Both the position numbers and the translations under genes were made by a program. Below, piece by piece: positions 1-64,000 of a DNA stretch of 64,000 nt. This stretch comes from a bacterium. Lineage in GTDB: Bacteria > Cyanobacteriota > Vampirovibrionia > Gastranaerophilales > JBAXKC01. Under the pieces are notes generated by a model that worked only from the letters and a program-made list of their open reading frames with translations, made no database searches and was not told where the DNA came from. The stretch lies in NCBI GenBank assembly GCA_037137535.1, contig JBAXKC010000004.1, positions 1-64,000 on the forward strand. Reading direction: 5' to 3'. Numbering within the stretch: the stretch's first letter is position 1; each line of letters starts with the position of its first letter.

Positions 1-147
1 AAACTACAAAAAGAATTTAAAAGTTTTACAAGAAAAGTGCTAGTCTAGAGCCTAAACAATTATTCCCCAATCGTCATATTGCAAAAATAAATATTTTTAA
101 CTAAACTTCTCTGCGTAAATAGTTTTCCCTTAAAGGAGATTTTAACT

Positions 148-825
148 ATGACAAATGAAGAATTAGAATATGTTGAAGCTGTTGATTGTTGCTGTTATTT
201 GCCAAGACTTGGCGAACCTGCACCAGATTTTATAGCTGTAACAACACATGGACAAATAAAACTTTCCGAATTTAATAAAGGCAGTTGGGTATTGCTTTTC
301 TCACATCCATCAGATTTTACTCCTGTTTGTACAACAGAATTTATGGCATTTGCCGATAAACAGGCTGAATTTGATAAAAGAAACGTAAAACTCATGGGAC
401 TTAGCGTTGATAGCGTTTATTCACATATTGCCTGGGTTAAACAAATAGAAGAATTATTTGAAGTAAAAATCAAATTCCCTATAATCGCAGATATTCCTAT
501 GAATGTCAGCGAACTTTACGGAATGATTCATCCTGGAATAAGCGAAGCTCATCCAATACGTTCAATTTTCTTAATCGATCCGAATGGAATAATTAGAACA
601 ATAATCTATTATCCATCCAGTGTTGGCAGAAATATTGATGAAATTATCCGTTTAATTGATGCCATGCAAGTTGTAGACAAAGAAGGTGTTGCAACTCCCG
701 TAAACTGGAAACCTGGTGAAAATGTAATAATCCCACCTCCAAAAACAGTTGAAGATGCCTATAAAGCAGAGCATGCAGGACATGAAGAATGCAGCAGCTG
801 GTATCTCTGCAAAAGAAAAGTATAA
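148..825 (+). CDS. Peroxiredoxin (Prx6/AhpC-TSA family)
   Basis: FSHPSDFTPVCTTE peroxidatic motif, GRNIDE and TPVNWKPG motifs; AAGGAG RBS upstream. Confidence 0.93.
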   Translation: MTNEELEYVEAVDCCCYLPRLGEPAPDFIAVTTHGQIKLSEFNKGSWVLLFSHPSDFTPVCTTEFMAFADKQAEFDKRNVKLMGLSVDSVYSHIAWVKQIEELFEVKIKFPIIADIPMNVSELYGMIHPGISEAHPIRSIFLIDPNGIIRTIIYYPSSVGRNIDEIIRLIDAMQVVDKEGVATPVNWKPGENVIIPPPKTVEDAYKAEHAGHEECSSWYLCKRKV

Positions 826-841
826 ATTATTTTTCTAAACT

Positions 842-876
842 AAAAAGTATGGGTTTTAATAAAACCCATACTTTTT
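842..876. terminator. Bidirectional intrinsic terminator between convergent genes
   Basis: AAAAAGTATGGGTTTT-aat-AAAACCCATACTTTTT perfect inverted repeat. Confidence 0.85.
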
Positions 877-896
877 TATATTGAGATAGTTACTGC

Positions 897-1277
897 TTAT
901 TTACAACCGCAACCACAACCGCAATCTTCTTGTTTTTCTTCTTGAGGAACAGCTTTTAATTCAACAACAGGCGCAACCGTTGCAACTGAATCATTATCTT
1001 TATACATAAAATATAAACAAATTTCTGTAGCAACAAGAATTCCATTTAAGATATAAAGAGCTAACACAACGTCCATTGCATAAAGAACTTTGTGAATAAT
1101 ACCGGCGATATATCCAATAAAAATTAATGAAAGGAATAAAATACTTTTTCCTTTTACGCTTTTTGCTTTATATGTTTTGCTGATAGCAAAAGGCCAGCTT
1201 GAACCAAAACAAACTAACATTACCATTTCAAAAACGCTAAATGTATGCCCTAACAATTCAAATTTAAGTTGTAACAT
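897..1277 (-). CDS. Small 3-TM membrane protein (PQ-loop/SemiSWEET-like) with C-terminal Cys-rich tail
   Basis: Three hydrophobic segments, 'KSVKGKSILF' PQ-loop-like linker, ends DCGCGCGCK. Confidence 0.6.
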   Translation of the reverse strand: MLQLKFELLGHTFSVFEMVMLVCFGSSWPFAISKTYKAKSVKGKSILFLSLIFIGYIAGIIHKVLYAMDVVLALYILNGILVATEICLYFMYKDNDSVATVAPVVELKAVPQEEKQEDCGCGCGCK

Positions 1278-1403
1278 TCTTTTTCACCTTCCGTAAAATT
1301 AACTATTGTTTAATACTAGAGTTTTGATGTTATATCAATTATGAATATTATTCAACATGTAAAACACATAAGAAAAATATCTTTTAACATTATTTTAAAA
1401 ATC

Positions 1404-1429
1404 AAAGGACGTTTTAATAAACGTCCTTT
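1404..1429 (-). terminator. Intrinsic terminator after the 621-aa gene
   Basis: AAAGGACGTTT-taat-AAACGTCCTTT inverted repeat just past the stop. Confidence 0.7.
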
Positions 1430-1448
1430 TCTTCCCCGATTATTTTAT

Positions 1449-3314
1449 TTAACCTGCATAAGCCTTTTTTCTATTAAGCAAATCTTTTAAAGTTTGCTCC
1501 ATTTGCGGAGCTTTTGCCTGTGGAGTATTTTGAGTAGCTATAATTTGAGGCTTATTTTCAGTTTTTTGTTCATTTTTAACTTGTATATTTTTTGACGACA
1601 CCTGCAACTTATCAACATTTCCATTTTGTTGTGCTGCAAGCTGTGCTTTTCTCTTTTTTTCTGTGACATAAGCATTATACTTAGGAAGAACTATACCAAG
1701 CATAGCCGTTGACCAGACAAAACCTGTAATCCAAGAAATATTCTTATTGAAATTAAGTTTCTTAAGAAGCTCTTTGGATAAAGCAGCTGAATCACCTGCA
1801 ACTTTGTCAAAAGTTTCCGGTCTAAGCATAGTTTTTGCTTTTTCTGTAAGTTTGCCTGTTCTTTTAACATTCTCAACATAAGCAGAAATATCATTATGAG
1901 ACATTAATCCAGATTTAAAGAATTTGCCTACTTTATCAAGAATATTACCACCCTCAGAGGTTTCACCTTTGACAAGCATACCCTTGCTCAAGTAACCACC
2001 CATAAGTTTAGCCGCAACACTTCCAAGTACAAGCCAGTTCAAATAACCAAGAACATCTCTCGTAAGTGTTTCACGAAACTCGTTAGGATCTCTAGCAGCG
2101 AATAATCGGCCTGTGATAGTTAAAGGATAAATCCCTCTGAAGAAACCAACGTCAGCATAAGGTCCTGTAATAGTTGGATCAATCCAACCTTTAAAAGCTA
2201 ATTTTGGTTTTTGTGAGTTTTGGGTATTAACAGCTGTTTTATTATCAGTTTTTACTGTTTTATTTTTAGAATTTTTATCATCATTTCCAAAATCAGAATA
2301 ACCTACAAAGCCTGATTTACCTGTTCTTGCTTTTGTAATAGCACGATTAATAAACTGGAAAGAGAAACATAGCGAACCAATAATAGCAAAAGTAGCAACT
2401 GTTTTAAATTTCGAAGCACCTTTAAAGGTTTCAACAGCCTTTCCTAATGCTTTATCAATATCAACTTTATTATTTTGAAGCTTCTCTTTTACTGAAGCAG
2501 ACATACCTTTTTCATCATATTTGGTTAAAATATGACGTCCAATATCAACAATATCTCTAACAAAATGATCAGCAGAAGTTGCGATAGACTCTTTTTCTCC
2601 GAGCTTAATGCTAAAACCACTTCGCTCTCCAACGGCATCAGCTAATTGCACGGCAATTTTTTCAGCCTTTTCCTTATCTACATGTGGATGTAAAATAAGC
2701 TCCTGTAATGATGTTAGTATTTGGCCAAACTCTTTATTCTCATGTCCATTGAAATTTTTGCCACTAGCATCTACAGCATGATCAAGAAACTTAACGACTT
2801 TTGATCCGCCATCAGCCTTTGTTCCAACACTTACATGAAGACCGTCAAAGCATTTTTTGACATATTCGTTAACTTTACCATTTATATCATTATTCTTATC
2901 AAGGTTAGTCCAAACATCTTTATGTAAATAATCAACAACTGCGGGTCTAGCATGCAAAGTAGTCTTAACACCAGTCGGATTATTAAATTTTCCGGCTAAT
3001 CCAGCTAATCCCATAGCCACAAAACCAGGAATAATACACATTGAAACAGCGCCGAATGATTCTCTTAAAAAGGTTTCCACACCTGCATAAGGATTTCTTT
3101 TTGCATCAATATATGACCTTGGCCCGATCATAGAGGCAAAGTCTAAAAGTGAATAGTTTAAAAGATCGTTTGTATCAATTGTTTTAATTACATTAGTAGC
3201 GACAGATCCTAAATCTCCAAACGCCAATTCACGCTGGTGGTTTTTATCTTGAGGTGCTCTTTTATGAGCATACTGCTGTGGAGCAATTAAATGATTGTTT
3301 ACGTTTAAACCCAT
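1449..3314 (-). CDS. Hypothetical lineage-specific membrane protein, paralogue of 4707..6737
   Basis: 621-aa ORF, several hydrophobic segments, shared motif blocks with the 676-aa ORF; GAAGGTG RBS. Confidence 0.75.
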   Translation of the reverse strand: MGLNVNNHLIAPQQYAHKRAPQDKNHQRELAFGDLGSVATNVIKTIDTNDLLNYSLLDFASMIGPRSYIDAKRNPYAGVETFLRESFGAVSMCIIPGFVAMGLAGLAGKFNNPTGVKTTLHARPAVVDYLHKDVWTNLDKNNDINGKVNEYVKKCFDGLHVSVGTKADGGSKVVKFLDHAVDASGKNFNGHENKEFGQILTSLQELILHPHVDKEKAEKIAVQLADAVGERSGFSIKLGEKESIATSADHFVRDIVDIGRHILTKYDEKGMSASVKEKLQNNKVDIDKALGKAVETFKGASKFKTVATFAIIGSLCFSFQFINRAITKARTGKSGFVGYSDFGNDDKNSKNKTVKTDNKTAVNTQNSQKPKLAFKGWIDPTITGPYADVGFFRGIYPLTITGRLFAARDPNEFRETLTRDVLGYLNWLVLGSVAAKLMGGYLSKGMLVKGETSEGGNILDKVGKFFKSGLMSHNDISAYVENVKRTGKLTEKAKTMLRPETFDKVAGDSAALSKELLKKLNFNKNISWITGFVWSTAMLGIVLPKYNAYVTEKKRKAQLAAQQNGNVDKLQVSSKNIQVKNEQKTENKPQIIATQNTPQAKAPQMEQTLKDLLNRKKAYAG

Positions 3315-3384
3315 TTCACCTTCCTACCTAATTCACAATTTTAATTTTTTTTAATCTCTTCTTCTTTATATATGAAACCATATT

Positions 3385-3417
3385 TTGGTTTACATGTCTA
3401 AAAAACATGTAAACCAA
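3385..3417. promoter_or_regulatory. 13-bp inverted repeat upstream of the 621-aa gene (operator or RNA hairpin)
   Basis: TTGGTTTACATGT-N7-ACATGTAAACCAA about 70 nt upstream of the start codon. Confidence 0.45.
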
Positions 3418-3612
3418 GAAAATTGCCCCATGAGAAAAAATATATTTTTTAAAATTTTGAAAGAAATAGGAATTTTATTGATAAATTTAAAACATTAAAG
3501 TTTATTTTCTCTTTAAATCGTGATTTTTATAACAAAAGATTAAAGAAACAAATAAATCAAATCAAATTAAGTGTAAAAACAAAACTTAAAGTTTCTTAAC
3601 ATTTGAAAAAGA

Positions 3613-4679
3613 GGCGAATTCGGGCTTAAGATGCAACACATATAGAGACTTGTTGTAATTTATAAAATTTTTGATTTGGTGTTTTATACCCTAATACTTT
3701 CATAGGACGATTATTAATCCAATCTTCAACGTATTGAACTTGTTCATCTGATATTTTATCAAAGTCAGTTCCTTTTGGGAAAAATCTTCTGATTAAGGTG
3801 TTTAAATTTTCAATAGTACCTTTCTCCCAAGCGTGATAAGGCTTACAAAAGAACGATTTCACCTTCAAGTTTTCATTTACTTTTTCGTGCCAGCAAAACT
3901 CGCACCCATTGTCATAAGTTATTGTTTTAGCTATTTTAATAATGTTATTTTTATTTAATGCGTACACAATCGCATTAGACGCTTGCTCGGCAGTTTTCTG
4001 GGCAAGCTTTTTTATTTTAATCATTCTTGTAGCTCTGTCTGCAATAACAAGAAGGGCTGATTTAGAGCCTCTGCAGGAAACAACAGTATCTGCCTCAAAA
4101 TGTCCTAATTCTTCTCTTTTATTTGCTTCTATGGGTCTGAAATCAATATCTATTCTGTTTGGGATTAAAGTTCTTTTGCCTTTACGTCTTGATTGAGGTT
4201 TTCTTCCTAAGTGCTTTCTTGTTAAATACTTTGACAAATGGCTATTACCCTTGTAGATAAAGTCATATATTGCATCTTTACCTACTTTGATTGCAATATC
4301 TTCAAGCATCGTTACTGAAATTATTTCAGGCGACCAGCCAAGTTTAAGCTTTTCTATTATGTATTCTTTAACTTTAGGTTCATCAGTTTTTCTTGTTCTT
4401 CGAGTATTTAATTTATTCTTACGGATATTTTCAATTGTACTAACAGCAAAATATCGGTTTTTAACAATAACGGACGTATCTTTTTTAAATTCTCTACTTA
4501 TTGTGCTTGGACTTCTTCCTAGTTCTTTTGCTATTTTTCTTTTTGAAAAATTATGAGAACTTAAAACGGCAATCTGTTCTCTTTCTTCGGAGGTTAACTG
4601 TTTAAAACTATTTCTCACTTTGCTACTCCTTTCGCTTTCTTATTTTAGCAAAGTGTTGCATTTTATTTCAGAATTCGCC
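3613..4679 (-). mobile_element. IS30-family insertion sequence, apparently intact
   Basis: 27-bp imperfect terminal IRs (GGCGAATTC...ATGCAACAC, 22/27 match) at 3613-3639 and 4653-4679; AGA direct repeat on both flanks (3610-3612, 4680-4682); internal transposase. Confidence 0.92.
3626..4618 (-). CDS. IS30-family DDE transposase
   Basis: N-terminal HTH (IAKELGRSPSTISRE), WSPE, GHFEADT, TYDNGCEF, WEKGTIEN, NNRPMKVLGYKTP motifs; GTG start with AAGGAG RBS. Confidence 0.95.
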   Translation of the reverse strand: MRNSFKQLTSEEREQIAVLSSHNFSKRKIAKELGRSPSTISREFKKDTSVIVKNRYFAVSTIENIRKNKLNTRRTRKTDEPKVKEYIIEKLKLGWSPEIISVTMLEDIAIKVGKDAIYDFIYKGNSHLSKYLTRKHLGRKPQSRRKGKRTLIPNRIDIDFRPIEANKREELGHFEADTVVSCRGSKSALLVIADRATRMIKIKKLAQKTAEQASNAIVYALNKNNIIKIAKTITYDNGCEFCWHEKVNENLKVKSFFCKPYHAWEKGTIENLNTLIRRFFPKGTDFDKISDEQVQYVEDWINNRPMKVLGYKTPNQKFYKLQQVSICVAS

Positions 4680-4706
4680 AGAATCGGAGGGATAAAGATA
4701 AAATTT

Positions 4707-6737
4707 TTATTTTTTCTGCAAGAACTTTGTTATTGCTTGATTAATAGAACTATTTACATCAGGAACATTAACTTGTTTTTGTTCAGGCTGAATATTTTTA
4801 TTTTTATATAATTTCTTTGTGTAATTAATATTAAACCAAGGCAAGAACCAACCTAAGAATCCTGAAACAGCTACAATACTTACAGCTTCCGGCAAACTTT
4901 TAAGAGCTTCAGCAAATTTCACAAGATGATTACCTTCTTTGCTTAGTTCAGCCGTAACTTTATCTAATAATGGTTTTAATTTTTCATCCGAATGAGCTTT
5001 TTTGATTAACGAGATAATTTGTTCATTACTTGACGGTAACAATAAATCAGCCTTACCTGCTTTAAATGGTGCGGTTAAAAAGCCAAATACTCCATTATTG
5101 ATTTTTTCACCTTTACTGCCTAACTTTTCAGCTATTTCATTAAAGGCCTTTTTTGAATCATCTGTTAAAAAATCAAATATTTTATGTAAATTTCCACCAT
5201 GTTTTGAAATATTTTCACTAAAATCAACCAATCCATTTTTATACTTGCCTACTCCTGAATAAATATCGTTTATATTCTCAAAAGACATAGGTTGAACACC
5301 TTTTTTAGGTCTTAAATGATCAGTTATAAAAGCAAAACCTTCTGATAATTTGGAAGAAATAGGAAAGCCTGTAACTTTTCTTGAAATGGTGGAAGTAATA
5401 TTTCTAAGAATAGGAATAGCAAAAACAATTGTTGATAGTCCGCTAAAGTCTCTTGTTGCGACTTCCCTTCTTTCATCGGCATTTCTAGCTTGAAGAAGCC
5501 TCGCACCTAACATAATACCAAGCGTATAAAACGCAAGAATCGCATGTGGTGCATTTTGCTTATTAAAATCTAAATATCTGAAAAATTTACTTCCTCCCCC
5601 TGAAAAAGAAACTTGTTTCTTTTGAGAAGAATTAGCTTCTGAAGGCTTATTTGTGGCTGTATTAATTTCAAGCTTTTTAAATGCTCCCAAATTAATTGCA
5701 TTTGACTGACGGATGGGAACATTAGCTTTATTCTGCTGAGTAACTAGAACTTGGTTGTCCGCAGATTTTGTTAAACCGTCAATGCCTGGGAATTGCTTAT
5801 TTCTTTTATACATAATGGGAATTATGTATAGAAAACTTGCAGTTGCAAGAACAGTAGCAAAAAAGTTAAATTTTCGCCCGTTTGATTTTATATTATGAAG
5901 ATTTTCAATAACACCAGAAAGTTTTTCTTTAGATGAAGTTTTTGCTGTTTCAGCCACCTTTTCAACAATATCTTTTGAATAATTATGCAAATCTTCAACT
6001 AAAGTTCCTATTGTTTTTGTAAAGGTATTATTTGTTAATGTATCTTTTAAAGAAACCTCATGAGAATTATTAAGATGCAAACCATGAGCCTTATTCAAAT
6101 CGGAAACGATCTCCACTAGTTCTTTATTAAGCAGAGCAACTTTATTTTTATCTTTTTCTGTTTCCAATAATCCAATATTTTTTAGAATTTTACTTATTTC
6201 TTCATTTATATTAACTGGAGATTTAAGCTCAACTTTCTTGTGTGCCTCAAAGGCTTCTTGGAAGACATTTGTATAAAACTTATCTTTAAGTTGTCTACTA
6301 TTTTCAAAGTGTGGATCTTTAGCTACATGATTTTTAAAAGAAGCCGTTAATGAATCTAAAGTCTGATGCTGAATGTTTGATGCAGAACCAAACAGTTTCC
6401 CCGATAAAGCAATCAAACCCATTGGAATAAAAAACATACTAGGACCTGAAAATATTTCTCTAATCAGTTCTTCAAACCCTGATTTATAATTAGGATGTCC
6501 CAATTCTTCTTTATTTCTGTTAAAAGCTTGATATGTACGTGGAAGAACCATTCCAATAGTATCTACAAAAAGAAAATCTGCTAATACTCCACCATGCTCA
6601 ATCCATTTTATGCCGCCTGTAACAGCATCAGTGGCGGCAGTTGCTAGATTACCCTTAAAGGGAATCACCTGAGAGAAGTTAGGCTGTTGTTTCAGAGAAT
6701 ATTGTCTGTTATAAGTATTTTGAGTTAAATTAATCAT
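4707..6737 (-). CDS. Hypothetical lineage-specific membrane protein, paralogue of 1449..3314
   Basis: 676-aa ORF with hydrophobic segments and N-terminal IPFKG motif; GAAAGG RBS directly after a leader terminator. Confidence 0.75.
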   Translation of the reverse strand: MINLTQNTYNRQYSLKQQPNFSQVIPFKGNLATAATDAVTGGIKWIEHGGVLADFLFVDTIGMVLPRTYQAFNRNKEELGHPNYKSGFEELIREIFSGPSMFFIPMGLIALSGKLFGSASNIQHQTLDSLTASFKNHVAKDPHFENSRQLKDKFYTNVFQEAFEAHKKVELKSPVNINEEISKILKNIGLLETEKDKNKVALLNKELVEIVSDLNKAHGLHLNNSHEVSLKDTLTNNTFTKTIGTLVEDLHNYSKDIVEKVAETAKTSSKEKLSGVIENLHNIKSNGRKFNFFATVLATASFLYIIPIMYKRNKQFPGIDGLTKSADNQVLVTQQNKANVPIRQSNAINLGAFKKLEINTATNKPSEANSSQKKQVSFSGGGSKFFRYLDFNKQNAPHAILAFYTLGIMLGARLLQARNADERREVATRDFSGLSTIVFAIPILRNITSTISRKVTGFPISSKLSEGFAFITDHLRPKKGVQPMSFENINDIYSGVGKYKNGLVDFSENISKHGGNLHKIFDFLTDDSKKAFNEIAEKLGSKGEKINNGVFGFLTAPFKAGKADLLLPSSNEQIISLIKKAHSDEKLKPLLDKVTAELSKEGNHLVKFAEALKSLPEAVSIVAVSGFLGWFLPWFNINYTKKLYKNKNIQPEQKQVNVPDVNSSINQAITKFLQKK

Positions 6738-6757
6738 TTTTTAAAACCTTTCATAAT

Positions 6758-6795
6758 AAAAACCTGTCGATATCTATGTGATCCGACAGGTTTTT
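6758..6795 (-). terminator. Attenuator terminator in the 5' leader of the 676-aa gene
   Basis: Minus strand AAAAACCTGTCG...CGACAGGTTTTTATT, ending about 20 nt before the ATG. Confidence 0.8.
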
Positions 6796-6828
6796 TATAA
6801 TCTAAATTAACAAGAATAATAAAAAGTA

Positions 6829-6915
6829 TCAGACCAAAACATGCATCATGCAGCAACACATCATGAACATCATTAACATGTTTTTGCAAAAATTGATTGG
6901 CTGATTTGTTTTCAT
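6829..6915 (-). CDS. Met/Cys-rich leader peptide MKTNQPINFCKNMLMMFMMCCCMMHVLV (28 aa)
   Basis: Translated by hand; GAGGA RBS; 8 Met and 4 Cys codons, mostly clustered; followed by antiterminator/terminator; TTGACA at 7001-7006. Confidence 0.8.
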   Translation of the reverse strand: MKTNQPINFCKNMLMMFMMCCCMMHVLV

Positions 6916-7023
6916 TATTATTTCCTCATTAATTTTGTGGCTTGTAAAATATCATTCGGCTTACCTAACTTTATCTATTATTTATATAAAATAATATTAT
7001 TGTCAATAGACTAAAAAAATTTA

Positions 7024-8430
7024 TTATTTTACTAAATTATTTTTCAAATATTCATTAATTTTCACCGATGCAGCATTATTTATAATTGTAGTATTTCCAT
7101 GGCTGATTAAATCAAATCTTAATGACGGATCATAAGTTAAAGAATTCATAATATAATCGCTTGCATTCTCGTCAACAGAAGTTGAACAATATTCTTGGAC
7201 ATAAGAATCCGCCAAAGTTAAACCCTTTCCATTAATTAAAGGTTCTTCAAGTTTATCCGGCAAATTTTCTGAGGTAATCAGTTCAGAATTATTGATTTCA
7301 TCTTTTATTGATTGAAGTAAAATCACTCCGTCTTTAGGCTTTAGAGTTTTTAAGAAACTTGCAACATTAGGCTTATTATTTTCAGCAGGTAATTTTACAT
7401 CATTGCTTATAAGCACTTTTTCAATATCCACATTTTTAACAGATTGATATAATTTTCTCAAAGACTTAGAAGGCAGAGTTTCTTCGGAAAATTTATCAGA
7501 GGTTATAGGCTCAACATAATCAGGATCGATACTTAAAATATCAGGATTTTTTGCTTTTAACTTTTCACCTTCACTAATTGCAACTCTTCCTAATAATTCA
7601 CCCAATGATATCTCTTTAGAATCCTCTTCCTCCACTTCCTTTAAAAGAACAGATTTATCAAATTTATTAACATTATTGATTTGCTCAGAAATCTTAGCCA
7701 CCTCTTTTCTAGCCGTTTTAATCACTTCTTTTCTAAATAAAAATTTATCCGCATCATGTATAACATTATTAAAATATTCTTTGGTTTCGTCATTCTTTTT
7801 AAATGTATCAAATGTTCTTGCTAATAATGTTTTAGCATTATTGAATTTACCTTCCTCTGACCAATCTTTAGCTATGTTGTAGTGATAATCGTCAATATGA
7901 CCATCTTTATTAAAACGCTTCAATAACAATATCGCAACGTCATTATCTCTATCAACAACAGCTTTTAAAGAAGAAGCCGTTTTAATAAGATCTGCATGCT
8001 TTAATGGATCATATTTCTGATTTGGTCCTATTGGAATAGTTCGTTGCCCGACATATTGTGATACATTTTCAATTAATTTAATACTTTTTTCTTCACCAAT
8101 TTTTTCAAAGAATTCTGAAAAAGTCGGTGTTTTAGACTTATTATTAAGTTGAGAATTATAAGTGTTATCTGTTGACTTAAAGAGATTATCCAATGATTTT
8201 CTGTCACTGTTAGTTATTTTTTTTGGAGCTTTAATCGCTTCATTTGCATAATCAAATACAGGGGAATTCTGAATAATATCATAAACTCGTCTTTGTTTAT
8301 GTGTTAAATTTTCTACTATTTTGCTGTTTACCGTTTGAATATTCTCATTATCCTGCACTTCAACCTTATTTGATTTAAAAGTTATTGTCGGGACATTCTG
8401 TTTTACATTGTAATTAAATTTAGTATTCAT
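7024..8430 (-). CDS. Hypothetical soluble protein with N-terminal ITFKS motif
   Basis: 468-aa ORF, AGGAG RBS, no recognisable domain. Confidence 0.7.
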   Translation of the reverse strand: MNTKFNYNVKQNVPTITFKSNKVEVQDNENIQTVNSKIVENLTHKQRRVYDIIQNSPVFDYANEAIKAPKKITNSDRKSLDNLFKSTDNTYNSQLNNKSKTPTFSEFFEKIGEEKSIKLIENVSQYVGQRTIPIGPNQKYDPLKHADLIKTASSLKAVVDRDNDVAILLLKRFNKDGHIDDYHYNIAKDWSEEGKFNNAKTLLARTFDTFKKNDETKEYFNNVIHDADKFLFRKEVIKTARKEVAKISEQINNVNKFDKSVLLKEVEEEDSKEISLGELLGRVAISEGEKLKAKNPDILSIDPDYVEPITSDKFSEETLPSKSLRKLYQSVKNVDIEKVLISNDVKLPAENNKPNVASFLKTLKPKDGVILLQSIKDEINNSELITSENLPDKLEEPLINGKGLTLADSYVQEYCSTSVDENASDYIMNSLTYDPSLRFDLISHGNTTIINNAASVKINEYLKNNLVK

Positions 8431-8655
8431 GATCTTTTCTCCTAATTTCGTTTAATCCTCATCATAGTTAATGATTAACTACGGCTCTTCTTCAAAAAAT
8501 GGTTCTACACTAAAAACATATACGCCTTTCAAGGCAAGTATTTATAAAAGTAAATTTAACTTACAAAGTTAAAGGTTTTTTTAATATAAGCTCCTTTCTT
8601 AAAATAATTTACACTAGCCGTAAATATTTCGGCAAACAGCACTTTGTGTTCAAAT

Positions 8656-8688
8656 AAAAACTGCCTAATTAAAATACAGGCAGTTTTT
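8656..8688 (-). terminator. Attenuator terminator downstream of the second leader peptide
   Basis: Minus strand AAAAACTGCCTG-tattttaat-TAGGCAGTTTTTATTT. Confidence 0.8.
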
Positions 8689-8725
8689 TAAAGTTTATAA
8701 ATTCTAAAATAAAAAACAATGCCTG

Positions 8726-8788
8726 CTAACACATGCAAAAGCACATGCAGCACATATTTAGAGATTTTTTTTGTTTTAGAACGATCAT
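8726..8788 (-). CDS. Cys/Met-rich leader peptide MIVLKQKKSLNMCCMCFCMC (20 aa)
   Basis: Translated by hand; AGGA RBS; last 9 codons are MCCMCFCMC; 14-bp antiterminator starts right after the TAG; TTGACA at 8860-8865. Confidence 0.82.
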   Translation of the reverse strand: MIVLKQKKSLNMCCMCFCMC

Positions 8789-8900
8789 ATTAATTAATCC
8801 TAAAAATTATTATGTTAAAAGAATTTATTCTTATCTCATTTAAAAACAAATATCTATGTTGTCAAGAAATTATTTTTTATCTTATAAAACTTCACAACAA

Positions 8901-8928
8901 AAAAGCGATCCTATTACAGATCGCTTTT
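8901..8928 (-). terminator. Terminator after glucan phosphorylase
   Basis: AAAAGCGATC-N8-GATCGCTTTT with T-tract on the minus strand. Confidence 0.75.
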
Positions 8929-8947
8929 AAGGTTTTAGATATTAAAT

Positions 8948-10648
8948 CTATTTTGAACCAGATAACTCAAGTTTATTCATGTTGTTTACACTAGCTGTAT
9001 CAACATTAGAAACATTTAAAGCATCTTCGTTCTTTTGATTGCCATGAGCAATTGGATTATAAAGTCTGTTGTAATACTCAACAACCATTCTATCAGAGTT
9101 GAAATAACCTGCAGCTGTTCTTACAGCTTTAGTCATTAAGTTAGCCCAACCATCTTTATCATCATAGTATGTTGGTATTAATTTGTTTTCAATAATATCC
9201 ATCATGCATTCATAATCTTTCCAATGACGCTCTTCCCAAGGCATTTCGTCATCAAGACCTTCATACATAAGGTTATATCCGTTAATATCATCAAATGTAC
9301 CTTCAACTGACCAACCATCAAAAGTTGATAAGTGTAAAGCACCGTTCATGTTAGCTGACATACCTGATGTACCTGAAGCTTCAAATGGTCTTAACGGTGT
9401 ATTAAGCCATACGTCAGAACCTTTTTTCATAAGAGCGCTTAATTCAAGCTCATAATTGAAAAGAACTGCAACGTTAGGAAGCTCATCAGATTGCTTAAGG
9501 ATATTGTTGAACATATCACGACCTAAAGTATCAGCAGGGTGGAATTTACCAGCAAATACGATTTGAAGTTTGTTCTCTCTAAGAAGTTTGCTGATTCTTT
9601 CTCTATCCATAAGAATTAACCAAGCTCTCTTATAGTCAGCAAATCTTCTAGCCCAGGTAATTGTAAGAACGTTCGGATCAAATCTTTTACCTGTTTTGTT
9701 AGCAATATGCTTAAATAAATCTTTTTTCATATCTACTTTAGCATCTAACATTTGTTCGTTAGTTTTTGCATTTTTAATTCTGTCATCTTGCCAGTACTGT
9801 AAGTTAACAGCGTTGGTAATAGCAGTAATAGGGCATCTGTTATCAACATGTTCCCACATTTTGTTAGCTACTAAACCATGAAGCTGAGATACAGCATTTG
9901 ATAAACGGCTCATTCTTAAAGCAGCAACTGTAAGTGAGAAGTTTTCACCGCCACCAAGTTCAATAGCTCTTTCTCTTGAGCAACCTGCAAAGAATCCTGC
10001 ATCATTAAGAAGATCAATCCAATGAACTTCGTTACCTGCCGCAACAGGAGTGTGAGTTGTGAATACAGTTTTTTCTTTAACTTTTTCAAGATCTCCGTCA
10101 AACTTTCTAAGAAGTTCAAAAGCAGCAGGAAGAGCATGACCTTCATTCATGTGAATAAGATCATAATTATAGCCAACAGCGTCTAATACTCTTACACCAG
10201 CAACACCAAGAACAACTTCCTGACTTACTCTTGTTTTCTCATCAGCATCATATAATCTGTGAGTAATGTTTCTAAGTTCAGGAGGGTTTTCAGGAATGTC
10301 TGTTGATAAGAAATAAACAGGAACAGTTCCAAAAGTTTCAGGCTCTAATCTTAAAGCTTTAACTTTTACTGTACGTCCGAAAATTTCAACATCAACGATT
10401 ACACCAGTATCTGTTAGAAAATCGTATGTTTTTTTAACGTAAGCAATTTCAACATTGCCGTCGTTACCGATTCTCTGATCATAGTAGCCGTATGTCCAAA
10501 GCATACAAACGCCTACCATTGGCAATCCTAAATATCCTGCGGATTGCATGTGGCTACCAGCCAAAAATCCTAAACCACCTGAATAGGTACTTAGGGACTG
10601 ATCTATAGCCATTTCCATTGAAAAGTATGCTACATTTGGTAATGTCAT
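8948..10648 (-). CDS. glgP: Alpha-glucan (glycogen/starch) phosphorylase, short form
   Basis: YFSME, YSGGLGFLAG, HMNEGH, FTTHTP, ARRFADYKR, EASGTSGM motifs. Confidence 0.92.
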   Translation of the reverse strand: MTLPNVAYFSMEMAIDQSLSTYSGGLGFLAGSHMQSAGYLGLPMVGVCMLWTYGYYDQRIGNDGNVEIAYVKKTYDFLTDTGVIVDVEIFGRTVKVKALRLEPETFGTVPVYFLSTDIPENPPELRNITHRLYDADEKTRVSQEVVLGVAGVRVLDAVGYNYDLIHMNEGHALPAAFELLRKFDGDLEKVKEKTVFTTHTPVAAGNEVHWIDLLNDAGFFAGCSRERAIELGGGENFSLTVAALRMSRLSNAVSQLHGLVANKMWEHVDNRCPITAITNAVNLQYWQDDRIKNAKTNEQMLDAKVDMKKDLFKHIANKTGKRFDPNVLTITWARRFADYKRAWLILMDRERISKLLRENKLQIVFAGKFHPADTLGRDMFNNILKQSDELPNVAVLFNYELELSALMKKGSDVWLNTPLRPFEASGTSGMSANMNGALHLSTFDGWSVEGTFDDINGYNLMYEGLDDEMPWEERHWKDYECMMDIIENKLIPTYYDDKDGWANLMTKAVRTAAGYFNSDRMVVEYYNRLYNPIAHGNQKNEDALNVSNVDTASVNNMNKLELSGSK

Positions 10649-11014
10649 AATCTCTCTTAACCTTTTAACCTTATAACCTATAATGAATACTTTCGTATAA
10701 ATTAAATAAAACTAACAAATTATCTTTTTTATATCCATTGCGTATATTCTACAAATAACACAAGTAATTCAAAAATCAAATTTTTTTAATTTTATAATAA
10801 ATTTAAACATGAAATAAATTAAATACAAGTAATTTAAAATCAAAGAATAACCCACTTAATAAAAGAATTTTATTATATTTCTCTATTAAATTAACAATTT
10901 TATTATAACAAATTCTTCTATATAAACAAAATTGATTTTTTTATTTACGCAATTCATACGAGCTTTTTGCGTACTTTATACACTTTAAATCCTTGGTTTT
11001 CTTATATTTAAAAG

Positions 11015-11050
11015 AAAGTATTCGCCATTAGATTTAACAACGAATACTTT
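11015..11050 (-). terminator. Probable terminator after argF
   Basis: AAAGTATTCG...CGAATACTTT inverted repeat next to the stop. Confidence 0.55.
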
Positions 11051-11060
11051 CAAGATTTTA

Positions 11061-11987
11061 TTACATTATTGAAGCCATGATAGCTTTTTGAGCATGTAAT
11101 CTATTTTCAGCCTGTTCAAAAATAACATGTGCATTAAGCTCAAGAACTTCTTCGGAGATTTCCTCTTCTCTGTGAGCAGGTAAACAATGAAGAACAATAA
11201 CATCCTCAGCGGCATTTTCAAGCAAGCTTGCATTTACCTGAAAGGACTTAAATAATTGTTTTCTTTGCTCAGCTTCAGCTTCTTGCCCCATGCTAGCCCA
11301 TACATCAGTATAGACAACATTTGCATTTTTAACTGCCGCTATCGGATCGTTTAATATTTCAATTTTTGATCCTGACTTAATTGCAATTTCTTCTGCTTTT
11401 TTAACATAGGCTTCATCAGGATTAAAGCCTTCAGGACAACCGATTGTGACGTCCATTCCAACGAGTGCGCAACCAATCAAAAGACTGTGAGCCATGTTGT
11501 TTCCATCGCCAAGATATGTAAGTTTAAGATTTTCAAGTTCACCGAATTTTTCTCTTATTGTGAGAAGATCGGCAAGAACCTGACATGGATGTGAACTGTC
11601 TGTTAATCCGTTAATTACTGGAATTGTAGCCGCTTCCGCAAACTCTACAACATCAGATTGAGCAAATGTTCTTATCATTACTCCATCAGCGTATCTTGAA
11701 ATAGTTCTTGCAGTATCTGCAATAGTTTCCCTAACACCAAGATTTATTTCATCTTGCTTTAAAACTATAGAAGTTCCGCCCAACTGATGAATTCCTACTT
11801 CAAAGCTAACTCTTGTTCTAAGACTAGGCTTTGAAAAAATCATTACAAAAACTTTGTCTTTTAATACTTTATGCTCAATACCAATTTTTGTTTCTTGTTT
11901 TAATCTTTTTGCAAGGTCTAATAATAAGTAAATTTCTTCTTTATTGAAGTCCATTAAGGATAAAAAATCTTTTCCTTTTAAGTTCAT
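11061..11987 (-). CDS. argF: Ornithine carbamoyltransferase
   Basis: SLRTR carbamoyl-phosphate motif, HPCQ, DVWASMG, HCLP, QAENR. Confidence 0.95.
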   Translation of the reverse strand: MNLKGKDFLSLMDFNKEEIYLLLDLAKRLKQETKIGIEHKVLKDKVFVMIFSKPSLRTRVSFEVGIHQLGGTSIVLKQDEINLGVRETIADTARTISRYADGVMIRTFAQSDVVEFAEAATIPVINGLTDSSHPCQVLADLLTIREKFGELENLKLTYLGDGNNMAHSLLIGCALVGMDVTIGCPEGFNPDEAYVKKAEEIAIKSGSKIEILNDPIAAVKNANVVYTDVWASMGQEAEAEQRKQLFKSFQVNASLLENAAEDVIVLHCLPAHREEEISEEVLELNAHVIFEQAENRLHAQKAIMASIM

Positions 11988-12187
11988 AAGACTTACCTCA
12001 TTTCATTACAACTGAACAGCTTAATTATAATTGATAAAAAAAATATGTAAAAAAGTTTACCTGTTAAAAATTGAGCGATAACAAAAAAGCCACTTAAATT
12101 TCACTAAAATAAAACATCTAACTACTTTAAATAAAAAATGTTTTCTTAATATAATAAAGTAGAGAGGCTTTTTAAAAAGGTGAAAAT

Positions 12188-12724
12188 ATGAAAATACCTA
12201 AAATGTTAAACTCAAAAGAAATATTCTCCGGCAACATTGTAAAAGTAAAGCAAGATACAGTTTTACTTGATGAAAAAGATGAATATTCTTTCGATATAAT
12301 TGAACATCCCGGCGGTGTGGCAATAATTCCCGTATTAGATAACGGAAATATTGTACTTATAAAACAATATAGACATCCTTTTAGAACTCATCTTATAGAA
12401 GTCCCTGCGGGCAGATTAAACATAGGAGAAGACCCTATAAAAGCGGCTATAAGGGAACTTAAAGAAGAAACGGGTTATATTGCAGGAAATATAGATTTAA
12501 TCTGCTGTATTTATCCTTCACCTGCAATATTTAACGAAAAAATATATCTTTATAAAGCAACCGACTTAACAGCTTCATATACTGAATTTGATTATGGAGA
12601 AAATATTGAAAGTCTTATTGTAAGCTTAGAAGAAGCGCATATAATGATTAAAAACGGTCGAATTCACGATGCAAAAACAATAATTGCCATTAATAGCCTA
12701 CTTATTAAAGATATAGATGAATAA
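12188..12724 (+). CDS. NUDIX hydrolase (ADP-ribose pyrophosphatase-like)
   Basis: Nudix box (AG..N.GE...AAIRELKEETG), QYRHP, DAKT motifs. Confidence 0.88.
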   Translation: MKIPKMLNSKEIFSGNIVKVKQDTVLLDEKDEYSFDIIEHPGGVAIIPVLDNGNIVLIKQYRHPFRTHLIEVPAGRLNIGEDPIKAAIRELKEETGYIAGNIDLICCIYPSPAIFNEKIYLYKATDLTASYTEFDYGENIESLIVSLEEAHIMIKNGRIHDAKTIIAINSLLIKDIDE

Positions 12725-13541
12725 TATGAAAAAACACGACATAAAAATGATAGTTCTTGATATTGACGGAACAATAATGGACTCAAATTTCCAAATATCC
12801 GAACGAGTAAAAAACACCATAAATCTTTGTCAATCAAAAGGAATAAAAGTTGTTCTTGCTACGGGAAGAATGCATGCGGCAGCTGTACCTATCGCTCAAA
12901 AAATAGGGCTGACTGGTCCTATTATTTCTTATCAGGGAAGTGTAATAAGAGAATACACCCCTAAAGACAAGACATTAAGAGAACAGAAAATAGATTTTCC
13001 AACAGCTCTTGAAGTAATAAAAGAACTCCGAAAATTTGACGGGCAAATAAACTTTTTTACGGAAAACCAGCTTTATGTAGAAAATGTTACAGATTTACTG
13101 ATTGAATACACAGAAAAAAGAAACATAAACTTTGAAACTGTGTCGAATTTTGAAGAATTAAGCGAATTATCACCGATTAAACTGTTATGTATTCATAAAA
13201 ACTCAGAAAAATTAACTATGATAAAAGAACAGCTTAGAGCCAAATTTTCGCAAGACTTAAATATTTTCAAATCAACGGAATATTTTTGTGAAATAGTTGA
13301 TAAATATGCAAGCAAAGGAAATGCGATTAACTATCTTGCCGAATTATGGAACATAAAAAATTCACAGATACTCTCAATCGGTGACCATGAAAATGATATA
13401 GAAATGCTTAAAACGTCAGGCGTATCAGTTGCTATGGGTAATGCAATAGAAGCAGTAAAAGCAGTAACCACATATATTACGGAAACCGTAAACAATGACG
13501 GAGCAGCAATTGCTATGGAAAAAATAGTTATAGGTTTATAA
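12717..13541 (+). CDS. Cof-type HAD-IIB hydrolase
   Basis: DIDGT, ATGR, SKG, GDHEND, AMGNA motifs. Confidence 0.9.
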   Translation: MNNMKKHDIKMIVLDIDGTIMDSNFQISERVKNTINLCQSKGIKVVLATGRMHAAAVPIAQKIGLTGPIISYQGSVIREYTPKDKTLREQKIDFPTALEVIKELRKFDGQINFFTENQLYVENVTDLLIEYTEKRNINFETVSNFEELSELSPIKLLCIHKNSEKLTMIKEQLRAKFSQDLNIFKSTEYFCEIVDKYASKGNAINYLAELWNIKNSQILSIGDHENDIEMLKTSGVSVAMGNAIEAVKAVTTYITETVNNDGAAIAMEKIVIGL

Positions 13542-13544
13542 ATA

Positions 13545-14030
13545 ATGAGTTTTGATATAAGAATCGGCAACGGCTACGATATACACCAACTTGTAGAAGG
13601 AAGAAAACTTATCCTCGGAGGAGTTGAAATACCTTATGAAAAAGGATTATTAGGACACTCTGACGCAGATGTGCTTGTCCATGCGATTATGGATGCAATG
13701 CTCGGAGCGCTTGCTCTTGGAGATATAGGAAAACATTTTCCTCCCTCCGATATGAAATATAAAGACATAAGCAGCATAAAACTACTTGAACATGTAAATA
13801 ACCTAATTAAAGAAAAAGGTTATGTTATAGGAAATATCGACACTATAATACAGGCGGAAAAACCCAAGATATTACCTTACTCTGCACAAATGACCGATAT
13901 TTTATGCGAAACATTAGGAATAGAGCATGAGCGCATGTCTATAAAAGCTACAACCATGGAAGGGCTTGACTCTATCGGACGTGGAGAGGGCATTTCAGCC
14001 TATGCTGTAACAATTTTGCAAAAAAACTAG
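13545..14030 (+). CDS. ispF: 2-C-methyl-D-erythritol 2,4-cyclodiphosphate synthase
   Basis: RIGNGYDIH, GHSDADV.H, GDIGKHFP, KATT motifs. Confidence 0.96.
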   Translation: MSFDIRIGNGYDIHQLVEGRKLILGGVEIPYEKGLLGHSDADVLVHAIMDAMLGALALGDIGKHFPPSDMKYKDISSIKLLEHVNNLIKEKGYVIGNIDTIIQAEKPKILPYSAQMTDILCETLGIEHERMSIKATTMEGLDSIGRGEGISAYAVTILQKN

Positions 14031-14146
14031 CAATTTCTTAGACTATTTAGACTTTATATTAATAAGACATAATATATTATATCTATTGATGTGATTTATT
14101 GAGTTTTACTATTAATGTTTATTTAGCAAAAACATAGGATTATACT

Positions 14147-15418
14147 ATGGCAGCAATAAGCAATATGGATATATTTGGTAAAAAACTTACGCCAAATCCC
14201 TCCAAACCACATGCACCGACAAGTGCTACAAAATTACCGCCCTCAAATACTATGCAAAAAGCAGAAACGTATTTGAGAACAGATCAAATCTCTGATTTTG
14301 TCCAACTTAGTAATGCCAATAAATTCGCCACACAACAGGCAGGACCTGCCGCCATAAGCGGAATGATTTCTTCATTCCCGATAGAAAAATCAATCTTAAA
14401 AAAAGAATTAGCAGCCGCAAAACAAGCAAATGGAGAAAAAGTAGAACCTGAAAAAAAGGGGAATTTGCTTGATCGTTTTCGTCTATTTGCCGATGAAGGT
14501 AACAGATATACATTATTAACAGGAACAACTCTAAACTTGCTTGAACATTTTACCGAGGGTGGGATGTTAGGAGTGATTCTAACCTCTTTAGGCGGATACA
14601 TGGGTTGGTTTGAAAACCATGGAAGAATTAAAAATCCAATATTCGGACCTCTTCTTAACCCAATTATTAATTTAGTGTGTCCTATTCAAGTTAAAAAAGC
14701 TGAAGGTTTACTTGCCGATGGAAAAAGATATGCCGTACAAACAGTAGACAACACAAAACAAATTTTCCATGCAGGTCCTTTAGCAAAATTATTCCCATGG
14801 CTACATAATAAACCTGTTGCTGAAATTGTTGAGAAAGATGGTGGAGCTCATATAATAACCTTATTCAAAAAAGGAACAAATGAAGCAGAAAAAATAATTA
14901 CAATAGGCAATGGAAGCACTATGGGAACTATTGAAACAATCGCAGAAAAAGCAAAACAAGACTTTAGAATAAATGGCGGTGAAATAGTAGAAACAATAAC
15001 AAAAACTGGTAAAAATATTGCAGAGACTATAGCAGAACCACTTAAAAATACAGATAATATATTTGTTGGCTTGTATCGTTATACGAATAAAATATTCCAA
15101 AACATAATGAAAGGACCAGGAAAAATTGCAGCAAATATAGAATCAGGATTACATAAATGTATGAACCCTGAAGCAGAAAAACTCAGCGAGGGATTAACAA
15201 AAACAATAAAAACATTTTTACCTGAGGCAATAAAAAATATATCATCTTCTGGAAATGAAGGAATATTCAAACTACTTAAATTTATACCTCCATTTGAAAG
15301 AGTTGTCGCAGGATTTACATTTGGTGGTATATTAGCCCTCCTTTACAACCTCTTAGAACATGGTGCAGTAAAAATCAATATGCCTGGTGTCAGTACAGGT
15401 GGCGGACACGGAGAATAA
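14147..15418 (+). CDS. Hypothetical protein with a few hydrophobic segments
   Basis: 423-aa ORF with AGGA RBS and downstream terminator; no recognisable domain. Confidence 0.7.
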   Translation: MAAISNMDIFGKKLTPNPSKPHAPTSATKLPPSNTMQKAETYLRTDQISDFVQLSNANKFATQQAGPAAISGMISSFPIEKSILKKELAAAKQANGEKVEPEKKGNLLDRFRLFADEGNRYTLLTGTTLNLLEHFTEGGMLGVILTSLGGYMGWFENHGRIKNPIFGPLLNPIINLVCPIQVKKAEGLLADGKRYAVQTVDNTKQIFHAGPLAKLFPWLHNKPVAEIVEKDGGAHIITLFKKGTNEAEKIITIGNGSTMGTIETIAEKAKQDFRINGGEIVETITKTGKNIAETIAEPLKNTDNIFVGLYRYTNKIFQNIMKGPGKIAANIESGLHKCMNPEAEKLSEGLTKTIKTFLPEAIKNISSSGNEGIFKLLKFIPPFERVVAGFTFGGILALLYNLLEHGAVKINMPGVSTGGGHGE

Positions 15419-15437
15419 AAATAATAGAACTAAAGCT

Positions 15438-15470
15438 AAAAAACATTCTTTTTATAAAGAATGTTTTTTT
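15438..15470 (+). terminator. Intrinsic terminator
   Basis: AAAAACATTCTTT-ttat-AAAGAATGTTTTT followed by Ts. Confidence 0.7.
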
Positions 15471-15689
15471 ATTTTGAAATTAAAGCTGGACAAAACAGAA
15501 TAAAGATTAATAAAAGGTATAAGGCAATTTAGCACAAGCGATTAATCTAAAAAAATATAATTGTTAAGAAATGTTAAGATAAATTTTGAGAAATTATTTT
15601 ATTCGCAATAGAACTCTAACTCAATCAATAAGTGTGATTTCGACACTAACAAAATCCTAACATTTCAAATCATGAAAAATCTTTAGTTT

Positions 15690-15744
15690 AAAAGTGTAGA
15701 CAAAACACTTTAGCGTGATAAGATAAAAGTGTAGATGAAACACT
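15690..15744 (+). promoter_or_regulatory. Sigma70-type promoter overlapped by two operator-like repeats
   Basis: AAAAGTGTAGAcaAAACACT and AAAAGTGTAGAtgAAACACT 35 bp apart; TAGACA-N16-TAAGAT with extended TG. Confidence 0.55.
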
Positions 15745-15805
15745 ATTAAAACCGTCCCACATAAAACGTGGAAGAAGAGATCAAAATAAGAGGCTAAAGA
15801 AAAAA

Positions 15806-16084
15806 ATGAATATAAATATTAACAGAACAAATAAAACCGACTATACAAGACAAGCAGTTGCTTTTAAAGGACATCAAGCTCCTTCGGCAGAAATGTTAGC
15901 TTTCTCAAGCAGCGTAAACAGACAACGTTTTTTAAACGAAACTGAAAGCGTAAGAAAAAACGATTTTGTAGAAGGTCAATCATTCTTCAGTTTTTTAAAG
16001 GACACAGCAAACAACGTTATGAATGCTTTAAACGAAACACCTAATCAAAAATCAGTAAAAGCAGGATTAAACGTTATCGGATAA
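15806..16084 (+). CDS. Small hypothetical protein with N-terminal VAFKG motif
   Basis: 92-aa ORF with GAGG RBS, own promoter and terminator. Confidence 0.7.
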   Translation: MNININRTNKTDYTRQAVAFKGHQAPSAEMLAFSSSVNRQRFLNETESVRKNDFVEGQSFFSFLKDTANNVMNALNETPNQKSVKAGLNVIG

Positions 16085-16108
16085 AAATACCCTAACTCTA
16101 ACGAATTC

Positions 16109-16141
16109 AAAGAGAACTTAAATAAAGTTCTCTTTTTTTTT
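16109..16141 (+). terminator. Intrinsic terminator
   Basis: AAAGAGAACTT...AAGTTCTCTTT plus long T-run. Confidence 0.8.
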
Positions 16142-16443
16142 GCTCTTTTTTACAGACAAGCAATTGCTTAAAAAATCACAAAATAATAAATTCGCTGATA
16201 AGAGATTTTGATAAATATATTCAATTAATTATTCAAATTAAAACAAAGCAAACAGTAATAAACAAAATGCTTAATGATATAATTTACCATAAGAAATAAA
16301 CCTATAAAATATTTAACACTCAAAAGGTTTTATTGATAAGTGTTTTAATAAATCGTGAAAATTTTAATAAATTCTTTGCATTTATTGGTCATTTTTATAG
16401 TATGTTATTCTTACAAAGGTGTTAGTTAAAAAACCTGGAAGGT

Positions 16444-17556
16444 ATGAAAAGCATGGTAAATAAGCTAATAACAGAAGACACAAAGCTTTTTATGACGGGT
16501 AACGAAGTTATAGCATACGCAGCTGTTGCAGCTGGTGCTGAATTTATGTACGGTTATCCTATTACTCCCCAAAACGAAATTATGCACACTTGGTGTAAAC
16601 TTTTACCCAAGACAGAAGCAGGATTTCTTCAAACAGAAGACGAAATTTCAGCCGGATTTTCAACATTAGGCGGAATTTTAGCAGGGAAAAAAGCATTTAC
16701 AGCGACAGCAGGCCCTGGAAACGTAATCATGCAAGAAGCTATGTCAATGGCTGAAATGATGAGAATTCCTATGGTAACAGCAGTTATGCAAAGAGGCGGA
16801 CCAAGTACCGCTACCGTTATATATGCTCAACAAGAAACAACATTAACCTGCTTCGGCGGAAACGGTGAAGGTTTCAGAATAGTATATTCAACAGCAGGCC
16901 ACCAAGAGCTTTATGATTACACAATCAAAGCTTTCAACACAGCTTGGAAATATAAATTCCCAACATTCTTATTAGCTGACGGATATCAGGGTAAAATGAG
17001 AGAGCCTGTTGTGGCTTATGACCCTGCTTCAAGAGGAATTGAAATGATTCCTGCGACAGCATCATTAAGAGGACCTGGAACAGCAGGTGTTGACAGAAAA
17101 CCTGTTCACTTAAGAAACACTTACAACCTTGAAGAAGAATTAATGGAAACATTAGATTCATATAAGGCTGAATTTGACGCAATCACTCCTGAAATTATGG
17201 AATATAAAGAATACTTTGCTGATGATGCTGACGTTCTTATCGTTGCACACGGTATCGTTGCAAGAAGTGCTATAACCGCTATTGATGCTTTAAGAAGCAG
17301 AGGAATTAAAGCAGGATTATTCAGACCTGTTACCATTAGACCTTTAGCAGTTGAGCCTTTAAGAAACGCTGTTGCAAGAGCTAAACACGTTCTCTTCACA
17401 GAATCAGCAGATGGACAACTTGCCAGAATGATTCTTGAGAAAATTTACGGTCTTACAACTCCTTACAGCACTCTCTTCAAAATGGGTGTTGGTGTAACCG
17501 GTGACGATATCATTGATAAAGTTGAAGAAATCGTTAAAACAGAATCATTAGTATAA
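16444..17556 (+). CDS. 2-oxoacid:ferredoxin oxidoreductase alpha subunit
   Basis: GNE, YGYPITP, EDE, TAGPG, QRGGPS motifs. Confidence 0.92.
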   Translation: MKSMVNKLITEDTKLFMTGNEVIAYAAVAAGAEFMYGYPITPQNEIMHTWCKLLPKTEAGFLQTEDEISAGFSTLGGILAGKKAFTATAGPGNVIMQEAMSMAEMMRIPMVTAVMQRGGPSTATVIYAQQETTLTCFGGNGEGFRIVYSTAGHQELYDYTIKAFNTAWKYKFPTFLLADGYQGKMREPVVAYDPASRGIEMIPATASLRGPGTAGVDRKPVHLRNTYNLEEELMETLDSYKAEFDAITPEIMEYKEYFADDADVLIVAHGIVARSAITAIDALRSRGIKAGLFRPVTIRPLAVEPLRNAVARAKHVLFTESADGQLARMILEKIYGLTTPYSTLFKMGVGVTGDDIIDKVEEIVKTESLV

Positions 17557-17580
17557 TCAAAAAAGATAAAGGAGTCGAAA

Positions 17581-18348
17581 ATGACAGATATATTAGCAGT
17601 CCCTCCTAGACTGCCTAAATCACAAAATCCTGATGAAGGCGTCAGCAAATTTTGCCCTGGCTGCGGACATGGTCTTGTTCTTAAAACAATCGCATCAACA
17701 ATTGATGATCTTGAATTACAAGAAAGAACAGTATTCGGTTGCGATATCGGATGCAGTCTTCTAGCTTGGAATTATTTAAATATTGATACAGTTCAAACTC
17801 ACCACGGTAGAACAACACCTGTAATTTACGGTGTAACAAGAGCTAACCCTGGTACAGTCGGTATTGCATACATGGGTGATGGTGGCGGTCTTGCTATCGG
17901 AGCACAACACCTTGTGAATGCTGCTGTTAGAAATGAAAAAATGGTTGTTGTTCTTGTAAACAACACAAACTATGGTATGACTGGCGGACAAATGGCTCCA
18001 ACAACATTACCTGGTCAAAAAACCGAAACAACTCCTTATGGAAGAAATATTGATGAAACCGGAAAACCTGCTAAAGGTGCTGAAATGGTTGCTTCAATAG
18101 TTGATACCGACAAGGCTTATGTAACCAGAGGAACTGTTAGCAATATGCGTCAATTGAGAACTATGTTTAAAAAAGCTCTTAAAAACGTTGCTGACGGAAG
18201 AGGATTCTCCTTCATTGAAGTTCTTTCATTATGCCCTCTTAACTGGAGAACCAACAACGTAGCTACATGGGATAGATTGAAAACTATGGAAGACTACTTT
18301 AAAGTTGGCGAACTCGTTGTTCCACAAGATTTAGAAGGAGTTAAGTAA
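17581..18348 (+). CDS. 2-oxoacid:ferredoxin oxidoreductase beta (TPP-binding) subunit
   Basis: FCPGCGH, DIGC, GDG..., NNTNYGMTGGQ, final CP. Confidence 0.92.
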   Translation: MTDILAVPPRLPKSQNPDEGVSKFCPGCGHGLVLKTIASTIDDLELQERTVFGCDIGCSLLAWNYLNIDTVQTHHGRTTPVIYGVTRANPGTVGIAYMGDGGGLAIGAQHLVNAAVRNEKMVVVLVNNTNYGMTGGQMAPTTLPGQKTETTPYGRNIDETGKPAKGAEMVASIVDTDKAYVTRGTVSNMRQLRTMFKKALKNVADGRGFSFIEVLSLCPLNWRTNNVATWDRLKTMEDYFKVGELVVPQDLEGVK

Positions 18349-18911
18349 TGGCTAGAACAAAGATTGTATTAGCAGGAGAAGGCGGTCAAGGCGTTCAGAG
18401 TATTGCTAAAATACTCGTTGAAGGCGGCTACCTTGCTGAGAAAAATGTTTTATACATTCCAAACTTTGGTGTTGAACAAAGGGGCGGTGTTAGTATCGCA
18501 TATTGTCAAATTTCCGATGAAGAAATTGGCGAACCAAGATTCAATAAAGGCGATATCGTAATTATGCTTTCAGATAGAGCTATTGATCGTTGCAGCACTT
18601 ATGTTGACGAAAATTCAACAGTTGTTTATGATACTTCAGTTTGCACAAAAAGACCTGAATACAAAGCAAAACAGGTTATCGGAATGCCTGCAAATAAAGT
18701 TGCAAACGATGAACTTTCTGCAAGAGTCTTTAACATCATAGTTCTCGGAGCTCTTATTAAAGCTACTAATGTTATTGAAGATCAATACATTAAAGGTGCT
18801 ATGGAGCAAGCTCTTGGTAAGAAATTTGATGCTAAACCTGAACTTCGTGAACTTAACTACAAAGCTCTCGAAAGAGGTTATAAGCTCCTTGAAGAAACTC
18901 TAGCTGTATAA
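18348..18911 (+). CDS. 2-oxoacid:ferredoxin oxidoreductase gamma subunit
   Basis: AGEGGQG, GVEQRGG, NIIVLGA motifs. Confidence 0.92.
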   Translation: MARTKIVLAGEGGQGVQSIAKILVEGGYLAEKNVLYIPNFGVEQRGGVSIAYCQISDEEIGEPRFNKGDIVIMLSDRAIDRCSTYVDENSTVVYDTSVCTKRPEYKAKQVIGMPANKVANDELSARVFNIIVLGALIKATNVIEDQYIKGAMEQALGKKFDAKPELRELNYKALERGYKLLEETLAV

Positions 18912-18936
18912 AATAAACCCAAAGGAGAATTTATAG

Positions 18937-19212
18937 ATGACCGCTAATGATTTAAGCAAAGGTGTAGTTTACGAAGGATGTGGAAAAGGAAGAGCTAATT
19001 TCTACCTTTATTCAAACCTTTGTAAAGGTTGTGGACTTTGCATCACAAAATGTCCAATTAACGTCAAAGGAGACAAATGTCTTCAATGGTCTGATGTTAT
19101 CGGTGTATTTTTAACTCCGGCTGTTAAGCCTGATGTTGATAAATGTATCGCTTGCGGCACTTGCGAAATGCTATGCCCGGACAGCGCTATCAGAATTGAA
19201 AAAGTTAAATAA
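18937..19212 (+). CDS. 2[4Fe-4S] ferredoxin-like delta subunit
   Basis: CKGCGLC...CP and CIACGTC...CP motifs. Confidence 0.92.
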   Translation: MTANDLSKGVVYEGCGKGRANFYLYSNLCKGCGLCITKCPINVKGDKCLQWSDVIGVFLTPAVKPDVDKCIACGTCEMLCPDSAIRIEKVK

Positions 19213-19234
19213 TATTTATTTGCCTTTTCTACAT

Positions 19235-19272
19235 AATAAAATCCTTCTGAAAAACAGAAGGATTTTATTTTT
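19235..19272 (+). terminator. Operon terminator
   Basis: ATAAAATCCTTCTG-aaaaa-CAGAAGGATTTTAT plus T-run. Confidence 0.85.
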
Positions 19273-19390
19273 TTATTACAAATTTACTAAATTTTGTAAA
19301 TTTTTTTAAAAAGCATGGCAATCTTGTTTATATTTAGTTTTATATTAATATACCAAATCAAGTAAGAAAATTAAAAGTGAGGGTTTACTT

Positions 19391-19696
19391 ATGATCGTGA
19401 CGCGTTATGGAGAAGGTCTCGTTAACGGACAAAAAAAATATTTTCCTGTAATACAAAAAGAATTTGCAAAAAAAACAGGTGAATTAATTCCGAAAAACAC
19501 AATAGATACGCTAGAAGGCTTTGTCAAAAAAACAGTAGAAAGAATGCCTGAAAAACTAACTCAAGAAACATTTAAAACAGCTCAAGAAACAGCTTTAAAA
19601 AATGAAGCGGCTGGAGCTCAGTTAGTAGCAAAATTCAAACAACATGTAGCCGATTCAATAATGGGATTAGCTAATAAATTTATCGGCAAAAAGTAA
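19391..19696 (+). CDS. Small hypothetical protein
   Basis: 101-aa ORF with GAGG RBS and own terminator. Confidence 0.65.
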   Translation: MIVTRYGEGLVNGQKKYFPVIQKEFAKKTGELIPKNTIDTLEGFVKKTVERMPEKLTQETFKTAQETALKNEAAGAQLVAKFKQHVADSIMGLANKFIGKK

Positions 19697-19714
19697 CCAG
19701 AAACGAATCATTAA

Positions 19715-19752
19715 AAAATAAAGTCATCTTTTCTAAAGATGGCTTTATTTTA
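19715..19752 (+). terminator. Intrinsic terminator
   Basis: AAAATAAAGTCATCTTT-tct-AAAGATGGCTTTATTTT. Confidence 0.75.
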
Positions 19753-19840
19753 TTGTTCTGTTTATATAGATAACAGGGTATTCCTCCTATTATAAATTTC
19801 CTAATATTATTAATAATCATTAAATATTAGGAAATTCATT

Positions 19841-20869
19841 ATGTATAGCAGACTAAAAAGTGTTGCGAGCAATACGAATAAAGCTATTTTAATGGCAACA
19901 GGTATTCTTTCCTTCTTAATAATAGCAATGTTAACAGTAGCAAGTGCCAGATATATATTAATAAATGCCGCTGAACAAGCACAACTAAAATTTTTTATAA
20001 AATTCAAAGAAACACCTCCAATTCACGAAGATTTATTAAGAAGAGGGATCCAAGTTTATTATAGAGGGATAAAAGTAGGTAAAGTTACCAATATAGATCT
20101 ATCCAATGATAATTCTTCAGTAATTTACAATATAACAATATATAGAAAAAACCTCACATTCCCTAAAAACATAATGCCCTTGTTACTTCTTGAAGACGTA
20201 ATAGGAAATAGATATATTGACATAAATTATCCTCAACAACCTTCTGCAGAACTTTTGAAAAATGGAGCAACAGTTAACGGACTATCTCCAATGATTATTA
20301 AAGATTTAAATTTATTCTTTATAAAAGAATTTAACAGCGGAAAACTTGAAAGCATATTAAATAATGTAAATGCCCTAAGCTCTTTTGCATCTCAAAACAG
20401 AGAGAAACTTACTCCTGTTATTTCTTACCTAAATAATGTTATTTCTGATAAAAACAAAATGGCTCAACTACTTAATACTCCTCAATTAATAGGAGAAACA
20501 TCACAACAAATTGCCATAACAAACAACAAACTTGGCTCGATGAGTAAACAGCTTACTACTACAAGCTCATCAATTAATAGTGCAGATAATAATATTAAAA
20601 ATACAAATTACTCAATTGTAAAAACCCAAGAACATCTAGCAAAAACAAATAATAATTTTGATAGAACTAATAAAAATATAGAAACCGCTAATAATAATTT
20701 AAATGACATGAATCCACAGCTTAAACTTGCCAATAACAATTTATGCACTATTAACCAAAAAGTTCCGGAAATCCCAAAAGACCTATTAACTAATGCCGAC
20801 GAGATTTTAAAAAAAGTGAAAAAATTTACTGATACGACATTAGGAAAACTAGTTTTCGGAAAAGAATGA
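19841..20869 (+). CDS. MlaD/MCE-family protein with coiled-coil tail
   Basis: N-terminal TM, VYYRGIKVGKV and IGNRYIDI MCE motifs, heptad N/T-rich tail. Confidence 0.8.
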   Translation: MYSRLKSVASNTNKAILMATGILSFLIIAMLTVASARYILINAAEQAQLKFFIKFKETPPIHEDLLRRGIQVYYRGIKVGKVTNIDLSNDNSSVIYNITIYRKNLTFPKNIMPLLLLEDVIGNRYIDINYPQQPSAELLKNGATVNGLSPMIIKDLNLFFIKEFNSGKLESILNNVNALSSFASQNREKLTPVISYLNNVISDKNKMAQLLNTPQLIGETSQQIAITNNKLGSMSKQLTTTSSSINSADNNIKNTNYSIVKTQEHLAKTNNNFDRTNKNIETANNNLNDMNPQLKLANNNLCTINQKVPEIPKDLLTNADEILKKVKKFTDTTLGKLVFGKE

Positions 20870-20879
20870 TTCAAAATAG

Positions 20880-20903
20880 AAACTGCCCAAAAGGCAGTTT
20901 TTT
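20880..20903 (+). terminator. Intrinsic terminator
   Basis: AAACTGCC-caaaa-GGCAGTTT plus Ts. Confidence 0.7.
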
Positions 20904-20945
20904 CGTGCTATAAAAATAAGGTGTTAAATTAATAGGAAAAAACTA

Positions 20946-21395
20946 ATGATAGTAGATAAAATTGAAAATATTGAATTTTATAAAAATATAAATCCCAAAA
21001 TAGCAAAAGCTCTTGATTATATTGAAAATACCGATTTTTCAAAAGTTCAAAATGGTCGATATGAAATAGAAGGTCTTGATATTTTTGCAATTGTTCAAGA
21101 ATATGATTCAAAACCCATTGAAAACGGAAAACTTGAAGCTCATAAGATTTATACAGACATTCAATTTATAGCAGAAGGTAGTGAAAAAATAGGTTATGAC
21201 AGCATAGAAAACCTTACTGTGTCAGAAGAATATAACCAAGAAAAAGATTTAATGTTTTATGAAGAAAAAGGCGAATTGATAACTTTAAATAAAAATATGT
21301 TTGCAATCTTTTTCCCTCATGATGCCCACATGCCTGGGATATCAACAGATAAACCAAATAAAGTAAAAAAAGTTGTAGTTAAAATAAAACTATAA
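20946..21395 (+). CDS. YhcH/YjgK/YiaL family protein
   Basis: MIVD start, EAHKIYTDIQ, FFPHDAHMP, KKVVVK motifs. Confidence 0.88.
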   Translation: MIVDKIENIEFYKNINPKIAKALDYIENTDFSKVQNGRYEIEGLDIFAIVQEYDSKPIENGKLEAHKIYTDIQFIAEGSEKIGYDSIENLTVSEEYNQEKDLMFYEEKGELITLNKNMFAIFFPHDAHMPGISTDKPNKVKKVVVKIKL

Positions 21396-21502
21396 TAAAA
21401 AATACTTATACTAATCCAATTAACTTTTTGATAATTTAATTACTATAAATCAAGTTTTTATGCCCTTTGCAAGAAATTAAATAAAGAATTCACACTAATC
21501 CA

Positions 21503-21631
21503 GCGATATGCTTCTTTTCTCAAGAATTATTTTGTTTTTAACAAATCAAAGAGCAAGAAAAGAAGCCTGAGCGTTCAGAGCTGAAAAGCCATCGAAATTT
21601 TCTTGTGATGAAAGAATTTAATCAGTATCGC
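21503..21631. ncRNA. Candidate multi-stem structured RNA of unknown class
   Basis: Closing stem GCGATAT/GTATCGC around an 11-bp stem and three small hairpins, one with a GAAA tetraloop, in an ORF-free gap. Confidence 0.35.
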
Positions 21632-21678
21632 AACAAGTTTAGCATGACATTTTATCAATTAATTTATTGGAGAGGCTT

Positions 21679-21710
21679 AAAAAGGTTCATGTTTTAGCAT
21701 GAACCTTTTT
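21679..21710. terminator. Bidirectional terminator
   Basis: AAAAAGGTTCATG-ttttag-CATGAACCTTTTT. Confidence 0.85.
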
Positions 21711-21731
21711 ATAATTTTATAAATTTTTCAA

Positions 21732-22973
21732 TTAAATATGTTTCATTAACTCTTCAGGCGCTAATAAAGAAATAACTGTTTCATTTGAAAGGTATTTCCC
21801 TGCAACAAATTGAATATCACTAGGAGTTACTTCGCTTATAAATTCATTAATTCTATTATCATAGTCAGCACCAAGACCTATTATTTCATAATATCCGAGA
21901 TAATGAGCCTGTTTTGAATTAGTTTCATGAGAAAAAGCTCTTTTACCTATAAAGTTATTTTTAGCATCTTCAAGCTCTTTTTCAGGAACAGAATCTTTTA
22001 TGATTTTATCAATTTCTTCCCTAAATCCATCAAGCGCAATTTGAATATTTTTTGGTTCAGTTGCAATATAAACCGTAAATAATCCCGAATATCTATATGG
22101 GCTGTAACTACTTCTTACTGTATAAGCAAGACCCTTTTTATCTCTTAATTCAAGGAAAAGTCTTGAACTTAAACCACTTGCACCCAAAATAATATTTAAA
22201 AGAGTTAAGGCTGAAGCATCTTTATCTCTTGCTGATGGAACAATCCAACCCTGTATTACTTGAGCCTGAGCCACATCATTTTTTACAATTTTTACGATTT
22301 TATTTTCAGTAAGTGGGCTAATTTGTAATGCCTGAGACATACAACAACATTTATTCAACTCTTTAAATTTATCTTCCAATAAACTTAAAATTCTTTCTTT
22401 TTTGATATCTCCTACAACAGAAATACATGATTTCTCACAAACATAATTTTGTTTAAAAAAGTCTAAAACATCTTCCTTTGTTAGTTCATCAATCATTCCA
22501 AGAACTTTTGTAGAAGTGTTTCCGTAAGAAGAATCAAAGAAAATATTTGAAATTAGATTATCCTGTGCTTTTTTAACAGGAGAATCTAAAGAGGCTTCAA
22601 TTTCGCCTTTTAGTTTTTTTACTTCTTTTTCAAAACTTTCAAAAGTAGTATTTTTCAAAATATCTTCAAGAATATCAAGAGCTTTTTCTAAGTCTTCATT
22701 TAAAAATAAAGTGCTTATTTTTGTATAATCATCGCTGGTTGAAACATGAAGCTCTATCGCATTACTTTCAAGTTCGTTTGCTATTTCTTCCGCAGTTCTT
22801 GAAAGAGTACCCTGAACCAATAATCTACCTGTTAAAGTAGCAAGCCCCGGTTTTGTTTCTCTATTTATACCCGAGTCAAAAAAGAAATTTAAAGCAATTC
22901 TTGGAGTATCAATATTTTCTCTTGTAACTACAACTATATCATTAGACAATTTATCTCTATCAAAATTATTCAT
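21732..22973 (-). CDS. M16 (pitrilysin) peptidase, non-catalytic subunit
   Basis: M16 fold motifs (SSRLF.ELR.KKGLAY) but no HXXEH. Confidence 0.85.
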   Translation of the reverse strand: MNNFDRDKLSNDIVVVTRENIDTPRIALNFFFDSGINRETKPGLATLTGRLLVQGTLSRTAEEIANELESNAIELHVSTSDDYTKISTLFLNEDLEKALDILEDILKNTTFESFEKEVKKLKGEIEASLDSPVKKAQDNLISNIFFDSSYGNTSTKVLGMIDELTKEDVLDFFKQNYVCEKSCISVVGDIKKERILSLLEDKFKELNKCCCMSQALQISPLTENKIVKIVKNDVAQAQVIQGWIVPSARDKDASALTLLNIILGASGLSSRLFLELRDKKGLAYTVRSSYSPYRYSGLFTVYIATEPKNIQIALDGFREEIDKIIKDSVPEKELEDAKNNFIGKRAFSHETNSKQAHYLGYYEIIGLGADYDNRINEFISEVTPSDIQFVAGKYLSNETVISLLAPEELMKHI

Positions 22974-24334
22974 TATTTCCCCTCCGGCAATAATACAGAT
23001 GTATTCATAAGATTAAGAGCAAGGTATTTATTAGAAATAAGTTTAATATCGTCAATACTTAAACTTTCTAATACTCCAAGATAGTCAATATATCCTGAAA
23101 TATCTTCACATACAGTCATATAATGACCTATTAACTCGCCTATTTCAGAGACTGTTTCTGACTCTTCAGCAAATTTAGCTTTTAGCTTTTTCTTTGCTTT
23201 TTTTAGCTCTTCATCAGTAATTGAATCTTTTAATATTCTATCAAGCTCAACTTTTATAAGTTCTAAAGCTCTATCTTTTTCGGAAGGATTATAATTAGCC
23301 TGAATAAAGAAAGTATTACCTTCTTTAAAATGATATTGAACTGTTCCCACAACATTAAATACGGGAGGATCTAATTTTTCTATCAGATTTTGATAAAGCC
23401 TTGAGCTCTTGCCTTCTCCTAAAACAAGACTTATAACATCTAAAGCAATAGTCTCTTTAAGATTTGCTGCTTTAGGACCGTTAAATCCCATTATGGCAAA
23501 GCCTGTATTAACATTTGCTTTATTTTCCACATATTGAGCTTCACTTTGTGGAACTATTACAGGATATTCAAGTTTTTCAGGCTCAACTCTTTCTTCAAAA
23601 GCAAATTTTTCTCTTACTGTATCAATTATTTTATCAGCATCAACATCGCCAACAATAATAGTTGTCATATTTTTCGGAGTATACCATTTTTTATAATAAT
23701 CCATTATTTCATCTCTGGGAATTGATGAAATAATATCGCCTGTACCGATTACATCTCTTCTATAAGGGTGATCTTTGTACATAAGTTTATTTACGGCATT
23801 ATAAATTTTTGTCCATGGTTGATCATGACGCATTCTTATTTCTTCAATAACAACGTATCTTTCTCTTTTTTCGGCTACTTGAGGATTATTAAAATCAAAT
23901 ACAGGACCTACTTCTTCTTCAGGAATTGTAGGATTAAGCATCATATCTGCATGTAAATCTAATGCTTCATAAAAATAACTGTATTCATGGCCTTTTGGCA
24001 AGGTTACGTAATAAAAAGTATAATCTTTCCATGTTGCCGCATTAACAATTGCACCTTTAGCTTCAAGCGTCTTATCAAAATCTCCTGCCGGATGTGAAGG
24101 AGTTCCTTTAAACATTAAATGTTCTAAAAAGTGAGAAATGCCGCTAATTTCATCATTTTCGTTTAATGATCCTGTTTTTACCCATGTACTGACATTAACA
24201 AGATCACCTTCTTTATTTGCAATAACGATCTTATGACCGTTTTCAAGCGTATAAAAAGTTACAGGGACTCGCAAAAAAGGGAATTTAATTTCTTCTTTCG
24301 AGACAACAGCTGATATAACAGAGCCCATAAGCAC
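22973..24334 (-). CDS. M16 zinc peptidase, catalytic subunit
   Basis: HFLEHLMFKGT inverted zincin motif, NA.T, ER.VV.EE. Confidence 0.9.
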   Translation of the reverse strand: MLMGSVISAVVSKEEIKFPFLRVPVTFYTLENGHKIVIANKEGDLVNVSTWVKTGSLNENDEISGISHFLEHLMFKGTPSHPAGDFDKTLEAKGAIVNAATWKDYTFYYVTLPKGHEYSYFYEALDLHADMMLNPTIPEEEVGPVFDFNNPQVAEKRERYVVIEEIRMRHDQPWTKIYNAVNKLMYKDHPYRRDVIGTGDIISSIPRDEIMDYYKKWYTPKNMTTIIVGDVDADKIIDTVREKFAFEERVEPEKLEYPVIVPQSEAQYVENKANVNTGFAIMGFNGPKAANLKETIALDVISLVLGEGKSSRLYQNLIEKLDPPVFNVVGTVQYHFKEGNTFFIQANYNPSEKDRALELIKVELDRILKDSITDEELKKAKKKLKAKFAEESETVSEIGELIGHYMTVCEDISGYIDYLGVLESLSIDDIKLISNKYLALNLMNTSVLLPEGK

Positions 24335-24402
24335 CCCCGACTATAAAACTACATCTTCATTATTCTATCAAAAATTTAACTAATATTTACAACTTTAACA
24401 AA

Positions 24403-24436
24403 AAATCACCTCTGTAATAATCTACAGAGATGATTT
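24403..24436 (-). terminator. Probable terminator
   Basis: AAATCAcCTCTGTA...TACAGAGaTGATTT stem with T-tract on the minus strand. Confidence 0.6.
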
Positions 24437-24455
24437 ATCAGGACTATTTTAAACT

Positions 24456-24719
24456 TCAAAACTGATTTTTATTTAACTGCTCCTCTAGCTCAAATCTATC
24501 CAAATGACTTTTCAATAAATATCCGATTATCATTGAACAGGTAATTATCTCTTTTTGCTCTAAAGTCGTTTTATCTTTTACTTTGGATATAAGGTCAGAA
24601 TAATTATGAATCACATATAAAATCTGCACATCCATTCTATCAAGCATAATATCCATTGTAACATCAGGGTCTTCAAGACTTTTCAGAAAATTTTCTGCCT
24701 CCGTGATTTTATCTAACAT
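24456..24719 (-). CDS. Small hypothetical protein
   Basis: 87-aa ORF with GGGGA RBS. Confidence 0.6.
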   Translation of the reverse strand: MLDKITEAENFLKSLEDPDVTMDIMLDRMDVQILYVIHNYSDLISKVKDKTTLEQKEIITCSMIIGYLLKSHLDRFELEEQLNKNQF

Positions 24720-24862
24720 AACCCATCCCCCACATTATATAAGCATTAAAAAATAAGATAATTTACTTATATTTTTTCAGTATAACTATTCGAATTATAT
24801 TAAACAATCAACAGTAGTATAGATTGTAGAAACAGAGAGCTGCAATAAATTCTTATAAAAAG

Positions 24863-25312
24863 TTACCCTGTGATTTTTATAGTATTTTTATCTAAGGTTT
24901 TTACTAAATCACTTATCCATAAAAAACCTATAACTTTTTTATCCCATGGAGCACTAACAACAGGCAGATACTTCTTTGACATATAACTCATCAAAGAATA
25001 TGCCTCTTCTATTTCCATTTTAGGATATAAAACTACAGGAAAGGAATAATCAATATCTAGTTCATTTAATTTAGTTTTCTTCATTGCTGCAATGTTATCA
25101 TTTAATTGAACTTTAAGAGCACTTTTAATAGTATCTTTTTCAATATTACCCAATATTGAAAAATCTTGATTTACAACTAATATTTCACCGAAACAAGACT
25201 TTTTCATAGCCTCAAATGCATAAAATAAAGTGTTATTTTTACTCACAAAATTAGCACTAAAACGCATTAAATCTCTAACCTGAATTTTATTCATTCCTCT
25301 TTTGTTCCTCAC
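24863..25312 (-). CDS. CBS-domain protein (start may be the ATG at 25294)
   Basis: QVRDLM..., LPVV...KVIG...SDL tandem CBS pattern. Confidence 0.65.
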   Translation of the reverse strand: MRNKRGMNKIQVRDLMRFSANFVSKNNTLFYAFEAMKKSCFGEILVVNQDFSILGNIEKDTIKSALKVQLNDNIAAMKKTKLNELDIDYSFPVVLYPKMEIEEAYSLMSYMSKKYLPVVSAPWDKKVIGFLWISDLVKTLDKNTIKITG

Positions 25313-25601
25313 TGACCTAAATAACGAGAATAGCCATATATATGACTGAGCATTACTAGTTAATAGTCGATTTAATAAATTATTCTATTATTAATTGATT
25401 GTTTACCCACATGAGATTTGCTTTGATTGCCTATATGTATATATTGTAAAAAAACCATTCACAAAGCTACTCCCCATGTGGATGATTACTGCAACGCAAT
25501 TTATATAAATAGTATTAGCCGGCACCTCTAAAAAAGCGATATCAGTACATATATGCTCAATAGAAAAATAAGGAATTAAACACTCTGATAATTATGTAAA
25601 A

Positions 25602-26492
25602 TCATATTTCTAGTGTAGTTTTAAAATGCAACTTAGCAACTTGGGCTAATCCATCTTTTGAATATTTACTGACAAAGGCTTTTGCAGCTTGTTTAACTTG
25701 AGAAGAACATCCCTTTGGAAAAAGCATTACATATTCAGAAGAAAGGGCTTTCATTCTTTTCACAAATTCATTCCTTGCGAGAATAGAAGCGGCAGCAACC
25801 GCTATGTCTTCTTCTGCTCTAACTCTCTGCTCAAGTTTAATATTTTTACCTTTAGTCATTAAAGCATTTAAAATAAGGCTTTCATTTCCGAACTTATCAG
25901 CAAGTGCATTTGCGCAATCTTGTTTTTCCAGCACATTTTCAATAGCCCTAGCATGTCCCCATGCCAATAAATTATTAAGATTTTTTATTTTTGAATAAAG
26001 CTCGTTATATTTTAACGGGTTAAGAACAACAACAGTAAAAACAGTATTTTGCTTAATTATAATAGCCGCTTTTTCTATATCTTTGTCCGTCATTTTTTTA
26101 CTGTCTTTAATTCCTGCACTTTCTAAAATCGGAATACTTTTTTCATCAACATAAACGCCTGCAATGACAAGCGGGCCAAAGTAATCGCCTTTTCCCGATT
26201 CATCAGTACCAATTCTTGGTGTTAAATCAGTTTTCAATATTTTAGGAGAATCCGTTTCAATAAGTTTTGTCTGAATCACCGTTTCTACGTTCAAAAAGTC
26301 TTTTATAAAAACCTGAGTGCCTTTTCCCTGCACCAAAAACTTACCGCTATTATATAGAGTAGCAGAAACATTATTGCCTTTAGCCTGCCACACTGCATAT
26401 TGAGCGGATTTAATTTCAAAACCTGCCAATTCTAAACTTTTTTTCAGACTTGCCCCCTTGGACAAATCAAATAATTGTGAATAAGAGTTCAA
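25602..26492 (-). CDS. rnhC: Ribonuclease HIII
   Basis: N-terminal TBP-like domain (YNSGKFLVQG), IGTDESGKGDYFGP, DSKK, AAASILAR, KLHFKT. Confidence 0.93.
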   Translation of the reverse strand: MNSYSQLFDLSKGASLKKSLELAGFEIKSAQYAVWQAKGNNVSATLYNSGKFLVQGKGTQVFIKDFLNVETVIQTKLIETDSPKILKTDLTPRIGTDESGKGDYFGPLVIAGVYVDEKSIPILESAGIKDSKKMTDKDIEKAAIIIKQNTVFTVVVLNPLKYNELYSKIKNLNNLLAWGHARAIENVLEKQDCANALADKFGNESLILNALMTKGKNIKLEQRVRAEEDIAVAAASILARNEFVKRMKALSSEYVMLFPKGCSSQVKQAAKAFVSKYSKDGLAQVAKLHFKTTLEI

Positions 26493-26503
26493 TTTTTACC
26501 GCC

Positions 26504-27637
26504 TTAAAATTTATTATTCAGTAAAAAAGCTCTATTTACTTCGATAGCATCTATTATTCTTTTAGAAGAAAGCCCATCACCGTATGGATTTGAAGCTGAG
26601 GACATTTTAGAATAAGCGTCTTGATTATCTAACAATTCCTGCACAGTTGAAGTAATAAGTTCGGTATCACAGCCTACAAGTTTAACTGTACCAAACTCTA
26701 CCGCTTCAGGACGCTCTGTTTCTTCTCTCAAAACAAGAACAGGGATTCCTAAAGAAGGAGCTTCTTCTTGCACTCCACCCGAATCGGTTAAAATAATATG
26801 CGACTGTTTCATAAGATTTGAAAACGGAGCATAATCAAGCGGTTCGATAAGTTTAATTCTAGGGTGATTACTCAACATTTTAAAAACAGTTTCTCTTACG
26901 TTAGGATTCAAATGAACAGGATAAACAACCTGAATATCTTCATTTTTTTCCACAAGATTTAAAACAGCCTGACAAATATCTTCGAGAGGTTTTCCAAAAT
27001 TTTCTCTTCTGTGCGAAGTAAGAAGAATGGTTTTTAATGATTTATCGAGCTTAAATTCACTTAAATCAAGTTTATTATTTTCAATTGTGTATAAAAGAGC
27101 ATCAATTACTGTATTACCAGTCAAATAAACATTTTCGCTTTTAATTCCCGAATTTACAAGAATATCAACCGATCTTTGAGTAGGAGCATAATAAAAGGTA
27201 GATACAGCATCGGTTACGACCCTGTTAATCTCTTCAGGGAATGGATAATATTTATTAAAAGTTCTCAATCCCGCTTCCACATGCCCGACAGGTATTCTGG
27301 CATAAAAAGCCGAAAGACTTACTGCAAGAGTTGTTGTTGTATCACCATGGACAAGAACAAGATGAGGTTTTGTTTTTTCAAAGACGTCTTTCATCTGAAC
27401 AAGAACTTCTGCGGTTAAATTCCATAAATTCTGATTAGGCCGCATTACGTTTAAATCAAAATCGGGTTTTATATCAAATAAAGAAAGAACCTGATCAAGC
27501 ATTTCTCTGTGTTGTGCTGTTACACATACAATAGATTCAAACTTATCGGGGTATTTATTTAACTCCATCACAACAGGAGCCATTTTAATCGCTTCGGGAC
27601 GTGTTCCAAAAACTGTGAGAACTCTAATTTTTTCCAT
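26504..27637 (-). CDS. wecB: UDP-N-acetylglucosamine 2-epimerase (non-hydrolysing)
   Basis: GTRPEAIKMAP, HGDT, HVEAGLR, PEE.NR, TDSGGVQEEAP, NPYGDG. Confidence 0.95.
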   Translation of the reverse strand: MEKIRVLTVFGTRPEAIKMAPVVMELNKYPDKFESIVCVTAQHREMLDQVLSLFDIKPDFDLNVMRPNQNLWNLTAEVLVQMKDVFEKTKPHLVLVHGDTTTTLAVSLSAFYARIPVGHVEAGLRTFNKYYPFPEEINRVVTDAVSTFYYAPTQRSVDILVNSGIKSENVYLTGNTVIDALLYTIENNKLDLSEFKLDKSLKTILLTSHRRENFGKPLEDICQAVLNLVEKNEDIQVVYPVHLNPNVRETVFKMLSNHPRIKLIEPLDYAPFSNLMKQSHIILTDSGGVQEEAPSLGIPVLVLREETERPEAVEFGTVKLVGCDTELITSTVQELLDNQDAYSKMSSASNPYGDGLSSKRIIDAIEVNRAFLLNNKF

Positions 27638-27639
27638 TT

Positions 27640-28551
27640 TTATTTATAACTCATCTTCAAAAGTGAATACAAAAGTTTATTTATCGGTATATCGAGATTA
27701 TGTTTTTTTGCAGCTCTTATAACAGCACCTTGAAGTGCTTCTATTTCAAGCTGTTTACCTGCTTCAACATCTAAAAGCGTTGAAGATTTAAATGTGCCGA
27801 ATTTATCATTTTTAGTGAATTTCATTGCATTTTCAACAGCTTCTTCGCCGATTATTATTCCTTCATGCTTTGCTACAAGCTGAACTTCTTTTAATGCTCT
27901 AAGGAAACATTCCTGAGCTTCAGCAATCTCCTGATAATTAGCCAAAGGCCCTCTTACAAGAGCAGTAAAGCCATTATAAGGGATATTAAGCATTAACTTT
28001 GACCATAATTCAGTTTTTAAAGTCTGAGTTACACCGGCAGGAATACCCGCATCGATGAAAACTTTTTCTAAATTTCTTATTCTATCAGAAAGCTGTCCGT
28101 TTAATTCTCCGAAAATAACTTTCCCATAACCTGTATGACTTATAACCCCGGGCGATTTAATTCCTGCTGTTATAAACACAACAGAACCTACAACTTTGTC
28201 TTTGCCTAATATCTCAGAAAGAATGTCTTCATTTTCTATACCGTTTTGCATAGAAACTATAATTGCTTTATCGGGAAGATAGGTTTTTAAAGTTTTAGCC
28301 ACTTCTTTTGTACTGTACGATTTAACGCAAAGCAATACAACATCGACATCATTTAAAGCCCTTAAATCAGAAGTAACTTTAGGTTTTTTGACCTCAAAAT
28401 CGCCTTTATAGCTTAATATCTTCAATCCGTTATCTTGAAGCTGACGAAGAGTTTCACCTCTTGCAATAAAAGTAACGTCTAAACCCGCCTGAACAAGCTT
28501 ACCGCCAAAATATCCGCCTACTGCTCCAGTTCCTATTACACCTATTTTCAT
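27640..28551 (-). CDS. panE: 2-dehydropantoate 2-reductase (ketopantoate reductase)
   Basis: GTGAVGG Rossmann motif, VKS, QNG, WSKL..N, SS..D...GK.LE. Confidence 0.9.
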   Translation of the reverse strand: MKIGVIGTGAVGGYFGGKLVQAGLDVTFIARGETLRQLQDNGLKILSYKGDFEVKKPKVTSDLRALNDVDVVLLCVKSYSTKEVAKTLKTYLPDKAIIVSMQNGIENEDILSEILGKDKVVGSVVFITAGIKSPGVISHTGYGKVIFGELNGQLSDRIRNLEKVFIDAGIPAGVTQTLKTELWSKLMLNIPYNGFTALVRGPLANYQEIAEAQECFLRALKEVQLVAKHEGIIIGEEAVENAMKFTKNDKFGTFKSSTLLDVEAGKQLEIEALQGAVIRAAKKHNLDIPINKLLYSLLKMSYK

Positions 28552-28841
28552 TTATCTGATATTCCCTGTAATTAGACTTTTTAAGTATAAGGCAAAAATA
28601 GTTGAATTAAAATTATTGTAGAAGATAATTTTTAACGAAACCCGATTCAACCAGTTATTCTTAAAAAGACTTTATATGATTTAAGTTAAAAACTTCTTAC
28701 CTCAATATTCTATGAACTTAACCTTTTCTAATTTAAAACATAGATATTTTTTATAATGTTTAATAAATATTTATAATACAATGTCCATATCTTATTTTTA
28801 TTACAATTTATTTTACGATCAAGAAAAGGTTATTATTTTAT

Positions 28842-29300
28842 ATGATTAATAATAGAAATTTATCCTTTAAAGGAAGTGCCTTTGAAGTTATAAAAGACAA
28901 AAAAGCTGATATTGAAAGTGCTTCATGGCCCTCACAAAAAACCAATTTTCAAGATAATATTAAAATGAAAAACTTTATAGAACTAATCGGCTCCGATGAT
29001 TATGAAATAACACCAATAACTGACACTTTTCTGGGAAAAACACTAAAACTAGATCCAAAAGAAAAGACCGTTGATACTAACAGCTATGACGGGTTTAAAG
29101 CTTCATATCAAATAAATCTTGAAAATGATGCCATAGAATTAACCACAATTAAAGACAGGAACGATTGTAAAAAAACAACTTTTCACAAAATAAACATGAA
29201 ACAGACAGCTCCTAAATTTGATAAAGACGAAGAACTCGACACAACTCTTTTTAATAAGCTAAAAAAACTTATAGAAAGAAAAACTAAAAATATAAAATGA
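28842..29300 (+). CDS. Hypothetical protein with N-terminal LSFKG motif
   Basis: 152-aa ORF, no recognisable domain. Confidence 0.6.
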   Translation: MINNRNLSFKGSAFEVIKDKKADIESASWPSQKTNFQDNIKMKNFIELIGSDDYEITPITDTFLGKTLKLDPKEKTVDTNSYDGFKASYQINLENDAIELTTIKDRNDCKKTTFHKINMKQTAPKFDKDEELDTTLFNKLKKLIERKTKNIK

Positions 29301-29385
29301 CCAATTAAATCGAGTATTGATTATTTTATAAAAAATCAATTAAAATATTAAGAGCCTACAGATATTTCCCATGCTTATATAAATT

Positions 29386-30030
29386 TTGGAAATTAAAATG
29401 GAAGACTTTGAAAAAGGGCAAAAAGTTAAAATAAAATTTAATATTTCCCCAACTCGTCCTGTTGAATTAGAATGTGCCCTGAATGTTTCCGAAGCAGACA
29501 GGCTGATTCTTGAATTTCCTCACGACAGAGCCTTTTTGAAAAGTTATATTTACGAAGGCAAGGAAATAGAAGTTTTAACCTATACGGATAAAGGCATATA
29601 CTGCTTTGATTCTGTGGTTATAGAGTCTCCGATGTCGGGTGATTTCACTATCGAATTCCCGGAAGAAAAAATAAAAGTTCAACGAAGAGAATATGTAAGA
29701 GTTCCTATAAAAATCAATATGATTCTAAGCAAAGAGCCAACGCAAATAAAAGGTGAAACTATCAACATAGGCGGTGGGGGGCTTAGATTTCTAACGCATA
29801 TGCAATTAAAAAAAGCTGATTTATGGTCATTTAACATGAGGTTGCCTCGCTCTGATGACTTTATTGAAGGAGTTGGCGAAGTTTTATACTCAAACGAGGA
29901 CGGAAAAGAATTTGTTTCAGTTATAAAATTTGTAAATATAAATGAAATAAACCGAAATAAAATAATAAGAGCCTGTTTTGAAGAAGAAGCTCACATTATA
30001 AAGAACAGAATTAACTATGAAAAACGATAA
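29386..30030 (+). CDS. PilZ-domain c-di-GMP receptor (YcgR/flagellar-brake-like)
   Basis: QRREYVR (RxxxR) and NIGGGG (D/NxSxxG-like) motifs with an N-terminal PilZN-like domain. Confidence 0.8.
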   Translation: MEIKMEDFEKGQKVKIKFNISPTRPVELECALNVSEADRLILEFPHDRAFLKSYIYEGKEIEVLTYTDKGIYCFDSVVIESPMSGDFTIEFPEEKIKVQRREYVRVPIKINMILSKEPTQIKGETINIGGGGLRFLTHMQLKKADLWSFNMRLPRSDDFIEGVGEVLYSNEDGKEFVSVIKFVNINEINRNKIIRACFEEEAHIIKNRINYEKR

Positions 30031-30115
30031 TTTTTTAAAAAACGTTTTTAAAAAAATCAGAGTATGATACTATAATGTCTAAGACTTAACTACTTATTAA
30101 ACAAAAGCGGAAATA

Positions 30116-31720
30116 ATGAGCGAAGTAACCGTAAATAATAAAAAACTAAAGACACAAATTGATAAAATGTACCGCACAGGAAACGTTAATAATGCGATTG
30201 CATTATGTAAAGATGCTTTAAAGCTTCATCCTACTGATGCGGAATTGCACATTAAACTTGGTGATTTCTATTTAGAAAGCCACCTTGATGTTTATAAGGC
30301 AAAACAAACTATTGATGATGCAATTACAGAATATCAACGCGCGCATGAATGCGACCTTGATTCTCCTTTAATTCATTATAAAATCGGTGTAGCTCTTTAC
30401 CATAAAGGCGAATACGAAAAAGCATTGAGCCACTTTGCCCTATGTATTGAACATGACGAAAAAATGGCGGATGCTTATTTTATGGTGGCAAAATGTCATG
30501 TAAAAAAAGACAGATTTGCAGAAGCACAAGCTCAACTCAGAAAAGCAATCGAACTTGATAAAATTAAAGCCTCAAGAGCTTATTTCCTTTATTATGCTTT
30601 GTTGAAAAACAAAAGCGAAAAAGATATTAAAAAACACATTAAAGCCGCCGGCTATCTTTATCTTTCAATGATTACCCTTCCTTTTGATAAAGCAGCACGA
30701 AAAGAATTTACCAGAAAAATTTCATATTTAAAGTTTTTACCTTTTGTTATACACGCATATTATCTTGAAAAAACCAAAAGACATTACAAAGCGATTGAAC
30801 TTTATAATGTTGCCATAGAAAAAGCTCCGGGCTTTATGTATCTATATATTGCACTCGGTGATTTATACAGAATAACAGGTAAAACAAGCGATGCAATAAA
30901 CGAATACAGAATGGCATTATTAATTGACCCGTCTAATGTAAATGCGTATAAAGCACTTTGCTCTATATATGAAGAACAGGGTGATTATGACAATGCAATA
31001 GTAATATATCAAAAACTAATTGATATGCATTCAAATGATGCTGTTTATTACAGTAATCTTGCTAATATTTATTATTTAAAAGGCGAACTTAAAGAAGCTA
31101 TTTCCTGCTATCAGACAGCAATTACACTAAATCCGAATAAAGCATGGACAAGTGTTATTGCTCAAACTTTAGGTTATGTTCTTCAAGAAACAAAAGAAAA
31201 CTATGATGCGGCAATTTCTGCTTATCAGAGTGCATCCTTATTAAATCCAAGCGACATAGATATTTATGTCAGTTTAGGAAGTGCTTTTTACGATAAAGGT
31301 GATTATAACAATGCCTTATCTGCTTATAGAGTAGCTCTTGAAATTGACCCAACAAATGCCAGAATTCATTGTAATTTAGGCTATTTATTATGGGGCAAGG
31401 GACTTATCGAAGAATCAATAAAGCAATATGAAATAGCCATAAGTTTAGATCCTAGCTACGACATCGTTTACAACAATCTCGGGGTAATTTATCTCGATGA
31501 TTTAGGCAGAATTCAAAAAGCAATTGAACTCTTTGAAGAAGCCATTAAATATAATCCAAACTATGCTCTTGCTTACTACAACATTGGAAGATCAATGAGC
31601 ATGAAAGGCGATAAAATTGAAGCTGCTAAATATTATCAGACAGCTCTTGATTTGAATTCACTAACAAATGAACTTGATCCTAAAGAAGTAAAAGCTAAGA
31701 TTGACGGATTGTTCGATTAG
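30116..31720 (+). CDS. Tetratricopeptide repeat protein
   Basis: Many 34-aa TPR units (e.g. YYSNLANIYYLKGELKEAISCYQTAITLNP). Confidence 0.9.
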   Translation: MSEVTVNNKKLKTQIDKMYRTGNVNNAIALCKDALKLHPTDAELHIKLGDFYLESHLDVYKAKQTIDDAITEYQRAHECDLDSPLIHYKIGVALYHKGEYEKALSHFALCIEHDEKMADAYFMVAKCHVKKDRFAEAQAQLRKAIELDKIKASRAYFLYYALLKNKSEKDIKKHIKAAGYLYLSMITLPFDKAARKEFTRKISYLKFLPFVIHAYYLEKTKRHYKAIELYNVAIEKAPGFMYLYIALGDLYRITGKTSDAINEYRMALLIDPSNVNAYKALCSIYEEQGDYDNAIVIYQKLIDMHSNDAVYYSNLANIYYLKGELKEAISCYQTAITLNPNKAWTSVIAQTLGYVLQETKENYDAAISAYQSASLLNPSDIDIYVSLGSAFYDKGDYNNALSAYRVALEIDPTNARIHCNLGYLLWGKGLIEESIKQYEIAISLDPSYDIVYNNLGVIYLDDLGRIQKAIELFEEAIKYNPNYALAYYNIGRSMSMKGDKIEAAKYYQTALDLNSLTNELDPKEVKAKIDGLFD

Positions 31721-31805
31721 ACACTAATTCGAACAAAACAATTGATAAATTATAATTTCAAAATTATATATAAAAAACTAAGGCAATTATCAAAATTAAG
31801 TTAAA

Positions 31806-34427
31806 TTAATCTTCTTCTTTAAAAAACAATGACAATTGAGGAACATCAACTTCAAGAGCTTCTGACTTTTTTCTGATGCCTAATTTTGCGGTGTAATCTT
31901 TTTGCATTTTATTCATTAAATTTTGAGCTCTGCTGATTACTGAATTAGGAAGCCCTGCCATTTTTGCAACCTGAATACCATAACTTCTGCTTGTTCCACC
32001 TTGCACAACTCTATGCAAGAACTCTACATGTCCATCTTTTTCTGTTACTAAAATTTTATAATTTTCGATTTGCTTATATTTTTCATGCATGACATTAAGC
32101 TCGTGGTAATGAGTTGCAAAAATTGTTCTTGCTCCAATATTCTCGGTTATATGCTCAGATACACTCCAAGCAATTGCAACACCATCATAAGTGCTTGTTC
32201 CACGACCTATTTCATCTAAAATAATAAAACTTCTTTCTGTTGCAGAATTTAAAATCAACGCTGTTTCATTCATCTCAACCATAAAAGTAGATTGTCCCGT
32301 GGAAAGATCATCAACTGCACCTACACGAGTAAAAATTTTATCTACAATCCCTATTTTAGCTCTTTTTGCTGGAACAAAACTTCCTATTTGCGCAAGAATA
32401 ACGATTAAAGCATTTTGTCTCATATATGTAGACTTACCAGACATATTCGGCCCTGTAAGAATCATAAATTGAGCAGGTTTTATTTCTTCAATCTCAGCAG
32501 GTATTTCATACTTATCACCTGAAAGATGAATACTGTTCGGAGTATATTCTCCCATTGAAACAAGTTGCTCAATAACAGGATGACGGCCGTCTTCAACTAT
32601 CAAATCAAGCGAATTATTAATTTCAGGCATCACATAATCATATTCCTTTGCAACATTAGCAAAAGAAAGTAAAACATCAAGCACGGCAATAGATTTTGCA
32701 ATTTGCATAAGTTTAGGGACAAACTCATTTGCATATTCTCTTAAATTTATGAAAATATTATATTCTAAATCTGTAGATTTGCTCTCAGAAGATAATACCT
32801 CTGTTTCATGCTGTTTAAGCTCTTGTGTAATATACCTTTCAGCATTTGTAAGAGTTTGTTTTCTAATATATCTATCAGGAACAAGGTTTATATTAGAATT
32901 TGTAATTTCTATAAAATAACCAAACGTCCTACTAAAGCCGATTTTTAAGGTTTTAATTCCTGACTTTTCACGCTCCTCGATTTCAAATCGTTCAAGCCAT
33001 TCTTTTCCGCCATTTAACAGACCTCTGTAATAATCTAGGTCTTTACTTACTCCAGCTTTAATTATATTTCCATCTTTTAAGGAAATTGGAGTCGTTTCAA
33101 GTATGGTTTGATCAATAATATTTGCAAATTGAACAAGCTCTTCCTGTATTTCAGAAAAGACCGAAAGATAAGGAGAACGTGCATTATAAAGCAGTCTGCT
33201 GAATTCGGGTAAAACAAACAACGATTGTTTAAGCGACAGAAAATCTCTAGGATTTGCCGAATTATTACTGATTTTCATAGAAAGACGTTCAATATCATAA
33301 ACTTTTTTCAGTAAAGAAGTTAATTCACGTCTTGTTTCGCTATCCTGTAAAAGCTCATCAACGGTTGTATATCTCGAACTAATTTCTTCAATATCTTTTA
33401 ATGGCTGTAATACCCATTTCCTAAGCAATCTAGCACCCATATTAGTACAAGTTTTATCAATTGCCCATAAGAGAGAACCTTTAAAATTATTATCTCTAAC
33501 TGTTTGAACAAGCTCAAGATTTCTTTGAGTGGTTGAATCCATGGAAACAAACTCATTAAGCGAATAAGATGCAATAACATCAAATTTAGGCATATTCTCA
33601 AGCTGGGTTTCTTCAAGATATTCAAGAATAGCTCCCGCCGCTCTCACTCCAATTTGATTATCCGCCAGCCCAAAAGATTCAAGTGAACCAATTTTAAAAT
33701 AGGTTTTAATCTGAATTACTGCATTATCAAACTCAAAAGAATTAGCTTTTCTTTTTGTGCAACAATAATTTTTCTTAATAACATCGGGTAAATCAACCGT
33801 TTCCTCCGGAACTACCTGAAAAGATTGGATTTCTAATTTTTTAATTGGAGCAATTATTTCAGACGGAGAAATTCTGTTAAGCTCCGCAATAAGTTCAATA
33901 AGACTTGCTCTTGTTACCCTGAATTCGCCTGTTGAAACATCAATATAAGCTAATCCGTAATAATCACTGTTTTTTTCTTTAATTAAAGCAGCAAGATAAT
34001 TGTTTTTATTAGAATCCAATAGAGCACTTTCTGTAAGAGTTCCTGCTGTAATAGTTTTAACTACTTTTCTTTCTACTAATCCTTTTGATTCAGAAGGATC
34101 TTCGACTTGTTCACAAATAGCAACTTTATGTCCTTTTTGCAGTAGTCTTTGAATATAATTATCAGACGATTTAACAGGGACGCCCGCCATGGCTATTCTG
34201 CCAATTCTGCCTGCTTCACGGCTTGTTAAAGTAATCTCAAGATCCCTTGAAGCAACAATTGCATCCTCAAGAAAAGTTTCATAAAAATCGCCCATTCTAT
34301 AAAATAGAATAACATCACGATAGTTCTTTTTTATTTCCATAAATTGCCTGAGCATAGGCGTAGCGTCATCAATATTAATATTGAGACTCGTATGATTATA
34401 AATATCTTCTCTTAAATTATCTTGCAT
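31806..34427 (-). CDS. mutS: DNA mismatch repair protein MutS
   Basis: TPM..Q, RMGDFYE, GPNMSGKST, STFMVEM, DEIGRGT, ATHYHE; C-terminal QLSLF clamp motif. Confidence 0.97.
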   Translation of the reverse strand: MQDNLREDIYNHTSLNINIDDATPMLRQFMEIKKNYRDVILFYRMGDFYETFLEDAIVASRDLEITLTSREAGRIGRIAMAGVPVKSSDNYIQRLLQKGHKVAICEQVEDPSESKGLVERKVVKTITAGTLTESALLDSNKNNYLAALIKEKNSDYYGLAYIDVSTGEFRVTRASLIELIAELNRISPSEIIAPIKKLEIQSFQVVPEETVDLPDVIKKNYCCTKRKANSFEFDNAVIQIKTYFKIGSLESFGLADNQIGVRAAGAILEYLEETQLENMPKFDVIASYSLNEFVSMDSTTQRNLELVQTVRDNNFKGSLLWAIDKTCTNMGARLLRKWVLQPLKDIEEISSRYTTVDELLQDSETRRELTSLLKKVYDIERLSMKISNNSANPRDFLSLKQSLFVLPEFSRLLYNARSPYLSVFSEIQEELVQFANIIDQTILETTPISLKDGNIIKAGVSKDLDYYRGLLNGGKEWLERFEIEEREKSGIKTLKIGFSRTFGYFIEITNSNINLVPDRYIRKQTLTNAERYITQELKQHETEVLSSESKSTDLEYNIFINLREYANEFVPKLMQIAKSIAVLDVLLSFANVAKEYDYVMPEINNSLDLIVEDGRHPVIEQLVSMGEYTPNSIHLSGDKYEIPAEIEEIKPAQFMILTGPNMSGKSTYMRQNALIVILAQIGSFVPAKRAKIGIVDKIFTRVGAVDDLSTGQSTFMVEMNETALILNSATERSFIILDEIGRGTSTYDGVAIAWSVSEHITENIGARTIFATHYHELNVMHEKYKQIENYKILVTEKDGHVEFLHRVVQGGTSRSYGIQVAKMAGLPNSVISRAQNLMNKMQKDYTAKLGIRKKSEALEVDVPQLSLFFKEED

Positions 34428-34531
34428 TTTAAAAAGTTTATTTTTATTTTAATTTCTGTTACATATACTATTAAGACATATTATCACGATAAGACCTGTT
34501 TGGAAATTAATAATAAGATTTTTAAACATAA

Positions 34532-35182
34532 ATGGAGTTAAACTCACAAATGAAAGGCTGCTTTTTTAGCATAATAAAACTCATATTTTCTATAGCAATA
34601 GGCTTTTTTGCTGTTTTATTCTTTGTTTTTGGCGGTTTTGACTATGTAAAAGGATTATTCTCTCCAAATCAATACATAAATAATTCAACAGAGATGAATA
34701 AGGCAATGAAAATAGCTGATTTTTCTAAAATAAGTAAAGATTTTCAGATAGTAAAAACAGTAGATATGATTGGTGCAAATGCTGTTATTGCAAATTATAA
34801 ACCTACAGGTCAAAAAATAGGCTTTATTAATACAGGATTGCTTTTAAATCTGACTAAAAATGACCTGAAATCAGCAACAATAGAACAACAGCTGACAAAT
34901 ATAGGGAAAAGCTATGAGAATAATGTTATAAAATTAGAAAAACTCGCAGTTACACATAAAGGATCATTTAATGGATTAAATCAACAAATCCCTTATGTGA
35001 AAGTTGCAATGAAAGTAAAATTACCTGCAGGCTTAGACTTATCACAAAATACAGAAGGTATAATAGGAATAGCAACCAGCCCAAAAGGGCAAAACAATAT
35101 TATATTAGCTATAAACAAATATGGGCAATATAATCAGGCAATAACAGAAAAATTTACACATGAATTAAAATACAATAAATAG
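34532..35182 (+). CDS. Hypothetical membrane-anchored protein
   Basis: 216 aa, N-terminal hydrophobic anchor after MKGC. Confidence 0.65.
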   Translation: MELNSQMKGCFFSIIKLIFSIAIGFFAVLFFVFGGFDYVKGLFSPNQYINNSTEMNKAMKIADFSKISKDFQIVKTVDMIGANAVIANYKPTGQKIGFINTGLLLNLTKNDLKSATIEQQLTNIGKSYENNVIKLEKLAVTHKGSFNGLNQQIPYVKVAMKVKLPAGLDLSQNTEGIIGIATSPKGQNNIILAINKYGQYNQAITEKFTHELKYNK

Positions 35183-35281
35183 AGGAAATTTTTATAATAT
35201 TAGCGAACTGAACAAATAAATGCTTGAAATTTAAGTAAACAACAGTAATCATGAATAAGAACAGTTTAAGGAGAAGAAACA

Positions 35282-36238
35282 ATAATTTCATCTGATACAA
35301 AAAATAATACCTTTAATCACTACCCTGTAATGCTCCCCGAGGCCTTAGAATACCTAAACCTAAGAAGTGGCCTGATTTATGCTGATGGAACACTTGGAGG
35401 AGCAGGACATAGTAGCGAAATAGTAAAAAGAATTTTGCCTGACGGCAGATTAATTGGCTTTGACTTAGACTTAGAAGCCATAGCCTATGCAACACAAAAA
35501 CTTGAACAATATAAAAATAATGTAACAATTGTAAATGAAAATTATTGTAACATTCAAAACACCTTAAATAATCTTAATATAACAGAAGTAACAGGAGGTG
35601 TATTATTAGACCTAGGAGCTTCATATCACCAGCTTACAAAGGGTGAGAGAGGTTTTTCATTTAGCAAAGATGCACCTTTAGATATGAGGTTTTCTCAAAA
35701 AGCTGAATTTTCAGCCTATGACGTAATAAATTCATATCCAGAATCAGAATTGGTAAGGATTTTCAGCGAATATGGAGAAGAACGTTACTCAAAACGAATA
35801 GCAAAAAAAATCATTGATAAACGTAGAATTTCAGCCATAAAAACGACTAAAGAACTAGCCAGCACAGTCATTGAAGCAACACCTAGCTATAATAGCAAAA
35901 TACATCCTGCAACCAGAGTCTTTCAAGCTATCAGAATCGAAGTAAACAAAGAGTTTGAGAATATCGAAAAAGCCATAAAACAGACTATTCCAATATTAGC
36001 AAAAGATGCAACTTTTGTAATAATAAGTTTTCATTCACTTGAAGACAGACTTGTCAAAAACCTATTTAAGTATTACAGTTCTAAATGTAACTGTTCAAAA
36101 GAACAATTGATTTGCAAATGTCCACCGCCATCACTTGAAGTGATAACTAGAAAACCAATTCAAGCAAGTGACAATGAAACAAAGCAAAATCCACCTTCAA
36201 GAAGCGCAAAACTCAGGGCAGCAAGAAAAATTAACTAA
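35282..36238 (+). CDS. rsmH: 16S rRNA m4C1402 methyltransferase (probable non-canonical start upstream of the ATG at 35330)
   Basis: DGTLGGAGHS, DLGAS, PLDMR, HPATRVFQAIRIEVN, SFHSLEDR, SRSAKLR; conserved H.PV lies in frame upstream of the first ATG. Confidence 0.93.
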   Translation: MISSDTKNNTFNHYPVMLPEALEYLNLRSGLIYADGTLGGAGHSSEIVKRILPDGRLIGFDLDLEAIAYATQKLEQYKNNVTIVNENYCNIQNTLNNLNITEVTGGVLLDLGASYHQLTKGERGFSFSKDAPLDMRFSQKAEFSAYDVINSYPESELVRIFSEYGEERYSKRIAKKIIDKRRISAIKTTKELASTVIEATPSYNSKIHPATRVFQAIRIEVNKEFENIEKAIKQTIPILAKDATFVIISFHSLEDRLVKNLFKYYSSKCNCSKEQLICKCPPPSLEVITRKPIQASDNETKQNPPSRSAKLRAARKIN

Positions 36239-36253
36239 ATCGGAGTAGAATCG

Positions 36254-36688
36254 ATGGTTTCATCATTAAAAACAGCTCAAAATAAAAAAATAAAACAGAC
36301 ATATAGCCAAAATCCTATGATAAAAGGAGAATTTCCTTCTTATGAAAACAATCTTGGCGAATTATCAATACTAAATCTCAATAGAGTTCTTGGTGCTTCT
36401 CTTTTTATTGCGATTCTTGTTTCTATGGTGAGCTATTTCCTTGTTGTTGCACAAGAAAATTCAATTATAACTGTGCATAAAGACACAAATGAATTGAACA
36501 TGGAAAATATCGAGCTTCAAAATAAAGTTGAACAAGCTAAATCTTATTACAATATTAACTATAAAGTTTCAAAAGTAAATTTTCTTAAAAAACCGGACAA
36601 AATTATGGAAGTAAATGCTATAGCAAGCGTTCCTGAGAAGAAAAAAGCGATTGAAAGGTTAGAAGTCAAACCAGTTTCAGGTTTCTAA
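36254..36688 (+). CDS. FtsL-like cell division protein
   Basis: Single TM plus coiled coil, located between rsmH and ftsI. Confidence 0.55.
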   Translation: MVSSLKTAQNKKIKQTYSQNPMIKGEFPSYENNLGELSILNLNRVLGASLFIAILVSMVSYFLVVAQENSIITVHKDTNELNMENIELQNKVEQAKSYYNINYKVSKVNFLKKPDKIMEVNAIASVPEKKKAIERLEVKPVSGF

Positions 36689-36689
36689 A

Positions 36690-38426
36690 ATGAATTTATT
36701 CAAACTCCGTCCTAAAAAATACACTTTTTCAGTTTTTGTTGTCAGAGCATTATTTCTATTATTTGCCGGCGCTATAATTATACAATTGGTTAAATTACAA
36801 GTATTTCAACATCATGAGTTAATGGACAAAGCTCAAAGATGGAGACAACCGCTTCATTCTTTTAACTTTCGCGGCGAAATCGTTGACCGAAAAGGAATAA
36901 GATTAGCCGCTGATAAAACATTGTATGATATTTATGCACACCCCTCATACTTTGAGAACACTCCTAAAAAAATGGCTGCAAAACTTGCACCGCTATTAAA
37001 AGTACCTGAAAGCGTTTTACTTGAAAAACTTGCTAAAACAGACGTTTCAACAATAACTCTTGCAAAAGATATCGACAGAGATACAGAATTACAAATATGC
37101 AAACTTAAATTAAAAGGACTTGATCCTGTAAAAAAAAGCGAAAGAGTATATCCTCAAGGAAATCTTGCTTCGCATATTTTAGGTTATGTTAATTTTGATG
37201 CTAACTTATTTGCAGGAGTAGAAAGCACCGCAAAAGACAAACTCCAGGCGACACCTAAAGTAAAGCCTATTGAATATGACGGAAGAGGCGGAGTTATTTA
37301 CGATACCTCTACTGATCCCGCAACAGCAACCCAACCCCTGACAGGAAAAAAGATAACTCTTACGATTGACTCTGAAATTCAACATATAGCTGAAACTGAA
37401 TTGGCTAAAATGGTGACTAAATCACATGCCAAAAGAGGAACAGTTATAGTAATGAATCCTAAAAATGGAGAAATCTTAGGATTTGCTGTTTTACCGACTT
37501 ATAATCCAAACCAATATAATAAAGTAAGTCAACAAGTAGTAAAAAACTGGGTTTTAAGTGATGTTTACCCTCCCGGATCAACCTTTAAAATACTGACTAT
37601 AGCCTGCGGATTAGAATCAGGAGCTATAAATGAATATGAAAAAATATTAGACACAGGAAAAATAAAAATTGACGGATGGCCGATACAAAACTATGACTAT
37701 GGGAAACATGGTGCACCCGGAATAATTGATTTAAAATATTTATTTGTACACAGTAGCAACGTAGCAAGTCTTAAAGTTGCATTAAAAATACCTAAAACAA
37801 CTTATTATAACTTACTAAAAAAGTTTGGAATGGGTCATACAACAGGTATCGACTTACCAGGCGAATCAAGAGGAATTATTCCTCCGCCTTCTGAATGGTC
37901 AAGATCTACACAAGCAACCATGGGATTTGGGTATAGCCTTGCATCAACACCAATACAAGTAGCAGCGGCAGTGGCCGCCATTGCAAATGGTGGGATATGG
38001 ACAACACCGCATGTTATTAAATACACGCCTGAAGAAGCCACAAAAAGAATTAAAACACGTCGTGTTATTTCAGAAATAACTGCACAAAAGCTAACTCATA
38101 TTCTTGCTCAAAGTATTGAAGCCTCAGATGCTAAAGCAGGCAAGATACCTAATTTTAATGTTGCGGGAAAAACAGGAACTTCAAGAAAACCTAATCCCAA
38201 TGGTCCAGGTTATATACCAAACTCAGTATTTACTTCATTTGTTGGATATTTCCCTGTCAAAGACCCTCAAGTGCTTATGATGGTAGTTGTTGATGACCCT
38301 AAAGGGGCTGAAGTATGGGGAAGTACAATTGCAGGCCCTATCTTTAACTCAATAGCAACTGAAGTTTGTAGAATTTTAAATCTTGAACCTGACGCACCGG
38401 GTAAATACACAAAGAAAGGGGAGTAA
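36690..38426 (+). CDS. ftsI: Class B penicillin-binding protein (FtsI/PBP2 type)
   Basis: RGEIVDR, RVYP.G, STFK, SSN, KTG motifs; dcw context. Confidence 0.88.
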   Translation: MNLFKLRPKKYTFSVFVVRALFLLFAGAIIIQLVKLQVFQHHELMDKAQRWRQPLHSFNFRGEIVDRKGIRLAADKTLYDIYAHPSYFENTPKKMAAKLAPLLKVPESVLLEKLAKTDVSTITLAKDIDRDTELQICKLKLKGLDPVKKSERVYPQGNLASHILGYVNFDANLFAGVESTAKDKLQATPKVKPIEYDGRGGVIYDTSTDPATATQPLTGKKITLTIDSEIQHIAETELAKMVTKSHAKRGTVIVMNPKNGEILGFAVLPTYNPNQYNKVSQQVVKNWVLSDVYPPGSTFKILTIACGLESGAINEYEKILDTGKIKIDGWPIQNYDYGKHGAPGIIDLKYLFVHSSNVASLKVALKIPKTTYYNLLKKFGMGHTTGIDLPGESRGIIPPPSEWSRSTQATMGFGYSLASTPIQVAAAVAAIANGGIWTTPHVIKYTPEEATKRIKTRRVISEITAQKLTHILAQSIEASDAKAGKIPNFNVAGKTGTSRKPNPNGPGYIPNSVFTSFVGYFPVKDPQVLMMVVVDDPKGAEVWGSTIAGPIFNSIATEVCRILNLEPDAPGKYTKKGE

Positions 38427-38427
38427 T

Positions 38428-39942
38428 TTGTTAAATTTAACTGATTTTATTGAATATATAAAACCTGAGAAACTGTTAAATGTTGCTAATCCTGAAAAAA
38501 TTGAAATAAAAGGAATCTCCTATAATTCTAAAACAGTTAGAGAAGGAGAAATCTTTGTTTGCCTTGTTGGAGAGAAAAGTGACGGTCATAATTTTGCTAA
38601 AATGGCAGAAGATAAAGGCGCATCAGCTATCATTGCTCAAAAATCTATCGAAACAGACCTACCTGTATTAATAGTTAAAAATACTCAAATTGCCCTATCA
38701 CAAGCTAGTAAAGTCTTTTACAACTTCCCCTCTTCAAAAATGCGAATTATAGGAGTAACAGGAACTAACGGCAAAACAACAGTCACTCATCTGATACAAA
38801 ATATTATTGAAAAAGCAGGAAAGCCTTGTGGTCTTATAGGAACTCTTGGTTATAGATATTCATCAAAAGATAGTTATATTTCAACAAACCATACAACTCC
38901 TCAAGCTCCCGAGCTTTTAAAAATGCTTGACGATATGCATTCTAACGGAACTGTTTATGCAGCGATGGAAGTCAGCTCTCATTCGCTGGAACAACACAGA
39001 GTTGGCGGATGTAGCTATATATCAGGAGTTTTAACCAATTTAACACAAGATCACCTTGATTATCACATAACAATGGATAACTATTTCAAAGCTAAAGCTA
39101 AATTATTTGAATCATTAGCAGAAACTAAAGCTGAAAATAAATATGCAGTAATAAATCTTGACGATGAAAGTGGTGAAAGGTTTGTTAGCTCTGTTCCTAA
39201 TGGAATTAAAATAATAACCTATTCAATCAAAGCTCAAGCTGATGTTAAAGCTTCTAACATAATATTTTCAACAACAGGATCAAGTTTTGACTGCATCACT
39301 CCTGTTGGCAATGCTAGAATCAATCTTAAAATGTCAGGAACATTCAGCGTTTATAACGCACTGGCTGCTCTTTGCACAGGTCTTTGTGAAGGAATTGCAC
39401 TTGATGTATGCATTAAAGCATTAGAAGAGACTAAAAGCGTTGCAGGTAGATTTGAAACCGTTATCACAACTCCATTAACAATAGTTGATTATGCACATAC
39501 TCCTGACGGACTTGAAAATGTTCTTAATGCGGCAAGAAAAATAGTGCCCGAAGGTGGGCAATTAATCTGTTTATTTGGTTGCGGCGGGGACAGGGATACG
39601 ACAAAACGTCCTAAAATGGGCAAAATAGCTGAAGATTTATCAGATAAAGTTATCATAACTTCTGATAACCCCAGAACAGAAGACCCACAACAAATTTTAA
39701 CGGATATATTAAGCGGAATAAAATCGTTAAACTCTGATAAAATAATGGTAGAGCCTGACAGAAAACTTGCGATTGAGCTAGCTATGAAAATAGCTAAGGA
39801 CAATGATATTATAATGATTGCAGGTAAAGGCCATGAAGATTACCAAATCTTAAAAGACAAGACAATACATTTTGATGATAGAGAAGAAGCGGCGTTAGCG
39901 TATGAAAAAATTAGAAAAAATATCGTGTCTGAAACTGTTTAA
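38428..39942 (+). CDS. murE: UDP-MurNAc-tripeptide synthetase
   Basis: GVTGTNGKTT, MEVSSH, DHLDYH, DYAHTP, DNPR, AGKGHE; TTG start at 38428 after GGGGAG. Confidence 0.95.
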   Translation: MLNLTDFIEYIKPEKLLNVANPEKIEIKGISYNSKTVREGEIFVCLVGEKSDGHNFAKMAEDKGASAIIAQKSIETDLPVLIVKNTQIALSQASKVFYNFPSSKMRIIGVTGTNGKTTVTHLIQNIIEKAGKPCGLIGTLGYRYSSKDSYISTNHTTPQAPELLKMLDDMHSNGTVYAAMEVSSHSLEQHRVGGCSYISGVLTNLTQDHLDYHITMDNYFKAKAKLFESLAETKAENKYAVINLDDESGERFVSSVPNGIKIITYSIKAQADVKASNIIFSTTGSSFDCITPVGNARINLKMSGTFSVYNALAALCTGLCEGIALDVCIKALEETKSVAGRFETVITTPLTIVDYAHTPDGLENVLNAARKIVPEGGQLICLFGCGGDRDTTKRPKMGKIAEDLSDKVIITSDNPRTEDPQQILTDILSGIKSLNSDKIMVEPDRKLAIELAMKIAKDNDIIMIAGKGHEDYQILKDKTIHFDDREEAALAYEKIRKNIVSETV

Positions 39943-40537
39943 ACAGGCCCTTGCATCCTTTTATATCGGACTATTTATTTGTAATAGCTGTTTAGCCCAA
40001 GAATCAATAAAAGGAATTAAACTCTATGCCCATAATGCAGATAAGGGACTTGTTTCAACAGAGATTGACTCAAGAATTACTAAAAAATATAACGTAGTTC
40101 AATTAGAAGTTCAAAACAAGACAAATAATTTAGTTTATTTGCCGTCAACTGCATACTTTACAACTACAAACGGAGAAAAACATTCAATAGATCAACCTCA
40201 AGTTGTATACAAAAAGGTTAAAAAGCACAATTTGAGAAAAGCAACACTTATATTTGCTCCTATGACAATTTTGTCGTTTGGAATGCTTATTATACCTGCT
40301 ATGGCTCTATCTAGCGTTGCTTATGTATGCGGTGGAGATGATAACAAAAAAATTCAAGCAACCATTCAAAAAAGCACTTACAAGGCATTAGCCATTCCCG
40401 ATAAAAACACCTATCAAGTATATTTTTTAATTCCTAAAAAATATTCAAATCCTGAAAAAATCATTCTTGAAAATATAACAACTGAAAATACTGAACCTTT
40501 TAATCTGGAAACAACTATTGAACAAGAGGGTATTTAA
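39902..40537 (+). CDS. Hypothetical exported/membrane protein
   Basis: Signal-peptide-like N-terminus and an internal hydrophobic segment. Confidence 0.6.
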   Translation: MKKLEKISCLKLFKQALASFYIGLFICNSCLAQESIKGIKLYAHNADKGLVSTEIDSRITKKYNVVQLEVQNKTNNLVYLPSTAYFTTTNGEKHSIDQPQVVYKKVKKHNLRKATLIFAPMTILSFGMLIIPAMALSSVAYVCGGDDNKKIQATIQKSTYKALAIPDKNTYQVYFLIPKKYSNPEKIILENITTENTEPFNLETTIEQEGI

Positions 40538-40998
40538 TTTTGCAGTTTTAGTTTATTTATTAAATTCACAAGTAGTCATGGCTGAAGAAGTATTATTAGA
40601 AACAGGGACAAGAATTACACTAAGATTAACCAATCCTGTTGATGAAGATATAAAAGTCGAGTATATTACTGTTATAAAAGAAGCTTCACCTACTTATGGA
40701 CTTGTAAATGAAGCTCTACCTGCATGATGCTGAGGTATATTTCTATAAGTTTAGATTATGTAAAAGCCCTTAACGGAAAGAAAATAGCCTTAACAAATAC
40801 TTATTCCAAAAAGGCATAGATAAAAGAGTTACGGAAATAGTTCCAAGTTTTATATGTCCTGTCTTTCTTTTAATAAAAGTAACTGATGCAAAATTACCCA
40901 AAGGATATAAAGTCATTGTGAGAATTGATCGTGATGTGTTCTTAGATATTGCCGAGAACATTATTCTTCCTGTAAAACAAGTCAAGACTTCGTTTTAG
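40518..40998 (+). pseudogene. Degraded gene for an exported protein
   Basis: Signal-peptide ORF stops at 40727; protein-like text resumes in other frames (LDYVKALNGKKIAL; then ...SFICPVFLLIKVTDAKLPKG...) to a TAG at 40998. Confidence 0.55.
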
Positions 40999-41100
40999 TT
41001 CACCCTATTATAAACTTATAGCCCGAACTCTTTGCAAATCTAATTTTTTTGAACGAAAAATTTTACTACTACTGGATAAAAGAAAAATTTAATCATATAA

Positions 41101-42576
<1,476 letters not shown>

Positions 42577-42579
42577 TCT

Positions 42580-42984
42580 ATGGCTGAATTAACCGTAAAA
42601 ATAATAACTCCTGAAAAAGTTATTTATGAAGATACTGCTTCAGCAGTTTATGCTAAATCGGCAGAAGGTGAATTCGGTGTTCTAAAAGGGCATATTTCCT
42701 ACATGACGGCTTTAGATGTTGGTGTTGCCAAAATCGAAAAAGGCAAAGAAGTAGAATATGTTGCAGTAATGGGTGGAGTATTTCAAGTAGCCGATGATCA
42801 TATTACTATTCTGTCTGATAAAGCAGAACTAGGAGAAGATATTGACGTTACAAGAGCTAAATCTGCTAAAGAACGTGCCGAAGCAAGACTAAAAAGTGCA
42901 GAAGGTACAGATATAGATCGTGCTCAATTTGCATTAATTAAGGCTTTAACCAGAATTAAAGCCGCTTCTCGCCACGGAGCATAA
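42580..42984 (+). CDS. atpC: F1 ATP synthase epsilon subunit
   Basis: ITPE, GEFGVL.GH, C-terminal helical hairpin; follows atpD. Confidence 0.95.
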   Translation: MAELTVKIITPEKVIYEDTASAVYAKSAEGEFGVLKGHISYMTALDVGVAKIEKGKEVEYVAVMGGVFQVADDHITILSDKAELGEDIDVTRAKSAKERAEARLKSAEGTDIDRAQFALIKALTRIKAASRHGA

Positions 42985-42986
42985 TT

Positions 42987-43709
42987 ATGGAATTAAACAT
43001 TGCACACCTTTATCCTGAACTGTTAAACATCTATGGAGACAAAGGAAATGTCCTTGCTATCTCTAAAAGATGTGAATGGAGAGGGATAAAGGTCAATGTT
43101 TTTGACATAAATATAGGCGATAAAATTGACCCCGATTTTTTCGACTTTTATTTTATAGGCGGTGGTCAGGACAAACAACAATTAATGATTGCCGATGAAC
43201 TTCAAAGGCAAAAAGAATTTCTTACAGCCGCAAGAGATAACATGGCTGTATTTTTAGCAATTTGCGGAGGATATCAGCTCTTTGGGCATTACTACCGTCC
43301 GCATAATGCAGAAGATATAAAAGGCATAAGCATTATTGATGCATACACAATAGCAGGAAACACAAGATTTATCGGTAATGTTACCGTTGAAACAGATTTC
43401 CTGAGTCCAAACACACTTGTAGGTTTTGAAAATCACAGCGGATTAACCTATATAGAGGGCGACACAAAACCGCTAGGCAGAATTAAAACAGGCAACGGAA
43501 ACAACGGGCAAGACAAAACCGAAGGAGCTGTTTATAAAAACATCTTCGGAACTTATCTTCATGGCTCGTTATTACCTAAAAATCCTCACTTTACGGATTA
43601 TTTAATAAAATTATCACTTCAAAGACGTTATGATAATGTAAAATTAACTGCTTTAGACGATGAGCTTGAATTATTGGCTCATACTAGAGGTATTGGACGT
43701 AAGTATTGA
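42987..43709 (+). CDS. gatD: CobQ/GatD-type glutamine amidotransferase
   Basis: HLYPELLNIYGDKGN, GGGQD, AICGGYQL, GFENH, TYLHG.LLPKNP. Confidence 0.85.
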   Translation: MELNIAHLYPELLNIYGDKGNVLAISKRCEWRGIKVNVFDINIGDKIDPDFFDFYFIGGGQDKQQLMIADELQRQKEFLTAARDNMAVFLAICGGYQLFGHYYRPHNAEDIKGISIIDAYTIAGNTRFIGNVTVETDFLSPNTLVGFENHSGLTYIEGDTKPLGRIKTGNGNNGQDKTEGAVYKNIFGTYLHGSLLPKNPHFTDYLIKLSLQRRYDNVKLTALDDELELLAHTRGIGRKY

Positions 43710-43711
43710 TT

Positions 43712-45394
43712 TTAAGCGCTTAAATTTATTGGCTTATGTGCTTCTTCAACCATTAATTCAAGTTCAACAATACCGGTATTTTGATCAACTTTTACAACTT
43801 TAAATTGAGAATTTCTAGGTAATAACAACTCACTTTCTGAAATTCCTTTTACGCCTGTTGACTCAATATCTAAAGCTTTTGCACCTTTAGGAACTTTAAT
43901 TTTCAGAGAATAACCTTGCCACTCATCACCATAGCCATTAAATGCCATAATTTCTTTTGGGTCATATGATGTTGAGGTGTATCCGTTGTCAGTATAAATC
44001 ATACCTTCCTTTAATTCATATGGATATTTATACTCAACTCCTCCAGCTTCAGGGAATACCTGTTTTTTAGCTACCCCTCTATATACAACTACATCTTGTG
44101 GACACTCTGATCGTTCAATTACTTTATCTAAATTATTAACGATATTATCTAATTGTTCTAATTTTTTTGCAGGTTGAGTTAAAATATCCTCAGCATCAAA
44201 AGCCCCTGTTTTTCTAGCATATGGATTAATATCTTGGTAATAATCACCTTTATACTTAGTCATAGCATCTAGTTCTTGTTTACTAAAGCTATCTTTATAC
44301 TGTTCTTTAAACTGTTGGTTCAAATTAGCGCGTTCCGATTTATTTAAAGGTTTATATCCATTTTGTTCACTGGAAAGATCTGAAATAAAGTCTTCTCTTC
44401 GTTTACGCATAGCCTCAGACTTAGCAATACGCTTAGCTTCATCCGCTTTTTGCTTAGCTTCGATTTCAGCCTTTTGTTTGGCTTCAATTTCTGCTTTTTG
44501 CTTAGCTTCAATTTCAGCCTTTTGTTTGGCTTCAATTTCTGCTTTTTGCTTAGCTTCGATTTCAGCCTTTTGCTTGGCTTTAATTTCTGCTTTTTGCTTA
44601 GCTTCGATTTCAGCCTTTTGCTTGGCTTCAATTTCTGCTTTTTGCTTAGCTTCGATTTCAGCCTTTTGCTTGGCTTCAACTTCTTTATTAACAGGTTTCG
44701 GATCTTCTACTTTAGTCTTTTTATTAATAAAAGGAAGTTGCGCTTTTAAATTTATCCATGCGCTACCATCTTTAAAGGCATTAAAAGATTTTGCCAAACT
44801 TGAAGGAGTTTCTTTAAAGGTTTGAATAACTGCTTCAAATGTATTCATTTTTGATACATCAGCAGCTATATTAGCTTGTTTAAGTACAGTTTTTGCGCCT
44901 GCAATAGATGGGATTAATGTAGTTGCAGCTGCTCCAATATCATAAAAGGCCTTTTCAACGTCATCGCCATCTTTTGCAGTTGCAATTTTATAAGCTGCCG
45001 TTCCCGCCTGAAAAACTCCTGTTGCAATACCTGCTGCGGCCATAAACGGAAGAATTGCCCCACCTGTTGCAACAGTTAAAGCTCCTGCGGCTGCCATCAT
45101 GCCGGCACCCATTACAAAATTTTGCGGACTACTAAACATTGAAGTAATAGGAGAAATTAAACCTTTTCCAAAATTTAACGCAGCTTCGCCGACATCAAAT
45201 TTTTTATTATTAGAAGAATTTATTTCTTCTTTAGATTCAGTATTATTTACAAAAATATCACTTGGCAGTTCTAAATTATTCATGTTAATTGTTTTTATAT
45301 TTTGCTCAGCAAAAGGGTTATAAGGCTGTGGTTGTATCACAGCCTTTTTATTAGAATTATAAGCGTTTAAAAGATTATTATTAAACGAAATCAT
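43712..45394 (-). CDS. ADP-ribosyltransferase toxin (VIP2/C2-like R-S-E class) with Ala/Gly-rich hydrophobic N-domain and repeat stalk
   Basis: Y..IN..., VYRG, YTSTS, E-S-E-LLLPRN.F catalytic motifs. Confidence 0.85.
   Translation of the reverse strand: MISFNNNLLNAYNSNKKAVIQPQPYNPFAEQNIKTINMNNLELPSDIFVNNTESKEEINSSNNKKFDVGEAALNFGKGLISPITSMFSSPQNFVMGAGMMAAAGALTVATGGAILPFMAAAGIATGVFQAGTAAYKIATAKDGDDVEKAFYDIGAAATTLIPSIAGAKTVLKQANIAADVSKMNTFEAVIQTFKETPSSLAKSFNAFKDGSAWINLKAQLPFINKKTKVEDPKPVNKEVEAKQKAEIEAKQKAEIEAKQKAEIEAKQKAEIKAKQKAEIEAKQKAEIEAKQKAEIEAKQKAEIEAKQKAEIEAKQKADEAKRIAKSEAMRKRREDFISDLSSEQNGYKPLNKSERANLNQQFKEQYKDSFSKQELDAMTKYKGDYYQDINPYARKTGAFDAEDILTQPAKKLEQLDNIVNNLDKVIERSECPQDVVVYRGVAKKQVFPEAGGVEYKYPYELKEGMIYTDNGYTSTSYDPKEIMAFNGYGDEWQGYSLKIKVPKGAKALDIESTGVKGISESELLLPRNSQFKVVKVDQNTGIVELELMVEEAHKPINLSA
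44445..44684 (-). repeat. Ten tandem 24-bp coding repeats (AEIEAKQK) arranged as a 48-bp dimer
   Basis: Alternating units gctttttgcttagcttcgatttca / gccttttgyttggcttcaatttct. Confidence 0.9.
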
Positions 45395-45509
45395 TCTTTA
45401 CCCCAATATAAAAACAATACATATTATGTATATATAAAAACAAAATATTTTAAAATATGACCCATGATTTGAATATAAACAGATAAATATTTACAATACT
45501 TAATCATGC

Positions 45510-45534
45510 AAAAACCGCCATCTCTAGCGGTTTT
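45510..45534 (-). terminator. Terminator after the SPFH gene
   Basis: AAAACCGC-N8-GCGGTTTT, stem extendable by TCATG/CATGA. Confidence 0.65.
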
Positions 45535-45562
45535 ACATGATTATTCAATTATCAATATTTAT

Positions 45563-46546
45563 CTATTTAGCTTGATTAAATAACTCTTTAATTCCACCGA
45601 GTGAACTTAAAACACCTGTTGCTTCATAAGGCATATAGACTGTTTTGCTCTTATCACCGCTTGAAATCTCTTTTAAAGTTTCAATGTATTTAATTGCAAC
45701 AAGATAATTCACAGGATCTCCTTTTTCTGAAATGGCCTCTGTAATCAGTTTAATAGCAGCTGATTCAGCCTGAGCAATTTTAATTTTAGCTTCCGCTTCA
45801 CCTTCTGCTCTTAAAATGGCTGAAGTTTTTTGACCTTGAGCTTTGTTAATGTCGGATTCTTTAATTCCTTCGGCTTTAAGAATTGCAGAGGTTTTTTCAC
45901 CTTCTGCCATCAAGATTGTTGCTCTTCTGTCTCTTTCAGCTCTCATCTGCTTTTCCATAGCATCTTGAATATCCTTAGGAGGAACAATATCTTGAATTTC
46001 AACTCTATTAACTTTTACGCCCCATTTATGTGTTGCTTCGTCAAGAATAGTTTTCAATTTAAGGTTAATTGTATCTCTTGAAACAAGCGTTCCATCAAGG
46101 TCAAGCTCACCTATAACGTTTCTTAGAGTTGTTTGAGTAAGTTTTTCTATTGCTTCAGGTAAATTAGCAATTTCATAAACCGCTCTTACGGGGTCAATAA
46201 TTTGAAAATAAAGTAATGCATTTATGCCAATTGAAATATTGTCTTTTGTTATAACATTCTGACGAGGAAAATCAAAAACAGCTTCTCTTAAATCAATTAC
46301 TGTAGCCTGTTGAGTAACAATATAAGTTGCTCCCGAAAAATCTGCTTTAGTCGTACGTCTGTGCATAGGTCTCGGAGAGTCAATAATCGGCCAGATTATT
46401 CTTATACCGCTCTCTAAAGTTCTATGGTAAGACCCTAATCTTTCAATGATCATAACTTCTGCCTGCTTTACGACTTTTACGCCTTTAGAAACAAAAATAG
46501 CAACGGCAATTATGATAAGAAAAAATATAAAACCGCCAAAATCCAT
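45563..46546 (-). CDS. SPFH/band-7 (stomatin/QmcA-like) membrane protein
   Basis: N-terminal TM, ERLG, VITKDN, TTLRNVIG, WGVKV.RVE, MEKQMRAER. Confidence 0.92.
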   Translation of the reverse strand: MDFGGFIFFLIIIAVAIFVSKGVKVVKQAEVMIIERLGSYHRTLESGIRIIWPIIDSPRPMHRRTTKADFSGATYIVTQQATVIDLREAVFDFPRQNVITKDNISIGINALLYFQIIDPVRAVYEIANLPEAIEKLTQTTLRNVIGELDLDGTLVSRDTINLKLKTILDEATHKWGVKVNRVEIQDIVPPKDIQDAMEKQMRAERDRRATILMAEGEKTSAILKAEGIKESDINKAQGQKTSAILRAEGEAEAKIKIAQAESAAIKLITEAISEKGDPVNYLVAIKYIETLKEISSGDKSKTVYMPYEATGVLSSLGGIKELFNQAK

Positions 46547-46548
46547 GA

Positions 46549-46995
46549 TTATTCTCCTTTAACTGCTTTCCCTACAATAAGATTAATACTTTCAATGTTT
46601 AATACTTCGATTATTTCGCCCTCTTCAATTGATTCTCCTGATAAAGAAAGAGCTTTCCAATCTTCACCTTCGACATTTACTCTACCACTATTTGTTGTGT
46701 TTTCAATTCTTATAGTGACTCTACCCTTTTTACCAATTAAAGCGGCAGGCCCTGTAATAACTTCATGATTTGCAGTAGAAAAATATTTTTGAACAACAGG
46801 ACGTAATGAGAAAAATATGACAAAACTTGAAACGCAAAAAACTAATACTTGAATTAGAAGATTTAAACCTATATAAGCAACTAAGCCTGTTATTATGCAA
46901 GAGACTCCAAAACTGAACAAAAAGAAACCAGGAACAATCATCTCTAAAACCAATAAAATTATCCCAGCAGAAAGCCAATAGTGCCAATAATCCAT
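46549..46995 (-). CDS. NfeD-family (YbbJ-like) protein
   Basis: W...G..L..LEM..PG, C-terminal OB-fold GRV.V.GE.W.A; operon partner of SPFH. Confidence 0.88.
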   Translation of the reverse strand: MDYWHYWLSAGIILLVLEMIVPGFFLFSFGVSCIITGLVAYIGLNLLIQVLVFCVSSFVIFFSLRPVVQKYFSTANHEVITGPAALIGKKGRVTIRIENTTNSGRVNVEGEDWKALSLSGESIEEGEIIEVLNIESINLIVGKAVKGE

Positions 46996-47227
46996 AATTT
47001 AACCTTTCAATAACCAATAGCCATTTAAAGAGAGATTATACCATTTTTTTTTCAAATACAGTAGTGGGTATAAATTAAAAACTATACAAAGAATATAAAA
47101 CCAACTTAATATACATACAGTACGGCTGTTGAATAAATAAATGTTTATCGTATTATGATTAGAGTGTTTAAGAACTTTGACAAAATATTTATGTAGAATA
47201 GTTTGCCTCAAAAAATTGGTGTTTATC

Positions 47228-47887
47228 ATGGAAAGTCTTATAAAAAATTCTAAAATAGTTACTTCTTTGGAAAATAAAAAAGTTTTCGCAGTTATTAGAG
47301 CTAAAAGTCTTTCAAAAGCTTTGGATATTTCTAATGCTTTGATAGATGGCGGAATAAAAGTCATAGAGCTTTGCATGAATTGCGACTATGATGCAGCAGA
47401 AGCAATTAAGGTGCTTTCAGGAACAAGTGGAATAACCGTTGCGGCAGGCTCAGTTGTAACAGCAGAACAAGCAAACAGAGCCCTTGACGCAGGAGCAACT
47501 TTTATTGCATCACCAGTATTAGAAAACAGAATCATTAAACAATGCAAATGGAGAAAAGTGCCTGTTATTATGGGAGCTTCAACTCCGACAGAAATTTACA
47601 ACGCCTGGAAACTTGGCGTTGACATTATAAAAGTTTATCCTGCAGAACCTCTTGGCGGACCTCTTTATATTAGAAATATTCTTACACCTATGCCCTTCTT
47701 ACGTTTAATGCCAACAGGCGGAGTAAATATTGATAATTTCATCGAATATTTAGAAGCAGGAGCAGCAGCAGTAGGATTAGGGCATACTTTTTACGGCGAA
47801 GAAAGTGACCTTAAAGTAATAACAAAAAAAGCCGAAATAGTTGCAAAACAACTGGATGAATACCTTAAAAATCAAAATAAAGCATGA
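47228..47887 (+). CDS. eda: KDPG/KHG aldolase
   Basis: AVIR, GG...IE, GATFIASP, TPTE, K.YPA, PTGGV; ATG at 47228 preferred over TTG at 47177. Confidence 0.88.
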   Translation: MESLIKNSKIVTSLENKKVFAVIRAKSLSKALDISNALIDGGIKVIELCMNCDYDAAEAIKVLSGTSGITVAAGSVVTAEQANRALDAGATFIASPVLENRIIKQCKWRKVPVIMGASTPTEIYNAWKLGVDIIKVYPAEPLGGPLYIRNILTPMPFLRLMPTGGVNIDNFIEYLEAGAAAVGLGHTFYGEESDLKVITKKAEIVAKQLDEYLKNQNKA

Positions 47888-47917
47888 GTTTATTTAAGCG
47901 GAGCTTTCTTATAAAAA

Positions 47918-48856
47918 ATGAGTGATAGTATAGATATTATTTCAATGGGTGAATGCCTGATAGAACTTTCCACAGATGAAAGCATGAAATATGCTGAGGT
48001 TTTCCATAAATATTTTGGTGGTGATACACTTAATACAATGGTTGCAGCGGCAAGAATGGGCTCTAAAGTAGGCTATATAACCAAAATAGGAAATGATTCA
48101 TTTAAAGATTATTTAATTGATGCTATTAATTCAGAAGATATAAACACAAGTTATATAAAACTCGTAGAGGGAACTAACGGGCTTTATATGCTATCAAGGC
48201 AAAAAAGCGGCAAAAAAGAGTTTGCATATTATCGTAAAAAGAGTGCAGCTACATCATTATCAATAGATGATATTGATGATGAATACATAGAACAAGCCTC
48301 AATCGTTTATGCAACAGGAATAACACAATCATTATCTAATTCTTCAAAAAATGCCGTTCACAAAATGTTTTCAATTGCAAAAGAAAAACAGTGTAAAGTG
48401 GCTTACGATCCAAACTATAGACCACTTCTCTGGAGTGCTGACGAAGGAAAAGAGTCCTTAAATGATATTATAGAATATGTAGATATAATATTTTTAAGTG
48501 ATAAACTTGACGGAGAAAAACTCCTTGGAATTTCTTCCCCTGATAAACTGATAAAACACTTTTGGGACTTAGGCGTTCAAATTGTAGTTGTAAAAATGAG
48601 CGACTATGGCAGCACTATAGGCTATAATGGCGAAATAAGATTTATTCCTGCGTATAATGTTGAAACAGTAGACGTTACAGGAGCAGGCGATGCATATAAC
48701 GGCGGGTTTTTACACGGAATAGTTTCAGGTTATAACCCTTTTGAAGCAGCTGCGCTTGCAGCAGTAGTTGCAGGATTGCAAGTACAAGGGCTGGGAGCAA
48801 TAAGATCAATACCTAACAGAAAAGATGTTATGTCTATTCTTGAAAAAAAATCATAA
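47918..48856 (+). CDS. kdgK: PfkB-family sugar kinase (KDG kinase-like)
   Basis: GECLIE, GGDTLN, DPNYR..LW, DVTGAGDAYNGG; adjacent to eda. Confidence 0.78.
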   Translation: MSDSIDIISMGECLIELSTDESMKYAEVFHKYFGGDTLNTMVAAARMGSKVGYITKIGNDSFKDYLIDAINSEDINTSYIKLVEGTNGLYMLSRQKSGKKEFAYYRKKSAATSLSIDDIDDEYIEQASIVYATGITQSLSNSSKNAVHKMFSIAKEKQCKVAYDPNYRPLLWSADEGKESLNDIIEYVDIIFLSDKLDGEKLLGISSPDKLIKHFWDLGVQIVVVKMSDYGSTIGYNGEIRFIPAYNVETVDVTGAGDAYNGGFLHGIVSGYNPFEAAALAAVVAGLQVQGLGAIRSIPNRKDVMSILEKKS

Positions 48857-48966
48857 ATCCTATACACCTACAACTTTAGTTTTAACTTTAAGATTTAATT
48901 ATTCATGTTTTATTAAATATGATTTAAAATTAACTTAACTTGTTACCTATATTTAAGGAGCTTTTT

Positions 48967-49587
48967 ATGTTTAACCGTAAATGCAAAATCATTTTCATAA
49001 GACATGGTTCAACAATTTATACTGATCAAAACAGGCTGTATGATACTGATGATTATCCACCATTAAACGCTCAAGGACGATTAGAAATTGAAAAAATAAA
49101 TAACTGGCTAAAAAATTCTAACCAAAAAATAGACAGAATTTATTCAAGTTCTGCTTTAAGATCCGTTCAAAGTGCCAGAATAATAGCTCAAGGCTTGAAA
49201 AAAAATGTTGATGTCGTTGAGGGATTATTAGAAAGAAGACCTGGAATATGGGGCGGCTTGACCTTCGGGCAAATTGAAAATAAATATCCTGATATGCTTG
49301 AAGAATATCATAAAAACCCTTCTACCTTTTGGCCTGAAGGTGGAGAAACAACCATTTCCGTAAATGAAAGAGTAAAAACCGTTATTGATAAAATAGTTGA
49401 AGAAAATTTATACAAAAGAATTGTAATAGTTACCCACGGAGGAGTTATTCAATCAGCTATAAGTTCAGCTTTAGGAGTTGCCCCCGAACTTCAGGGAAGA
49501 CTTTATATCCCTACAGGGTCTGCAACACAAATCAATTATTACCATGACTGGCAAAGTTTGGTATTCTCGGCGTATACATCTGTTTAA
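48967..49587 (+). CDS. Histidine phosphatase family protein
   Basis: RHG, S...R..Q.A, G.W.G, GE, VTHGG; ATG at 48967 after AAGGAG. Confidence 0.88.
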   Translation: MFNRKCKIIFIRHGSTIYTDQNRLYDTDDYPPLNAQGRLEIEKINNWLKNSNQKIDRIYSSSALRSVQSARIIAQGLKKNVDVVEGLLERRPGIWGGLTFGQIENKYPDMLEEYHKNPSTFWPEGGETTISVNERVKTVIDKIVEENLYKRIVIVTHGGVIQSAISSALGVAPELQGRLYIPTGSATQINYYHDWQSLVFSAYTSV

Positions 49588-49598
49588 ATGGAGAAACA

Positions 49599-50405
49599 AT
49601 GAACAAAACTGTAGAATTTATTCAAAATCAAATTAAAGAACACAATTTCAAACCCGAAACAGCAATTATTTTAGGCTCAGGCCTTGGTGATTTTGCTGAA
49701 AAAATCAACGGTGTAAGAATAAATTTTTCTGACATTCCCGGATTTGCAGCATCTTCAGTGGCAGGACATGCAGGAAAGCTAATTATAGGGGAATTATTCG
49801 GCAAACATGTTCTTGCGATGCAAGGAAGATTTCATTTTTATGAAGGTCACTCCCTTGAAAAAGTTATCTACCCTATCAGAATAATGAAACTTCTCGGAAT
49901 TAAAAACCTTATCGTTACAAACGCAGCCGGTGGTGTAAATACAGAATATAAACCCGGTGATCTTATGGTAATTAATGACCATATTAACTTCATAGGAACA
50001 AATCCATTAATCGGCAAAAACTTTGATGAATTTGGACCTAGATTCCCCGATATGTCAAAAGCATACGCTGATAGTCTGATTGAACTTGCTAACAAATCAG
50101 GTGAAAAACTTGGTATTAAATTGCAAAACGGTGTATATGCTGCTCTTACCGGACCATCATACGAAACACCTGCTGAAATAAGAATGCTTAGACTTTTAGG
50201 AGCTGATGCCGTTGGAATGTCAACTGTTCCTGAAGTTATAGCAGCTAATCACTGCGGAATGAACGTACTGGGCATTTCCTGCATAACAAACATGGCTTGT
50301 GGCATTTTAGACCAACCTTTAAACCATGAAGAAGTTATTGAAACATCAAACATGGCAAAAGCTTCTTTCATCGGGCTAATAAGTGAAGTAATAAAAAATA
50401 TTTAA
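49599..50405 (+). CDS. punA: Purine nucleoside phosphorylase (trimeric type)
   Basis: ILGSGLG, GHAG, GRFHFYEG, TNAAGG, GPSYETPAE, VGMSTVPE. Confidence 0.93.
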   Translation: MNKTVEFIQNQIKEHNFKPETAIILGSGLGDFAEKINGVRINFSDIPGFAASSVAGHAGKLIIGELFGKHVLAMQGRFHFYEGHSLEKVIYPIRIMKLLGIKNLIVTNAAGGVNTEYKPGDLMVINDHINFIGTNPLIGKNFDEFGPRFPDMSKAYADSLIELANKSGEKLGIKLQNGVYAALTGPSYETPAEIRMLRLLGADAVGMSTVPEVIAANHCGMNVLGISCITNMACGILDQPLNHEEVIETSNMAKASFIGLISEVIKNI

Positions 50406-50433
50406 GTTTTGTAAACTTATTAATATAAAATCC

Positions 50434-50460
50434 TAAAGTTTTAAGGAGAGAGGTCGATAA
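50434..50460 (+). promoter_or_regulatory. Sigma-28 (FliA/SigD)-type promoter, copy 1
   Basis: TAAA-N15-GTCGATAA. Confidence 0.7.
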
Positions 50461-50469
50461 ATAATATAT

Positions 50470-50543
50470 AGACCAAACAAATGGTCATACCCCAACCTCC
50501 TCCCCAAAGTCTGGTAGCCGCCCAAAAAGGTGGCTTTTATTTT
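50470..50543 (+). ncRNA. Candidate C-rich small RNA, copy 1
   Basis: GACCA/TGGTC 5' hairpin, CCCCAACCTCCTCCCC single strand, AGCCGCC/GGTGGCT terminator with T-tract. Confidence 0.7.
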
Positions 50544-50594
50544 GCCTTTTTTTAGACTCGCATTAAGTTTTGTTAACAAACTAAAATAAAACCC

Positions 50595-50621
50595 TAAAGT
50601 TTTTTAAAAAACTGCCGATAA
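50595..50621 (+). promoter_or_regulatory. Sigma-28-type promoter, copy 2
   Basis: TAAAGTTT...GCCGATAA with exact TAAA-N15-GCCGATAA spacing. Confidence 0.8.
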
Positions 50622-50630
50622 ATATTACAT

Positions 50631-50704
50631 AGACCAAACAAATGGTCATACCCCAACCTCCTCCCCAAAGTCTGGTAGCCGCCCAATAAGGTGGCTTTTA
50701 TTTT
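50631..50704 (+). ncRNA. Candidate C-rich small RNA, copy 2
   Basis: As copy 1, with one loop substitution. Confidence 0.7.
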
Positions 50705-50755
50705 GCCTTTTTTTAGACTCGCATTAAGTTTTGTTAACAAACTAAAATAAAACCC

Positions 50756-50782
50756 TAAAGTTTTTTAAAAAACTGCCGATAA
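50756..50782 (+). promoter_or_regulatory. Sigma-28-type promoter, copy 3
   Basis: TAAA-N15-GCCGATAA. Confidence 0.8.
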
Positions 50783-50791
50783 ATATTACAT

Positions 50792-50865
50792 AGACCAAAC
50801 AAATGGTCATACCCCAACCTCCTCCCCAAAGTCTGGTAGCCGCCCAATAAGGTGGCTTTTATTTT
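50792..50865 (+). ncRNA. Candidate C-rich small RNA, copy 3
   Basis: Identical to copy 2. Confidence 0.7.
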
Positions 50866-51046
50866 GCGTTTTTTTATACAAATATCATGCCAAATACATA
50901 GTGATTAAACTGTTTTTTACAATATAACTACTTAAATTATAGATATAAGACAAAAAAGGATATCTTGTAAAATCATGGACAATTATTTTATACAATAATT
51001 AGAGCAACTACTAATTGTTTTTAAACCAACTAATAGGAGAAAAATA

Positions 51047-51763
51047 ATGGCATTTAAAATGGAAAAAATGACAGAAGCAGATATAGCGTACTATAACTCA
51101 TTTGAATTTAAAAACGTTGCTTTTGGCAGTATAAAATATGACCCTCCGTTATTACCTCCACCACGAAACTTTGTAGTTGAGGAGGGGGTAGGAATAAGCA
51201 CAACTGCTTGGATCGTAGATAAAGAACGCAATGCATTTGTACGAGGAGTAGGAGGTGGGGGACATGGAATGCCTGAATTTCAAGTCCTTGTATGGAACGG
51301 TGACGTAATAATATGTTCTTTTTATGAAAAATATACGAAGAATCTTAAGGAGTTTAATTTCTGGTGGATTCAAGCACCAAAGCACCTTCAGAGCGAAGAA
51401 AACAGTAAAGAAATAATAAATATGATAAAAGAAGCTCTTATTCTTGAAGGTACAGGAATTAGCATACCGGCAGGCGCTTTAAATGATCAAGATTATGCCT
51501 GGCTTTACTCTATAGAGTTTAATAATGAAAAACCTTTGACTGGGCTTGTTTCTACAAAAGAATTGAAAAAAGACGACCCTGAAATAAAAAGTAAAATAAA
51601 GCAGGTACTTGAGAAGTGTATAAATAATCCTGACGTTCCTCAAGATTTATTAGAAACTCAAAATTATTCATTAAAACCAAAAAAATTCACTTTTAATGAA
51701 ATGGGAGTAGGATTCCGCCTTAATCCTCAAGATTATAAAAATAATTATATGCTTAGGGATTAA
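51047..51763 (+). CDS. Hypothetical protein (possibly orphan immunity-like)
   Basis: 238-aa ORF with AGGAG RBS; MAF..E...EAD, W.VDKERN, W.G, IKEAL pattern. Confidence 0.6.
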   Translation: MAFKMEKMTEADIAYYNSFEFKNVAFGSIKYDPPLLPPPRNFVVEEGVGISTTAWIVDKERNAFVRGVGGGGHGMPEFQVLVWNGDVIICSFYEKYTKNLKEFNFWWIQAPKHLQSEENSKEIINMIKEALILEGTGISIPAGALNDQDYAWLYSIEFNNEKPLTGLVSTKELKKDDPEIKSKIKQVLEKCINNPDVPQDLLETQNYSLKPKKFTFNEMGVGFRLNPQDYKNNYMLRD

Positions 51764-51804
51764 ATTACAGACTAAAAAGAATTGATTTGTAAATAATATC
51801 AATC

Positions 51805-54423
51805 TTAAAACTTTTTTAACTTTGCAAATTTAGCATCTAAAGGCTTTAAACCTAATTTACCAAAATCAATATTATACATAATGTCCGACCCAAACTCTAA
51901 AACCTCTTTAACAGAGCCTATTCCGTATTTTTCATGAAAAACTCTATCACCTGCGTTAAAAAGCTCAAGTTTTTCTTCTTTTTCAATAGTAGCAACATAT
52001 TGTTCTGCTTTTTGTTGAATACCAAGTTGAAGCTGAAGATTTTCCGTCAAATGAGGTTTAACTTCTTCTAAGGAAGCCGCTTTAGGCTGTGAAGGAAGTT
52101 CTTTTTTCTCCTGTATTTTTTGTGTTAATTTAACAGGCTCAGGAGTTTTTTGAACGAAACTACTTTTAACAACAGGCTTTACAGGAGTTGGAGGTTTAAA
52201 GGCAGGGAGCTTATTAGTTGAACTAATAGGGGAATTAATATTATTTGAAGGTGCTTTATTCGCGGATTTAGGAGGAACAAAACTTTTTCCAAACCCTGAC
52301 GATGAAGGTAATTTTTCATAAGACGATGACAAAGGTTTGAAGCCACCACCAAAAGAACCTGACGGCTCAACTTTTCCATAATTATTTTCATAAGCGGATT
52401 TATGCCCATAAGAAGAATTAGCTTGCTCATTATTACGTCTTGAAGTAGAACCTCTGCTCATATCAGCTTCAAAAAGATGCTCTGGAATTTCTTCTAAAAA
52501 TCTACTCTTAGTGTAATATTTGTAATCACCATAAATAAGTCTTCTCTTTGCGTTAGTCATATAAAGAAGGTCTTCAGCTCTTGTTATACCTACATACATC
52601 AAGCGTCTTTCTTCTTCCATTTCATTTGTATCGTTTAATGAACGGGAATGAGGGAATATTCCTTCTTCAAGACCTGCTAAAAAGACAGCAGGAAATTCAA
52701 GACCTTTTGCCGCATGAAGTGTCATAAGAGTAACGCTTTCTTTTTCTTCTTCGAGCTGGTCAATATCGCTTACAAGAGCAACTTGAGAAAGAAACTCACC
52801 AAGATCATTACCGTTTTCTGTCTGTTCAAAGTTTCTGGCAACACTTACAAATTCCTGCAAGTTTTCAATTCTGCTTTCGGCTTCGTCTGTACCTTCTTCT
52901 TTCAGTTCATTAATATAACCTGTCGATTCAATTAAAGAAGCAATAAATTCGCTTAAACGCATTGTATTAAGTTTTTCTCTATATCCTGCAATTATTTTTG
53001 CAAAATCTTTTAATGCCTTTACTGTTTTTGCAGAGAAATTTTCTTCTTCCTCAATATTTTCAACAATGGAAAAAACGGTAGATTTCTTTGCTTTTGCTTT
53101 TTCATCAAGTTTTTTGATAGTTGTAGCACCGATAGAGCGTGCCGGAACATTAATTATTCTTTTTAAACTCTGTGAATCATTGGTGTTATATATTAATTTA
53201 AGATAAGAAACAATATCTTTAATTTCTTTTCGCTCATAGAACTTCATCCCACCAACCATAGTATAAGGAATACTTTTGGACATGAACGCTTCTTCTATAA
53301 CACGACTTTGTGCGTTTGTTCTGTATAATACGACACAATCCTTGTATTTATAGCCGTTTACAAGCAAATCTCTTATTTTACCTACAAGATAATATGCTTC
53401 TTCCTGTTCGTCATTAGCTTCAAAATAGCGTATGCTCTTACCTTTACCCTTATTTGAAACAAGCTTTTTATCAATCCTTTGGCTGTTATTTTGAATAACA
53501 TAATTCGCAGCCTGAAGAATTGTATCGGTAGAACGGTAATTTTGCTCAAGTTTAATAATGTCGGAAGTAGGATAATCTCTCTGAAAATTAAGAATAATCT
53601 TATAATCAGCACCACGCCAGCTGTAAATAGATTGGTCGACATCACCTACTACGCATAAACTTCTTTTTTTGAAGTCAGGCTTTTCATTTCCACCTGAAAA
53701 TAAACTTGAAATAAGTCTGTATTGCGCAAGGTTAGTATCCTGATACTCGTCAACCAGTATATGTTTAAATCTGTTATGATATTTCTGCAAAACTTCCGGA
53801 CATTTAGTAAGCAAATTTACAGACATTAAAAGTAAATCATCAAAATCTAAAGCGTTATTGGTTGATAACATTTGCTCATAGGTAATATAAAGCTTTGAAA
53901 TTATTTCAGCTCTATAGTCTTTAGCTTTTGTAGCATAAGTAAAGGCATTCTGCATTTTATTTTTTGCCATACTTATAGCCGCTTGAACCATTTTAGGCTG
54001 ATAAACCTTCTCATCGAGATTATCAGCTTTTATTGCCTGTTTAATAAGACTTGAACTGTCATTTGAGTCAAAAATAACAAAGTTTTTTTGCCATGTCTGA
54101 CCATCTTCATTTTTATAATTTTCTATATCATATCTTAAAATACGCCCGCAAATATTGTGAAACGTACCTACCCAAAGATTTTTAACTATATCTTCACCTA
54201 AAATAGCGGTAAGACGAGATTTCATTTCTTTTGCAGCTTTATTGGTAAAGGTTACCGCCAAAATTTCATGCGGATTAACGCCCTTTTTAATTAAATAAGC
54301 GATTCTACTTGTTAATACTTTTGTTTTTCCGCTTCCTGCACCTGCAAGAACCAGCAAAGCACCTTCATCATGAGCTACTGCTTCTTTTTGTTGGGGATTT
54401 AACCCGTTTATAATCTCTTCCAT
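51805..54423 (-). CDS. pcrA: ATP-dependent DNA helicase PcrA/UvrD
   Basis: AGAGSGKT, TFTNKAA, DEYQD, QSIYSWRGA, NYRS, HAAKGLEF, YVGITRA; C-terminal Tudor (VFHEKYG.G). Confidence 0.95.
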   Translation of the reverse strand: MEEIINGLNPQQKEAVAHDEGALLVLAGAGSGKTKVLTSRIAYLIKKGVNPHEILAVTFTNKAAKEMKSRLTAILGEDIVKNLWVGTFHNICGRILRYDIENYKNEDGQTWQKNFVIFDSNDSSSLIKQAIKADNLDEKVYQPKMVQAAISMAKNKMQNAFTYATKAKDYRAEIISKLYITYEQMLSTNNALDFDDLLLMSVNLLTKCPEVLQKYHNRFKHILVDEYQDTNLAQYRLISSLFSGGNEKPDFKKRSLCVVGDVDQSIYSWRGADYKIILNFQRDYPTSDIIKLEQNYRSTDTILQAANYVIQNNSQRIDKKLVSNKGKGKSIRYFEANDEQEEAYYLVGKIRDLLVNGYKYKDCVVLYRTNAQSRVIEEAFMSKSIPYTMVGGMKFYERKEIKDIVSYLKLIYNTNDSQSLKRIINVPARSIGATTIKKLDEKAKAKKSTVFSIVENIEEEENFSAKTVKALKDFAKIIAGYREKLNTMRLSEFIASLIESTGYINELKEEGTDEAESRIENLQEFVSVARNFEQTENGNDLGEFLSQVALVSDIDQLEEEKESVTLMTLHAAKGLEFPAVFLAGLEEGIFPHSRSLNDTNEMEEERRLMYVGITRAEDLLYMTNAKRRLIYGDYKYYTKSRFLEEIPEHLFEADMSRGSTSRRNNEQANSSYGHKSAYENNYGKVEPSGSFGGGFKPLSSSYEKLPSSSGFGKSFVPPKSANKAPSNNINSPISSTNKLPAFKPPTPVKPVVKSSFVQKTPEPVKLTQKIQEKKELPSQPKAASLEEVKPHLTENLQLQLGIQQKAEQYVATIEKEEKLELFNAGDRVFHEKYGIGSVKEVLEFGSDIMYNIDFGKLGLKPLDAKFAKLKKF

Positions 54424-54751
54424 TCATCCTACCTGATTTATATTTAAAGAATTAGGTCTATTATAAAACAGACATGCTGATATTTTTTTTAATTATATAT
54501 TTTATTAACTTAAAAAACAGAAGTCATAAATATAATAGAATTCAGCTAATACGAAGTAAACAAAGAATTAATCAAAGAAAATAGATGCTAAATATAAAAC
54601 TATTTTTCACTTACATTATGCAATATTTGAAAATATTTGTTTTTAATGGTTAAATAGTAGCTGTTCAATTAAGTTTTTTTCTTATAGAATAAATCTACTG
54701 AATTTTTATTGATTCCTTGTCTTGTAAGTAGTAAAAAATGAAGGATTAGCG

Positions 54752-55306
54752 ATGTCTGATAACAAAGAACATAAAACAATAATGGTACCTTTAGATGACT
54801 TAGACAGTCCTGATGACTCTGGTGATACTGTTGATCAATTAGCTCTTGAGCTTGCAACAATTCAACAGACTGCAAAAAAAATTGCGATGATCGGTAGCAG
54901 AAACCTTCCGATTACTCATCAGCAAATTATTGAAACACTATCATTTGCACTTGCAGTTCAAGGAAATCTTGTAATAACCAGCGGCGGTTCAAGTGGTACT
55001 AACGCAGCGGCAATCAGAGGAGCAATGAAGGCAGATCCTTCAAAACTTAAAGTTATTCTTCCTCAAACAATCGGTCAACAGCCATCTGATGTTCAAGACC
55101 AATTAATTGGTATTCCTAATATTGTCGAACATCCTGACAGAGCTATGATGACTCTTGCAGATGCAAGCCGTATCTGTAACAGAGAAATCATTGACGATTG
55201 CCAGCAACTAATCTGCTTCTTATCACACACCAGCGGAACTTTACATAAAGCTATCGCTTACGCTGAAGATACTCATAAAGTAGTTACCGTATTCTACTTA
55301 GATTAG
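54752..55306 (+). CDS. SLOG/DprA-like Rossmann protein of the cyanobacterial type
   Basis: ELA.IQQ..KKIA..GSR, TSGG..GTNAAAIRGA, CN.EI. Confidence 0.7.
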   Translation: MSDNKEHKTIMVPLDDLDSPDDSGDTVDQLALELATIQQTAKKIAMIGSRNLPITHQQIIETLSFALAVQGNLVITSGGSSGTNAAAIRGAMKADPSKLKVILPQTIGQQPSDVQDQLIGIPNIVEHPDRAMMTLADASRICNREIIDDCQQLICFLSHTSGTLHKAIAYAEDTHKVVTVFYLD

Positions 55307-55334
55307 TTTGATTTATAATTAATAATAATTCTAT

Positions 55335-55362
55335 AATAGTGTAGTTATTTAGCTACACTATT
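55335..55362 (+). terminator. Hairpin/terminator between the SLOG gene and metX
   Basis: AATAGTGTAG-N8-CTACACTATT. Confidence 0.55.
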
Positions 55363-55402
55363 TAGTACATAAAAACAAAATTAACAATAAAGGCAAAATT
55401 AA

Positions 55403-56569
55403 ATGGAAACAAAAGAAATTTGTACTGAGATTGACTTATCAAAAAGTATTGGGATTGTAGAAACAAAATATTTTACCTATGAAGGCAAAATTAAATTTGA
55501 AAGCGGAGTTGAATTCGGGCCTATTACTATTGCCTATGAAACTTACGGAGAATTAAACAGCGAACGAAATAACACTATCATGGTATTTCACGCACTATCA
55601 GGAGACGCCCACGCAGCAGGTTATTATGAAGAAGATAAAAAACCGGGTTGGTGGGATGACATGATAGGCCCCGGGAAAGCCTTTGATACAAACAAATATT
55701 TTGTAATCTGTTCAAACTTTTTAGGTGGATGCAAAGGAACAACAGGTCCTTCTTCCATTAATCCCGAAACAGGAAAACCTTACGGAACAGACTTTCCAAT
55801 GATTACCATCGGAGATATGGTAAAATGCCAGAAAAAACTTATTGAATACTTAGAAATTCCTTCAATATTATGTGTTGCAGGTGGTTCGATGGGTGGAATG
55901 CAAGCTATGGAATGGACTGCAACCTATCCTGATATGGTTAAATCAACAATTGTAATTGCTTCAACCAGTCGACTGTCTACTCAAAGCATAGCCTTTAATG
56001 AAGTAGGAAGAAACGCAATTATTTCAGACCCAGAATGGAATAACGGAAACTATTATGAAAACACCGTACCCTCAAGGGGGCTGTCAATAGCAAGGATGAT
56101 CGGACATATTACCTATTTAAGCCAAGAATCAATGCACGAAAAATTTGGAAGAAGACTTCAAGATAAAACCCATTTAGACTTTAGTTTTGATATAGATTTT
56201 CAAGTGGAAAGCTATTTAAGACACCAAGGGAAAACCTTTGTTCAAAGGTTTGATGCTAATAGCTATCTCTATATCACAAGAGCTATGGACTATTTTGACC
56301 TTCAAGCAAAATATGGAAGTCTTGCAAAAGCCTTTAACGAATCAAACTCAAAATTCTTAGTAATTTCTTATACGTCTGACTGGTTATTCACTCCAAATCA
56401 ATCTAAAGAAATTGTAAGTGCTTTAATGAATGCGGATAAAGAAGTTTCTTATGTAAATATTGACTCTCCATACGGACATGATGCATTTTTACTTGAAGAA
56501 AAAGTTCAAACAAAGATAATTAACGGTTTTTTAAATGATATTTCATCAAAAATATTATCCGAAGTTTAG
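55403..56569 (+). CDS. metX: Homoserine O-acetyltransferase
   Basis: [42 protein letters not shown]. Confidence 0.95.
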
Positions 56570-56580
56570 GCGGTAAGAAA

Positions 56581-57219
56581 ATGAAAAAGAAAAAAATCAG
56601 CGAACATTACTTAAAATCTAAAGGCTTACATCTAAATTATTCTATAATTTCAGACCTCATCGAAAAAAATGCAAAAGTTTTAGATTTGGGTTGCGGCTCA
56701 GGCGAGCTTTTAAAACTCTTAAAAGAAAAGAAAAACATTTCGGGAAGAGGCATTGAGATTGATCAAGATAATGTAATTTCCTGCATAGAAAAAGGAATTT
56801 CAGTATTTCAGGGCGATCTTGACGAAGGATTAGCCGAATATGAAGAAAAAGCCTATGATTATGTAGTTTTAAGCCAGACATTACAATGGACGAAAAAACC
56901 TGATTATGTAATAGATGAAATGCTCAGAGTAGGGAAAAAAGGCGTTATAAGTTTTCCTAACTTTGCATACTGGCGAGTACGATGTCAGCTGTTTTTCGGA
57001 GGATTTATGCCAAAATCTAAAATGCTTCCGTTTGAATGGTTTAATACTCCAAACATTCACCTTTTAACAATTAATGATTTTAGAAAATTCTGCAAAGAAA
57101 GAAATATTAAAATTATTGATGAAAGCTATACAACCCGTGCTTGCGTAAGAAACGGATTTTTCCATAAATTATTGTCAAATATATTTGCAGAAGAGGTAAT
57201 ATTCATTGTTACAAGATAA
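56581..57219 (+). CDS. metW: Methionine biosynthesis protein MetW
   Basis: VLDLGCG.G, LSQTLQ, SFPNF..W, W..TPNIH; follows metX. Confidence 0.92.
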   Translation: MKKKKISEHYLKSKGLHLNYSIISDLIEKNAKVLDLGCGSGELLKLLKEKKNISGRGIEIDQDNVISCIEKGISVFQGDLDEGLAEYEEKAYDYVVLSQTLQWTKKPDYVIDEMLRVGKKGVISFPNFAYWRVRCQLFFGGFMPKSKMLPFEWFNTPNIHLLTINDFRKFCKERNIKIIDESYTTRACVRNGFFHKLLSNIFAEEVIFIVTR

Positions 57220-58648
57220 TAAAATAGAAATAAACAATGCTATAACAAGCATAGAAGAAGATGATGACACACAATTCAGTAAATCTCTAGGGATTTTTGA
57301 TGCAGTTGCAATTATTTCAGGCTCAATGATAGGCTCAGGTATTTTTATAGTATCTGCTGAAACTTTAAGACAGATACAATCACCTGTTCTATTACTCATT
57401 ATATGGGCTATTACAGGAATTATGAGTATAGCAGGCGGTCTTTGCTTTGGTGAGCTTGCAGTCAGATTCCCTGAAGCGGGAGGACAATATGTTTACCTTA
57501 AAAAAGCGTGGGGTAATCTTGTCGGTTTCCTTTACGGATGGACTTTTTTCCTCGTAATAGAATCAGGAGCAATAGCGGCTGTTTCTGTTGCTTTTGCCAA
57601 ATTCATAGGAAGAGTTCTACCTTTTATTTCAACTAAACACTATTTATTACATTCAAACATTATAAATATTTCATATGTCCAAGTGCTGGCAATAGCCTTA
57701 ATCTTCTTGATTACCTACATCAACATGCAGGGGGTTCAATGGGGAGCTTTAGTTCAAAAAGTATTCACAAGTACAAAAATTGTAGCGTTGGTTGCAATTC
57801 TTATTTGCGGATTGACATTAGGGCTGAACATGGACGTTATAAGACATAACTTTTTAGAAATCCCTACTTTTCCAACATTCCACATGAATATTTTCTCTGC
57901 AGTAGCAGCAGCACTTGTCGGAGCATTATTTGCGGCTGATTCTTGGAATAGCGGAACTTTCGTAGCAGCAGAAATGAAAGAGCCGACTAAAGACCTTCCT
58001 AAAGCATTATTTTGGGGCATTTTAGCGGTAGTTAGCCTTTATTTCCTCACCAATGTAATCTATTTATCAGTTTTAAACGTTGAACAAATAAAAACAGCGG
58101 CTGAAGATATAGTTGGCATAGCCCTTATGAAACAAATCTTAGGCACACCGGGAATTATTGCAACAGCAATTGTAATAGCCATTTCAGCTTTCGGAGCCGT
58201 AAACGGAATGGTTTTAACAGGCGCAAGAGTTTATTATGCAATGGCAAAAGACGGTTTATTTTTTAAAGGAATGGCAAAGCTAAATCACAAAACAGCCGTT
58301 CCACAAAATGCAATCATTGCTCAATGCATATGGGCAAGCTTTTTAACATTAAGCGGAAGTTTCTCACAATTACTTGATTATGTAATATTTGCAGCCTTAT
58401 TCTTCTATATTCTTACAGTTGGCGGCTTATTTATAATCAGAAAAAAAGACAGCGAACCGTTTGATTATAAAGGCTCTTTCTATCCGTTCTTACCTGCATT
58501 ATATTGCACATTAGCAGGATTTACGGCTGTAAACCTTTTAATATATAAGACAGAGTATTCTTTATACGGTTTATTGATTATATTAAGCGGAGTACCGATT
58601 TATTTCTTCTGGAGATACAAGAATCGTAAGAAACTTAGCACTAAATAG
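57206..58648 (+). CDS. APC-family amino acid permease (LAT/SteT-like)
   Basis: IGSGIF, ELA..FP.AGG.Y.YL, E.K.P...LP, RV.YAMA.DG; about 12 TMs. Confidence 0.9.
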   Translation: MLQDNKIEINNAITSIEEDDDTQFSKSLGIFDAVAIISGSMIGSGIFIVSAETLRQIQSPVLLLIIWAITGIMSIAGGLCFGELAVRFPEAGGQYVYLKKAWGNLVGFLYGWTFFLVIESGAIAAVSVAFAKFIGRVLPFISTKHYLLHSNIINISYVQVLAIALIFLITYINMQGVQWGALVQKVFTSTKIVALVAILICGLTLGLNMDVIRHNFLEIPTFPTFHMNIFSAVAAALVGALFAADSWNSGTFVAAEMKEPTKDLPKALFWGILAVVSLYFLTNVIYLSVLNVEQIKTAAEDIVGIALMKQILGTPGIIATAIVIAISAFGAVNGMVLTGARVYYAMAKDGLFFKGMAKLNHKTAVPQNAIIAQCIWASFLTLSGSFSQLLDYVIFAALFFYILTVGGLFIIRKKDSEPFDYKGSFYPFLPALYCTLAGFTAVNLLIYKTEYSLYGLLIILSGVPIYFFWRYKNRKKLSTK

Positions 58649-58704
58649 AAATTTAGATTAACTTTTGTAACAATAATTAGTTTTCTAACATTAAAAAGAC
58701 AAAC

Positions 58705-58755
58705 GAACTCCCCCGAAATTGTTTATATACATGAGCATTAAACAAGGGGGAGTTC
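58705..58755 (+). promoter_or_regulatory. RBS-sequestering 5' UTR hairpin
   Basis: GAACTCCCCC pairs with GGGGGAGTTC, which abuts the ATG; inner TTGTTTA/TAAACAA stem. Confidence 0.65.
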
Positions 58756-59454
58756 ATGTATAATACATTAAAAAAGATTTCTGAATTTATATCAGGGAAA
58801 AAACTAAAAGCTAACAAACCTCTTTCAAAAAAAGCCGTTTCTTTCCTTCAATCAAATGAAAACTTACAATTGAACAGCAAAGAAAAACTTAAAATAGATA
58901 AAGTAAGTTTTGATGCAAAAAAAATACTTAAAAATTTCATCAAAAAACCGAATGAACTGCTAAAATTCATTGAAAGCAAAGGAACTATTGTCATACAGGC
59001 AAAAGGCATTGAAAAAATGTTCCGTCTTATAGGCCATGAAGAAGGGTTTATTTATCCACTTACAGGCTCTAAGGCTTTAACTCTTTCAATTGCAATTAAT
59101 ATACTTGCACCAGGGAAAATCAAAATCTCAAACAAAACACCACTTATGTTTGTAGCAAGAAAAGGGCCTTTAAGCGTGTATAGCCTTGCACATCAATTCT
59201 ATCACTGGGTTTCTTATGTTAAAGGACTACCAGGCTATGAAGAAGAAACCATCTCTAACTTTAAAAACATCTGGAGCACTGAATTTAACGCACAAACCGC
59301 ACCGCTTATGAATGTTGACGAAATCCTTGCCCTTAAAGAGGCAATATCAAGAGATATGGAAGCAATACAATTCGTTAAAGAAATTTCAAGAGAATTCATC
59401 GGCTCAAAAAAATCTCTTGATAAGCTAAAACAGGGTGAAACGCTTAATATATAG
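58756..59454 (+). CDS. Hypothetical protein
   Basis: 232-aa ORF; HQFYHW motif; strong RBS. Confidence 0.7.
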   Translation: MYNTLKKISEFISGKKLKANKPLSKKAVSFLQSNENLQLNSKEKLKIDKVSFDAKKILKNFIKKPNELLKFIESKGTIVIQAKGIEKMFRLIGHEEGFIYPLTGSKALTLSIAINILAPGKIKISNKTPLMFVARKGPLSVYSLAHQFYHWVSYVKGLPGYEEETISNFKNIWSTEFNAQTAPLMNVDEILALKEAISRDMEAIQFVKEISREFIGSKKSLDKLKQGETLNI

Positions 59455-59463
59455 AGATAAATA
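59382..59463 (+). repeat. 82-bp direct repeat, left copy (3' end of the 58756..59454 gene)
   Basis: 78/82 identical to 60560-60641; the last 62 bp are identical. Confidence 0.92.
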
Positions 59464-59505
59464 AAACTTTTAACTATAAAGCAAAAGATATTCTATAAAT
59501 TATTT

Positions 59506-59527
59506 CTATGCAATTATAATTGCATAG
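59506..59527. promoter_or_regulatory. Perfect 22-bp palindrome (operator-like)
   Basis: CTATGCAATTA|TAATTGCATAG. Confidence 0.5.
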
Positions 59528-59592
59528 TTTTTAATTTCACAATGATTCAATAAATTTAAAAATCAATATATTAAAGGTAATAAATCAGATAA

Positions 59593-60543
59593 ATGGATAG
59601 CAAAATCACTTCAACTCAAAATTCATATCAATTGTTAATGCAAAATCATTTGCAAGCTAATAGCTGTAAAAAAGCATCAAATGATTTAGCTAAATCTGTA
59701 ACCATTTTAAATAATCCTGCCAATCCGACTACTGAAGTTATTAAATCCTCAACTAAAAAAGAAACCGATATAAAAACAGAGCAACGTGATAAAAGCAATA
59801 AAAAGCTACTTATAGGAGCTACTGTTTTAGTACTTACAGGAATAAATTTAGCTATATTTCATAAACAAATAAAAGCTAAATTTAATGAATTAATTGAAAA
59901 TTTTGGATTTATTCAAAAAAATGAAAAAAGCAACATACCTCAAATTATAAATAATTACGCAGATAATTCAGATAAGGCTGTTGGCGAAGCAAAGGAGATT
60001 ATTGAAGAAAATTCTCTTCTTAATGAAGTTGATAATAACTTAGGGCATTCTAAAGAGGTTATTGAACAAAATACAAAAGAGATTTTAACTCCTCAAGTAC
60101 AGAGTTTTATAAATAATTGGAAAAAAGGTGAAGAATCAATTAAAAAATATATAGAAAGTTTAAAAGACAATGAAAAAACTTATCAACGCAATATGCCCCA
60201 CCATAAAAATTTGTCAGAAACTGATTTTAATAATTTATTTGACGAAAAAATTTGGCCCGATAAAAAAATTACTAAAATAAATACTCTAAAAACTTCTATC
60301 AAAAACAACTTAACTGATTGTCAAAAAAATGGTAACACAAGTGGAAGTTTTGGAATTGTAGGATTTACCAGTCCTCTTATAGAAGATTATTTAGCTTTTG
60401 CACAAAAAATTGCCAATGAACAAGGTTTTGAAATTATCAACATAAGAAAATCTACAATAGATGCCGTTGTATATGACTTAAAACCTTTAAATTTAAGTCA
60501 AGAGGAATTATTAAAAGCAATCCAGACTGCTAAAAATACATAG
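59593..60543 (+). CDS. Hypothetical protein with a single hydrophobic segment
   Basis: 316 aa; low-complexity N-terminus, KKLLIGATVLVLTGINLAIF segment. Confidence 0.65.
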   Translation: MDSKITSTQNSYQLLMQNHLQANSCKKASNDLAKSVTILNNPANPTTEVIKSSTKKETDIKTEQRDKSNKKLLIGATVLVLTGINLAIFHKQIKAKFNELIENFGFIQKNEKSNIPQIINNYADNSDKAVGEAKEIIEENSLLNEVDNNLGHSKEVIEQNTKEILTPQVQSFINNWKKGEESIKKYIESLKDNEKTYQRNMPHHKNLSETDFNNLFDEKIWPDKKITKINTLKTSIKNNLTDCQKNGNTSGSFGIVGFTSPLIEDYLAFAQKIANEQGFEIINIRKSTIDAVVYDLKPLNLSQEELLKAIQTAKNT

Positions 60544-60559
60544 AACAGCCTTAATTATG

Positions 60560-60641
60560 AATCTCAATAGAGTTCATCAGCTCAAAAAAATCTCTTGATA
60601 AGCTAAAACAGGGTGAAACGCTTAATATATAGAGATAAATA
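60560..60641 (+). repeat. 82-bp direct repeat, right copy
   Basis: See 59382-59463; offset 1178 bp. Confidence 0.92.
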
Positions 60642-60909
60642 CTTGTAAACATCATAACTATAAATTAATATATATTTAAATGAAAAAATATTCGGCAAAT
60701 GATTCATATAGTAATCATCTTTAATTTTTTAAAAAATAAAAGACGAAAGTATTAACAATGAATTCTTATCTGCTATTTGTATAATAAAAATATTTTACAG
60801 AGAGAACAAAAAATGTTGTCATCTTGTTAAATCAACCCAAAGATACAAGAAATTACAGGCTTAATACTTCTATCTAAATTTTAATATTAGAAAGAGATTA
60901 TTTAATAAG

Positions 60910-62622
60910 ATGCAAATCGATAAAGAAAAAAGAAATCCTTCAAAAAATTATATCTCAACATTTTTTTGGTTAGGTATAATTTTATTTTTTATTATAATAA
61001 TTTGTTCTTTCCTCCCTCCTACAAAATATTTTGTGCGTTATGATAACATCATTACTATAATCATGGTCGCAATCACAACTGCAATCATAACTTTTAATAA
61101 TGACAATAGCTTTTCAATACGTCAATGCTTTATATTATCAGGAATTTACACTTTATCTGTTTGCCTGGCAGAAGGAATTGCCTCTTTAGCTTTAGCTATA
61201 CTTTGTATTATAAGCATAATAGGTCTTATCGTCCTTGGCTTTTATTTGACTTATAGACAAGATATAATTACAGATTTTCTTACTTCTGCATTTTCCAGAT
61301 TTATTTATGCTTTTTCAACAATCTGGATTACAAACCAATTATGTTTAATGATTAAAGAATTATCAAGCTCAATTAACAAAATTCAAATTAAGCAACTTGC
61401 ATTTAAAGCAATTATTTTTGTTCTAACAGGTTTTTCTTCAATACTTATTTGCAACTTTATAGATTCAATTGCCCATAATTATATAACTGACTCTATTTTT
61501 AGTATTAGCTCAAATACAAAAATTATTGCGACTAAAACAGGTAATATTTTTCTTTCGAATGAGCCTAGTATTTATAATACTTATGAAAGAAGATTAACTA
61601 ATATTGGTAAGTCTTTAAAACATTATGGGTCATTTACAATTCTGCCTGATAATAAAATTCTTTTTTCAGGCTGTAAAACTTTTGAACATGGAATAACAAC
61701 TAGCTTCAAAGAAGCTACTATATTTGATTTAAACAAATTAGAATTTAGACCTACTGGTAATATGAATATAGCTCAATGGGAATCTGCTACGGTCTTATTA
61801 CCAAATAACAATGTATTATTTATTGATAATAATGAAAATAATAAAAGAACGGAACTATATAATATTAAGACAGGTAAATTCACTTTTTCTGGAAATAACA
61901 TACTTCCTTTATCAAATCCACGTATCATCGTCTTAAATAAAAGAACAGCCTTTGTCTATGGTTATATGTACAACGTAGGCTATAAGGCAGAATTATATGA
62001 TATCAATTCAGGTAAATTTTATTTACCTAAAAACCCAAGCAAATCAGAAAGCTCCTTTACTCCTATAAAACTGAATAATGGTAAATTACTTATAATTGGA
62101 ACTTCCGGAGAAGACCAAAACCAAAAATATATTACTGAAATTTATAATCCAGCCTCAAATTCCTTCTCTCGAACAAATGGAAACTCTATTATTGATCGAG
62201 TTAAGCCTGATTTTGAATTATTAGCAGACGGAAAGATATTAATAATTGGTGGCGATAGAAATAGCTTAAATAAAGCTGAATTATTTGACCCAAAAACAGA
62301 AACATATACTGCTGCGGGGCAAATGTCTAAACGCACACAATCAGATTTTGGAGGATATTCCTCTATCACGTTGCCAAATAAAAAAATATTATTTATTGGT
62401 GGCAGTGAAGGAGTTGGAGAGGGAACAAATTATGTTAAAACTATAGAAATATATGACCCAAAAACAATGAAATTTAAAATAATTGGAAATATGAGAAAAC
62501 GCAGAGACAAGCCAGAATGTGTAATCAGTAACAATAAATTATACATTATTGGTGGAGAGAGAGATGAAAGACCAGATACAGGAATAACTGGAGAAGTTCT
62601 TGATTTGAACAAATTCAAATAA
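60910..62622 (+). CDS. Membrane protein with C-terminal Kelch/galactose-oxidase-type beta-propeller
   Basis: Multi-TM N-terminus; repeats such as LADGKILIIGG...AELFDP.T..Y...G.M. Confidence 0.8.
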   Translation: MQIDKEKRNPSKNYISTFFWLGIILFFIIIICSFLPPTKYFVRYDNIITIIMVAITTAIITFNNDNSFSIRQCFILSGIYTLSVCLAEGIASLALAILCIISIIGLIVLGFYLTYRQDIITDFLTSAFSRFIYAFSTIWITNQLCLMIKELSSSINKIQIKQLAFKAIIFVLTGFSSILICNFIDSIAHNYITDSIFSISSNTKIIATKTGNIFLSNEPSIYNTYERRLTNIGKSLKHYGSFTILPDNKILFSGCKTFEHGITTSFKEATIFDLNKLEFRPTGNMNIAQWESATVLLPNNNVLFIDNNENNKRTELYNIKTGKFTFSGNNILPLSNPRIIVLNKRTAFVYGYMYNVGYKAELYDINSGKFYLPKNPSKSESSFTPIKLNNGKLLIIGTSGEDQNQKYITEIYNPASNSFSRTNGNSIIDRVKPDFELLADGKILIIGGDRNSLNKAELFDPKTETYTAAGQMSKRTQSDFGGYSSITLPNKKILFIGGSEGVGEGTNYVKTIEIYDPKTMKFKIIGNMRKRRDKPECVISNNKLYIIGGERDERPDTGITGEVLDLNKFK

Positions 62623-62654
62623 ATTGGTTTATTGCTAAAATAACAAACTAACCC

Positions 62655-64000
62655 CTAATTCCCACTATCCAAAGAACAAATATCCAATTCAACCGAATTC
62701 CCATGACGAGTTTGGATTTCTCTGCATAAGTCGTTACAGGCGTTTATCCAGAAAGTACTTGAGGCTAGGACTTTTATTGCACTATCTTTTCCGCCTACAT
62801 TGAACACAACGGGATCAGAGCCTTTATGCTTTACCATTAAGTCTTTCAGAGCCATGATTTCTTCAAATTTTGTTTCATCTGAAATGTTAACATTAACAAT
62901 ATTGCAGTTTTCAACCATTCTTACTTCATTTATTGCAATGCTTATTGTTACTTCTTCATCGCCCCTGTGTTGCAGTTTTCCGCCTAACACAACTTTGCAT
63001 TCAGGTTCAAGATAAGCATTATATTTGTTTAAGACTTCGCTAAACGCAACAAAATCAACACTTCCCGTTAAATCTTCAAGCTGTCCGACTTTTAACATTT
63101 TGTTTGTCTTAGTTGTTATAAGCCTGACAGAGCTTATAAGTCCGCAAACCGTTACATAAGTGCCTTCTTTAATTTCTGATAACTCGGCAACGCTGTGAGT
63201 GGTTAAAAACGGTAAATGCTCTTTAATACTCGAAAGTGGGTGACTGGTTACATAAAAACCAAGTAATTCTTTTTCATAGCCCTGTATTTCGGAATCGGTA
63301 AACTCTTCATCTCCGCCCGAAAGAGTAAATTCCATTGTGGTATCTCCGCCAAAAAGGCTTATCTGTCCGCTTTTTTGTGCTTCTTGATGTCTTGTTGCGG
63401 AGCTAATCGCACCATCAATATTATTTAAAAGTTTTTTTCTACTAGGCTCAATACTGCTATATGCACCTGATTTTATTAAACTTTCAATTGTTCTTTTATT
63501 AAGACATTTTAAATCAACTCTTTTACAAAAATCATAAAAGCCCTCAAATGGCGTGATTGTTCTCTCTTTTACAATTTCTTCAACAACACCCCCACCAACG
63601 TTTTTAACCGAGGCAAGCCCAAATCTTATATTAGTCCCATCGGGAGTGAAATCATTATTTGAATAATTCACATCAGGCGGTAATACTTCCATTCCAAGCT
63701 TTTGAGCCTCTGAAATATACTGTTGAATCTTATCCTGATTGTTGCTTACGCTAGAAAGCAATGCTGACATATATTCAACCGGATAATGAGCCTTTAAATA
63801 TGCTGTCTGATAAGCAAGCATAGCATATGCCGCTGAGTGAGATCGGTTAAAGCAATATGCTGCGAATTCTGTCATTGTGTCAAAAAGTTCACTTGCCATC
63901 TTTTGATCGACATTATTTTTTTCAGAGCCGTCAAGAAATAAAGCCCTTTGCATATCCATTTCTTCAGCTTTTTTCTTACCCATCGCACGTCTTAAAATAT
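62655..64000 (-). CDS. dnaE: DNA polymerase III alpha subunit, C-terminal part (gene continues beyond the window)
   Basis: LRRAMGKK, FAAYCFNRSHSAAY, YLKAHYP, LPPDVN.S, EKELLG.Y...HP, OB fold. Confidence 0.96.
   Translation of the reverse strand, partial: ILRRAMGKKKAEEMDMQRALFLDGSEKNNVDQKMASELFDTMTEFAAYCFNRSHSAAYAMLAYQTAYLKAHYPVEYMSALLSSVSNNQDKIQQYISEAQKLGMEVLPPDVNYSNNDFTPDGTNIRFGLASVKNVGGGVVEEIVKERTITPFEGFYDFCKRVDLKCLNKRTIESLIKSGAYSSIEPSRKKLLNNIDGAISSATRHQEAQKSGQISLFGGDTTMEFTLSGGDEEFTDSEIQGYEKELLGFYVTSHPLSSIKEHLPFLTTHSVAELSEIKEGTYVTVCGLISSVRLITTKTNKMLKVGQLEDLTGSVDFVAFSEVLNKYNAYLEPECKVVLGGKLQHRGDEEVTISIAINEVRMVENCNIVNVNISDETKFEEIMALKDLMVKHKGSDPVVFNVGGKDSAIKVLASSTFWINACNDLCREIQTRHGNSVELDICSLDSGN

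Follow-up and report, generated by a model that had tools for sequence, protein, structure and literature searches.

A probable ribosome-mediated attenuator with Met and Cys codons upstream of a sulfur-poor Gastranaerophilales protein

The stretch of DNA analyzed here (64,000 nt, referred to below as the window) carries, directly upstream of a gene for a 676-aa protein, a small open reading frame dense in Met and Cys codons that is followed by a hairpin and a run of U residues. This arrangement raises the question of whether transcription of the gene is controlled by translation of the small frame and, if so, which signal is read. The first-pass annotation had described, on the minus strand, a TTGACA element, a GAGGA ribosome binding site, a 28-aa ORF, and a terminator ending about 20 nt before the next ATG, and we found all of these where they had been placed. 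In order of transcription, the locus is organized as follows:

6977 to 7006, minus strand: promoter-like site, with the -35 element TTGACA at 7006-7001, an 18-nt spacer, and the -10 element AATAAT at 6982-6977.
6923 to 6927, minus strand: Shine-Dalgarno (SD) sequence GAGGA, 7 nt 5' of the uORF ATG.
6897 to 6917, minus strand: region 1, the 5' part of the uORF with its AUG, paired with region 2 when the full-length leader is folded.
6829 to 6915, minus strand: leader uORF, MKTNQPINFCKNMLMMFMMCCCMMHVLV, 28 codons plus UGA, with 8 Met (start included) and 4 Cys.
6844 to 6879, minus strand: regulatory codon run, MLMMFMMCCCMM, codons 13 to 24, of which 10 of 12 are Met or Cys.
6817 to 6837, minus strand: region 2, GGUCUGAUACUUUUUAU, the 5' strand of the predicted antiterminator, spanning the UGA stop codon.
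6780 to 6798, minus strand: region 3, the terminator 5' arm and the A-run preceding it, common to the predicted antiterminator and terminator.
6758 to 6790, minus strand: predicted intrinsic terminator, with a hairpin at 6790-6763 (CCUGUCG.../...CGACAGG, -12.8 kcal/mol) and the U-run UUUUU at 6762-6758.
4707 to 6737, minus strand: the putatively controlled 676-aa gene, with its ATG at 6737, 20 nt past the U-run.

The promoter-like site has 11 of 12 matches and ranks first among the 32 such sites between positions 4600 and 9100. Since the ATG follows the U-run after only 20 nt, the 676-aa gene would depend on read-through. We propose that this leader is probably a transcription attenuator of the trp/his type, in which the ribosome senses the charging of Cys- and Met-tRNA.

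A sister element, built in the same way and facing the same direction, is found 1.9 kb upstream of the leader of the 676-aa gene:

8656 to 8865, minus strand: putative sister attenuator, with TTGACA at 8865-8860, the SD sequence at 8802-8798, and the terminator at 8688-8656.
8788-8726, minus strand: sister uORF, MIVLKQKKSLNMCCMCFCMC, with the antiterminator strand at 8726-8711.
7024 to 8430, minus strand: the gene behind the sister attenuator, encoding an orphan protein of 468 aa that has a single Cys and a single internal Met.

The leader at the 676-aa gene had been described as Met weighted and the other as Cys weighted, which is correct. The two had also been held not to be a recent duplication, and this agrees with their alignment, in which identity is 0.79 compared to a shuffle mean of 0.75 and a shuffle maximum of 0.83; the gap settings let shuffled controls reach 0.75, and this identity was used solely to judge the relatedness of the two window leaders. 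The 468-aa gene and the Met-weighted leader have no terminator between them, so the two attenuators lie in series. A simple terminator scan listed neither attenuator hairpin; one stem is bulged and the other hairpin has a loop of 9 nt, which probably puts both outside the rules of that scan.

An AT-rich intergenic region could by chance hold both an AUG- and UGC-rich ORF and a hairpin, and short Met/Cys-rich ORFs do arise, an example being MMCCQCMGMK at locus L011. The two leader uORFs are, against this, the two most Met/Cys-dense of the 698 ATG-initiated ORFs of 8 to 80 aa in the window, the 28-codon uORF ranking first, with scores of 9 and 8 for their best 10-residue stretch compared to 5 for the next best ORF. 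Hairpin-plus-U sites of comparable quality are rare, with 39 found on 128,000 strand-nt. None of 100 dinucleotide-preserving shuffles of the window produced an ORF scoring 7 or more, and the full-length leader fold (MFE of -58.1 kcal/mol, z = -3.99) was better than all 200 shuffles made of it. The feature also occurs twice, in one orientation and with one architecture, and it is kept at both of the orthologous loci that could be read. The first-pass annotation had argued from the paired leaders against coincidence, a conclusion that these counts bear out, and the chance explanation is effectively refuted.

Alternative folds were predicted for four leaders, namely, the two in the window and those of two orthologous loci (L001 and L002) described below. 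For the antiterminator folds, the terminator 3' arm was left out, and the RNA under a ribosome positioned at the first Cys-run codon was masked, on the assumption that its footprint extends ~13 nt beyond the A-site codon in the 3' direction. Under these conditions, the MFE structure of every leader pairs the strand at the end of the uORF with the terminator 5' arm. In the leader of the 676-aa gene, the antiterminator pairing that had been suggested by eye (6835-6819 with 6798-6780, including G-U pairs) proved to be the MFE structure of the nascent RNA, at -13.8 kcal/mol. The region 2/region 3 duplex itself has a predicted energy of -10.8 kcal/mol, which 23 of 1000 dinucleotide shuffles equaled or bettered; the corresponding number for the sister duplex is 18 of 1000, and for the other two leaders it is 2 and 0. 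Region 2 extends across the UGA, and in 4/4 leaders the predicted antiterminator and terminator are mutually exclusive, as expected of an attenuator. The full-length fold of the leader pairs regions 1 and 2 and contains the terminator as well, and a helix adjoining region 1 (6935-6923 with 6816-6804) covers the SD sequence. Thermodynamically, the terminator forms are the more stable ones (e.g., -22.9 kcal/mol compared to -13.8 kcal/mol for the antiterminator), and the model therefore needs kinetic, cotranscriptional control.

In the proposed mechanism, transcription would begin at a predicted start site ~55 nt 5' of the uORF, and a ribosome would load at the SD sequence and translate the uORF while RNA polymerase advances. 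At high charging levels of Cys-tRNA and elongator Met-tRNA, the ribosome would reach the UGA and cover region 2 (6837-6817); when no ribosome is present, region 2 would be taken up by region 1. Both situations would leave region 3 to pair with region 4, so that the terminator (6790-6758) would form and the transcript would stop 20 nt 5' of the 676-aa gene. When charging is low, the ribosome would stall within MLMMFMMCCCMM (6879-6844), the codon 13 to 24 run that we infer to be the stall zone, leaving region 2 bare to pair with region 3; this would block the terminator and allow transcription of the 676-aa gene. The Cys-weighted sister attenuator, although unrelated in sequence, would exert equivalent control over the 468-aa gene, in series with the first.

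The attenuator reading turns in part on whether orthologues of the 676-aa gene carry comparable leaders. Upstream DNA was readable for L001 and L002 alone (L003, the third orthologue, breaks off at residue 210), and their products are 49% and 55% identical, respectively, to the 676-aa protein in the best tblastn segment. Both of these loci have a Met/Cys-rich uORF, a terminator, and an antiterminator, so the interpretation withstood the refuting condition named in the first-pass annotation, namely, orthologues lacking such a uORF. The uORFs at the equivalent place are MINFITNNNCKMCCCIMRMRLAGYFCCY in L001 and MNNSIIKNTNTMNQMCCCMKRMRLAGYFCCC in L002, and a promoter-like TTGACT...TATAAT is present at the equivalent position in both. 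An AGGA- or AGGG-type SD motif lies 7 to 11 nt 5' of the uORF ATG in 4/4 leaders, which contain 3 to 6 Cys codons and 3 to 7 internal Met codons. MCCC is invariant across the three orthologous leader peptides, while its Cys codons vary synonymously between TGT and TGC. The terminator hairpin occupies identical alignment columns (240 to 268) in the window leader, L001, and L002, with different stem sequences, and the pair 242:266 is U-A in the window leader and C-G in L001 and L002, an exchange seen among three sequences and hence of low statistical power. The covariation is thin because there are only three orthologous leaders, two of them mutually close. In L001 and L002, the antiterminator strand GCGAUUAGCAGG can pair with the arm of their own terminator, CCCGCUAAUCGC; the complementarity is not to a shared motif. 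These two leaders also have a second Cys cluster (FCCY and FCCC) 3' of the antiterminator strand, where a stalled ribosome would occlude that same strand, a feature that the simple model does not explain. Among more distant paralogue loci, a Met/Cys uORF was found within 450 nt upstream in 0/9; the small ORF MMCCQCMGMK of L011 was rejected as a leader, as it lies out of frame within a response-regulator gene.

These leaders also bear on a different explanation, in which the small ORFs encode functional Met/Cys-rich peptides (metal-binding peptides, RiPP precursors, or small membrane peptides) and the hairpin marks the end of a small gene. Peptides rich in Cys and Met can bind soft metals, the ORFs have good SD sites, and 16 residues (RMRLAGYFCC and its neighbors) are nearly identical between L001 and L002. 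However, this conserved stretch of peptide maps onto the strand of RNA predicted to base-pair with the terminator arm, and the window peptide is unrelated to the L001 and L002 peptides except for MCCC. At E values up to 10, none of the four peptides matches any model in Pfam or NCBIfam, including those for RiPP precursors, and no maturase, radical-SAM, or transporter gene was found among the neighbors; a Cys-rich RiPP precursor of the SCIFF/ranthipeptide type was rejected on the same grounds, i.e., 0/4 matches to precursor families and no adjacent maturase gene. The 20 nt from the U-run to the next ATG is, moreover, too short for a separate promoter. We therefore consider a functional peptide very unlikely and retain the attenuator as the preferred reading.

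The genes downstream of the L001 leader provide information on the signal. In this operon, the leader is followed by a gene for a 598-aa orthologue, a serine-O-acetyltransferase-like gene (2-nt gap; TIGR01172, E value of 1.9e-42, under the curated cutoff), and a gene for cystathionine beta-synthase (15-nt gap; TIGR01137, 550.7 bits compared to a cutoff of 510.25). The presence of these last two genes connects the element to sulfur amino acids by a route other than codon content. In the window, no enzyme of Cys or Met metabolism lies 3' of the leader, and an IS30-family element is found there instead. Thus, a link between the controlled genes and the sensed amino acids is present in the L001 operon, while the 676- and 468-aa proteins of the window have no assigned family.

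A ribosome-dependent attenuator might instead respond to another signal, such as general translation stress, antibiotic or nascent-peptide arrest, oxidative damage to Cys and Met, or metal status. No role in sulfur metabolism is known for the controlled genes of the window, and in L001 and L002, a divergent gene for a DtxR-family (Fe_dep_repress) regulator adjoins the leader promoter. The L001 and L002 peptides also contain RMRL, and an Arg-Leu-Arg motif occurs in antibiotic-sensing leader peptides according to the account in PMC8632094. On the other hand, the Met/Cys run is the sole feature common to all four peptides; RMRLAG is missing from both window leaders, and its codons constitute the antiterminator strand itself. 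The L001 operon includes Cys synthesis genes, and the target proteins are depleted in precisely Cys and Met. Control by another signal is therefore unlikely in our judgment, and Cys- and Met-tRNA charging remains the signal that we favor.

The depletion of the target proteins is evident within the window, where the 468-aa (0.43% Cys plus Met) and 676-aa (0.89%) proteins have the two lowest values of 53 ORFs, the medians for these ORFs being 0.71% Cys and 2.03% Met. The 676-aa protein has no Cys and 6 internal Met residues, with one strongly and five moderately hydrophobic segments. Being almost without Cys and Met, both proteins could still be made when these amino acids are scarce. Across the family of the 676-aa protein, the median Cys-plus-Met content is 1.34% in the 18 proteins P0001-P0018 (46 to 100% identical to, and including, the 676-aa protein) compared to 2.67% in 149 more distant members, a clade-wide difference, uncorrected for phylogeny, that in effect counts as one evolutionary event. 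The values for the orthologues, 1.84% in L001 and 1.63% in L002, overlap the bottom of the range seen in split paralogues that lack a leader (1.72 to 2.73%). One clade of the family appears to belong to a response to sulfur amino acid shortage.

The function of these proteins is not apparent from database comparisons. The family of the 676-aa protein is specific to Melainabacteria and comprises 562 clusters. No match above the cutoff was obtained in Pfam or NCBIfam for the 676- and 468-aa proteins or for a sulfur-richer 621-aa paralogue of the former, and 26 further members of the 676-aa family gave 0 matches above the cutoff and 2 weak subthreshold ones. The AlphaFold model of the 676-aa protein (pLDDT of 70.5, pTM of 0.66) had no usable Foldseek match in the PDB (best E value of 0.055, TM score of ~0.1). 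In the ESM Atlas, the 676-aa protein retrieved only Melainabacteria "hypothetical protein" clusters and the 468-aa protein nothing usable, and a homologue search with the latter returned itself alone. Melainabacteria are a nonphotosynthetic, largely uncultured sister group of Cyanobacteria, and almost nothing is known, to our knowledge, about their gene regulation. For the large family of the 676-aa protein, which is restricted to this group, the leader provides a first clue to function.

The first-pass annotation had gone further and proposed a sulfur amino acid attenuation regulon. Its attenuation component gained support from the L001 and L002 leaders and from the L001 operon, while the regulon component rests, as it did, on the two loci in the window. 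There is no Met/Cys uORF in the 97 nt upstream of the metX-metW-permease operon (55403-58648). A broader idea, which we offer tentatively and regard as possible rather than probable, is that Gastranaerophilales have a "sulfur ribulon," in which independent leaders would jointly read the charging of Cys-tRNA and elongator Met-tRNA and induce a sulfur-sparing program of replacement paralogues, nearly free of Cys and Met, from a lineage-specific family of membrane proteins, together with orphan proteins and, in some genomes, the Cys synthesis genes. If this were true, it would be the first Met-codon-based attenuator and the first case of proteome sulfur sparing run directly by the ribosome and not by a transcription factor. 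The rest of such a regulon could be sought with a simple search key, a uORF dense in Met/Cys codons with a terminator after it.

Attenuation by leader peptides is textbook knowledge for Trp, His, Leu, Thr, Phe, and Ile/Val. The classical attenuators (trp, his, leu, thr, phe, and ilv in Proteobacteria) have an SD-led uORF, a run of regulatory codons, and regions that pair as 1:2, as 2:3 to give the antiterminator, and as 3:4 to give the intrinsic terminator with its U-run. The window leaders resemble them in the SD-led uORF, in the 1:2, 2:3, and 3:4 regions, and in a stop codon in or beside region 2, but they differ in their mixed Met and Cys regulatory codons, in their Melainabacteria/Gastranaerophilales lineage, and in having no match to Rfam leader families. 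Their targets in the window are uncharacterized sulfur-poor proteins, unlike the biosynthetic enzymes controlled by the classical systems.

Genes for Met and Cys are usually described as being under riboswitch, T-box, or protein control. S-box (SAM) riboswitches and Met/Cys T-boxes control termination ahead of such genes, with the RNA sensing the ligand or tRNA directly, without a uORF. They have an equivalent physiological role, from which the window leaders differ by their uORF and by the lack of an Rfam match. There were no Rfam matches at the gathering score in the 64 kb, and a SAM/S-box riboswitch or T-box was rejected after a permissive Rfam scan of positions 6600 to 9000, which gave 10 subthreshold matches to unrelated sRNA and snoRNA families that we judged to be noise.

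Sulfur-sparing isoforms are known from the low-sulfur phycobiliproteins of Calothrix and from yeast Pdc6; they are Cys/Met depleted, induced by sulfur limitation, and controlled by transcription factors, and such isoforms can be paralogues of sulfur-richer proteins. The proteins behind the window leaders are similarly Cys/Met depleted. Our literature search found no leader-peptide attenuator described for sulfur-sparing proteins and no attenuator with a Met-codon leader.

Three types of Cys leader are closer in codon content. The uORFC-8-2 motif is a candidate ribosome-mediated attenuator upstream of the cysteinyl-tRNA synthetase gene, cysS, in Rhodobacterales that is described as confined to alphaproteobacteria (PMC8632094). 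It is like the leaders studied here in its conserved uORF Cys codons and in a terminal stem followed by a U-run, and it is set apart by its description, which gives two tandem Cys codons at positions 14 and 15 and mentions no Met run (PMC8632094). We rejected membership in this motif, since the downstream genes here are not cysS and the lineage is Gastranaerophilales. The mycobacterial polycysteine leaderless sORFs of the "Cys ribulon" are reported as several independent, Cys-rich short ORFs, each controlling its own operon and responding to one amino acid by ribosome pausing (bioRxiv 10.1101/834739). The two window leaders would follow the same logic of a regulon read by ribosomes. The leaderless type, which acts by sequestering the ribosome binding site in that description, was also rejected, as the window leaders have an SD sequence, a uORF ~55 nt past the predicted start, an intrinsic terminator, which would place control at transcription, and Met codons in addition to Cys codons. 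In Actinobacteria, short ORFs with Cys runs near the stop codon are reported upstream of cys/cbs operons (PMC1262725). The Cys codon runs and the cbs link, the latter as in L001, are alike, whereas the published account of the actinobacterial leaders gives no terminator hairpins and suggests Rho-dependent attenuation (PMC1262725); the leaders described here have a hairpin, a U-run, and a predicted antiterminator.

Cys leaders, of which examples from Actinobacteria and from the cysS gene of Rhodobacterales have come to light only in recent years, are therefore known, and what is new here is the Met-weighted leader, the Gastranaerophilales lineage, and the sulfur-poor, uncharacterized targets. 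A Met-weighted leader with a full set of terminator and antiterminator structures would extend attenuation to the last major amino acid class.

We found that the region upstream of the gene for the 676-aa protein is best classed as a putative Melainabacteria attenuator of transcription that acts through a Met and Cys leader peptide, on a principle already known. The promoter, SD, 28-aa uORF and terminator (hairpin and U-run) that the first-pass annotation had described, the last ~20 nt before the next ATG, were all present in their places (the Met leader), and a second element of identical design lies 1.9 kb upstream (the Cys leader).

7006-7001 and 6982-6977, minus strand: Met-leader promoter-like site, TTGACA, 18-nt spacer, AATAAT (11/12 matches)
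6927-6923, minus strand: Met-leader SD, GAGGA, 7 nt before the uORF start
6915..6829, minus strand: Met-leader uORF, 28 codons, MKTNQPINFCKNMLMMFMMCCCMMHVLV
6790-6763, minus strand: Met-leader terminator hairpin, -12.8 kcal/mol, starting 40 nt past the UGA
6762-6758, minus strand: Met-leader U-run, UUUUU, directly after the hairpin
6737..4707, minus strand: 676-aa gene, ATG 20 nt past the U-run
8865-8860, minus strand: Cys-leader promoter-like element, TTGACA
8802-8798, minus strand: Cys-leader SD
8788..8726, minus strand: Cys-leader uORF, MIVLKQKKSLNMCCMCFCMC
8688-8656, minus strand: Cys-leader hairpin and U-run, followed by the 468-aa gene
8430..7024, minus strand: 468-aa gene, behind the Cys leader

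The Met-leader promoter-like site ranks first among 32 such sites in the interval 4600-9100 and lies 3' of the stop codons of the 468-aa ORF; within the uORF, Met or Cys occupies 10 of the 12 positions from codon 13 to codon 24. The terminator scan found no terminator between the 468-aa gene and the Met leader, so transcripts that pass the Cys-leader attenuator would meet the Met-leader attenuator. The 226-nt spacer between the Cys-leader terminator and the 468-aa ATG (8431-8655, minus strand) is hairpin-rich and includes a terminator-like site at 8536-8523. The G+C content of the window is 32.6%, and the nearest named relatives of its proteins are from Candidatus Gastranaerophilales (Melainabacteria).

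We scored all ATG-started ORFs of 8 to 80 aa on both strands (n = 698) by the Met and Cys residues in their best 10-residue stretch. The two leader uORFs scored 9 and 8 and the next best ORF scored 5, while among dinucleotide-preserving window shuffles (n = 100) the maximum was 6, seen once, with 0/100 reaching 7 or more, which bears out the earlier claim that the pair is more than a chance occurrence. Terminator-like sites, defined as a hairpin of -8 kcal/mol or lower directly followed by at least four U, number 39 on the 128,000 strand-nt of the window, a density at which any one point has a chance of a few per cent of lying within ~120 nt of such a site. The separate, simpler terminator scan used above for the stretch between the 468-aa gene and the Met leader listed neither attenuator hairpin; the stem is bulged in one of them, and the loop measures 9 nt in the other. 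The Met leader fold was more stable than 200 of 200 shuffles (z = -3.99), and that of the Cys-leader region more stable than 100 of 100 (z = -3.24). No similarity was detectable between the two leader regions, whose identity of 0.79 is inside the shuffle range (mean 0.75, maximum 0.83), in agreement with the first-pass view that they are not a recent duplication.

From these elements we infer the stalling, termination and signal of a trp-type attenuator, in which RNA regions 1 to 4 would pair as 1:2, as the antiterminator (2:3) or as the terminator (3:4), with region 2 spanning the uORF UGA. With Cys-tRNA and elongator Met-tRNA well charged, the ribosome would reach the UGA inside region 2, the terminator would form, and the transcript would end 20 nt short of the 676-aa gene. 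With poor charging, the ribosome would stall in codons 13 to 22, region 2 would pair with region 3, and polymerase would read through. In the minimum free energy (MFE) fold of the full-length Met leader, the 5' end of the uORF (6917-6897) is paired with the stop-codon segment (6837-6817), 6816-6804 occludes the SD, and the terminator hairpin is present. As a mimic of a stalled ribosome, we masked the RNA as far as 13 nt beyond the run's first Cys codon and omitted the 3' arm of the terminator. The MFE fold of the masked Met leader paired 6835-6819 with 6798-6780 (-13.8 kcal/mol), the very antiterminator proposed in the first pass, and an antiterminator was obtained in four of four leaders folded in this way (window Met, window Cys, and those of the orthologous loci L001 and L002). 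The duplex between the uORF end and the terminator 5' arm was equalled or bettered by 23 (Met leader), 18 (Cys leader), 2 (L001) and 0 (L002) of 1,000 dinucleotide shuffles. With the 3' arm present, the terminator form is more stable than the antiterminator (for example, -22.9 vs -13.8 kcal/mol), and therefore the model requires the usual kinetic, co-transcriptional folding order.

A word-indexed protein search found 22 relatives of the 676-aa protein, and a profile search found 562 family clusters at 50% identity; the relatives are all unnamed or "hypothetical" and, where the taxon is known, from Melainabacteria. In one scan of genome contigs we found 12 loci, three of them with orthologues (49 to 55% identity); the L003 orthologue is truncated at residue 210, and the upstream comparison rests on L001 and L002.

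L001, 3487-3573: SD-led uORF, position as in the window, MINFITNNNCKMCCCIMRMRLAGYFCCY
L002, 1043-1138: SD-led uORF, position as in the window, MNNSIIKNTNTMNQMCCCMKRMRLAGYFCCC

Each of these uORFs is followed by a hairpin and U-run. Absence of a Met/Cys uORF from orthologues had been named as evidence against attenuation; both orthologues with readable upstream DNA keep one (2/2), which, with the alternative folds in 4/4 leaders, supports the attenuation reading. The motif MCCC is identical in all three orthologous leader peptides (window Met, L001 and L002), and the Cys codons differ synonymously (TGT TGC TGC, TGC TGC TGT and TGC TGC TGC). The three terminator hairpins lie at common alignment columns (240-268), but their stems differ in sequence. 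At pair 242:266 the window has U-A where L001 and L002 have C-G (3 sequences), and the inner stem pairs vary between the window and L001/L002 yet remain paired. The terminator arm of L001 and L002 is CCCGCUAAUCGC, and the strand that complements it, GCGAUUAGCAGG, codes for RMRLAG; RNA pairing thus accounts for the peptide stretch conserved between these two loci. Their uORFs end in another group of Cys codons (FCCY, FCCC), 3' of the antiterminator strand (L001 3559-3573, L002 1121-1138); these codons fold into a small hairpin that spans the stop codon, and a ribosome stalled there would cover the antiterminator strand, which the simple model leaves unaccounted for.

Divergent from the leader promoter in both loci is a gene for a DtxR-family metal-dependent regulator with Fe_dep_repress N- and C-terminal domains (L001 2826-3368 and L002 390-926, both minus strand); no DtxR-family gene lies beside the window leaders. 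The record titles of L002 ("uncultured Gammaproteobacteria") and of the paralogue locus L007 ("uncultured Muribaculaceae") accompany members of an otherwise Melainabacteria-only family, and L002 has its leader and DtxR neighbour in common with L001; both contigs are probably mis-binned.

In the nine distant paralogue loci (L004-L012; 27 to 35% identity in the best tblastn segment), the gene is split into two ORFs, and in all nine the upstream 450 nt are free of Met/Cys uORFs. The N half (~320-370 aa) and C half (~290-330 aa) are adjacent or overlapping (in L004, 5878-6888 and 6889-7809), these loci have a conserved upstream sequence of their own in common, and fused and split forms are both common across the family. 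Apart from the leader uORFs, the 12 loci contain a single small ORF rich in Met and Cys (L011 11010-11042), which we discarded because it sits, in another reading frame, within the coding sequence of a response regulator.

Judged by its gene order and domain matches, the L001 leader heads an operon with predicted Cys-synthesis genes.

L001, 3676-5472: orthologue, followed after 2 nt by an acetyltransferase gene

The hexapeptide acetyltransferase best matches serine O-acetyltransferase models (TIGR01172, E 1.9e-42) at 145 bits, below the cut-off of 210.65, and the third gene, 15 nt further, encodes a PLP enzyme with a CBS domain that scores above the equivalog cut-off for cystathionine beta-synthase (TIGR01137, 550.7 vs 510.25 bits). 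In L002, dnaK follows the orthologue, and in the window an IS30-family element stands at the place of the L001 enzymes.

3613-4679: IS30-family element, beginning 28 nt past the stop of the 676-aa gene
4618..3626, minus strand: IS30-family transposase, HTH_38 and rve domains

The inverted repeats of this element (3613-3639 and 4653-4679) are 27 nt long with 81% complementarity, and the gene next after it encodes a protein of 621 aa that is distantly paralogous to the 676-aa protein (E 4e-7). Elsewhere in the window, an operon at 55403-58648 (plus strand) comprises a metX-like gene (Abhydrolase_1), metW and an amino-acid permease gene; its upstream region (97 nt) has a small hairpin and neither a Met/Cys uORF nor a SAM riboswitch.

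An attractive candidate idea is that the Met/Cys attenuator drives a sulfur-sparing protein set. With initiator Met excluded, Cys+Met makes up 0.89% of the 676-aa protein (0 Cys, 6 Met) and 0.43% of the 468-aa protein (1 Cys, 1 Met). No other of the 53 tabulated window ORFs is as low (third lowest, 1.26%; medians, 0.71% Cys and 2.03% Met); the L001 acetyltransferase contains a single Cys and, beyond the initiator, no Met. Median Cys+Met was 1.34% in the close relatives P0001-P0018 (46 to 100% identical to the 676-aa protein, itself included) vs 2.67% in 149 more distant family members (Mann-Whitney p ~1e-9, effectively one evolutionary event), and 44 full-length distant members had 2.88%. The values for the orthologues in L001 and L002 (1.84% and 1.63%) and those for the split paralogues of L004-L012, which lack a leader (1.72 to 2.73%), overlap.

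Pfam and NCBIfam gave no family for the 676-, 468- and 621-aa proteins or 26 further family members. AlphaFold models the 676-aa protein as all-helical (pLDDT 70.5), and the model has no significant neighbour in the PDB (best E 0.055, TM ~0.1). The hydropathy profile of this protein shows a single strong segment (292-310) besides five of moderate strength, and because of these the description as a membrane protein is plausible, short of proven. For the 468-aa protein, hydropathy gave no hydrophobic segment and the protein search no match beyond itself.

At 50402-50876 (plus strand), a 161-bp unit is present in three tandem copies with 93% identity, each with a C-rich stretch (CCCCAACCTCCTCCCC, anti-SD-like) and ending in a hairpin and T-run (50513-50546, 50674-50707 and 50839-50856). 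These repeats, which had no match in Rfam, look like three tandem candidate small-RNA genes. The product of the gene at 43712-45394 (minus strand), 560 aa long, carries an ADP-ribosyltransferase exoenzyme domain at its C terminus (PF03496, E 2.3e-25), and the gene has internal repeated coding segments around 44528-44663.

In the open-access papers searched we found no bacterial Met-codon leader attenuator, the match obtained being on Arabidopsis, and, at the level of titles and abstract openings, no report on sulfur or cysteine regulation in Melainabacteria/Gastranaerophilales. Leaders with Cys codons were predicted ahead of cys and cbs operons in Actinobacteria, without terminators (PMC1262725), and those of mycobacteria have been shown to act as sORFs on leaderless transcripts, through which a downstream RBS becomes unmasked (bioRxiv 10.1101/834739). 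In Rhodobacterales, the uORFC-8-2 motif before cysS has been put forward as a Cys uORF combined with a terminator stem (PMC8632094). Compared with these systems, the present elements have the principle in common but differ in lineage and targets, in the SD-led uORF with the full 1:2 / 2:3 / 3:4 architecture, and in their heavy use of Met codons.

Follow-up and report, generated by a model that had tools for sequence, protein, structure and literature searches.

What does a short reading frame crowded with cysteine and methionine codons do ahead of a gene without a recognisable function? The question is raised by the minus strand of a 64,000-nucleotide stretch of DNA (hereafter the window), in which a sequence-only reading had proposed that a 20-codon ORF and two alternative stems form an attenuator in front of a 468-aa orphan. 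Folding, shuffling and ribosome-mask models support that interpretation, and the ORF (sORF1) with its hairpins is probably one of two homologous ribosome-mediated Cys+Met transcription attenuators in the window, belonging to a small family in Melainabacteria-like genomes. A second copy, modules in two other genomes, a cysteine-biosynthesis operon and the sulfur-poor downstream proteins lend the attenuator interpretation further support.

The AGGA ribosome-binding site (RBS) and the 20-codon ORF of the sORF1 unit can be read directly in the sequence, as had been claimed (Table 1). The proposed promoter stood in part: TTGACA is present, but the -10 element that follows is weak (TAAATG at 8842-8837 or TTAAAT at 8843-8838) and the site is absent from the promoter-scan list for the window, which instead gives TTGTGA-17-AATAAT at 8897-8869 (9/12) for this region. 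Because the upstream phosphorylase gene ends with its own terminator at 8928-8901, sORF1 must have a promoter of its own. The pairing after the stop codon lies where it had been placed, and comprises 15 pairs (14 Watson-Crick and one G-U) with a 2-nt bulge, formed between 8727-8709 and 8690-8675. The latter segment is indeed shared with the terminator, a hairpin of -14.9 kcal/mol that closes at 8667-8661 and is followed by a T-run. The regulatory codon run forms a small hairpin on its own, and the fold of the whole leader beats 200 of 200 shuffles (z = -5.24). Between the terminator and P0001, the orphan gene, lie 225 nt without significant structure, and a minus-strand promoter scan from 8650 to 8430 listed no promoter-like site.

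Table 1. Coordinates of the two leader units and of the genes that follow them in the window.
Feature	Coordinates	Strand	Remarks
-35-like TTGACA of the sORF1 unit	8860..8865	-	read directly in sequence
Shine-Dalgarno-like AGGA	8798..8801	-	9 nt ahead of sORF1 ATG at 8788
sORF1, 20-codon leader ORF encoding MIVLKQKKSLNMCCMCFCMC	8726..8788	-	
sORF1 regulatory codon run, codons 12-20 (M C C M C F C M C)	8729..8755	-	
sORF1 antiterminator 5' arm (segment 2), AGCAGGCATTGTTTTTTAT	8709..8727	-	begins within TAG stop codon
Shared segment 3, TAAAAAACTGCCTGTA	8675..8690	-	antiterminator 3' arm and terminator 5' arm (A-tract + CTGCCTG)
sORF1 terminator 3' arm (TAGGCAG, 8667-8661) and T-run (TTTTTATTT, 8660-8652)	8652..8667	-	
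P0001, 468-aa orphan ORF	7024..8430	-	AGGAG RBS; presumed sORF1 attenuator target; predicted soluble
Promoter-like site of the sORF2 unit, TTGACA-18-AATAAT	6977..7006	-	promoter scan, 11/12
sORF2, 28-codon leader ORF encoding MKTNQPINFCKNMLMMFMMCCCMMHVLV	6829..6915	-	RBS GAGGA at 6927-6923, 7 nt before ATG
sORF2 regulatory codon run, codons 13-24	6844..6879	-	7 Met + 3 Cys in 12 codons
Candidate sORF2 antiterminator 5' arm	6820..6835	-	overlaps TGA stop; weak
sORF2 intrinsic terminator: A-tract, CCTGTCGGAT / ATCGACAGG, T-run (6762-6753)	6753..6796	-	
P0002, 676-aa membrane protein	4707..6737	-	presumed sORF2 attenuator target; 0 Cys

The single module of the sequence-only reading is real, but a second one had been missed. 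A Met/Cys-rich mini-ORF (sORF2, at 6915-6829), flanked by a promoter and a terminator of its own, is found 1.9 kb downstream of sORF1, ahead of the gene for P0002. Its terminator hairpin has a free energy of -19.1 kcal/mol and ends 15 nt before the P0002 ATG. The candidate antiterminator duplex of this unit reaches -8.7 kcal/mol and was matched by 78 of 1,000 shuffles, and its arm also pairs with the RBS/start region of sORF2 in a competing long-range helix.

Four loci (L001 to L004) were fetched with the P0002 family, and three of them include upstream DNA (L003 does not). In two of these three, L001 and L002, a Met/Cys-rich sORF is followed by a hairpin with a T-run and then, after 32 to 35 nt, by the start of the P0002 homologue; in these two loci, as in the sORF2 unit, the gap between terminator and gene is too small for a promoter. 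Conservation of the Cys/Met run and of the alternative stems thus extends to L001 and L002 but not to L004, a distant homologue whose gene runs into a stretch of N and which has no Met/Cys sORF. Apart from the L001 and L002 leaders, no frame in the four loci reaches 5/9 Met+Cys. The P0002 homologue of L002 is followed by a serine-O-acetyltransferase-like gene and a cystathionine-beta-synthase/cysteine-synthase-family gene, with gaps of 2 and 15 nt, and the latter matches TIGR01137 with 550.7 bits (cut-off, 510). Such cysteine genes occur in one of the three loci with downstream DNA (L002, with none in L001 or L003). The genes of the L002 operon encode 0.3 to 1.8% Cys plus internal Met versus 4.8 to 6.1% in their neighbours.

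The leaders themselves are related. L001 and L002 have almost the same leader, with nearly identical C-terminal halves of the peptide, so that the four leaders (sORF1 and sORF2 of the window, also labelled W1 and W2, and those of the relatives' loci L001 and L002) represent only three independent lineages. The similarity between the sORF1 and L002 leaders is significant (0 of 500 shuffles). The antiterminator arm of L001 and of L002 is part of the leader ORF, where its motif TTAGCAGG is coding (L-A-G), whereas in sORF1 the same motif includes the stop codon. Since the leaders are still similar, the constraint acts on the RNA rather than on the peptide.

The density of regulating codons is exceptional in the window. 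Stop-to-stop frames with at least 6/9 Met+Cys occur only twice in 64 kb, as sORF1 and sORF2, both of which reach 8/9, while 40 first-order Markov windows contained a mean of 0.07 clusters at 6/9 and none at 8/9. The L001 and L002 sORFs each reach 6/9, and methionine makes up 11 to 26% of leader codons versus 2% in window proteins. All four leader ORFs are preceded by an RBS (AAGGG and AAGGA for L001 and L002). They are 20 to 31 codons long, and the peptide sequence is poorly conserved except at the Met/Cys codons. A protein-database search with the 44-aa stop-to-stop leader frame returned no predicted protein.

The minimum-energy fold of each of the four leaders contains a canonical terminator, a hairpin with a T-run (free energies, -14.9, -19.1, -16.8, and -18.7 kcal/mol). 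Their stems vary by lineage (CTGCCTG, CCTGTCGGAT, and CCCGCTAATC), and the upstream complement matches in each. The antiterminator pairing exceeds that of shuffled sequence in three of the four leaders. The sORF1 duplex (-16.7 kcal/mol) was equalled by none of 1,000 dinucleotide shuffles of the upstream sequence, the L001 duplex (-13.8 kcal/mol) likewise by none, and the L002 duplex (-14.2 kcal/mol) by one. Eight ordinary gene-end terminators in the window, taken as controls, gave duplexes of -3.8 to -7.6, none of them significant.

Folding with and without the segment covered by a ribosome, a check that the sequence-only reading had suggested, was run as a single-ribosome model and as a queued-ribosome model. 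In both, sORF1 shows the expected switch (0.98 versus 0.01 to 0.11), and its antiterminator arm is modelled as masked when the ribosome stands at codons 19 to 21. With queued ribosomes, the terminator 5' arm of the four leaders is predicted to be sequestered with a probability of 0.74 to 0.98 while the leading ribosome occupies the main Met/Cys run, versus at most 0.28 in all four near the end of the ORF; at the stop codon the values are 0.01 to 0.07 in sORF1, L001, and L002 and 0.26 in sORF2. The sORF2 switch works only in the queued model, as a single ribosome permits its antiterminator only at codons 1 to 11. When a single ribosome is masked at the stop codon of L001 or L002, the antiterminator persists (P = 0.87). 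These two leaders carry a second Cys cluster at the C-terminus, placed where stalling would favour termination. Ribosome-free truncated transcripts of sORF1, L001, and L002 favour the antiterminator (0.87 to 0.88), which suggests that an untranslated leader might read through, unlike that of trp. The regulatory codons lie about 15 to 25 nt upstream of the antiterminator arm, the same geometry as in the trp leader. Taken with the shuffling, these models uphold the predicted arrangement in which segments 2:3 and 3:4 pair alternatively, as in attenuators.

P0001 was correctly described as an orphan. A word-index search for relatives returned P0001 alone, HMMER found only the protein itself among 1.84 billion representatives, and Atlas gave no feature match and no structural match above a TM of 0.28. 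Profile comparison found no relation between P0001 and the P0002 family, and neither protein has a Pfam or NCBIfam match. The P0002 family is specific to Melainabacteria and lacks a known domain: domain matches among 23 members stayed at chance level, no solved relative was found by sequence, and the Atlas neighbours, in clusters of 51, 96, and 112 members, are Melainabacteria hypothetical proteins only. Other neighbours in the window include a phosphorylase, a carbamoyltransferase, and an IS30 transposase. Four unknown proteins of the neighbourhood gave no PADLOC or PHROGs match, and a defence island or prophage context was dropped for that reason. At 0.43% and 0.89% Cys plus internal Met, P0001 (one Cys and one internal Met) and P0002 rank lowest in sulfur among the 56 window ORFs (mean, 2.9%).

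What the sequence shows is the set of elements, their significance and conservation, the alternative pairings, and the neighbouring genes; from these we infer that the leader ORFs would be translated, that ribosomes would stall on them, and that read-through would depend on amino acid supply. Each unit would consist of its own promoter, an RBS, a Cys/Met-dense leader ORF of 20 to 31 codons, and an intrinsic terminator just ahead of its structural gene. With Cys-tRNA and Met-tRNA in good supply, ribosomes would reach the end of the leader ORF, where they would cover the antiterminator's upstream arm or keep it sterically apart from its partner, so that the terminator would form and transcription would stop. 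Under a shortage of sulfur amino acids, the leading ribosome would stall in the Met/Cys run, 15 to 25 nt upstream of that arm, leaving the arm free to pair with the terminator's 5' half, and RNA polymerase would read through. Read-through would reach P0001 and P0002 in the window, and in L002 the operon of membrane-protein, serine-acetyltransferase-like, and cysteine-synthase-family genes.

An alternative that we regard as unlikely is that the Cys/Met-rich peptides are themselves the functional products, being metal-binding, redox-active, or post-translationally modified, and that each hairpin is the leaky end of a small gene, so that the peptide would outnumber a downstream partner, for example a membrane protein. 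This would suit P0002, which is a membrane protein, the promoter, RBS, and terminator that every mini-ORF possesses, and the MntR/DtxR-family metal-dependent regulator gene that lies divergent beside the module in L001 and L002; yet it leaves unexplained the cysteine-biosynthesis operon, the sulfur-poor targets, and the antiterminator complementarity, which was found at none of the eight control terminators. Met/Cys richness is kept in four peptides, and the C-terminal half is shared by L001 and L002, but length (20 to 31 aa) and sequence are otherwise poorly conserved, TTAGCAGG codes for amino acids in two leaders but not in sORF1, and the peptide is not among the predicted proteins of the protein database. 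The neighbours include no maturase, exporter, or known peptide-processing family. A RiPP precursor with a maturase was dropped as a candidate since P0001 and P0002 match no Pfam/NCBIfam family and no maturase is nearby.

It is also conceivable, though we consider it very improbable, that the leader ORFs sense Cys/Met or act as small RNAs with an output other than intrinsic termination, such as control of translation or of mRNA stability, Rho-dependent termination, or a trans-acting small RNA derived from the attenuator. Excerpts of published work describe mycobacterial polycysteine short ORFs that act on translation (10.1101/834739) and actinobacterial cys leaders without terminator hairpins, for which Rho was proposed (PMC1262725). 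Here, all four leaders have canonical hairpin-plus-T-run terminators (-14.9 to -19.1 kcal/mol), and the antiterminator overlaps a terminator arm rather than the RBS, although the long-range helix of sORF2 would sequester its own RBS and start codon and the terminated unit would be an RNA of roughly 170 to 200 nt. That the ORF and its pairings are chance products of AT-rich intergenic DNA beside an ordinary terminator is hardly tenable. A-tracts and T-tracts do pair promiscuously at 33% GC, and the sORF2 antiterminator alone is not significant, but this account is effectively refuted by the shuffle test (0/1,000 for sORF1), by the simulated windows (an 8/9 Met/Cys frame in 0/40 versus two observed), and by the control terminators, which lack such complements; moreover, the module recurs ahead of homologous genes in two other genomes. 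Ribosome-mediated attenuation stands as the preferred reading.

A wider interpretation, which we advance tentatively and would not call probable, is a lineage-specific "sulfur ribulon," in which a homologous Cys+Met leader terminator module was copied before unrelated genes of Melainabacteria-like genomes, namely a cysteine-biosynthesis operon, a phylum-specific membrane-protein family, and an orphan. If so, the sulfur-depleted unknown proteins would be parts of an undescribed sulfur-limitation response, the 676-aa family might be a new kind of sulfur-compound transporter or sensor, and the module would be the first leader-peptide attenuator to respond to sulfur amino acids through an intrinsic terminator. 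The placement of the sensor and the Cys/Met depletion offer a lead on the function of proteins about which nothing else is informative, for they predict synthesis of both the 676-aa family and the 468-aa orphan when sulfur is limiting. A terminator-based sensor of Cys and Met codons would extend attenuation to both sulfur amino acids and to an uncultured, gut- and environment-associated sister lineage of Cyanobacteria. We know of no leader-peptide attenuator from a cyanobacterial lineage, and this would be the first.

The closest architectural counterparts are the enteric attenuators (trp, his, phe, leu, thr, and ilv), which likewise have a short leader ORF rich in the regulating codons, a mutually exclusive antiterminator and terminator that share a segment, and an intrinsic terminator before the structural gene. 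Sensing of more than one amino acid has precedents in the thr (Thr and Ile) and ilv leaders. The present modules differ in their Cys plus Met codons and Melainabacteria-like lineage, in window targets that are not biosynthetic genes, in the antiterminator arm placed within the leader ORF in L001 and L002, and in a predicted preference of untranslated leaders for the antiterminator (three of the four). A literature search for a Met or Cys+Met leader peptide found no description, and leader peptides are given in the available text of one source as known only from Proteobacteria and Actinobacteria, plus a new Firmicutes hisS case (PMC2965389).

The earlier judgement that the arrangement is unusual holds for a codon run that mixes Cys and Met and is coupled to an intrinsic terminator, but not for Cys-codon leader ORFs as such, which excerpts of the literature already describe in Actinobacteria. 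Canestrari et al. reported mycobacterial polycysteine leaderless short ORFs and termed the device shared across loci a "ribulon" (10.1101/834739), and cys/cbs leader peptides have been predicted in Actinobacteria (PMC1262725). As far as those excerpts go, the likeness lies in runs of two to three or more Cys codons reporting charged tRNA-Cys, in cysteine-metabolism targets, and in several loci sharing one device (10.1101/834739, PMC1262725). Terminator hairpins were not found for the actinobacterial cys leaders in the same portions of these papers, whereas RBSs, intrinsic terminators, an antiterminator, and Met co-enrichment are present here. Unlike the leaderless mycobacterial ORFs, our sORFs are preceded by Shine-Dalgarno-like sequences and a predicted 5' leader of roughly 40 to 55 nt, and their terminator hairpins exclude the downstream RBS rather than sequestering it.

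The same logic and targets are found in Firmicutes, where Cys-specific T-boxes and S-boxes (SAM) control cysE/cysK and transporters: according to extracts from PMC2940859, premature intrinsic termination before serine acetyltransferase, cysteine synthase, and transport genes is relieved on cysteine or methionine shortage. In those systems, as the extracts present them, tRNA or SAM binds the RNA directly, a role that a translated ORF would take here. Rfam covariance models, T-box and S-box included, gave no matches at gathering thresholds across the whole window, and a riboswitch or T-box was rejected on that basis; relaxed thresholds over 6600-9000 returned only a chance snoRNA match (E = 0.35).

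Precursor-peptide genes of modified peptides, such as lantibiotic structural genes, may also end in a leaky terminator, and they resemble the present units in having a small Cys-rich ORF, an own promoter, and a terminator to be read through. The peptides here are very short (20 to 31 aa), in contrast, and no modification or export genes of known families lie nearby; the antiterminator and the cysteine-operon context favour regulation over a modified-peptide role. For cysteine, the consulted portions of the literature describe leader attenuation only in translational or terminator-less versions, in Actinobacteria (10.1101/834739, PMC1262725, PMC2965389). Leader-peptide attenuation is a textbook mechanism, yet one documented for few amino acids and phyla, and the modules described here are best read as a new Cys+Met variant of it.

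On the minus strand, ahead of a 468-aa orphan ORF (P0001, 7024-8430), the TTGACA hexamer, the AGGA ribosome-binding site, and the 20-codon Met/Cys-rich leader ORF (sORF1) all lie where the sequence-only reading had placed them. The -10 hexamer following TTGACA is the sole weak element, and the site is absent from the promoter-scan list. The upstream alpha-glucan phosphorylase gene (8948-10648) ends in its own terminator at 8928-8901, and therefore sORF1 forms a small transcription unit of its own. The proposed pairing of the post-stop segment with the terminator 5′ arm was confirmed as a duplex of 15 pairs with a 2-nt bulge (-16.7 kcal/mol), equalled by none of 1,000 dinucleotide shuffles of the upstream sequence, and the intrinsic terminator said to share that arm was recovered as a hairpin of -14.9 kcal/mol. 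The fold of the 141-nt leader beats 200/200 shuffles (z = -5.24), with the terminator present in the minimum-energy structure.

Elements of the leader modules in the window and in loci L001 and L002
Feature	Position	Strand	Remarks
TTGACA	8865-8860	minus	read in the sequence, upstream of sORF1
AGGA	8801-8798	minus	read in the sequence, before the sORF1 ATG
sORF1	8788-8726	minus	ATG at 8788; 20 codons; product MIVLKQKKSLNMCCMCFCMC
Upstream pairing segment	8727-8709	minus	begins within the TAG stop codon of sORF1
Downstream pairing segment	8690-8675	minus	pairs with 8727-8709; also 5′ arm of the terminator hairpin
Terminator 3′ arm	8667-8661	minus	sORF1 unit
T-run	8660-8652	minus	sORF1 unit
sORF2 promoter match	7006-6977	minus	TTGACA-18-AATAAT; 11/12 in promoter scan
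sORF2	6915-6829	minus	product MKTNQPINFCKNMLMMFMMCCCMMHVLV; GAGGA ribosome-binding site
sORF2 hairpin and T-run	6796-6753	minus	-19.1 kcal/mol; ends 15 nt before the 676-aa gene ATG
L001 mini-ORF	1043-1138		directly upstream of homologue; Met/Cys-rich; product MNNSIIKNTNTMNQMCCCMKRMRLAGYFCCC
L001 hairpin with T-run			-16.8 kcal/mol; T-run to gene ATG, 32 nt
L002 mini-ORF	3487-3573		directly upstream of homologue; Met/Cys-rich; product MINFITNNNCKMCCCIMRMRLAGYFCCY
L002 hairpin with T-run			-18.7 kcal/mol; T-run to gene ATG, 35 nt

A second mini-ORF (sORF2, 28 codons) lies between the orphan and a 676-aa membrane-protein ORF (P0002, 4707-6737), a tandem arrangement in which transcripts past the sORF1 terminator would cross the orphan and reach a second attenuator. 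sORF1 and sORF2 are the only stop-to-stop frames with at least 6/9 Met+Cys in a six-frame scan of the 64 kb, and each peaks at 8/9; in 40 first-order Markov simulations of the window, clusters at 8/9 never arose and those at 6/9 averaged 0.07. Because tandem ATG and TGC codons make GCATGC-type palindromes, the codon runs fold into their own hairpins at 8729-8760 and 6855-6885 (minus strand); speculatively, these could be RNA polymerase pause hairpins synchronising transcription with translation.

A genome scan with the alignment of the 676-aa family returned four loci, three with upstream DNA (L001, L002, and L004, homologues of 55%, 49%, and 34% identity) and one, L003, without it. The Cys/Met-rich ORF followed by a terminator, which the sequence-only reading had suggested seeking in related genomes, recurs in L001 and L002, where each mini-ORF has a promoter-like site ahead of it and its own ribosome-binding site. 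None was found in the upstream DNA of L004, a distant homologue whose record is labelled Planctomycetes, and no remaining frame of the four loci reaches 5/9 Met+Cys. In the four leader ORFs, TGC makes up 15/21 Cys codons (68/146 in 42 long window genes); a passage of PMC2940859 names TGC as the preferred Cys specifier in T-boxes too. The L001 record is labelled Gammaproteobacteria, and its genes resemble those of Melainabacteria-labelled loci. In L004, an open frame (613-3024) combines a P0002-like N-terminal half, a run of N (read as X), and a C-terminal part resembling another enzyme, which is probably a scaffolding join and no real fusion.

The mini-ORF segment CGATTAGCAGGTTA of L001 and L002 (codons R-L-A-G-Y) complements the terminator 5′ arm, with duplexes of -13.8 kcal/mol (0/1000 shuffles) and -14.2 kcal/mol (1/1000), respectively. 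The best partner in sORF2 overlaps its own stop codon and is weak (-8.7 kcal/mol, 78/1000). As a specificity control, eight ordinary hairpin-plus-T-run terminators after long window ORFs gave best upstream complements of -3.8 to -7.6 kcal/mol, none of them significant (best, 44/300 shuffles). The terminator stems differ among the three lineages and the matching complement is particular to each, the pattern expected if selection maintains the alternative pairing.

Transcripts were folded to just before the terminator 3′ arm emerges, with the ribosome footprint masked. Stalling in the codon run had been proposed to allow read-through, and folding the sORF1 leader with a ribosome masked in that run agrees with this. 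With a single ribosome, sORF2 reaches 0.74 only at codons 1-11; the competitor of its antiterminator is a long-range helix between its own ribosome-binding-site/start region and the post-ORF segment. When the mask spans the ribosome-binding site through the lead ribosome (queued model), values are high in the run and low near the end of the ORF, and all four leaders would thus switch alike. In 4/4 leaders, the antiterminator arm follows the first Cys of the CC(C) run by 21 to 25 nt. A ribosome on the stop codon in L001 or L002 falls between the two pairing arms, and we infer that it would sterically impede the duplex.

Modelled probability that the terminator 5′ arm is paired upstream
Leader	No ribosome	Single, Cys region	Single, further in	Single, stop codon	Queued, in run	Queued, near end
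sORF1	0.88	0.98 (Cys13-Phe17)	0.10-0.11 (Met19, Cys20)	0.08	0.98 (Met12-Phe17)	0.01 (stop codon)
sORF2	0.04	0.04 (first Cys cluster)	0.04	0.04	0.74 (through Met24)	0.01-0.37 (His25 to stop)
L001	0.87	0.87 (first Cys cluster)	0.3-0.5	0.87	0.87 (through Met19)	at most 0.13 (from Arg21)
L002	0.87	0.87 (first Cys cluster)	0.16-0.4	0.87	0.87 (through Ile16)	falls to at most 0.28

No Pfam or NCBIfam family matched the 468-aa protein, and neither a word-index search (5.8 billion clusters) nor a full HMMER search (1.84 billion representatives) turned up any sequence but its own. The Atlas offered no usable neighbour; the protein lacks hydrophobic segments and is unrelated to the 676-aa family. By these comparisons it is a true orphan, as first described. 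The 676-aa protein, with three or more strongly hydrophobic segments, has 22 relatives (E values down to 2e-28), of which the two with a named source are labelled uncultured bacterium or Candidatus Gastranaerophilales. In the Atlas it neighbours hypothetical proteins of Melainabacteria. The 23-member family showed no Pfam domains beyond chance-level hits, and no solved relative of the 676-aa protein was found by sequence. A 621-aa ORF (1449-3314, minus) is a distant paralogue that aligns with the L001 homologue over 420 aa at 23% identity (E = 8e-6) and has no Met/Cys mini-ORF upstream. The gene after it (897-1277, minus) codes for a Cys-rich product of 126 aa, 6 of them Cys, whose PQ-loop match is borderline (22.6 bits, cut-off 22). 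Cystine transporters belong among the PQ-loop family members.

In L002, a hexapeptide acetyltransferase gene begins 2 nt after the homologue (3676-5472); it scores best against serine O-acetyltransferases (TIGR01172, 145 bits, cut-off 210; EpsC model, 146, cut-off 150). After a further 15-nt gap comes the gene for a PLP enzyme that carries a CBS domain, exceeds the cut-off of 510 for the cystathionine-beta-synthase model TIGR01137 (550.7 bits), and has strong cysteine-synthase matches too, so the module there heads a cysteine-biosynthesis operon. In L001, dnaK comes next after 108 nt; in L003, convergent genes follow. Behind the 676-aa gene, 24 nt past its stop, lies an IS30-family element (3619-4683, minus; transposase ORF 3626-4618, NF033563, E = 1e-71) whose inverted ends include GGCGAATTC. 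This insertion may have cut the gene off from its former following genes, which in L002 are those of cysteine biosynthesis.

The orphan (468 residues with one Cys and one internal Met, 0.43%) and the 676-aa protein (0 Cys and 6 Met, 0.89%) have the lowest two Cys+Met contents of 56 long window ORFs (mean, 0.90% Cys plus 1.98% Met). Relatives of the latter hold 0 to 4 Cys each, and the three L002 operon genes contain 1.84, 0.32, and 1.75% Cys+Met versus 4.8 to 6.1% in three outside neighbours. Proteins produced in sulfur shortage tend to be sulfur-poor, as Baudouin-Cornu et al. 2001 and Mazel and Marliere 1989 reportedly describe. Part of PMC4357790 likewise ties sulfur depletion to reduced proteome sulfur. 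Elsewhere in the window, a methionine-biosynthesis cluster (55403-58648, plus) comprises metX-like (alpha/beta hydrolase), metW, and amino-acid permease genes; neither a Met/Cys mini-ORF nor a riboswitch match occurs in the only 96 nt upstream, and a small hairpin, AGTGTAG...CTACACT, lies at ∼55340-55362. A 560-aa protein (43712-45394, minus) with a C-terminal ADP-ribosyltransferase exoenzyme domain match (PF03496, E = 2.3e-25) adjoins SPFH/NfeD genes.

Local alignment indicates that the four leaders are related: no shuffle of 500 scored higher for sORF1 against L002, 10/500 did for sORF1 against L001, and 3/500 for sORF2 against L001; sORF1 against sORF2 (39/500) and sORF2 against L002 (87/500) were not significant. 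The common stretches are a ATGTGYTGCTGCATG core and TTAGCAGG...TTTTT. The TTAGCAGG stretch supplies Leu-Ala-Gly codons in L001 and L002 and its TAG is the stop codon of sORF1, so identical nucleotides fall partly outside sORF1. Even between L001 and L002, indels and non-synonymous substitutions set the N-terminal halves of the mini-ORFs apart. Such patterns are consistent with selection for the regulatory codons and the RNA arm, not for the peptide. The main rival explanation, that the Cys/Met-rich peptides are themselves functional products, draws on the MntR/DtxR-type regulator adjoining the module in L001 and L002, but leaves unexplained the antiterminators, the L002 cysteine operon, and the switch of the conserved arm between coding and non-coding sequence. 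This divergent regulator (L001 390-926, minus; L002 2826-3368, minus; 83% identical) is Cys-rich (8 Cys in 178 to 180 aa) and starts ∼20 to 30 nt from the leader promoter -35 region; it might add metal- or redox-dependent promoter-level control of the leader.

The observation is real, and the Cys/Met leader-peptide attenuator is probably the right reading: its ribosome-mediated architecture is best supported by the pairings, shuffles, ribosome modelling, and homologous modules. Judged from sequence, the sORF1 module is no singleton but belongs to a family of homologous modules, whose apparent targets are a conserved Melainabacteria-specific membrane protein, the orphan, and, in one genome, cysteine-biosynthesis genes.

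Leader ORFs with cysteine codons are already known. The portion of 10.1101/834739 on mycobacterial polycysteine leaderless ORFs describes their action as translational, and the relevant section of PMC1262725 gives the predicted cys/cbs leaders of Actinobacteria without terminator hairpins. In an extract of PMC2965389, leader peptides had been seen only in Proteobacteria and Actinobacteria, plus those authors' Firmicutes hisS case. In full-text literature that takes in few subscription journals, which falls short of proof of absence, we found no leader peptide in which Met codons are combined with Cys codons, nor any from cyanobacterial lineages. The arrangement in the window would work like the classical trp/his/thr-type attenuators, with a leader ORF and ribosome-binding site, regulatory-codon enrichment, an intrinsic terminator, conservation in relatives, an overlapping antiterminator in 3/4 leaders, and, in the modelling, a matching ribosome geometry.

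Follow-up and report, generated by a model that had tools for sequence, protein, structure and literature searches.

Positions 50402..50884 of the window (the whole 64-kb stretch of DNA that was analyzed) hold a tandem array of three 161-bp units on the + strand (50402-50562, 50563-50723, and 50724-50884) that align without gaps. Tandem Repeats Finder reports a period of 161 and 3.0 copies across 50402-50876 with 93% matches and 0% indels, in agreement with the three units at this period described in the initial annotation. Read from its sequence, each unit is a complete transcription unit with a promoter, an RNA, and a terminator. A gene of the purine/uridine phosphorylase family (49599..50405, + strand; Pfam PNP_UDP_1) is directly upstream of the array and an orphan ORF of 238 codons (51047..51763, + strand) is directly downstream. 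The ORF matches no Pfam or NCBIfam family, a search of proteins 130-417 residues long found no homolog for it at E <= 0.001, and it has no tblastn match in the family loci described below. A tRNA/tmRNA scan found none.

The predicted promoters are of the sigma-28 type. As PMC2859248 gives it, the E. coli sigma-28 consensus is TAAAGTTT, an 11-nt spacer, and GCCGATAA. Promoters of copy 2 (50595..50621, + strand) and copy 3 (50756..50782, + strand), both TAAAGTTT-N11-GCCGATAA, match it at 16/16 positions. The promoter of copy 1 (50434..50460, + strand) matches at 15/16 and consists of TAAAGTTT at 50434-50441, an 11-nt spacer, and GTCGATAA at 50453-50460. The motif TAAA-N15-GCCGATAA, which had been read as the FliA/SigD consensus and agrees with the published one, is exact in copies 2 and 3; copy 1 departs from it by a single mismatch (GTCGATAA). 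With up to one mismatch allowed, the window has four matches versus 0.52 expected, and 0/100 shuffles reach four.

Upstream of the -35 box, sequence and alignment reveal a direct repeat, TTAAG-N5-TTAAC (50563..50577, + strand), centered ~59 nt before the presumed start. Alignment places direct repeats at the same position in the other copies (50402-50416, TTAAG-N5-TAAAC, and 50724-50738; + strand). Relatives have TTAAG-N5-TTAAG (L011) or TTACA-N5-(G)TTACAA (Vampirovibrionales) at the equivalent place, and the repeat is possibly a regulator site.

Predicted sRNAs follow the boxes at 50468..50544 (copy 1; its ends may be off by a few nt), 50629..50705 (copy 2), and 50790..50866 (copy 3), all on the + strand. 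Covariance models and a terminator scan identify all three, as does the fold for copies 1 and 2; copy 1 scores 113.9 and 80.5 bits with the covariance models. The 77-nt stretch begins 8 nt past the -10 box and folds at -19.9 kcal/mol (z = -2.7 and -3.1). In copies 1, 2, and 3, respectively, the fold has a GACCA/UGGUC 5' hairpin (50471-50486, 50632-50647, and 50793-50808), unpaired CCCCAACCUCCUCCCC, and an AGCCGCC/GGUGGCU terminator stem (50516-50535, 50677-50696, and 50838-50857) that is followed by a U-tract. The unpaired stretch spans ~26-29 nt, holds CCCCAACCUCCUCCCC(A)AAGUC, and includes a C-rich 16-mer (50490-50505, 50651-50666, and 50812-50827). The terminator scan found four terminator-like sites in the region versus 0.5 expected, with three + strand terminators among the finds. 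Hairpin, unpaired C-rich stretch, and terminator are thus as first described. This layout, in which the gene stands alone between a promoter and a Rho-independent terminator that belong to it, recurs in 32 loci. The ACCUCCU of the unpaired stretch has the same letters as the anti-Shine-Dalgarno tail of 16S rRNA.

Differences between copies 1 and 2 are concentrated outside the boxes and the RNA. The two differ at 18 positions, of which 2/93 are in boxes plus RNA and 16/68 elsewhere (Fisher p = 2e-5). The sole change in the RNA is in the terminator loop, and the promoter spacer of copy 1 has diverged from those of copies 2 and 3. These counts bear out the initial annotation, which had noted a diverged spacer, retained boxes and RNA core, and one loop change. 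The first 144 positions of copies 2 and 3 are identical. At least two copies in the array are real because copy 1 is distinct in sequence.

Conservation across Relatives

The RNA belongs to a family. A genome-wide scan with the pattern 16-mer + N15-45 + TTTT yielded 95 loci. R1, a covariance model made only from window sequence (two distinct copies with the structure supplied), and R2, a family model, select the same 32 of these loci, from 30 other assemblies. R2 scores are 45-74 bits for the 32 loci versus at most 39 bits for everything else. Fifteen of the 30 assemblies are labeled Vampirovibrio, Vampirovibrionales, or Vampirovibrionaceae and five Gastranaerophilales; the remainder are labeled Ca. 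Adamsella avium (one), Melainabacteria (one), unspecified cyanobacteria (three), and other (five). The triplication is confined to this genome, as other assemblies have one or two copies, with two loci apiece in two of them. A gene of the purine/uridine phosphorylase family is within ~2 kb of the sRNA in seven Vampirovibrionales loci (tblastn; L010, L052, L040, L034, L019, L013, and L015).

Pairing is maintained while sequence changes. A MAFFT and RNAalifold alignment of the family misaligned the 5' arms and produced no hairpin or a wrong one, and realignment to the covariance model was used instead. In the latter alignment (32 aligned matches, 30 distinct rows), whose fit to the covariance model favors pairing, 95.2% of pair cells are standard versus 62.5 +/- 1.8 in shuffles (0/500 reach the observed value) and 14-43% in slid controls. 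The search of the core across relatives for copy number and covariation that had been suggested found 32 loci with compensatory changes on both sides in 12/12 pairs, and both helices covary. The 5' hairpin folds in every member except L067 and ends 0-6 nt before the 16-mer. Hairpins vary in sequence but keep their pairing, and the unpaired stretch is the same in 32/32 loci. Because the search pattern and the selection rule fixed the 16-mer, and in part the AAGUC after it, conservation of the seed is not independent evidence.

The promoter, in contrast, is outside the search pattern. A medium motif (T[AC]AAG-N14/15-NNCGATA) is present in 20/31 loci and a relaxed form in 28/31, relative to a background, over 205 kb from these loci, of one medium and nine relaxed matches (~5e-6 and 4e-5 per nt). 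The strict form, TAAA-N15-GCCGATA, is present in only 5/31 loci, and L001, L004, and L052 (3/31) lack even the relaxed motif. Spacers vary across family promoters and the distance upstream of the RNA is fixed, with ~7-13 nt from the end of the -10 box to the hairpin. What is shown is the anatomy of the gene, covariation, and a promoter, hairpins, and an unpaired stretch that are conserved across 30 other assemblies. These observations support a conserved gene rather than a chance repeat, and a structured RNA.

Sigma-28 Context and Novelty

The flagellar connection was examined in the window and the family loci. The window has a PilZ/YcgR-like gene, in line with the flagellar-brake-like gene previously noted, and has no sigma-28 gene within its 64 kb. 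FliD genes are within 2 kb of the sRNA in L020 and L039. Vampirovibrio chlorellavorus carries family locus L034; according to PMC4451040, this species is flagellated and, as listed in supplementary file 2 of that paper, encodes a sigma-28 factor (SigD/FliA/WhiG). A sigma-factor fragment beside the sRNA in L090 is RpoD-like, not FliA. Elsewhere in family loci, sigma-28-like motifs marked no recognizable genes and by eye appear to fall mostly in coding sequence.

Comparisons with known RNAs were negative. A scan of the whole window at Rfam gathering thresholds gave zero matches. A permissive scan of 50300-51100 (E <= 10) gave 12 weak matches, all far below thresholds and none relevant, and one of 13 loci, including 11 from the family (E <= 1), gave zero. 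A literature search for small RNAs in the Vampirovibrionia lineage found no paper. These results uphold the earlier suggestion that the RNA is undescribed in this lineage. On the basis of sequence comparisons, it is a real, previously undescribed sRNA family with a sigma-28-type promoter and a C-rich, anti-Shine-Dalgarno stretch. When a single unit was compared with plasmids and phages by blastn, nothing was found beyond one 36-nt match; it corresponds to the promoter part and is located on a Legionella plasmid.

Proposed Function and Alternatives

The reading that we favor, and hold to be rather likely, is that each unit is an independent gene for a ~75-nt trans-acting sRNA that is driven by sigma-28 and pairs at ribosome-binding sites. 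Polymerase with a sigma-28-family factor (FliA/SigD/WhiG type) would start ~7-9 nt past the GCCGATAA box, and the intrinsic terminator would end transcription. Since the unpaired stretch has anti-Shine-Dalgarno letters, its ACCUCCU would pair with ribosome-binding sites that are rich in G (GGAGG with runs of G on either side). Ribosomes would be kept off the paired messages while the sigma-28 (late flagellar) program is on, and the three copies would raise the dose of sRNA in this genome. The RNA probably blocks ribosome-binding sites on target messages. Here we infer transcription, use of sigma-28, pairing at ribosome-binding sites, and the identity of messages.

Candidate targets were sought in ~190 kb of DNA from carrier organisms. 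Shine-Dalgarno sequences are used in the window, where a GGAG/GAGG/AGGA core precedes 23/54 ORFs versus 7.5% of random 17-mers. A screen of 148 translation-initiation regions, drawn from the window and the family loci, singled out none as a target (best -20.9 kcal/mol, mean -7.9). Start regions of the conserved downstream gene in Vampirovibrionales show only moderate complementarity to the sRNA (-9 to -21 kcal/mol). The best sites in the window sit inside a coding frame: two of its three strongest non-self complementarities to the unpaired region in a duplex scan are in the downstream ORF 51047..51763 (51159-51191 and 51244-51261), making this ORF a candidate target or a coincidence. An inverted, degenerate copy of the sRNA within this ORF was considered and rejected, as its local alignment score of 34 compares with a null maximum of 35 (~3000 windows). 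A repeat finder reported nothing convincing for such a copy, and weak complementarity remains.

The absence of a specific target in this screen also bears on an alternative that we consider unlikely, in which the sigma-28-driven RNA does not repress specific targets but is a decoy that mimics the 3' tail of 16S rRNA or a protein-binding site. Such a decoy would titrate strong Shine-Dalgarno sequences, a G-rich RNA, or an RNA-binding protein, with copy number setting the stoichiometry. Constancy of the entire unpaired stretch in 32 loci while hairpins change is consistent with a decoy, as are the identity of ACCUCCU to the 16S tail and the dosage gained from triplication here and from two loci in each of two further assemblies. 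Conservation over more than 20 nt is more than one target needs and counts against the explanation that we favor. However, invariance of the stretch is partly imposed by the search, the target screen covered only the ~190 kb mentioned above, and known C-rich sRNAs such as LhrC, as described in PMC4132741, hit specific messages.

There is a slim chance that another sigma factor, sigma-70 or another alternative factor, reads the boxes and that the RNA is not tied to the flagellar program. In copies 2 and 3, a weak sigma-70-like sequence, TTAACA-16-TAAAGT (9/12), overlaps the -35 box. Boxes deviate in many Vampirovibrionales (TCAAGTTT, GGCGATAT, TCCGATAC, and ..CGAA..), and the conserved upstream repeat suggests extra control. 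But copies 2 and 3 are perfect matches to the E. coli sigma-28 consensus and the family retains a core of T(A/C)AAG + CGAT/CGAA at sigma-28 spacing. By eye, moreover, the would-be sigma-70 -10 box of Vampirovibrionales is TCAAGT, which lacks an A at position 2 and is ~15 from the upstream TTACAA.

We regard it as very unlikely that the RNA is a cis-acting leader or attenuator of a downstream gene rather than a free sRNA. An ORF does follow the array in the window, and nine Vampirovibrionales loci have a conserved Cys-rich gene next on the same strand, starting 143-250 nt past the 16-mer in seven and ~650-690 nt past it in L013 and L015. Nonetheless, each unit ends in a strong terminator, and in this array a further complete unit, promoter included, comes after it. 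In Gastranaerophilales-type loci the neighboring downstream gene either lies on the other strand (L005 and L020) or is unrelated, and downstream genes of the two groups are not homologous. The Cys-rich gene of Vampirovibrionales also has, by eye, TATAAT-like sequences of its own.

It is highly improbable that the array lacks a function and arose as an assembly artifact or by neutral duplication, in tandem, of a terminator region between genes. Tandem repeats can be miscounted in short-read assemblies, and the identity of copies 2 and 3 over their first 144 positions is compatible with this. Yet the unit recurs in 30 other assemblies, where its helices covary and its promoter is conserved, and the 18 differences of copy 1 leave at least two real copies.

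Scarcely credible is a type I toxin-antitoxin-like repeat, with a small minus-strand hydrophobic peptide behind GGAGGAGG-N8-ATG, the mirror of the C-rich stretch, and the + strand RNA as its antisense antidote. Loci of this kind typically occur as several copies in tandem, and copies 2 and 3 have a 22-codon hydrophobic minus-strand frame behind a perfect ribosome-binding site. But the frame has 15 codons in copy 1 and 7-43 codons in 13 copies of 11 Gastranaerophilales-type sources, where only the first two residues are shared and the rest is unrelated. The equivalent place in Vampirovibrionales members holds no ATG, and the minus strand has no terminator and an RNA that is not unusually stable (z = -1.3). 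An antisense peptide or type I toxin was rejected for lack of a conserved small hydrophobic frame.

Relation to Known Small RNAs

A close likeness in regulation is to CjNC1 and CjNC4 of Campylobacter jejuni (CJnc10 and CJnc170, the latter being FlmR). As described in PMC4626219, these too are short sRNAs with their own sigma-28-type promoters, whose signature in Campylobacter has the -10 core CGATwt, a terminator hairpin, and a conserved unpaired region, which in their case is predicted to pair with 5' UTRs. They are paralogous, each genome carrying more than one, and are linked to the flagellar hierarchy (PMC4626219 and PMC11187230). The likeness is one of description. CjNC1 and CjNC4 are from another phylum, are less than 50 nt in size, and have no 5' hairpin in the descriptions at hand. 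Their dependence on sigma-28 was demonstrated with a fliA mutant, whereas here it is inferred. Other sigma-28-controlled flagellar small RNAs adjust flagellar synthesis and some pair inside coding sequences, according to PMC10578931. They are derived from UTRs of mRNAs and work together with Hfq, whereas the RNA found here has an independent gene, complete with promoter and terminator. By Rfam scan, there is no sequence similarity to them.

A close likeness in architecture is to Yfr1 of photosynthetic cyanobacteria, a sister lineage. Yfr1, as described in PMC2190773, also has two stem-loops around an unpaired stretch, an ultraconserved C/U-rich motif, and a similar size (54-69 nt). The core CUCCUC is common to both. 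However, the Yfr1 signature ACUCCUCACAC is absent here, where the sequence is AACCUCCUCCCCAA(A)GUC and shares only CUCCUC. The unpaired stretch of Yfr1 is 16-20 nt, versus ~26-29 nt here, and the sigma-28-type promoter is a further difference. A Yfr1 model, if in Rfam, gave no match in the window region at E <= 10 or in 13 loci at E <= 1.

In presumed mode of action, the RNA resembles multicopy C/U-rich sRNAs of Firmicutes that block ribosome-binding sites, a group that includes LhrC1-5 and the RoxS/RsaE type. LhrC1-5 are present in several copies and use C/U-rich unpaired sites to bind the ribosome-binding region and block translation, as reported in PMC4132741. These sRNAs differ in having two-component or redox regulators rather than sigma-28, and several short, redundant C-rich sites instead of one long stretch. 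Judging by the lack of an Rfam match, their sequences are unrelated to that of the RNA described here.

Two further readings, taken together, are long shots. In one, the RNA would be not a gene-specific repressor but a bulk mimic of the 16S rRNA 3' tail that, in the sigma-28-active phase, soaks up the strongest Shine-Dalgarno sequences. Production in bulk would explain the tandem copies, and translation would as a result be reprogrammed genome-wide in the motile phase. In the other, the architecture and CUCCUC would reflect ancestry shared with Yfr1, such that the sRNA would predate the split between photosynthetic and nonphotosynthetic Cyanobacteriota.

Vampirovibrionia (Melainabacteria) are the nonphotosynthetic sister group of cyanobacteria and include gut commensals and the algal predator V. 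chlorellavorus. The family provides a first strongly conserved regulatory-RNA candidate for this group, with a putative late flagellar sigma input and a sequence to mutate. It would extend the recently recognized link between sigma-28 and small RNAs, known from E. coli and Campylobacter, to a distant phylum and would suggest repeated origins of post-transcriptional feedback on motility. The covariance model is ready for annotating genomes that are mostly of uncultured organisms. Because V. chlorellavorus grows in co-culture, the predictions are directly testable.

Architecture of the Array

Three 161-bp units (copies 1–3: 50402–50562, 50563–50723, and 50724–50884, forward strand) are joined head-to-tail across 50402–50884 without an indel (TRF: period 161, 3.0 copies, 93% matches; gap-free alignment A1 of the three units). 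Each unit begins with a direct repeat, TTAAG-N5-TTAAC, followed by the octamers TAAAGTTT and GCCGATAA with 11 nt between them (copy 1 has GTCGATAA), ∼10 nt, a 5-bp hairpin (GACCA/TGGTC), the linker ATA, the stretch CCCCAACCTCCTCCCCAAAGTCTGGT, and a 7-bp G+C-rich hairpin that runs into TTTTATTTT. The octamers form sigma-28-type promoters (50434–50460, 50595–50621, and 50756–50782), which in copies 2 and 3 match the published consensus, TAAAGTTT-n11-GCCGATAA as given in PMC2859248, at 16 of 16 positions. With at most one mismatch, the promoter pattern occurs four times in the window versus 0.52 expected, and three of the four are those of the array. The predicted 77-nt RNAs (50468–50544, 50629–50705, and 50790–50866) fold with z = −2.7 and −3.1, and an independent terminator scan called the terminators of all three units on the forward strand. 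No difference separates copies 2 and 3 in their first 144 positions. Between copies 1 and 2 there are 18, of which only 2 are among the 93 positions of boxes and RNA and 16 among the remaining 68 (Fisher p = 2e-5). The sequence observation in the initial annotation is confirmed in full, as to period, consensus boxes, RNA fold (5′ hairpin, unpaired stretch, and terminator), and a divergence of copy 1 that largely spares boxes and RNA.

In copies 2 and 3, the promoter spacer (50598–50613 and 50759–50774) is a perfect 16-nt palindrome, AGTTTTTTAAAAAACT, that is lost in copy 1; spacers of two related loci, L005 and L011, are near-palindromic.

A Family of Related Loci

Genome contigs were scanned for the 16-mer at the C-rich core of the unpaired stretch with TTTT within the next 15–45 nt, a pattern from which promoter and hairpins were purposely left out. 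Among the 95 loci found genome-wide, 32 in 30 assemblies continue from the 16-mer into (C)AAGT(C/T), a hairpin, and a U-tract; because the search fixed the 16-mer and the selection rule the following AAGT, the constancy of both is imposed by design. These loci also have a hairpin 5′ of the 16-mer, except L071, which is cut by a contig end, and the outlier L067. The other 63 are unrelated chance matches or other repeats. A covariance model from only the two distinct window copies (R1) puts the family loci at the top of its ranking, and one rebuilt from the family (R2) separates them cleanly from all else (45–74 bits for the 32 loci, 80 bits for the three window copies, and 39 bits or less for everything else, with a divergent second element in L067 at 39.2). 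The homologues that the initial annotation had proposed seeking in relatives exist.

Fifteen of the assemblies are labelled Vampirovibrio, Vampirovibrionales, or Vampirovibrionaceae, including V. chlorellavorus NCIMB 11383 (L034); five are labelled Candidatus Gastranaerophilales, one Ca. Adamsella avium (Cyanobacteriota/Melainabacteria group), one Melainabacteria, and three unspecified cyanobacteria. For the remaining five (two labelled as filamentous cyanobacterial families, one as "bacterium", and two as Gammaproteobacteria), taxonomy is a label only, and their RNAs, save that of L067, are of Vampirovibrionales or Gastranaerophilales type. By its GGTCATA linker and AGCCGCC-type terminator, the window RNA belongs with the Gastranaerophilales type. 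No locus in the genome scan is identical to it, so the window's own species seems absent from the genome collection.

Since whole genomes were scanned, extra copies that kept the 16-mer with a T-run close by would show; 28 of 30 assemblies have one such locus and two have two (L005 and L011; L071 and L088). Five of the 32 loci (L005, L054, L064, L071, and L088) are no more than 170 nt from a contig end, as fits collapsed or broken repeats, and copy numbers in short-read MAGs may therefore be underestimates. A neutral repeat or assembly artefact is excluded for the sRNA gene itself, exact copy number aside.

Three other similarities were noted. In the MAG labelled Gammaproteobacteria that holds L067, the divergent second sRNA-like element (2302–2371; R2, 39.2 bits) is placed 300 nt past the family member and has a ACCUCCUC core, unpaired CUACCUCCUCAUAGAC, and its own terminator. 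Six Nostoc species share one conserved element (L032, L033, L047, L070, L074, and L080; e.g., L047 1976–2054; R2, 22.6–35 bits; no Rfam match) with a hairpin TTGTCA...TGACAA, the identical 16-mer unpaired, and a 3′ stem that lacks a U-tract, upstream of genes for a 23S rRNA-intervening-sequence protein and a tyrosine recombinase. Outside the family, in a blastn search of plasmids and phages, the sole match to the unit pairs 50587–50622 with a site of a Legionella adelaidensis plasmid that bears no annotation (NZ_LR134418.1 75541–75576; 36 nt, 89% identical); it covers the promoter part only and may be just another sigma-28-type promoter.

Conservation of RNA Structure

The hairpins persist across members though their sequences differ widely. 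Variants of the 5′ hairpin include GACCAAACAAATGGTC, GACCGAAAGGTC, GTGAGCGAAAGCTCAC, and AATAAG...CTTATT, and those of the terminator AGCCGCC/GGCGGCT versus GCTACCG/CGGTAGC; both hairpins fold in all members save L067. In a model-based alignment of the 32 matches (30 distinct rows), standard pairs fill 95.2% of 315 pair cells versus 62.5 ± 1.8 when shuffled (0 of 500 as high); fitting the alignment to the structure biases this value upward, but it exceeds the shuffles by a wide margin. Sliding the 3′ partner by 1–3 columns reduces pairing to 14–43%. Covariation, a suggested check on the original reading, is found in all 12 pairs, with two-sided changes in 96 cells. For the V. chlorellavorus copy, the fold has z = −6.2.

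Conservation of the Sigma-28-Type Promoter

The promoter motif was used neither in the search nor in family selection. Counted 90 to 15 nt upstream of the 16-mer in 31 loci (L071 was left out because of its contig end), T[AC]AAG-N14/15-NNCGATA occurs in 20, against one background match in 205 kb of family loci and two in 404 kb of non-family loci. A relaxed form (CGA[TA]) occurs in 28 of the 31 (background, nine in 205 kb), being missing in L001, L004, and L052, and the strict TAAA-N15-GCCGATA in five (background, none in 205 kb). Box position is constant, with the −10 box ending ∼7–13 nt before the hairpin, while spacer sequence drifts. Sub-clades have their own box variants: V. chlorellavorus and its kin have TCAAGTTT/GGCGATAT, and L009, L064, and L088 have TAAAGAAA-N12-(T/G)(C/T)CGAA(T/A)A. 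A sigma-70 reading of the boxes (TTAACA-16-TAAAGT, matching at 9 of 12 positions) is weak and fails to carry over to Vampirovibrionales.

In Campylobacter, CGATwt is described as a recognised sigma-28 −10 element (PMC4626219). V. chlorellavorus is reported to swim by a polar flagellum with all flagellar genes present and to encode a sigma-28 factor of SigD/FliA/WhiG type (PMC4451040). PMC4040986 reports flagella in some Gastranaerophilales and infers that they are ancestral. In L020 and L039, FliD genes are found within 2 kb of the RNA.

The 10-bp-periodic direct repeat upstream of the promoter (50402–50416, 50563–50577, and 50724–50738) is also present ∼13–20 nt upstream of the −35 box in L005, L011, L059, and Vampirovibrionales loci. 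The window version reads TTAAG-N5-TTAAC and that of L011 TTAAG-N5-TTAAG; at least 11 Vampirovibrionales loci have TTACA-N5-(G)TTACAA(G). The repeat is a possible binding site for a regulator, for which CRP-activated sigma-28 promoters, as described in PMC2859248, are a precedent.

Predicted Function and Alternatives

The unpaired stretch has ACCUCCU, the letters of the anti-Shine-Dalgarno tail of 16S rRNA, flanked by C runs, and its perfect partner would be GGGGAGGAGGUUGGGG. A Shine-Dalgarno core motif precedes 23 of 54 window ORFs versus 7.5% of random 17-mers. Given these letters and this Shine-Dalgarno use, the most economical reading is that the sRNA represses translation by occluding G-rich ribosome-binding sites. 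It would be switched on together with late flagellar genes, the unpaired stretch would pair with such sites, and triple gene copies would presumably raise the dose.

No outstanding target emerged among 148 initiation regions (window plus ∼125 kb from family loci). Of the three strongest non-self sites in the window for duplexes with the unpaired stretch, two are inside the adjacent orphan ORF (51047–51763), at 51159–51191 (−27.0 kcal/mol) and 51244–51261 (−24.2 kcal/mol), against an average of −6.6 (sd 3.5) over all 40-nt windows; this complementarity, noticed post hoc and without conservation support, is suggestive.

Conceivably, the RNA could instead work as a decoy or mimic. A cis-acting leader of the downstream gene is unlikely: a same-strand Cys-rich gene is kept downstream in nine Vampirovibrionales loci, starting 143–250 nt past the 16-mer in seven and ∼650–690 nt in two, but the array units are self-contained and repeated, and downstream genes differ between the Vampirovibrionales and Gastranaerophilales groups and are often on the other strand. 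We reject a type I toxin/antisense pair because the minus-strand frame, a 22-codon hydrophobic one opened by the mirrored C-rich stretch as GGAGGAGG-N8-ATG, is not kept in relatives, where it spans 7–43 codons of unrelated sequence and, in Vampirovibrionales members, has no start codon.

The Cys-rich protein itself (L052, L040, L034, L017, L010, L019, L028, L013, and L015; e.g., L034 2192–2710) has 150–190 residues, is zinc-ribbon-like (CPDCGY...CRCRTCGSKR...YCQHCG), and belongs to no Pfam family. A ComEA-like HHH_3 gene is nearby, accompanied in some loci by ComEC, YGGT, and PNP-family genes.

Sigma-28-dependent sRNAs are described in Escherichia coli (UhpU, MotR, FliX, and FlgO; PMC10578931) and Campylobacter jejuni (paralogues CjNC1/CjNC4, PMC4626219; CJnc170/FlmR, PMC11187230), and LhrC is likewise multicopy and C/U-rich and is reported to block ribosome-binding sites (PMC4132741). 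Yfr1 of photosynthetic cyanobacteria is alike in architecture as presented in PMC2190773, but its signature is missing from the window sRNA. The Rfam search that the initial annotation had recommended returned no family at gathering score across the 64-kb window, and in permissive scans no model matched the window region or the family loci scanned. Literature on small RNA in Melainabacteria and non-coding RNA in Vampirovibrio yielded no description of the family. With no match in either, and sigma-28-dependent and C/U-rich sRNAs already known, the sRNA represents a new family within an established kind of sRNA.

Genomic Surroundings

The window DNA is chromosomal and low in G+C (∼32%), with housekeeping genes (ATP synthase, Mur ligase, PBP, MutS, UvrD, and others). 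The array lies between a PNP_UDP_1 phosphorylase gene (49599–50405) and the 238-codon orphan ORF (51047–51763, forward strand), beyond which is a convergent UvrD/PcrA gene. The orphan ORF has a good ribosome-binding site. Neither Pfam nor NCBIfam assigns it to a family, and the proteins of 130–417 residues in a 5.8-billion-protein collection include no homologue at E ≤ 0.001. The 64-kb window holds neither a sigma factor gene nor a tRNA. The PilZ flagellar-brake-like gene that had been pointed out is present (29386–30030), with a weak match to the YcgR N-terminal domain.

An intergenic region (21482–21712, forward strand) includes another sigma-28-like match, TAAAGAAT-N11-CAGCGATA; the ∼200 nt after the match include a long hairpin and end at a terminator-like hairpin (21685–21712), and the region is possibly another small transcript. 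On the reverse strand, 43712–45394 encodes a 560-residue protein that has an ADP-ribosyltransferase exoenzyme domain at its C-terminus and, below cut-off, a trimerisation stretch like that of the T4 gp5 C-terminus, and that looks like a toxin-type effector; a 36%-identical domain directly adjoins the sRNA in L071 (86–907). Also on the reverse strand, 3626–4618 encodes an IS30-type transposase in which HTH_38 and integrase-core (rve) domains are recognised.
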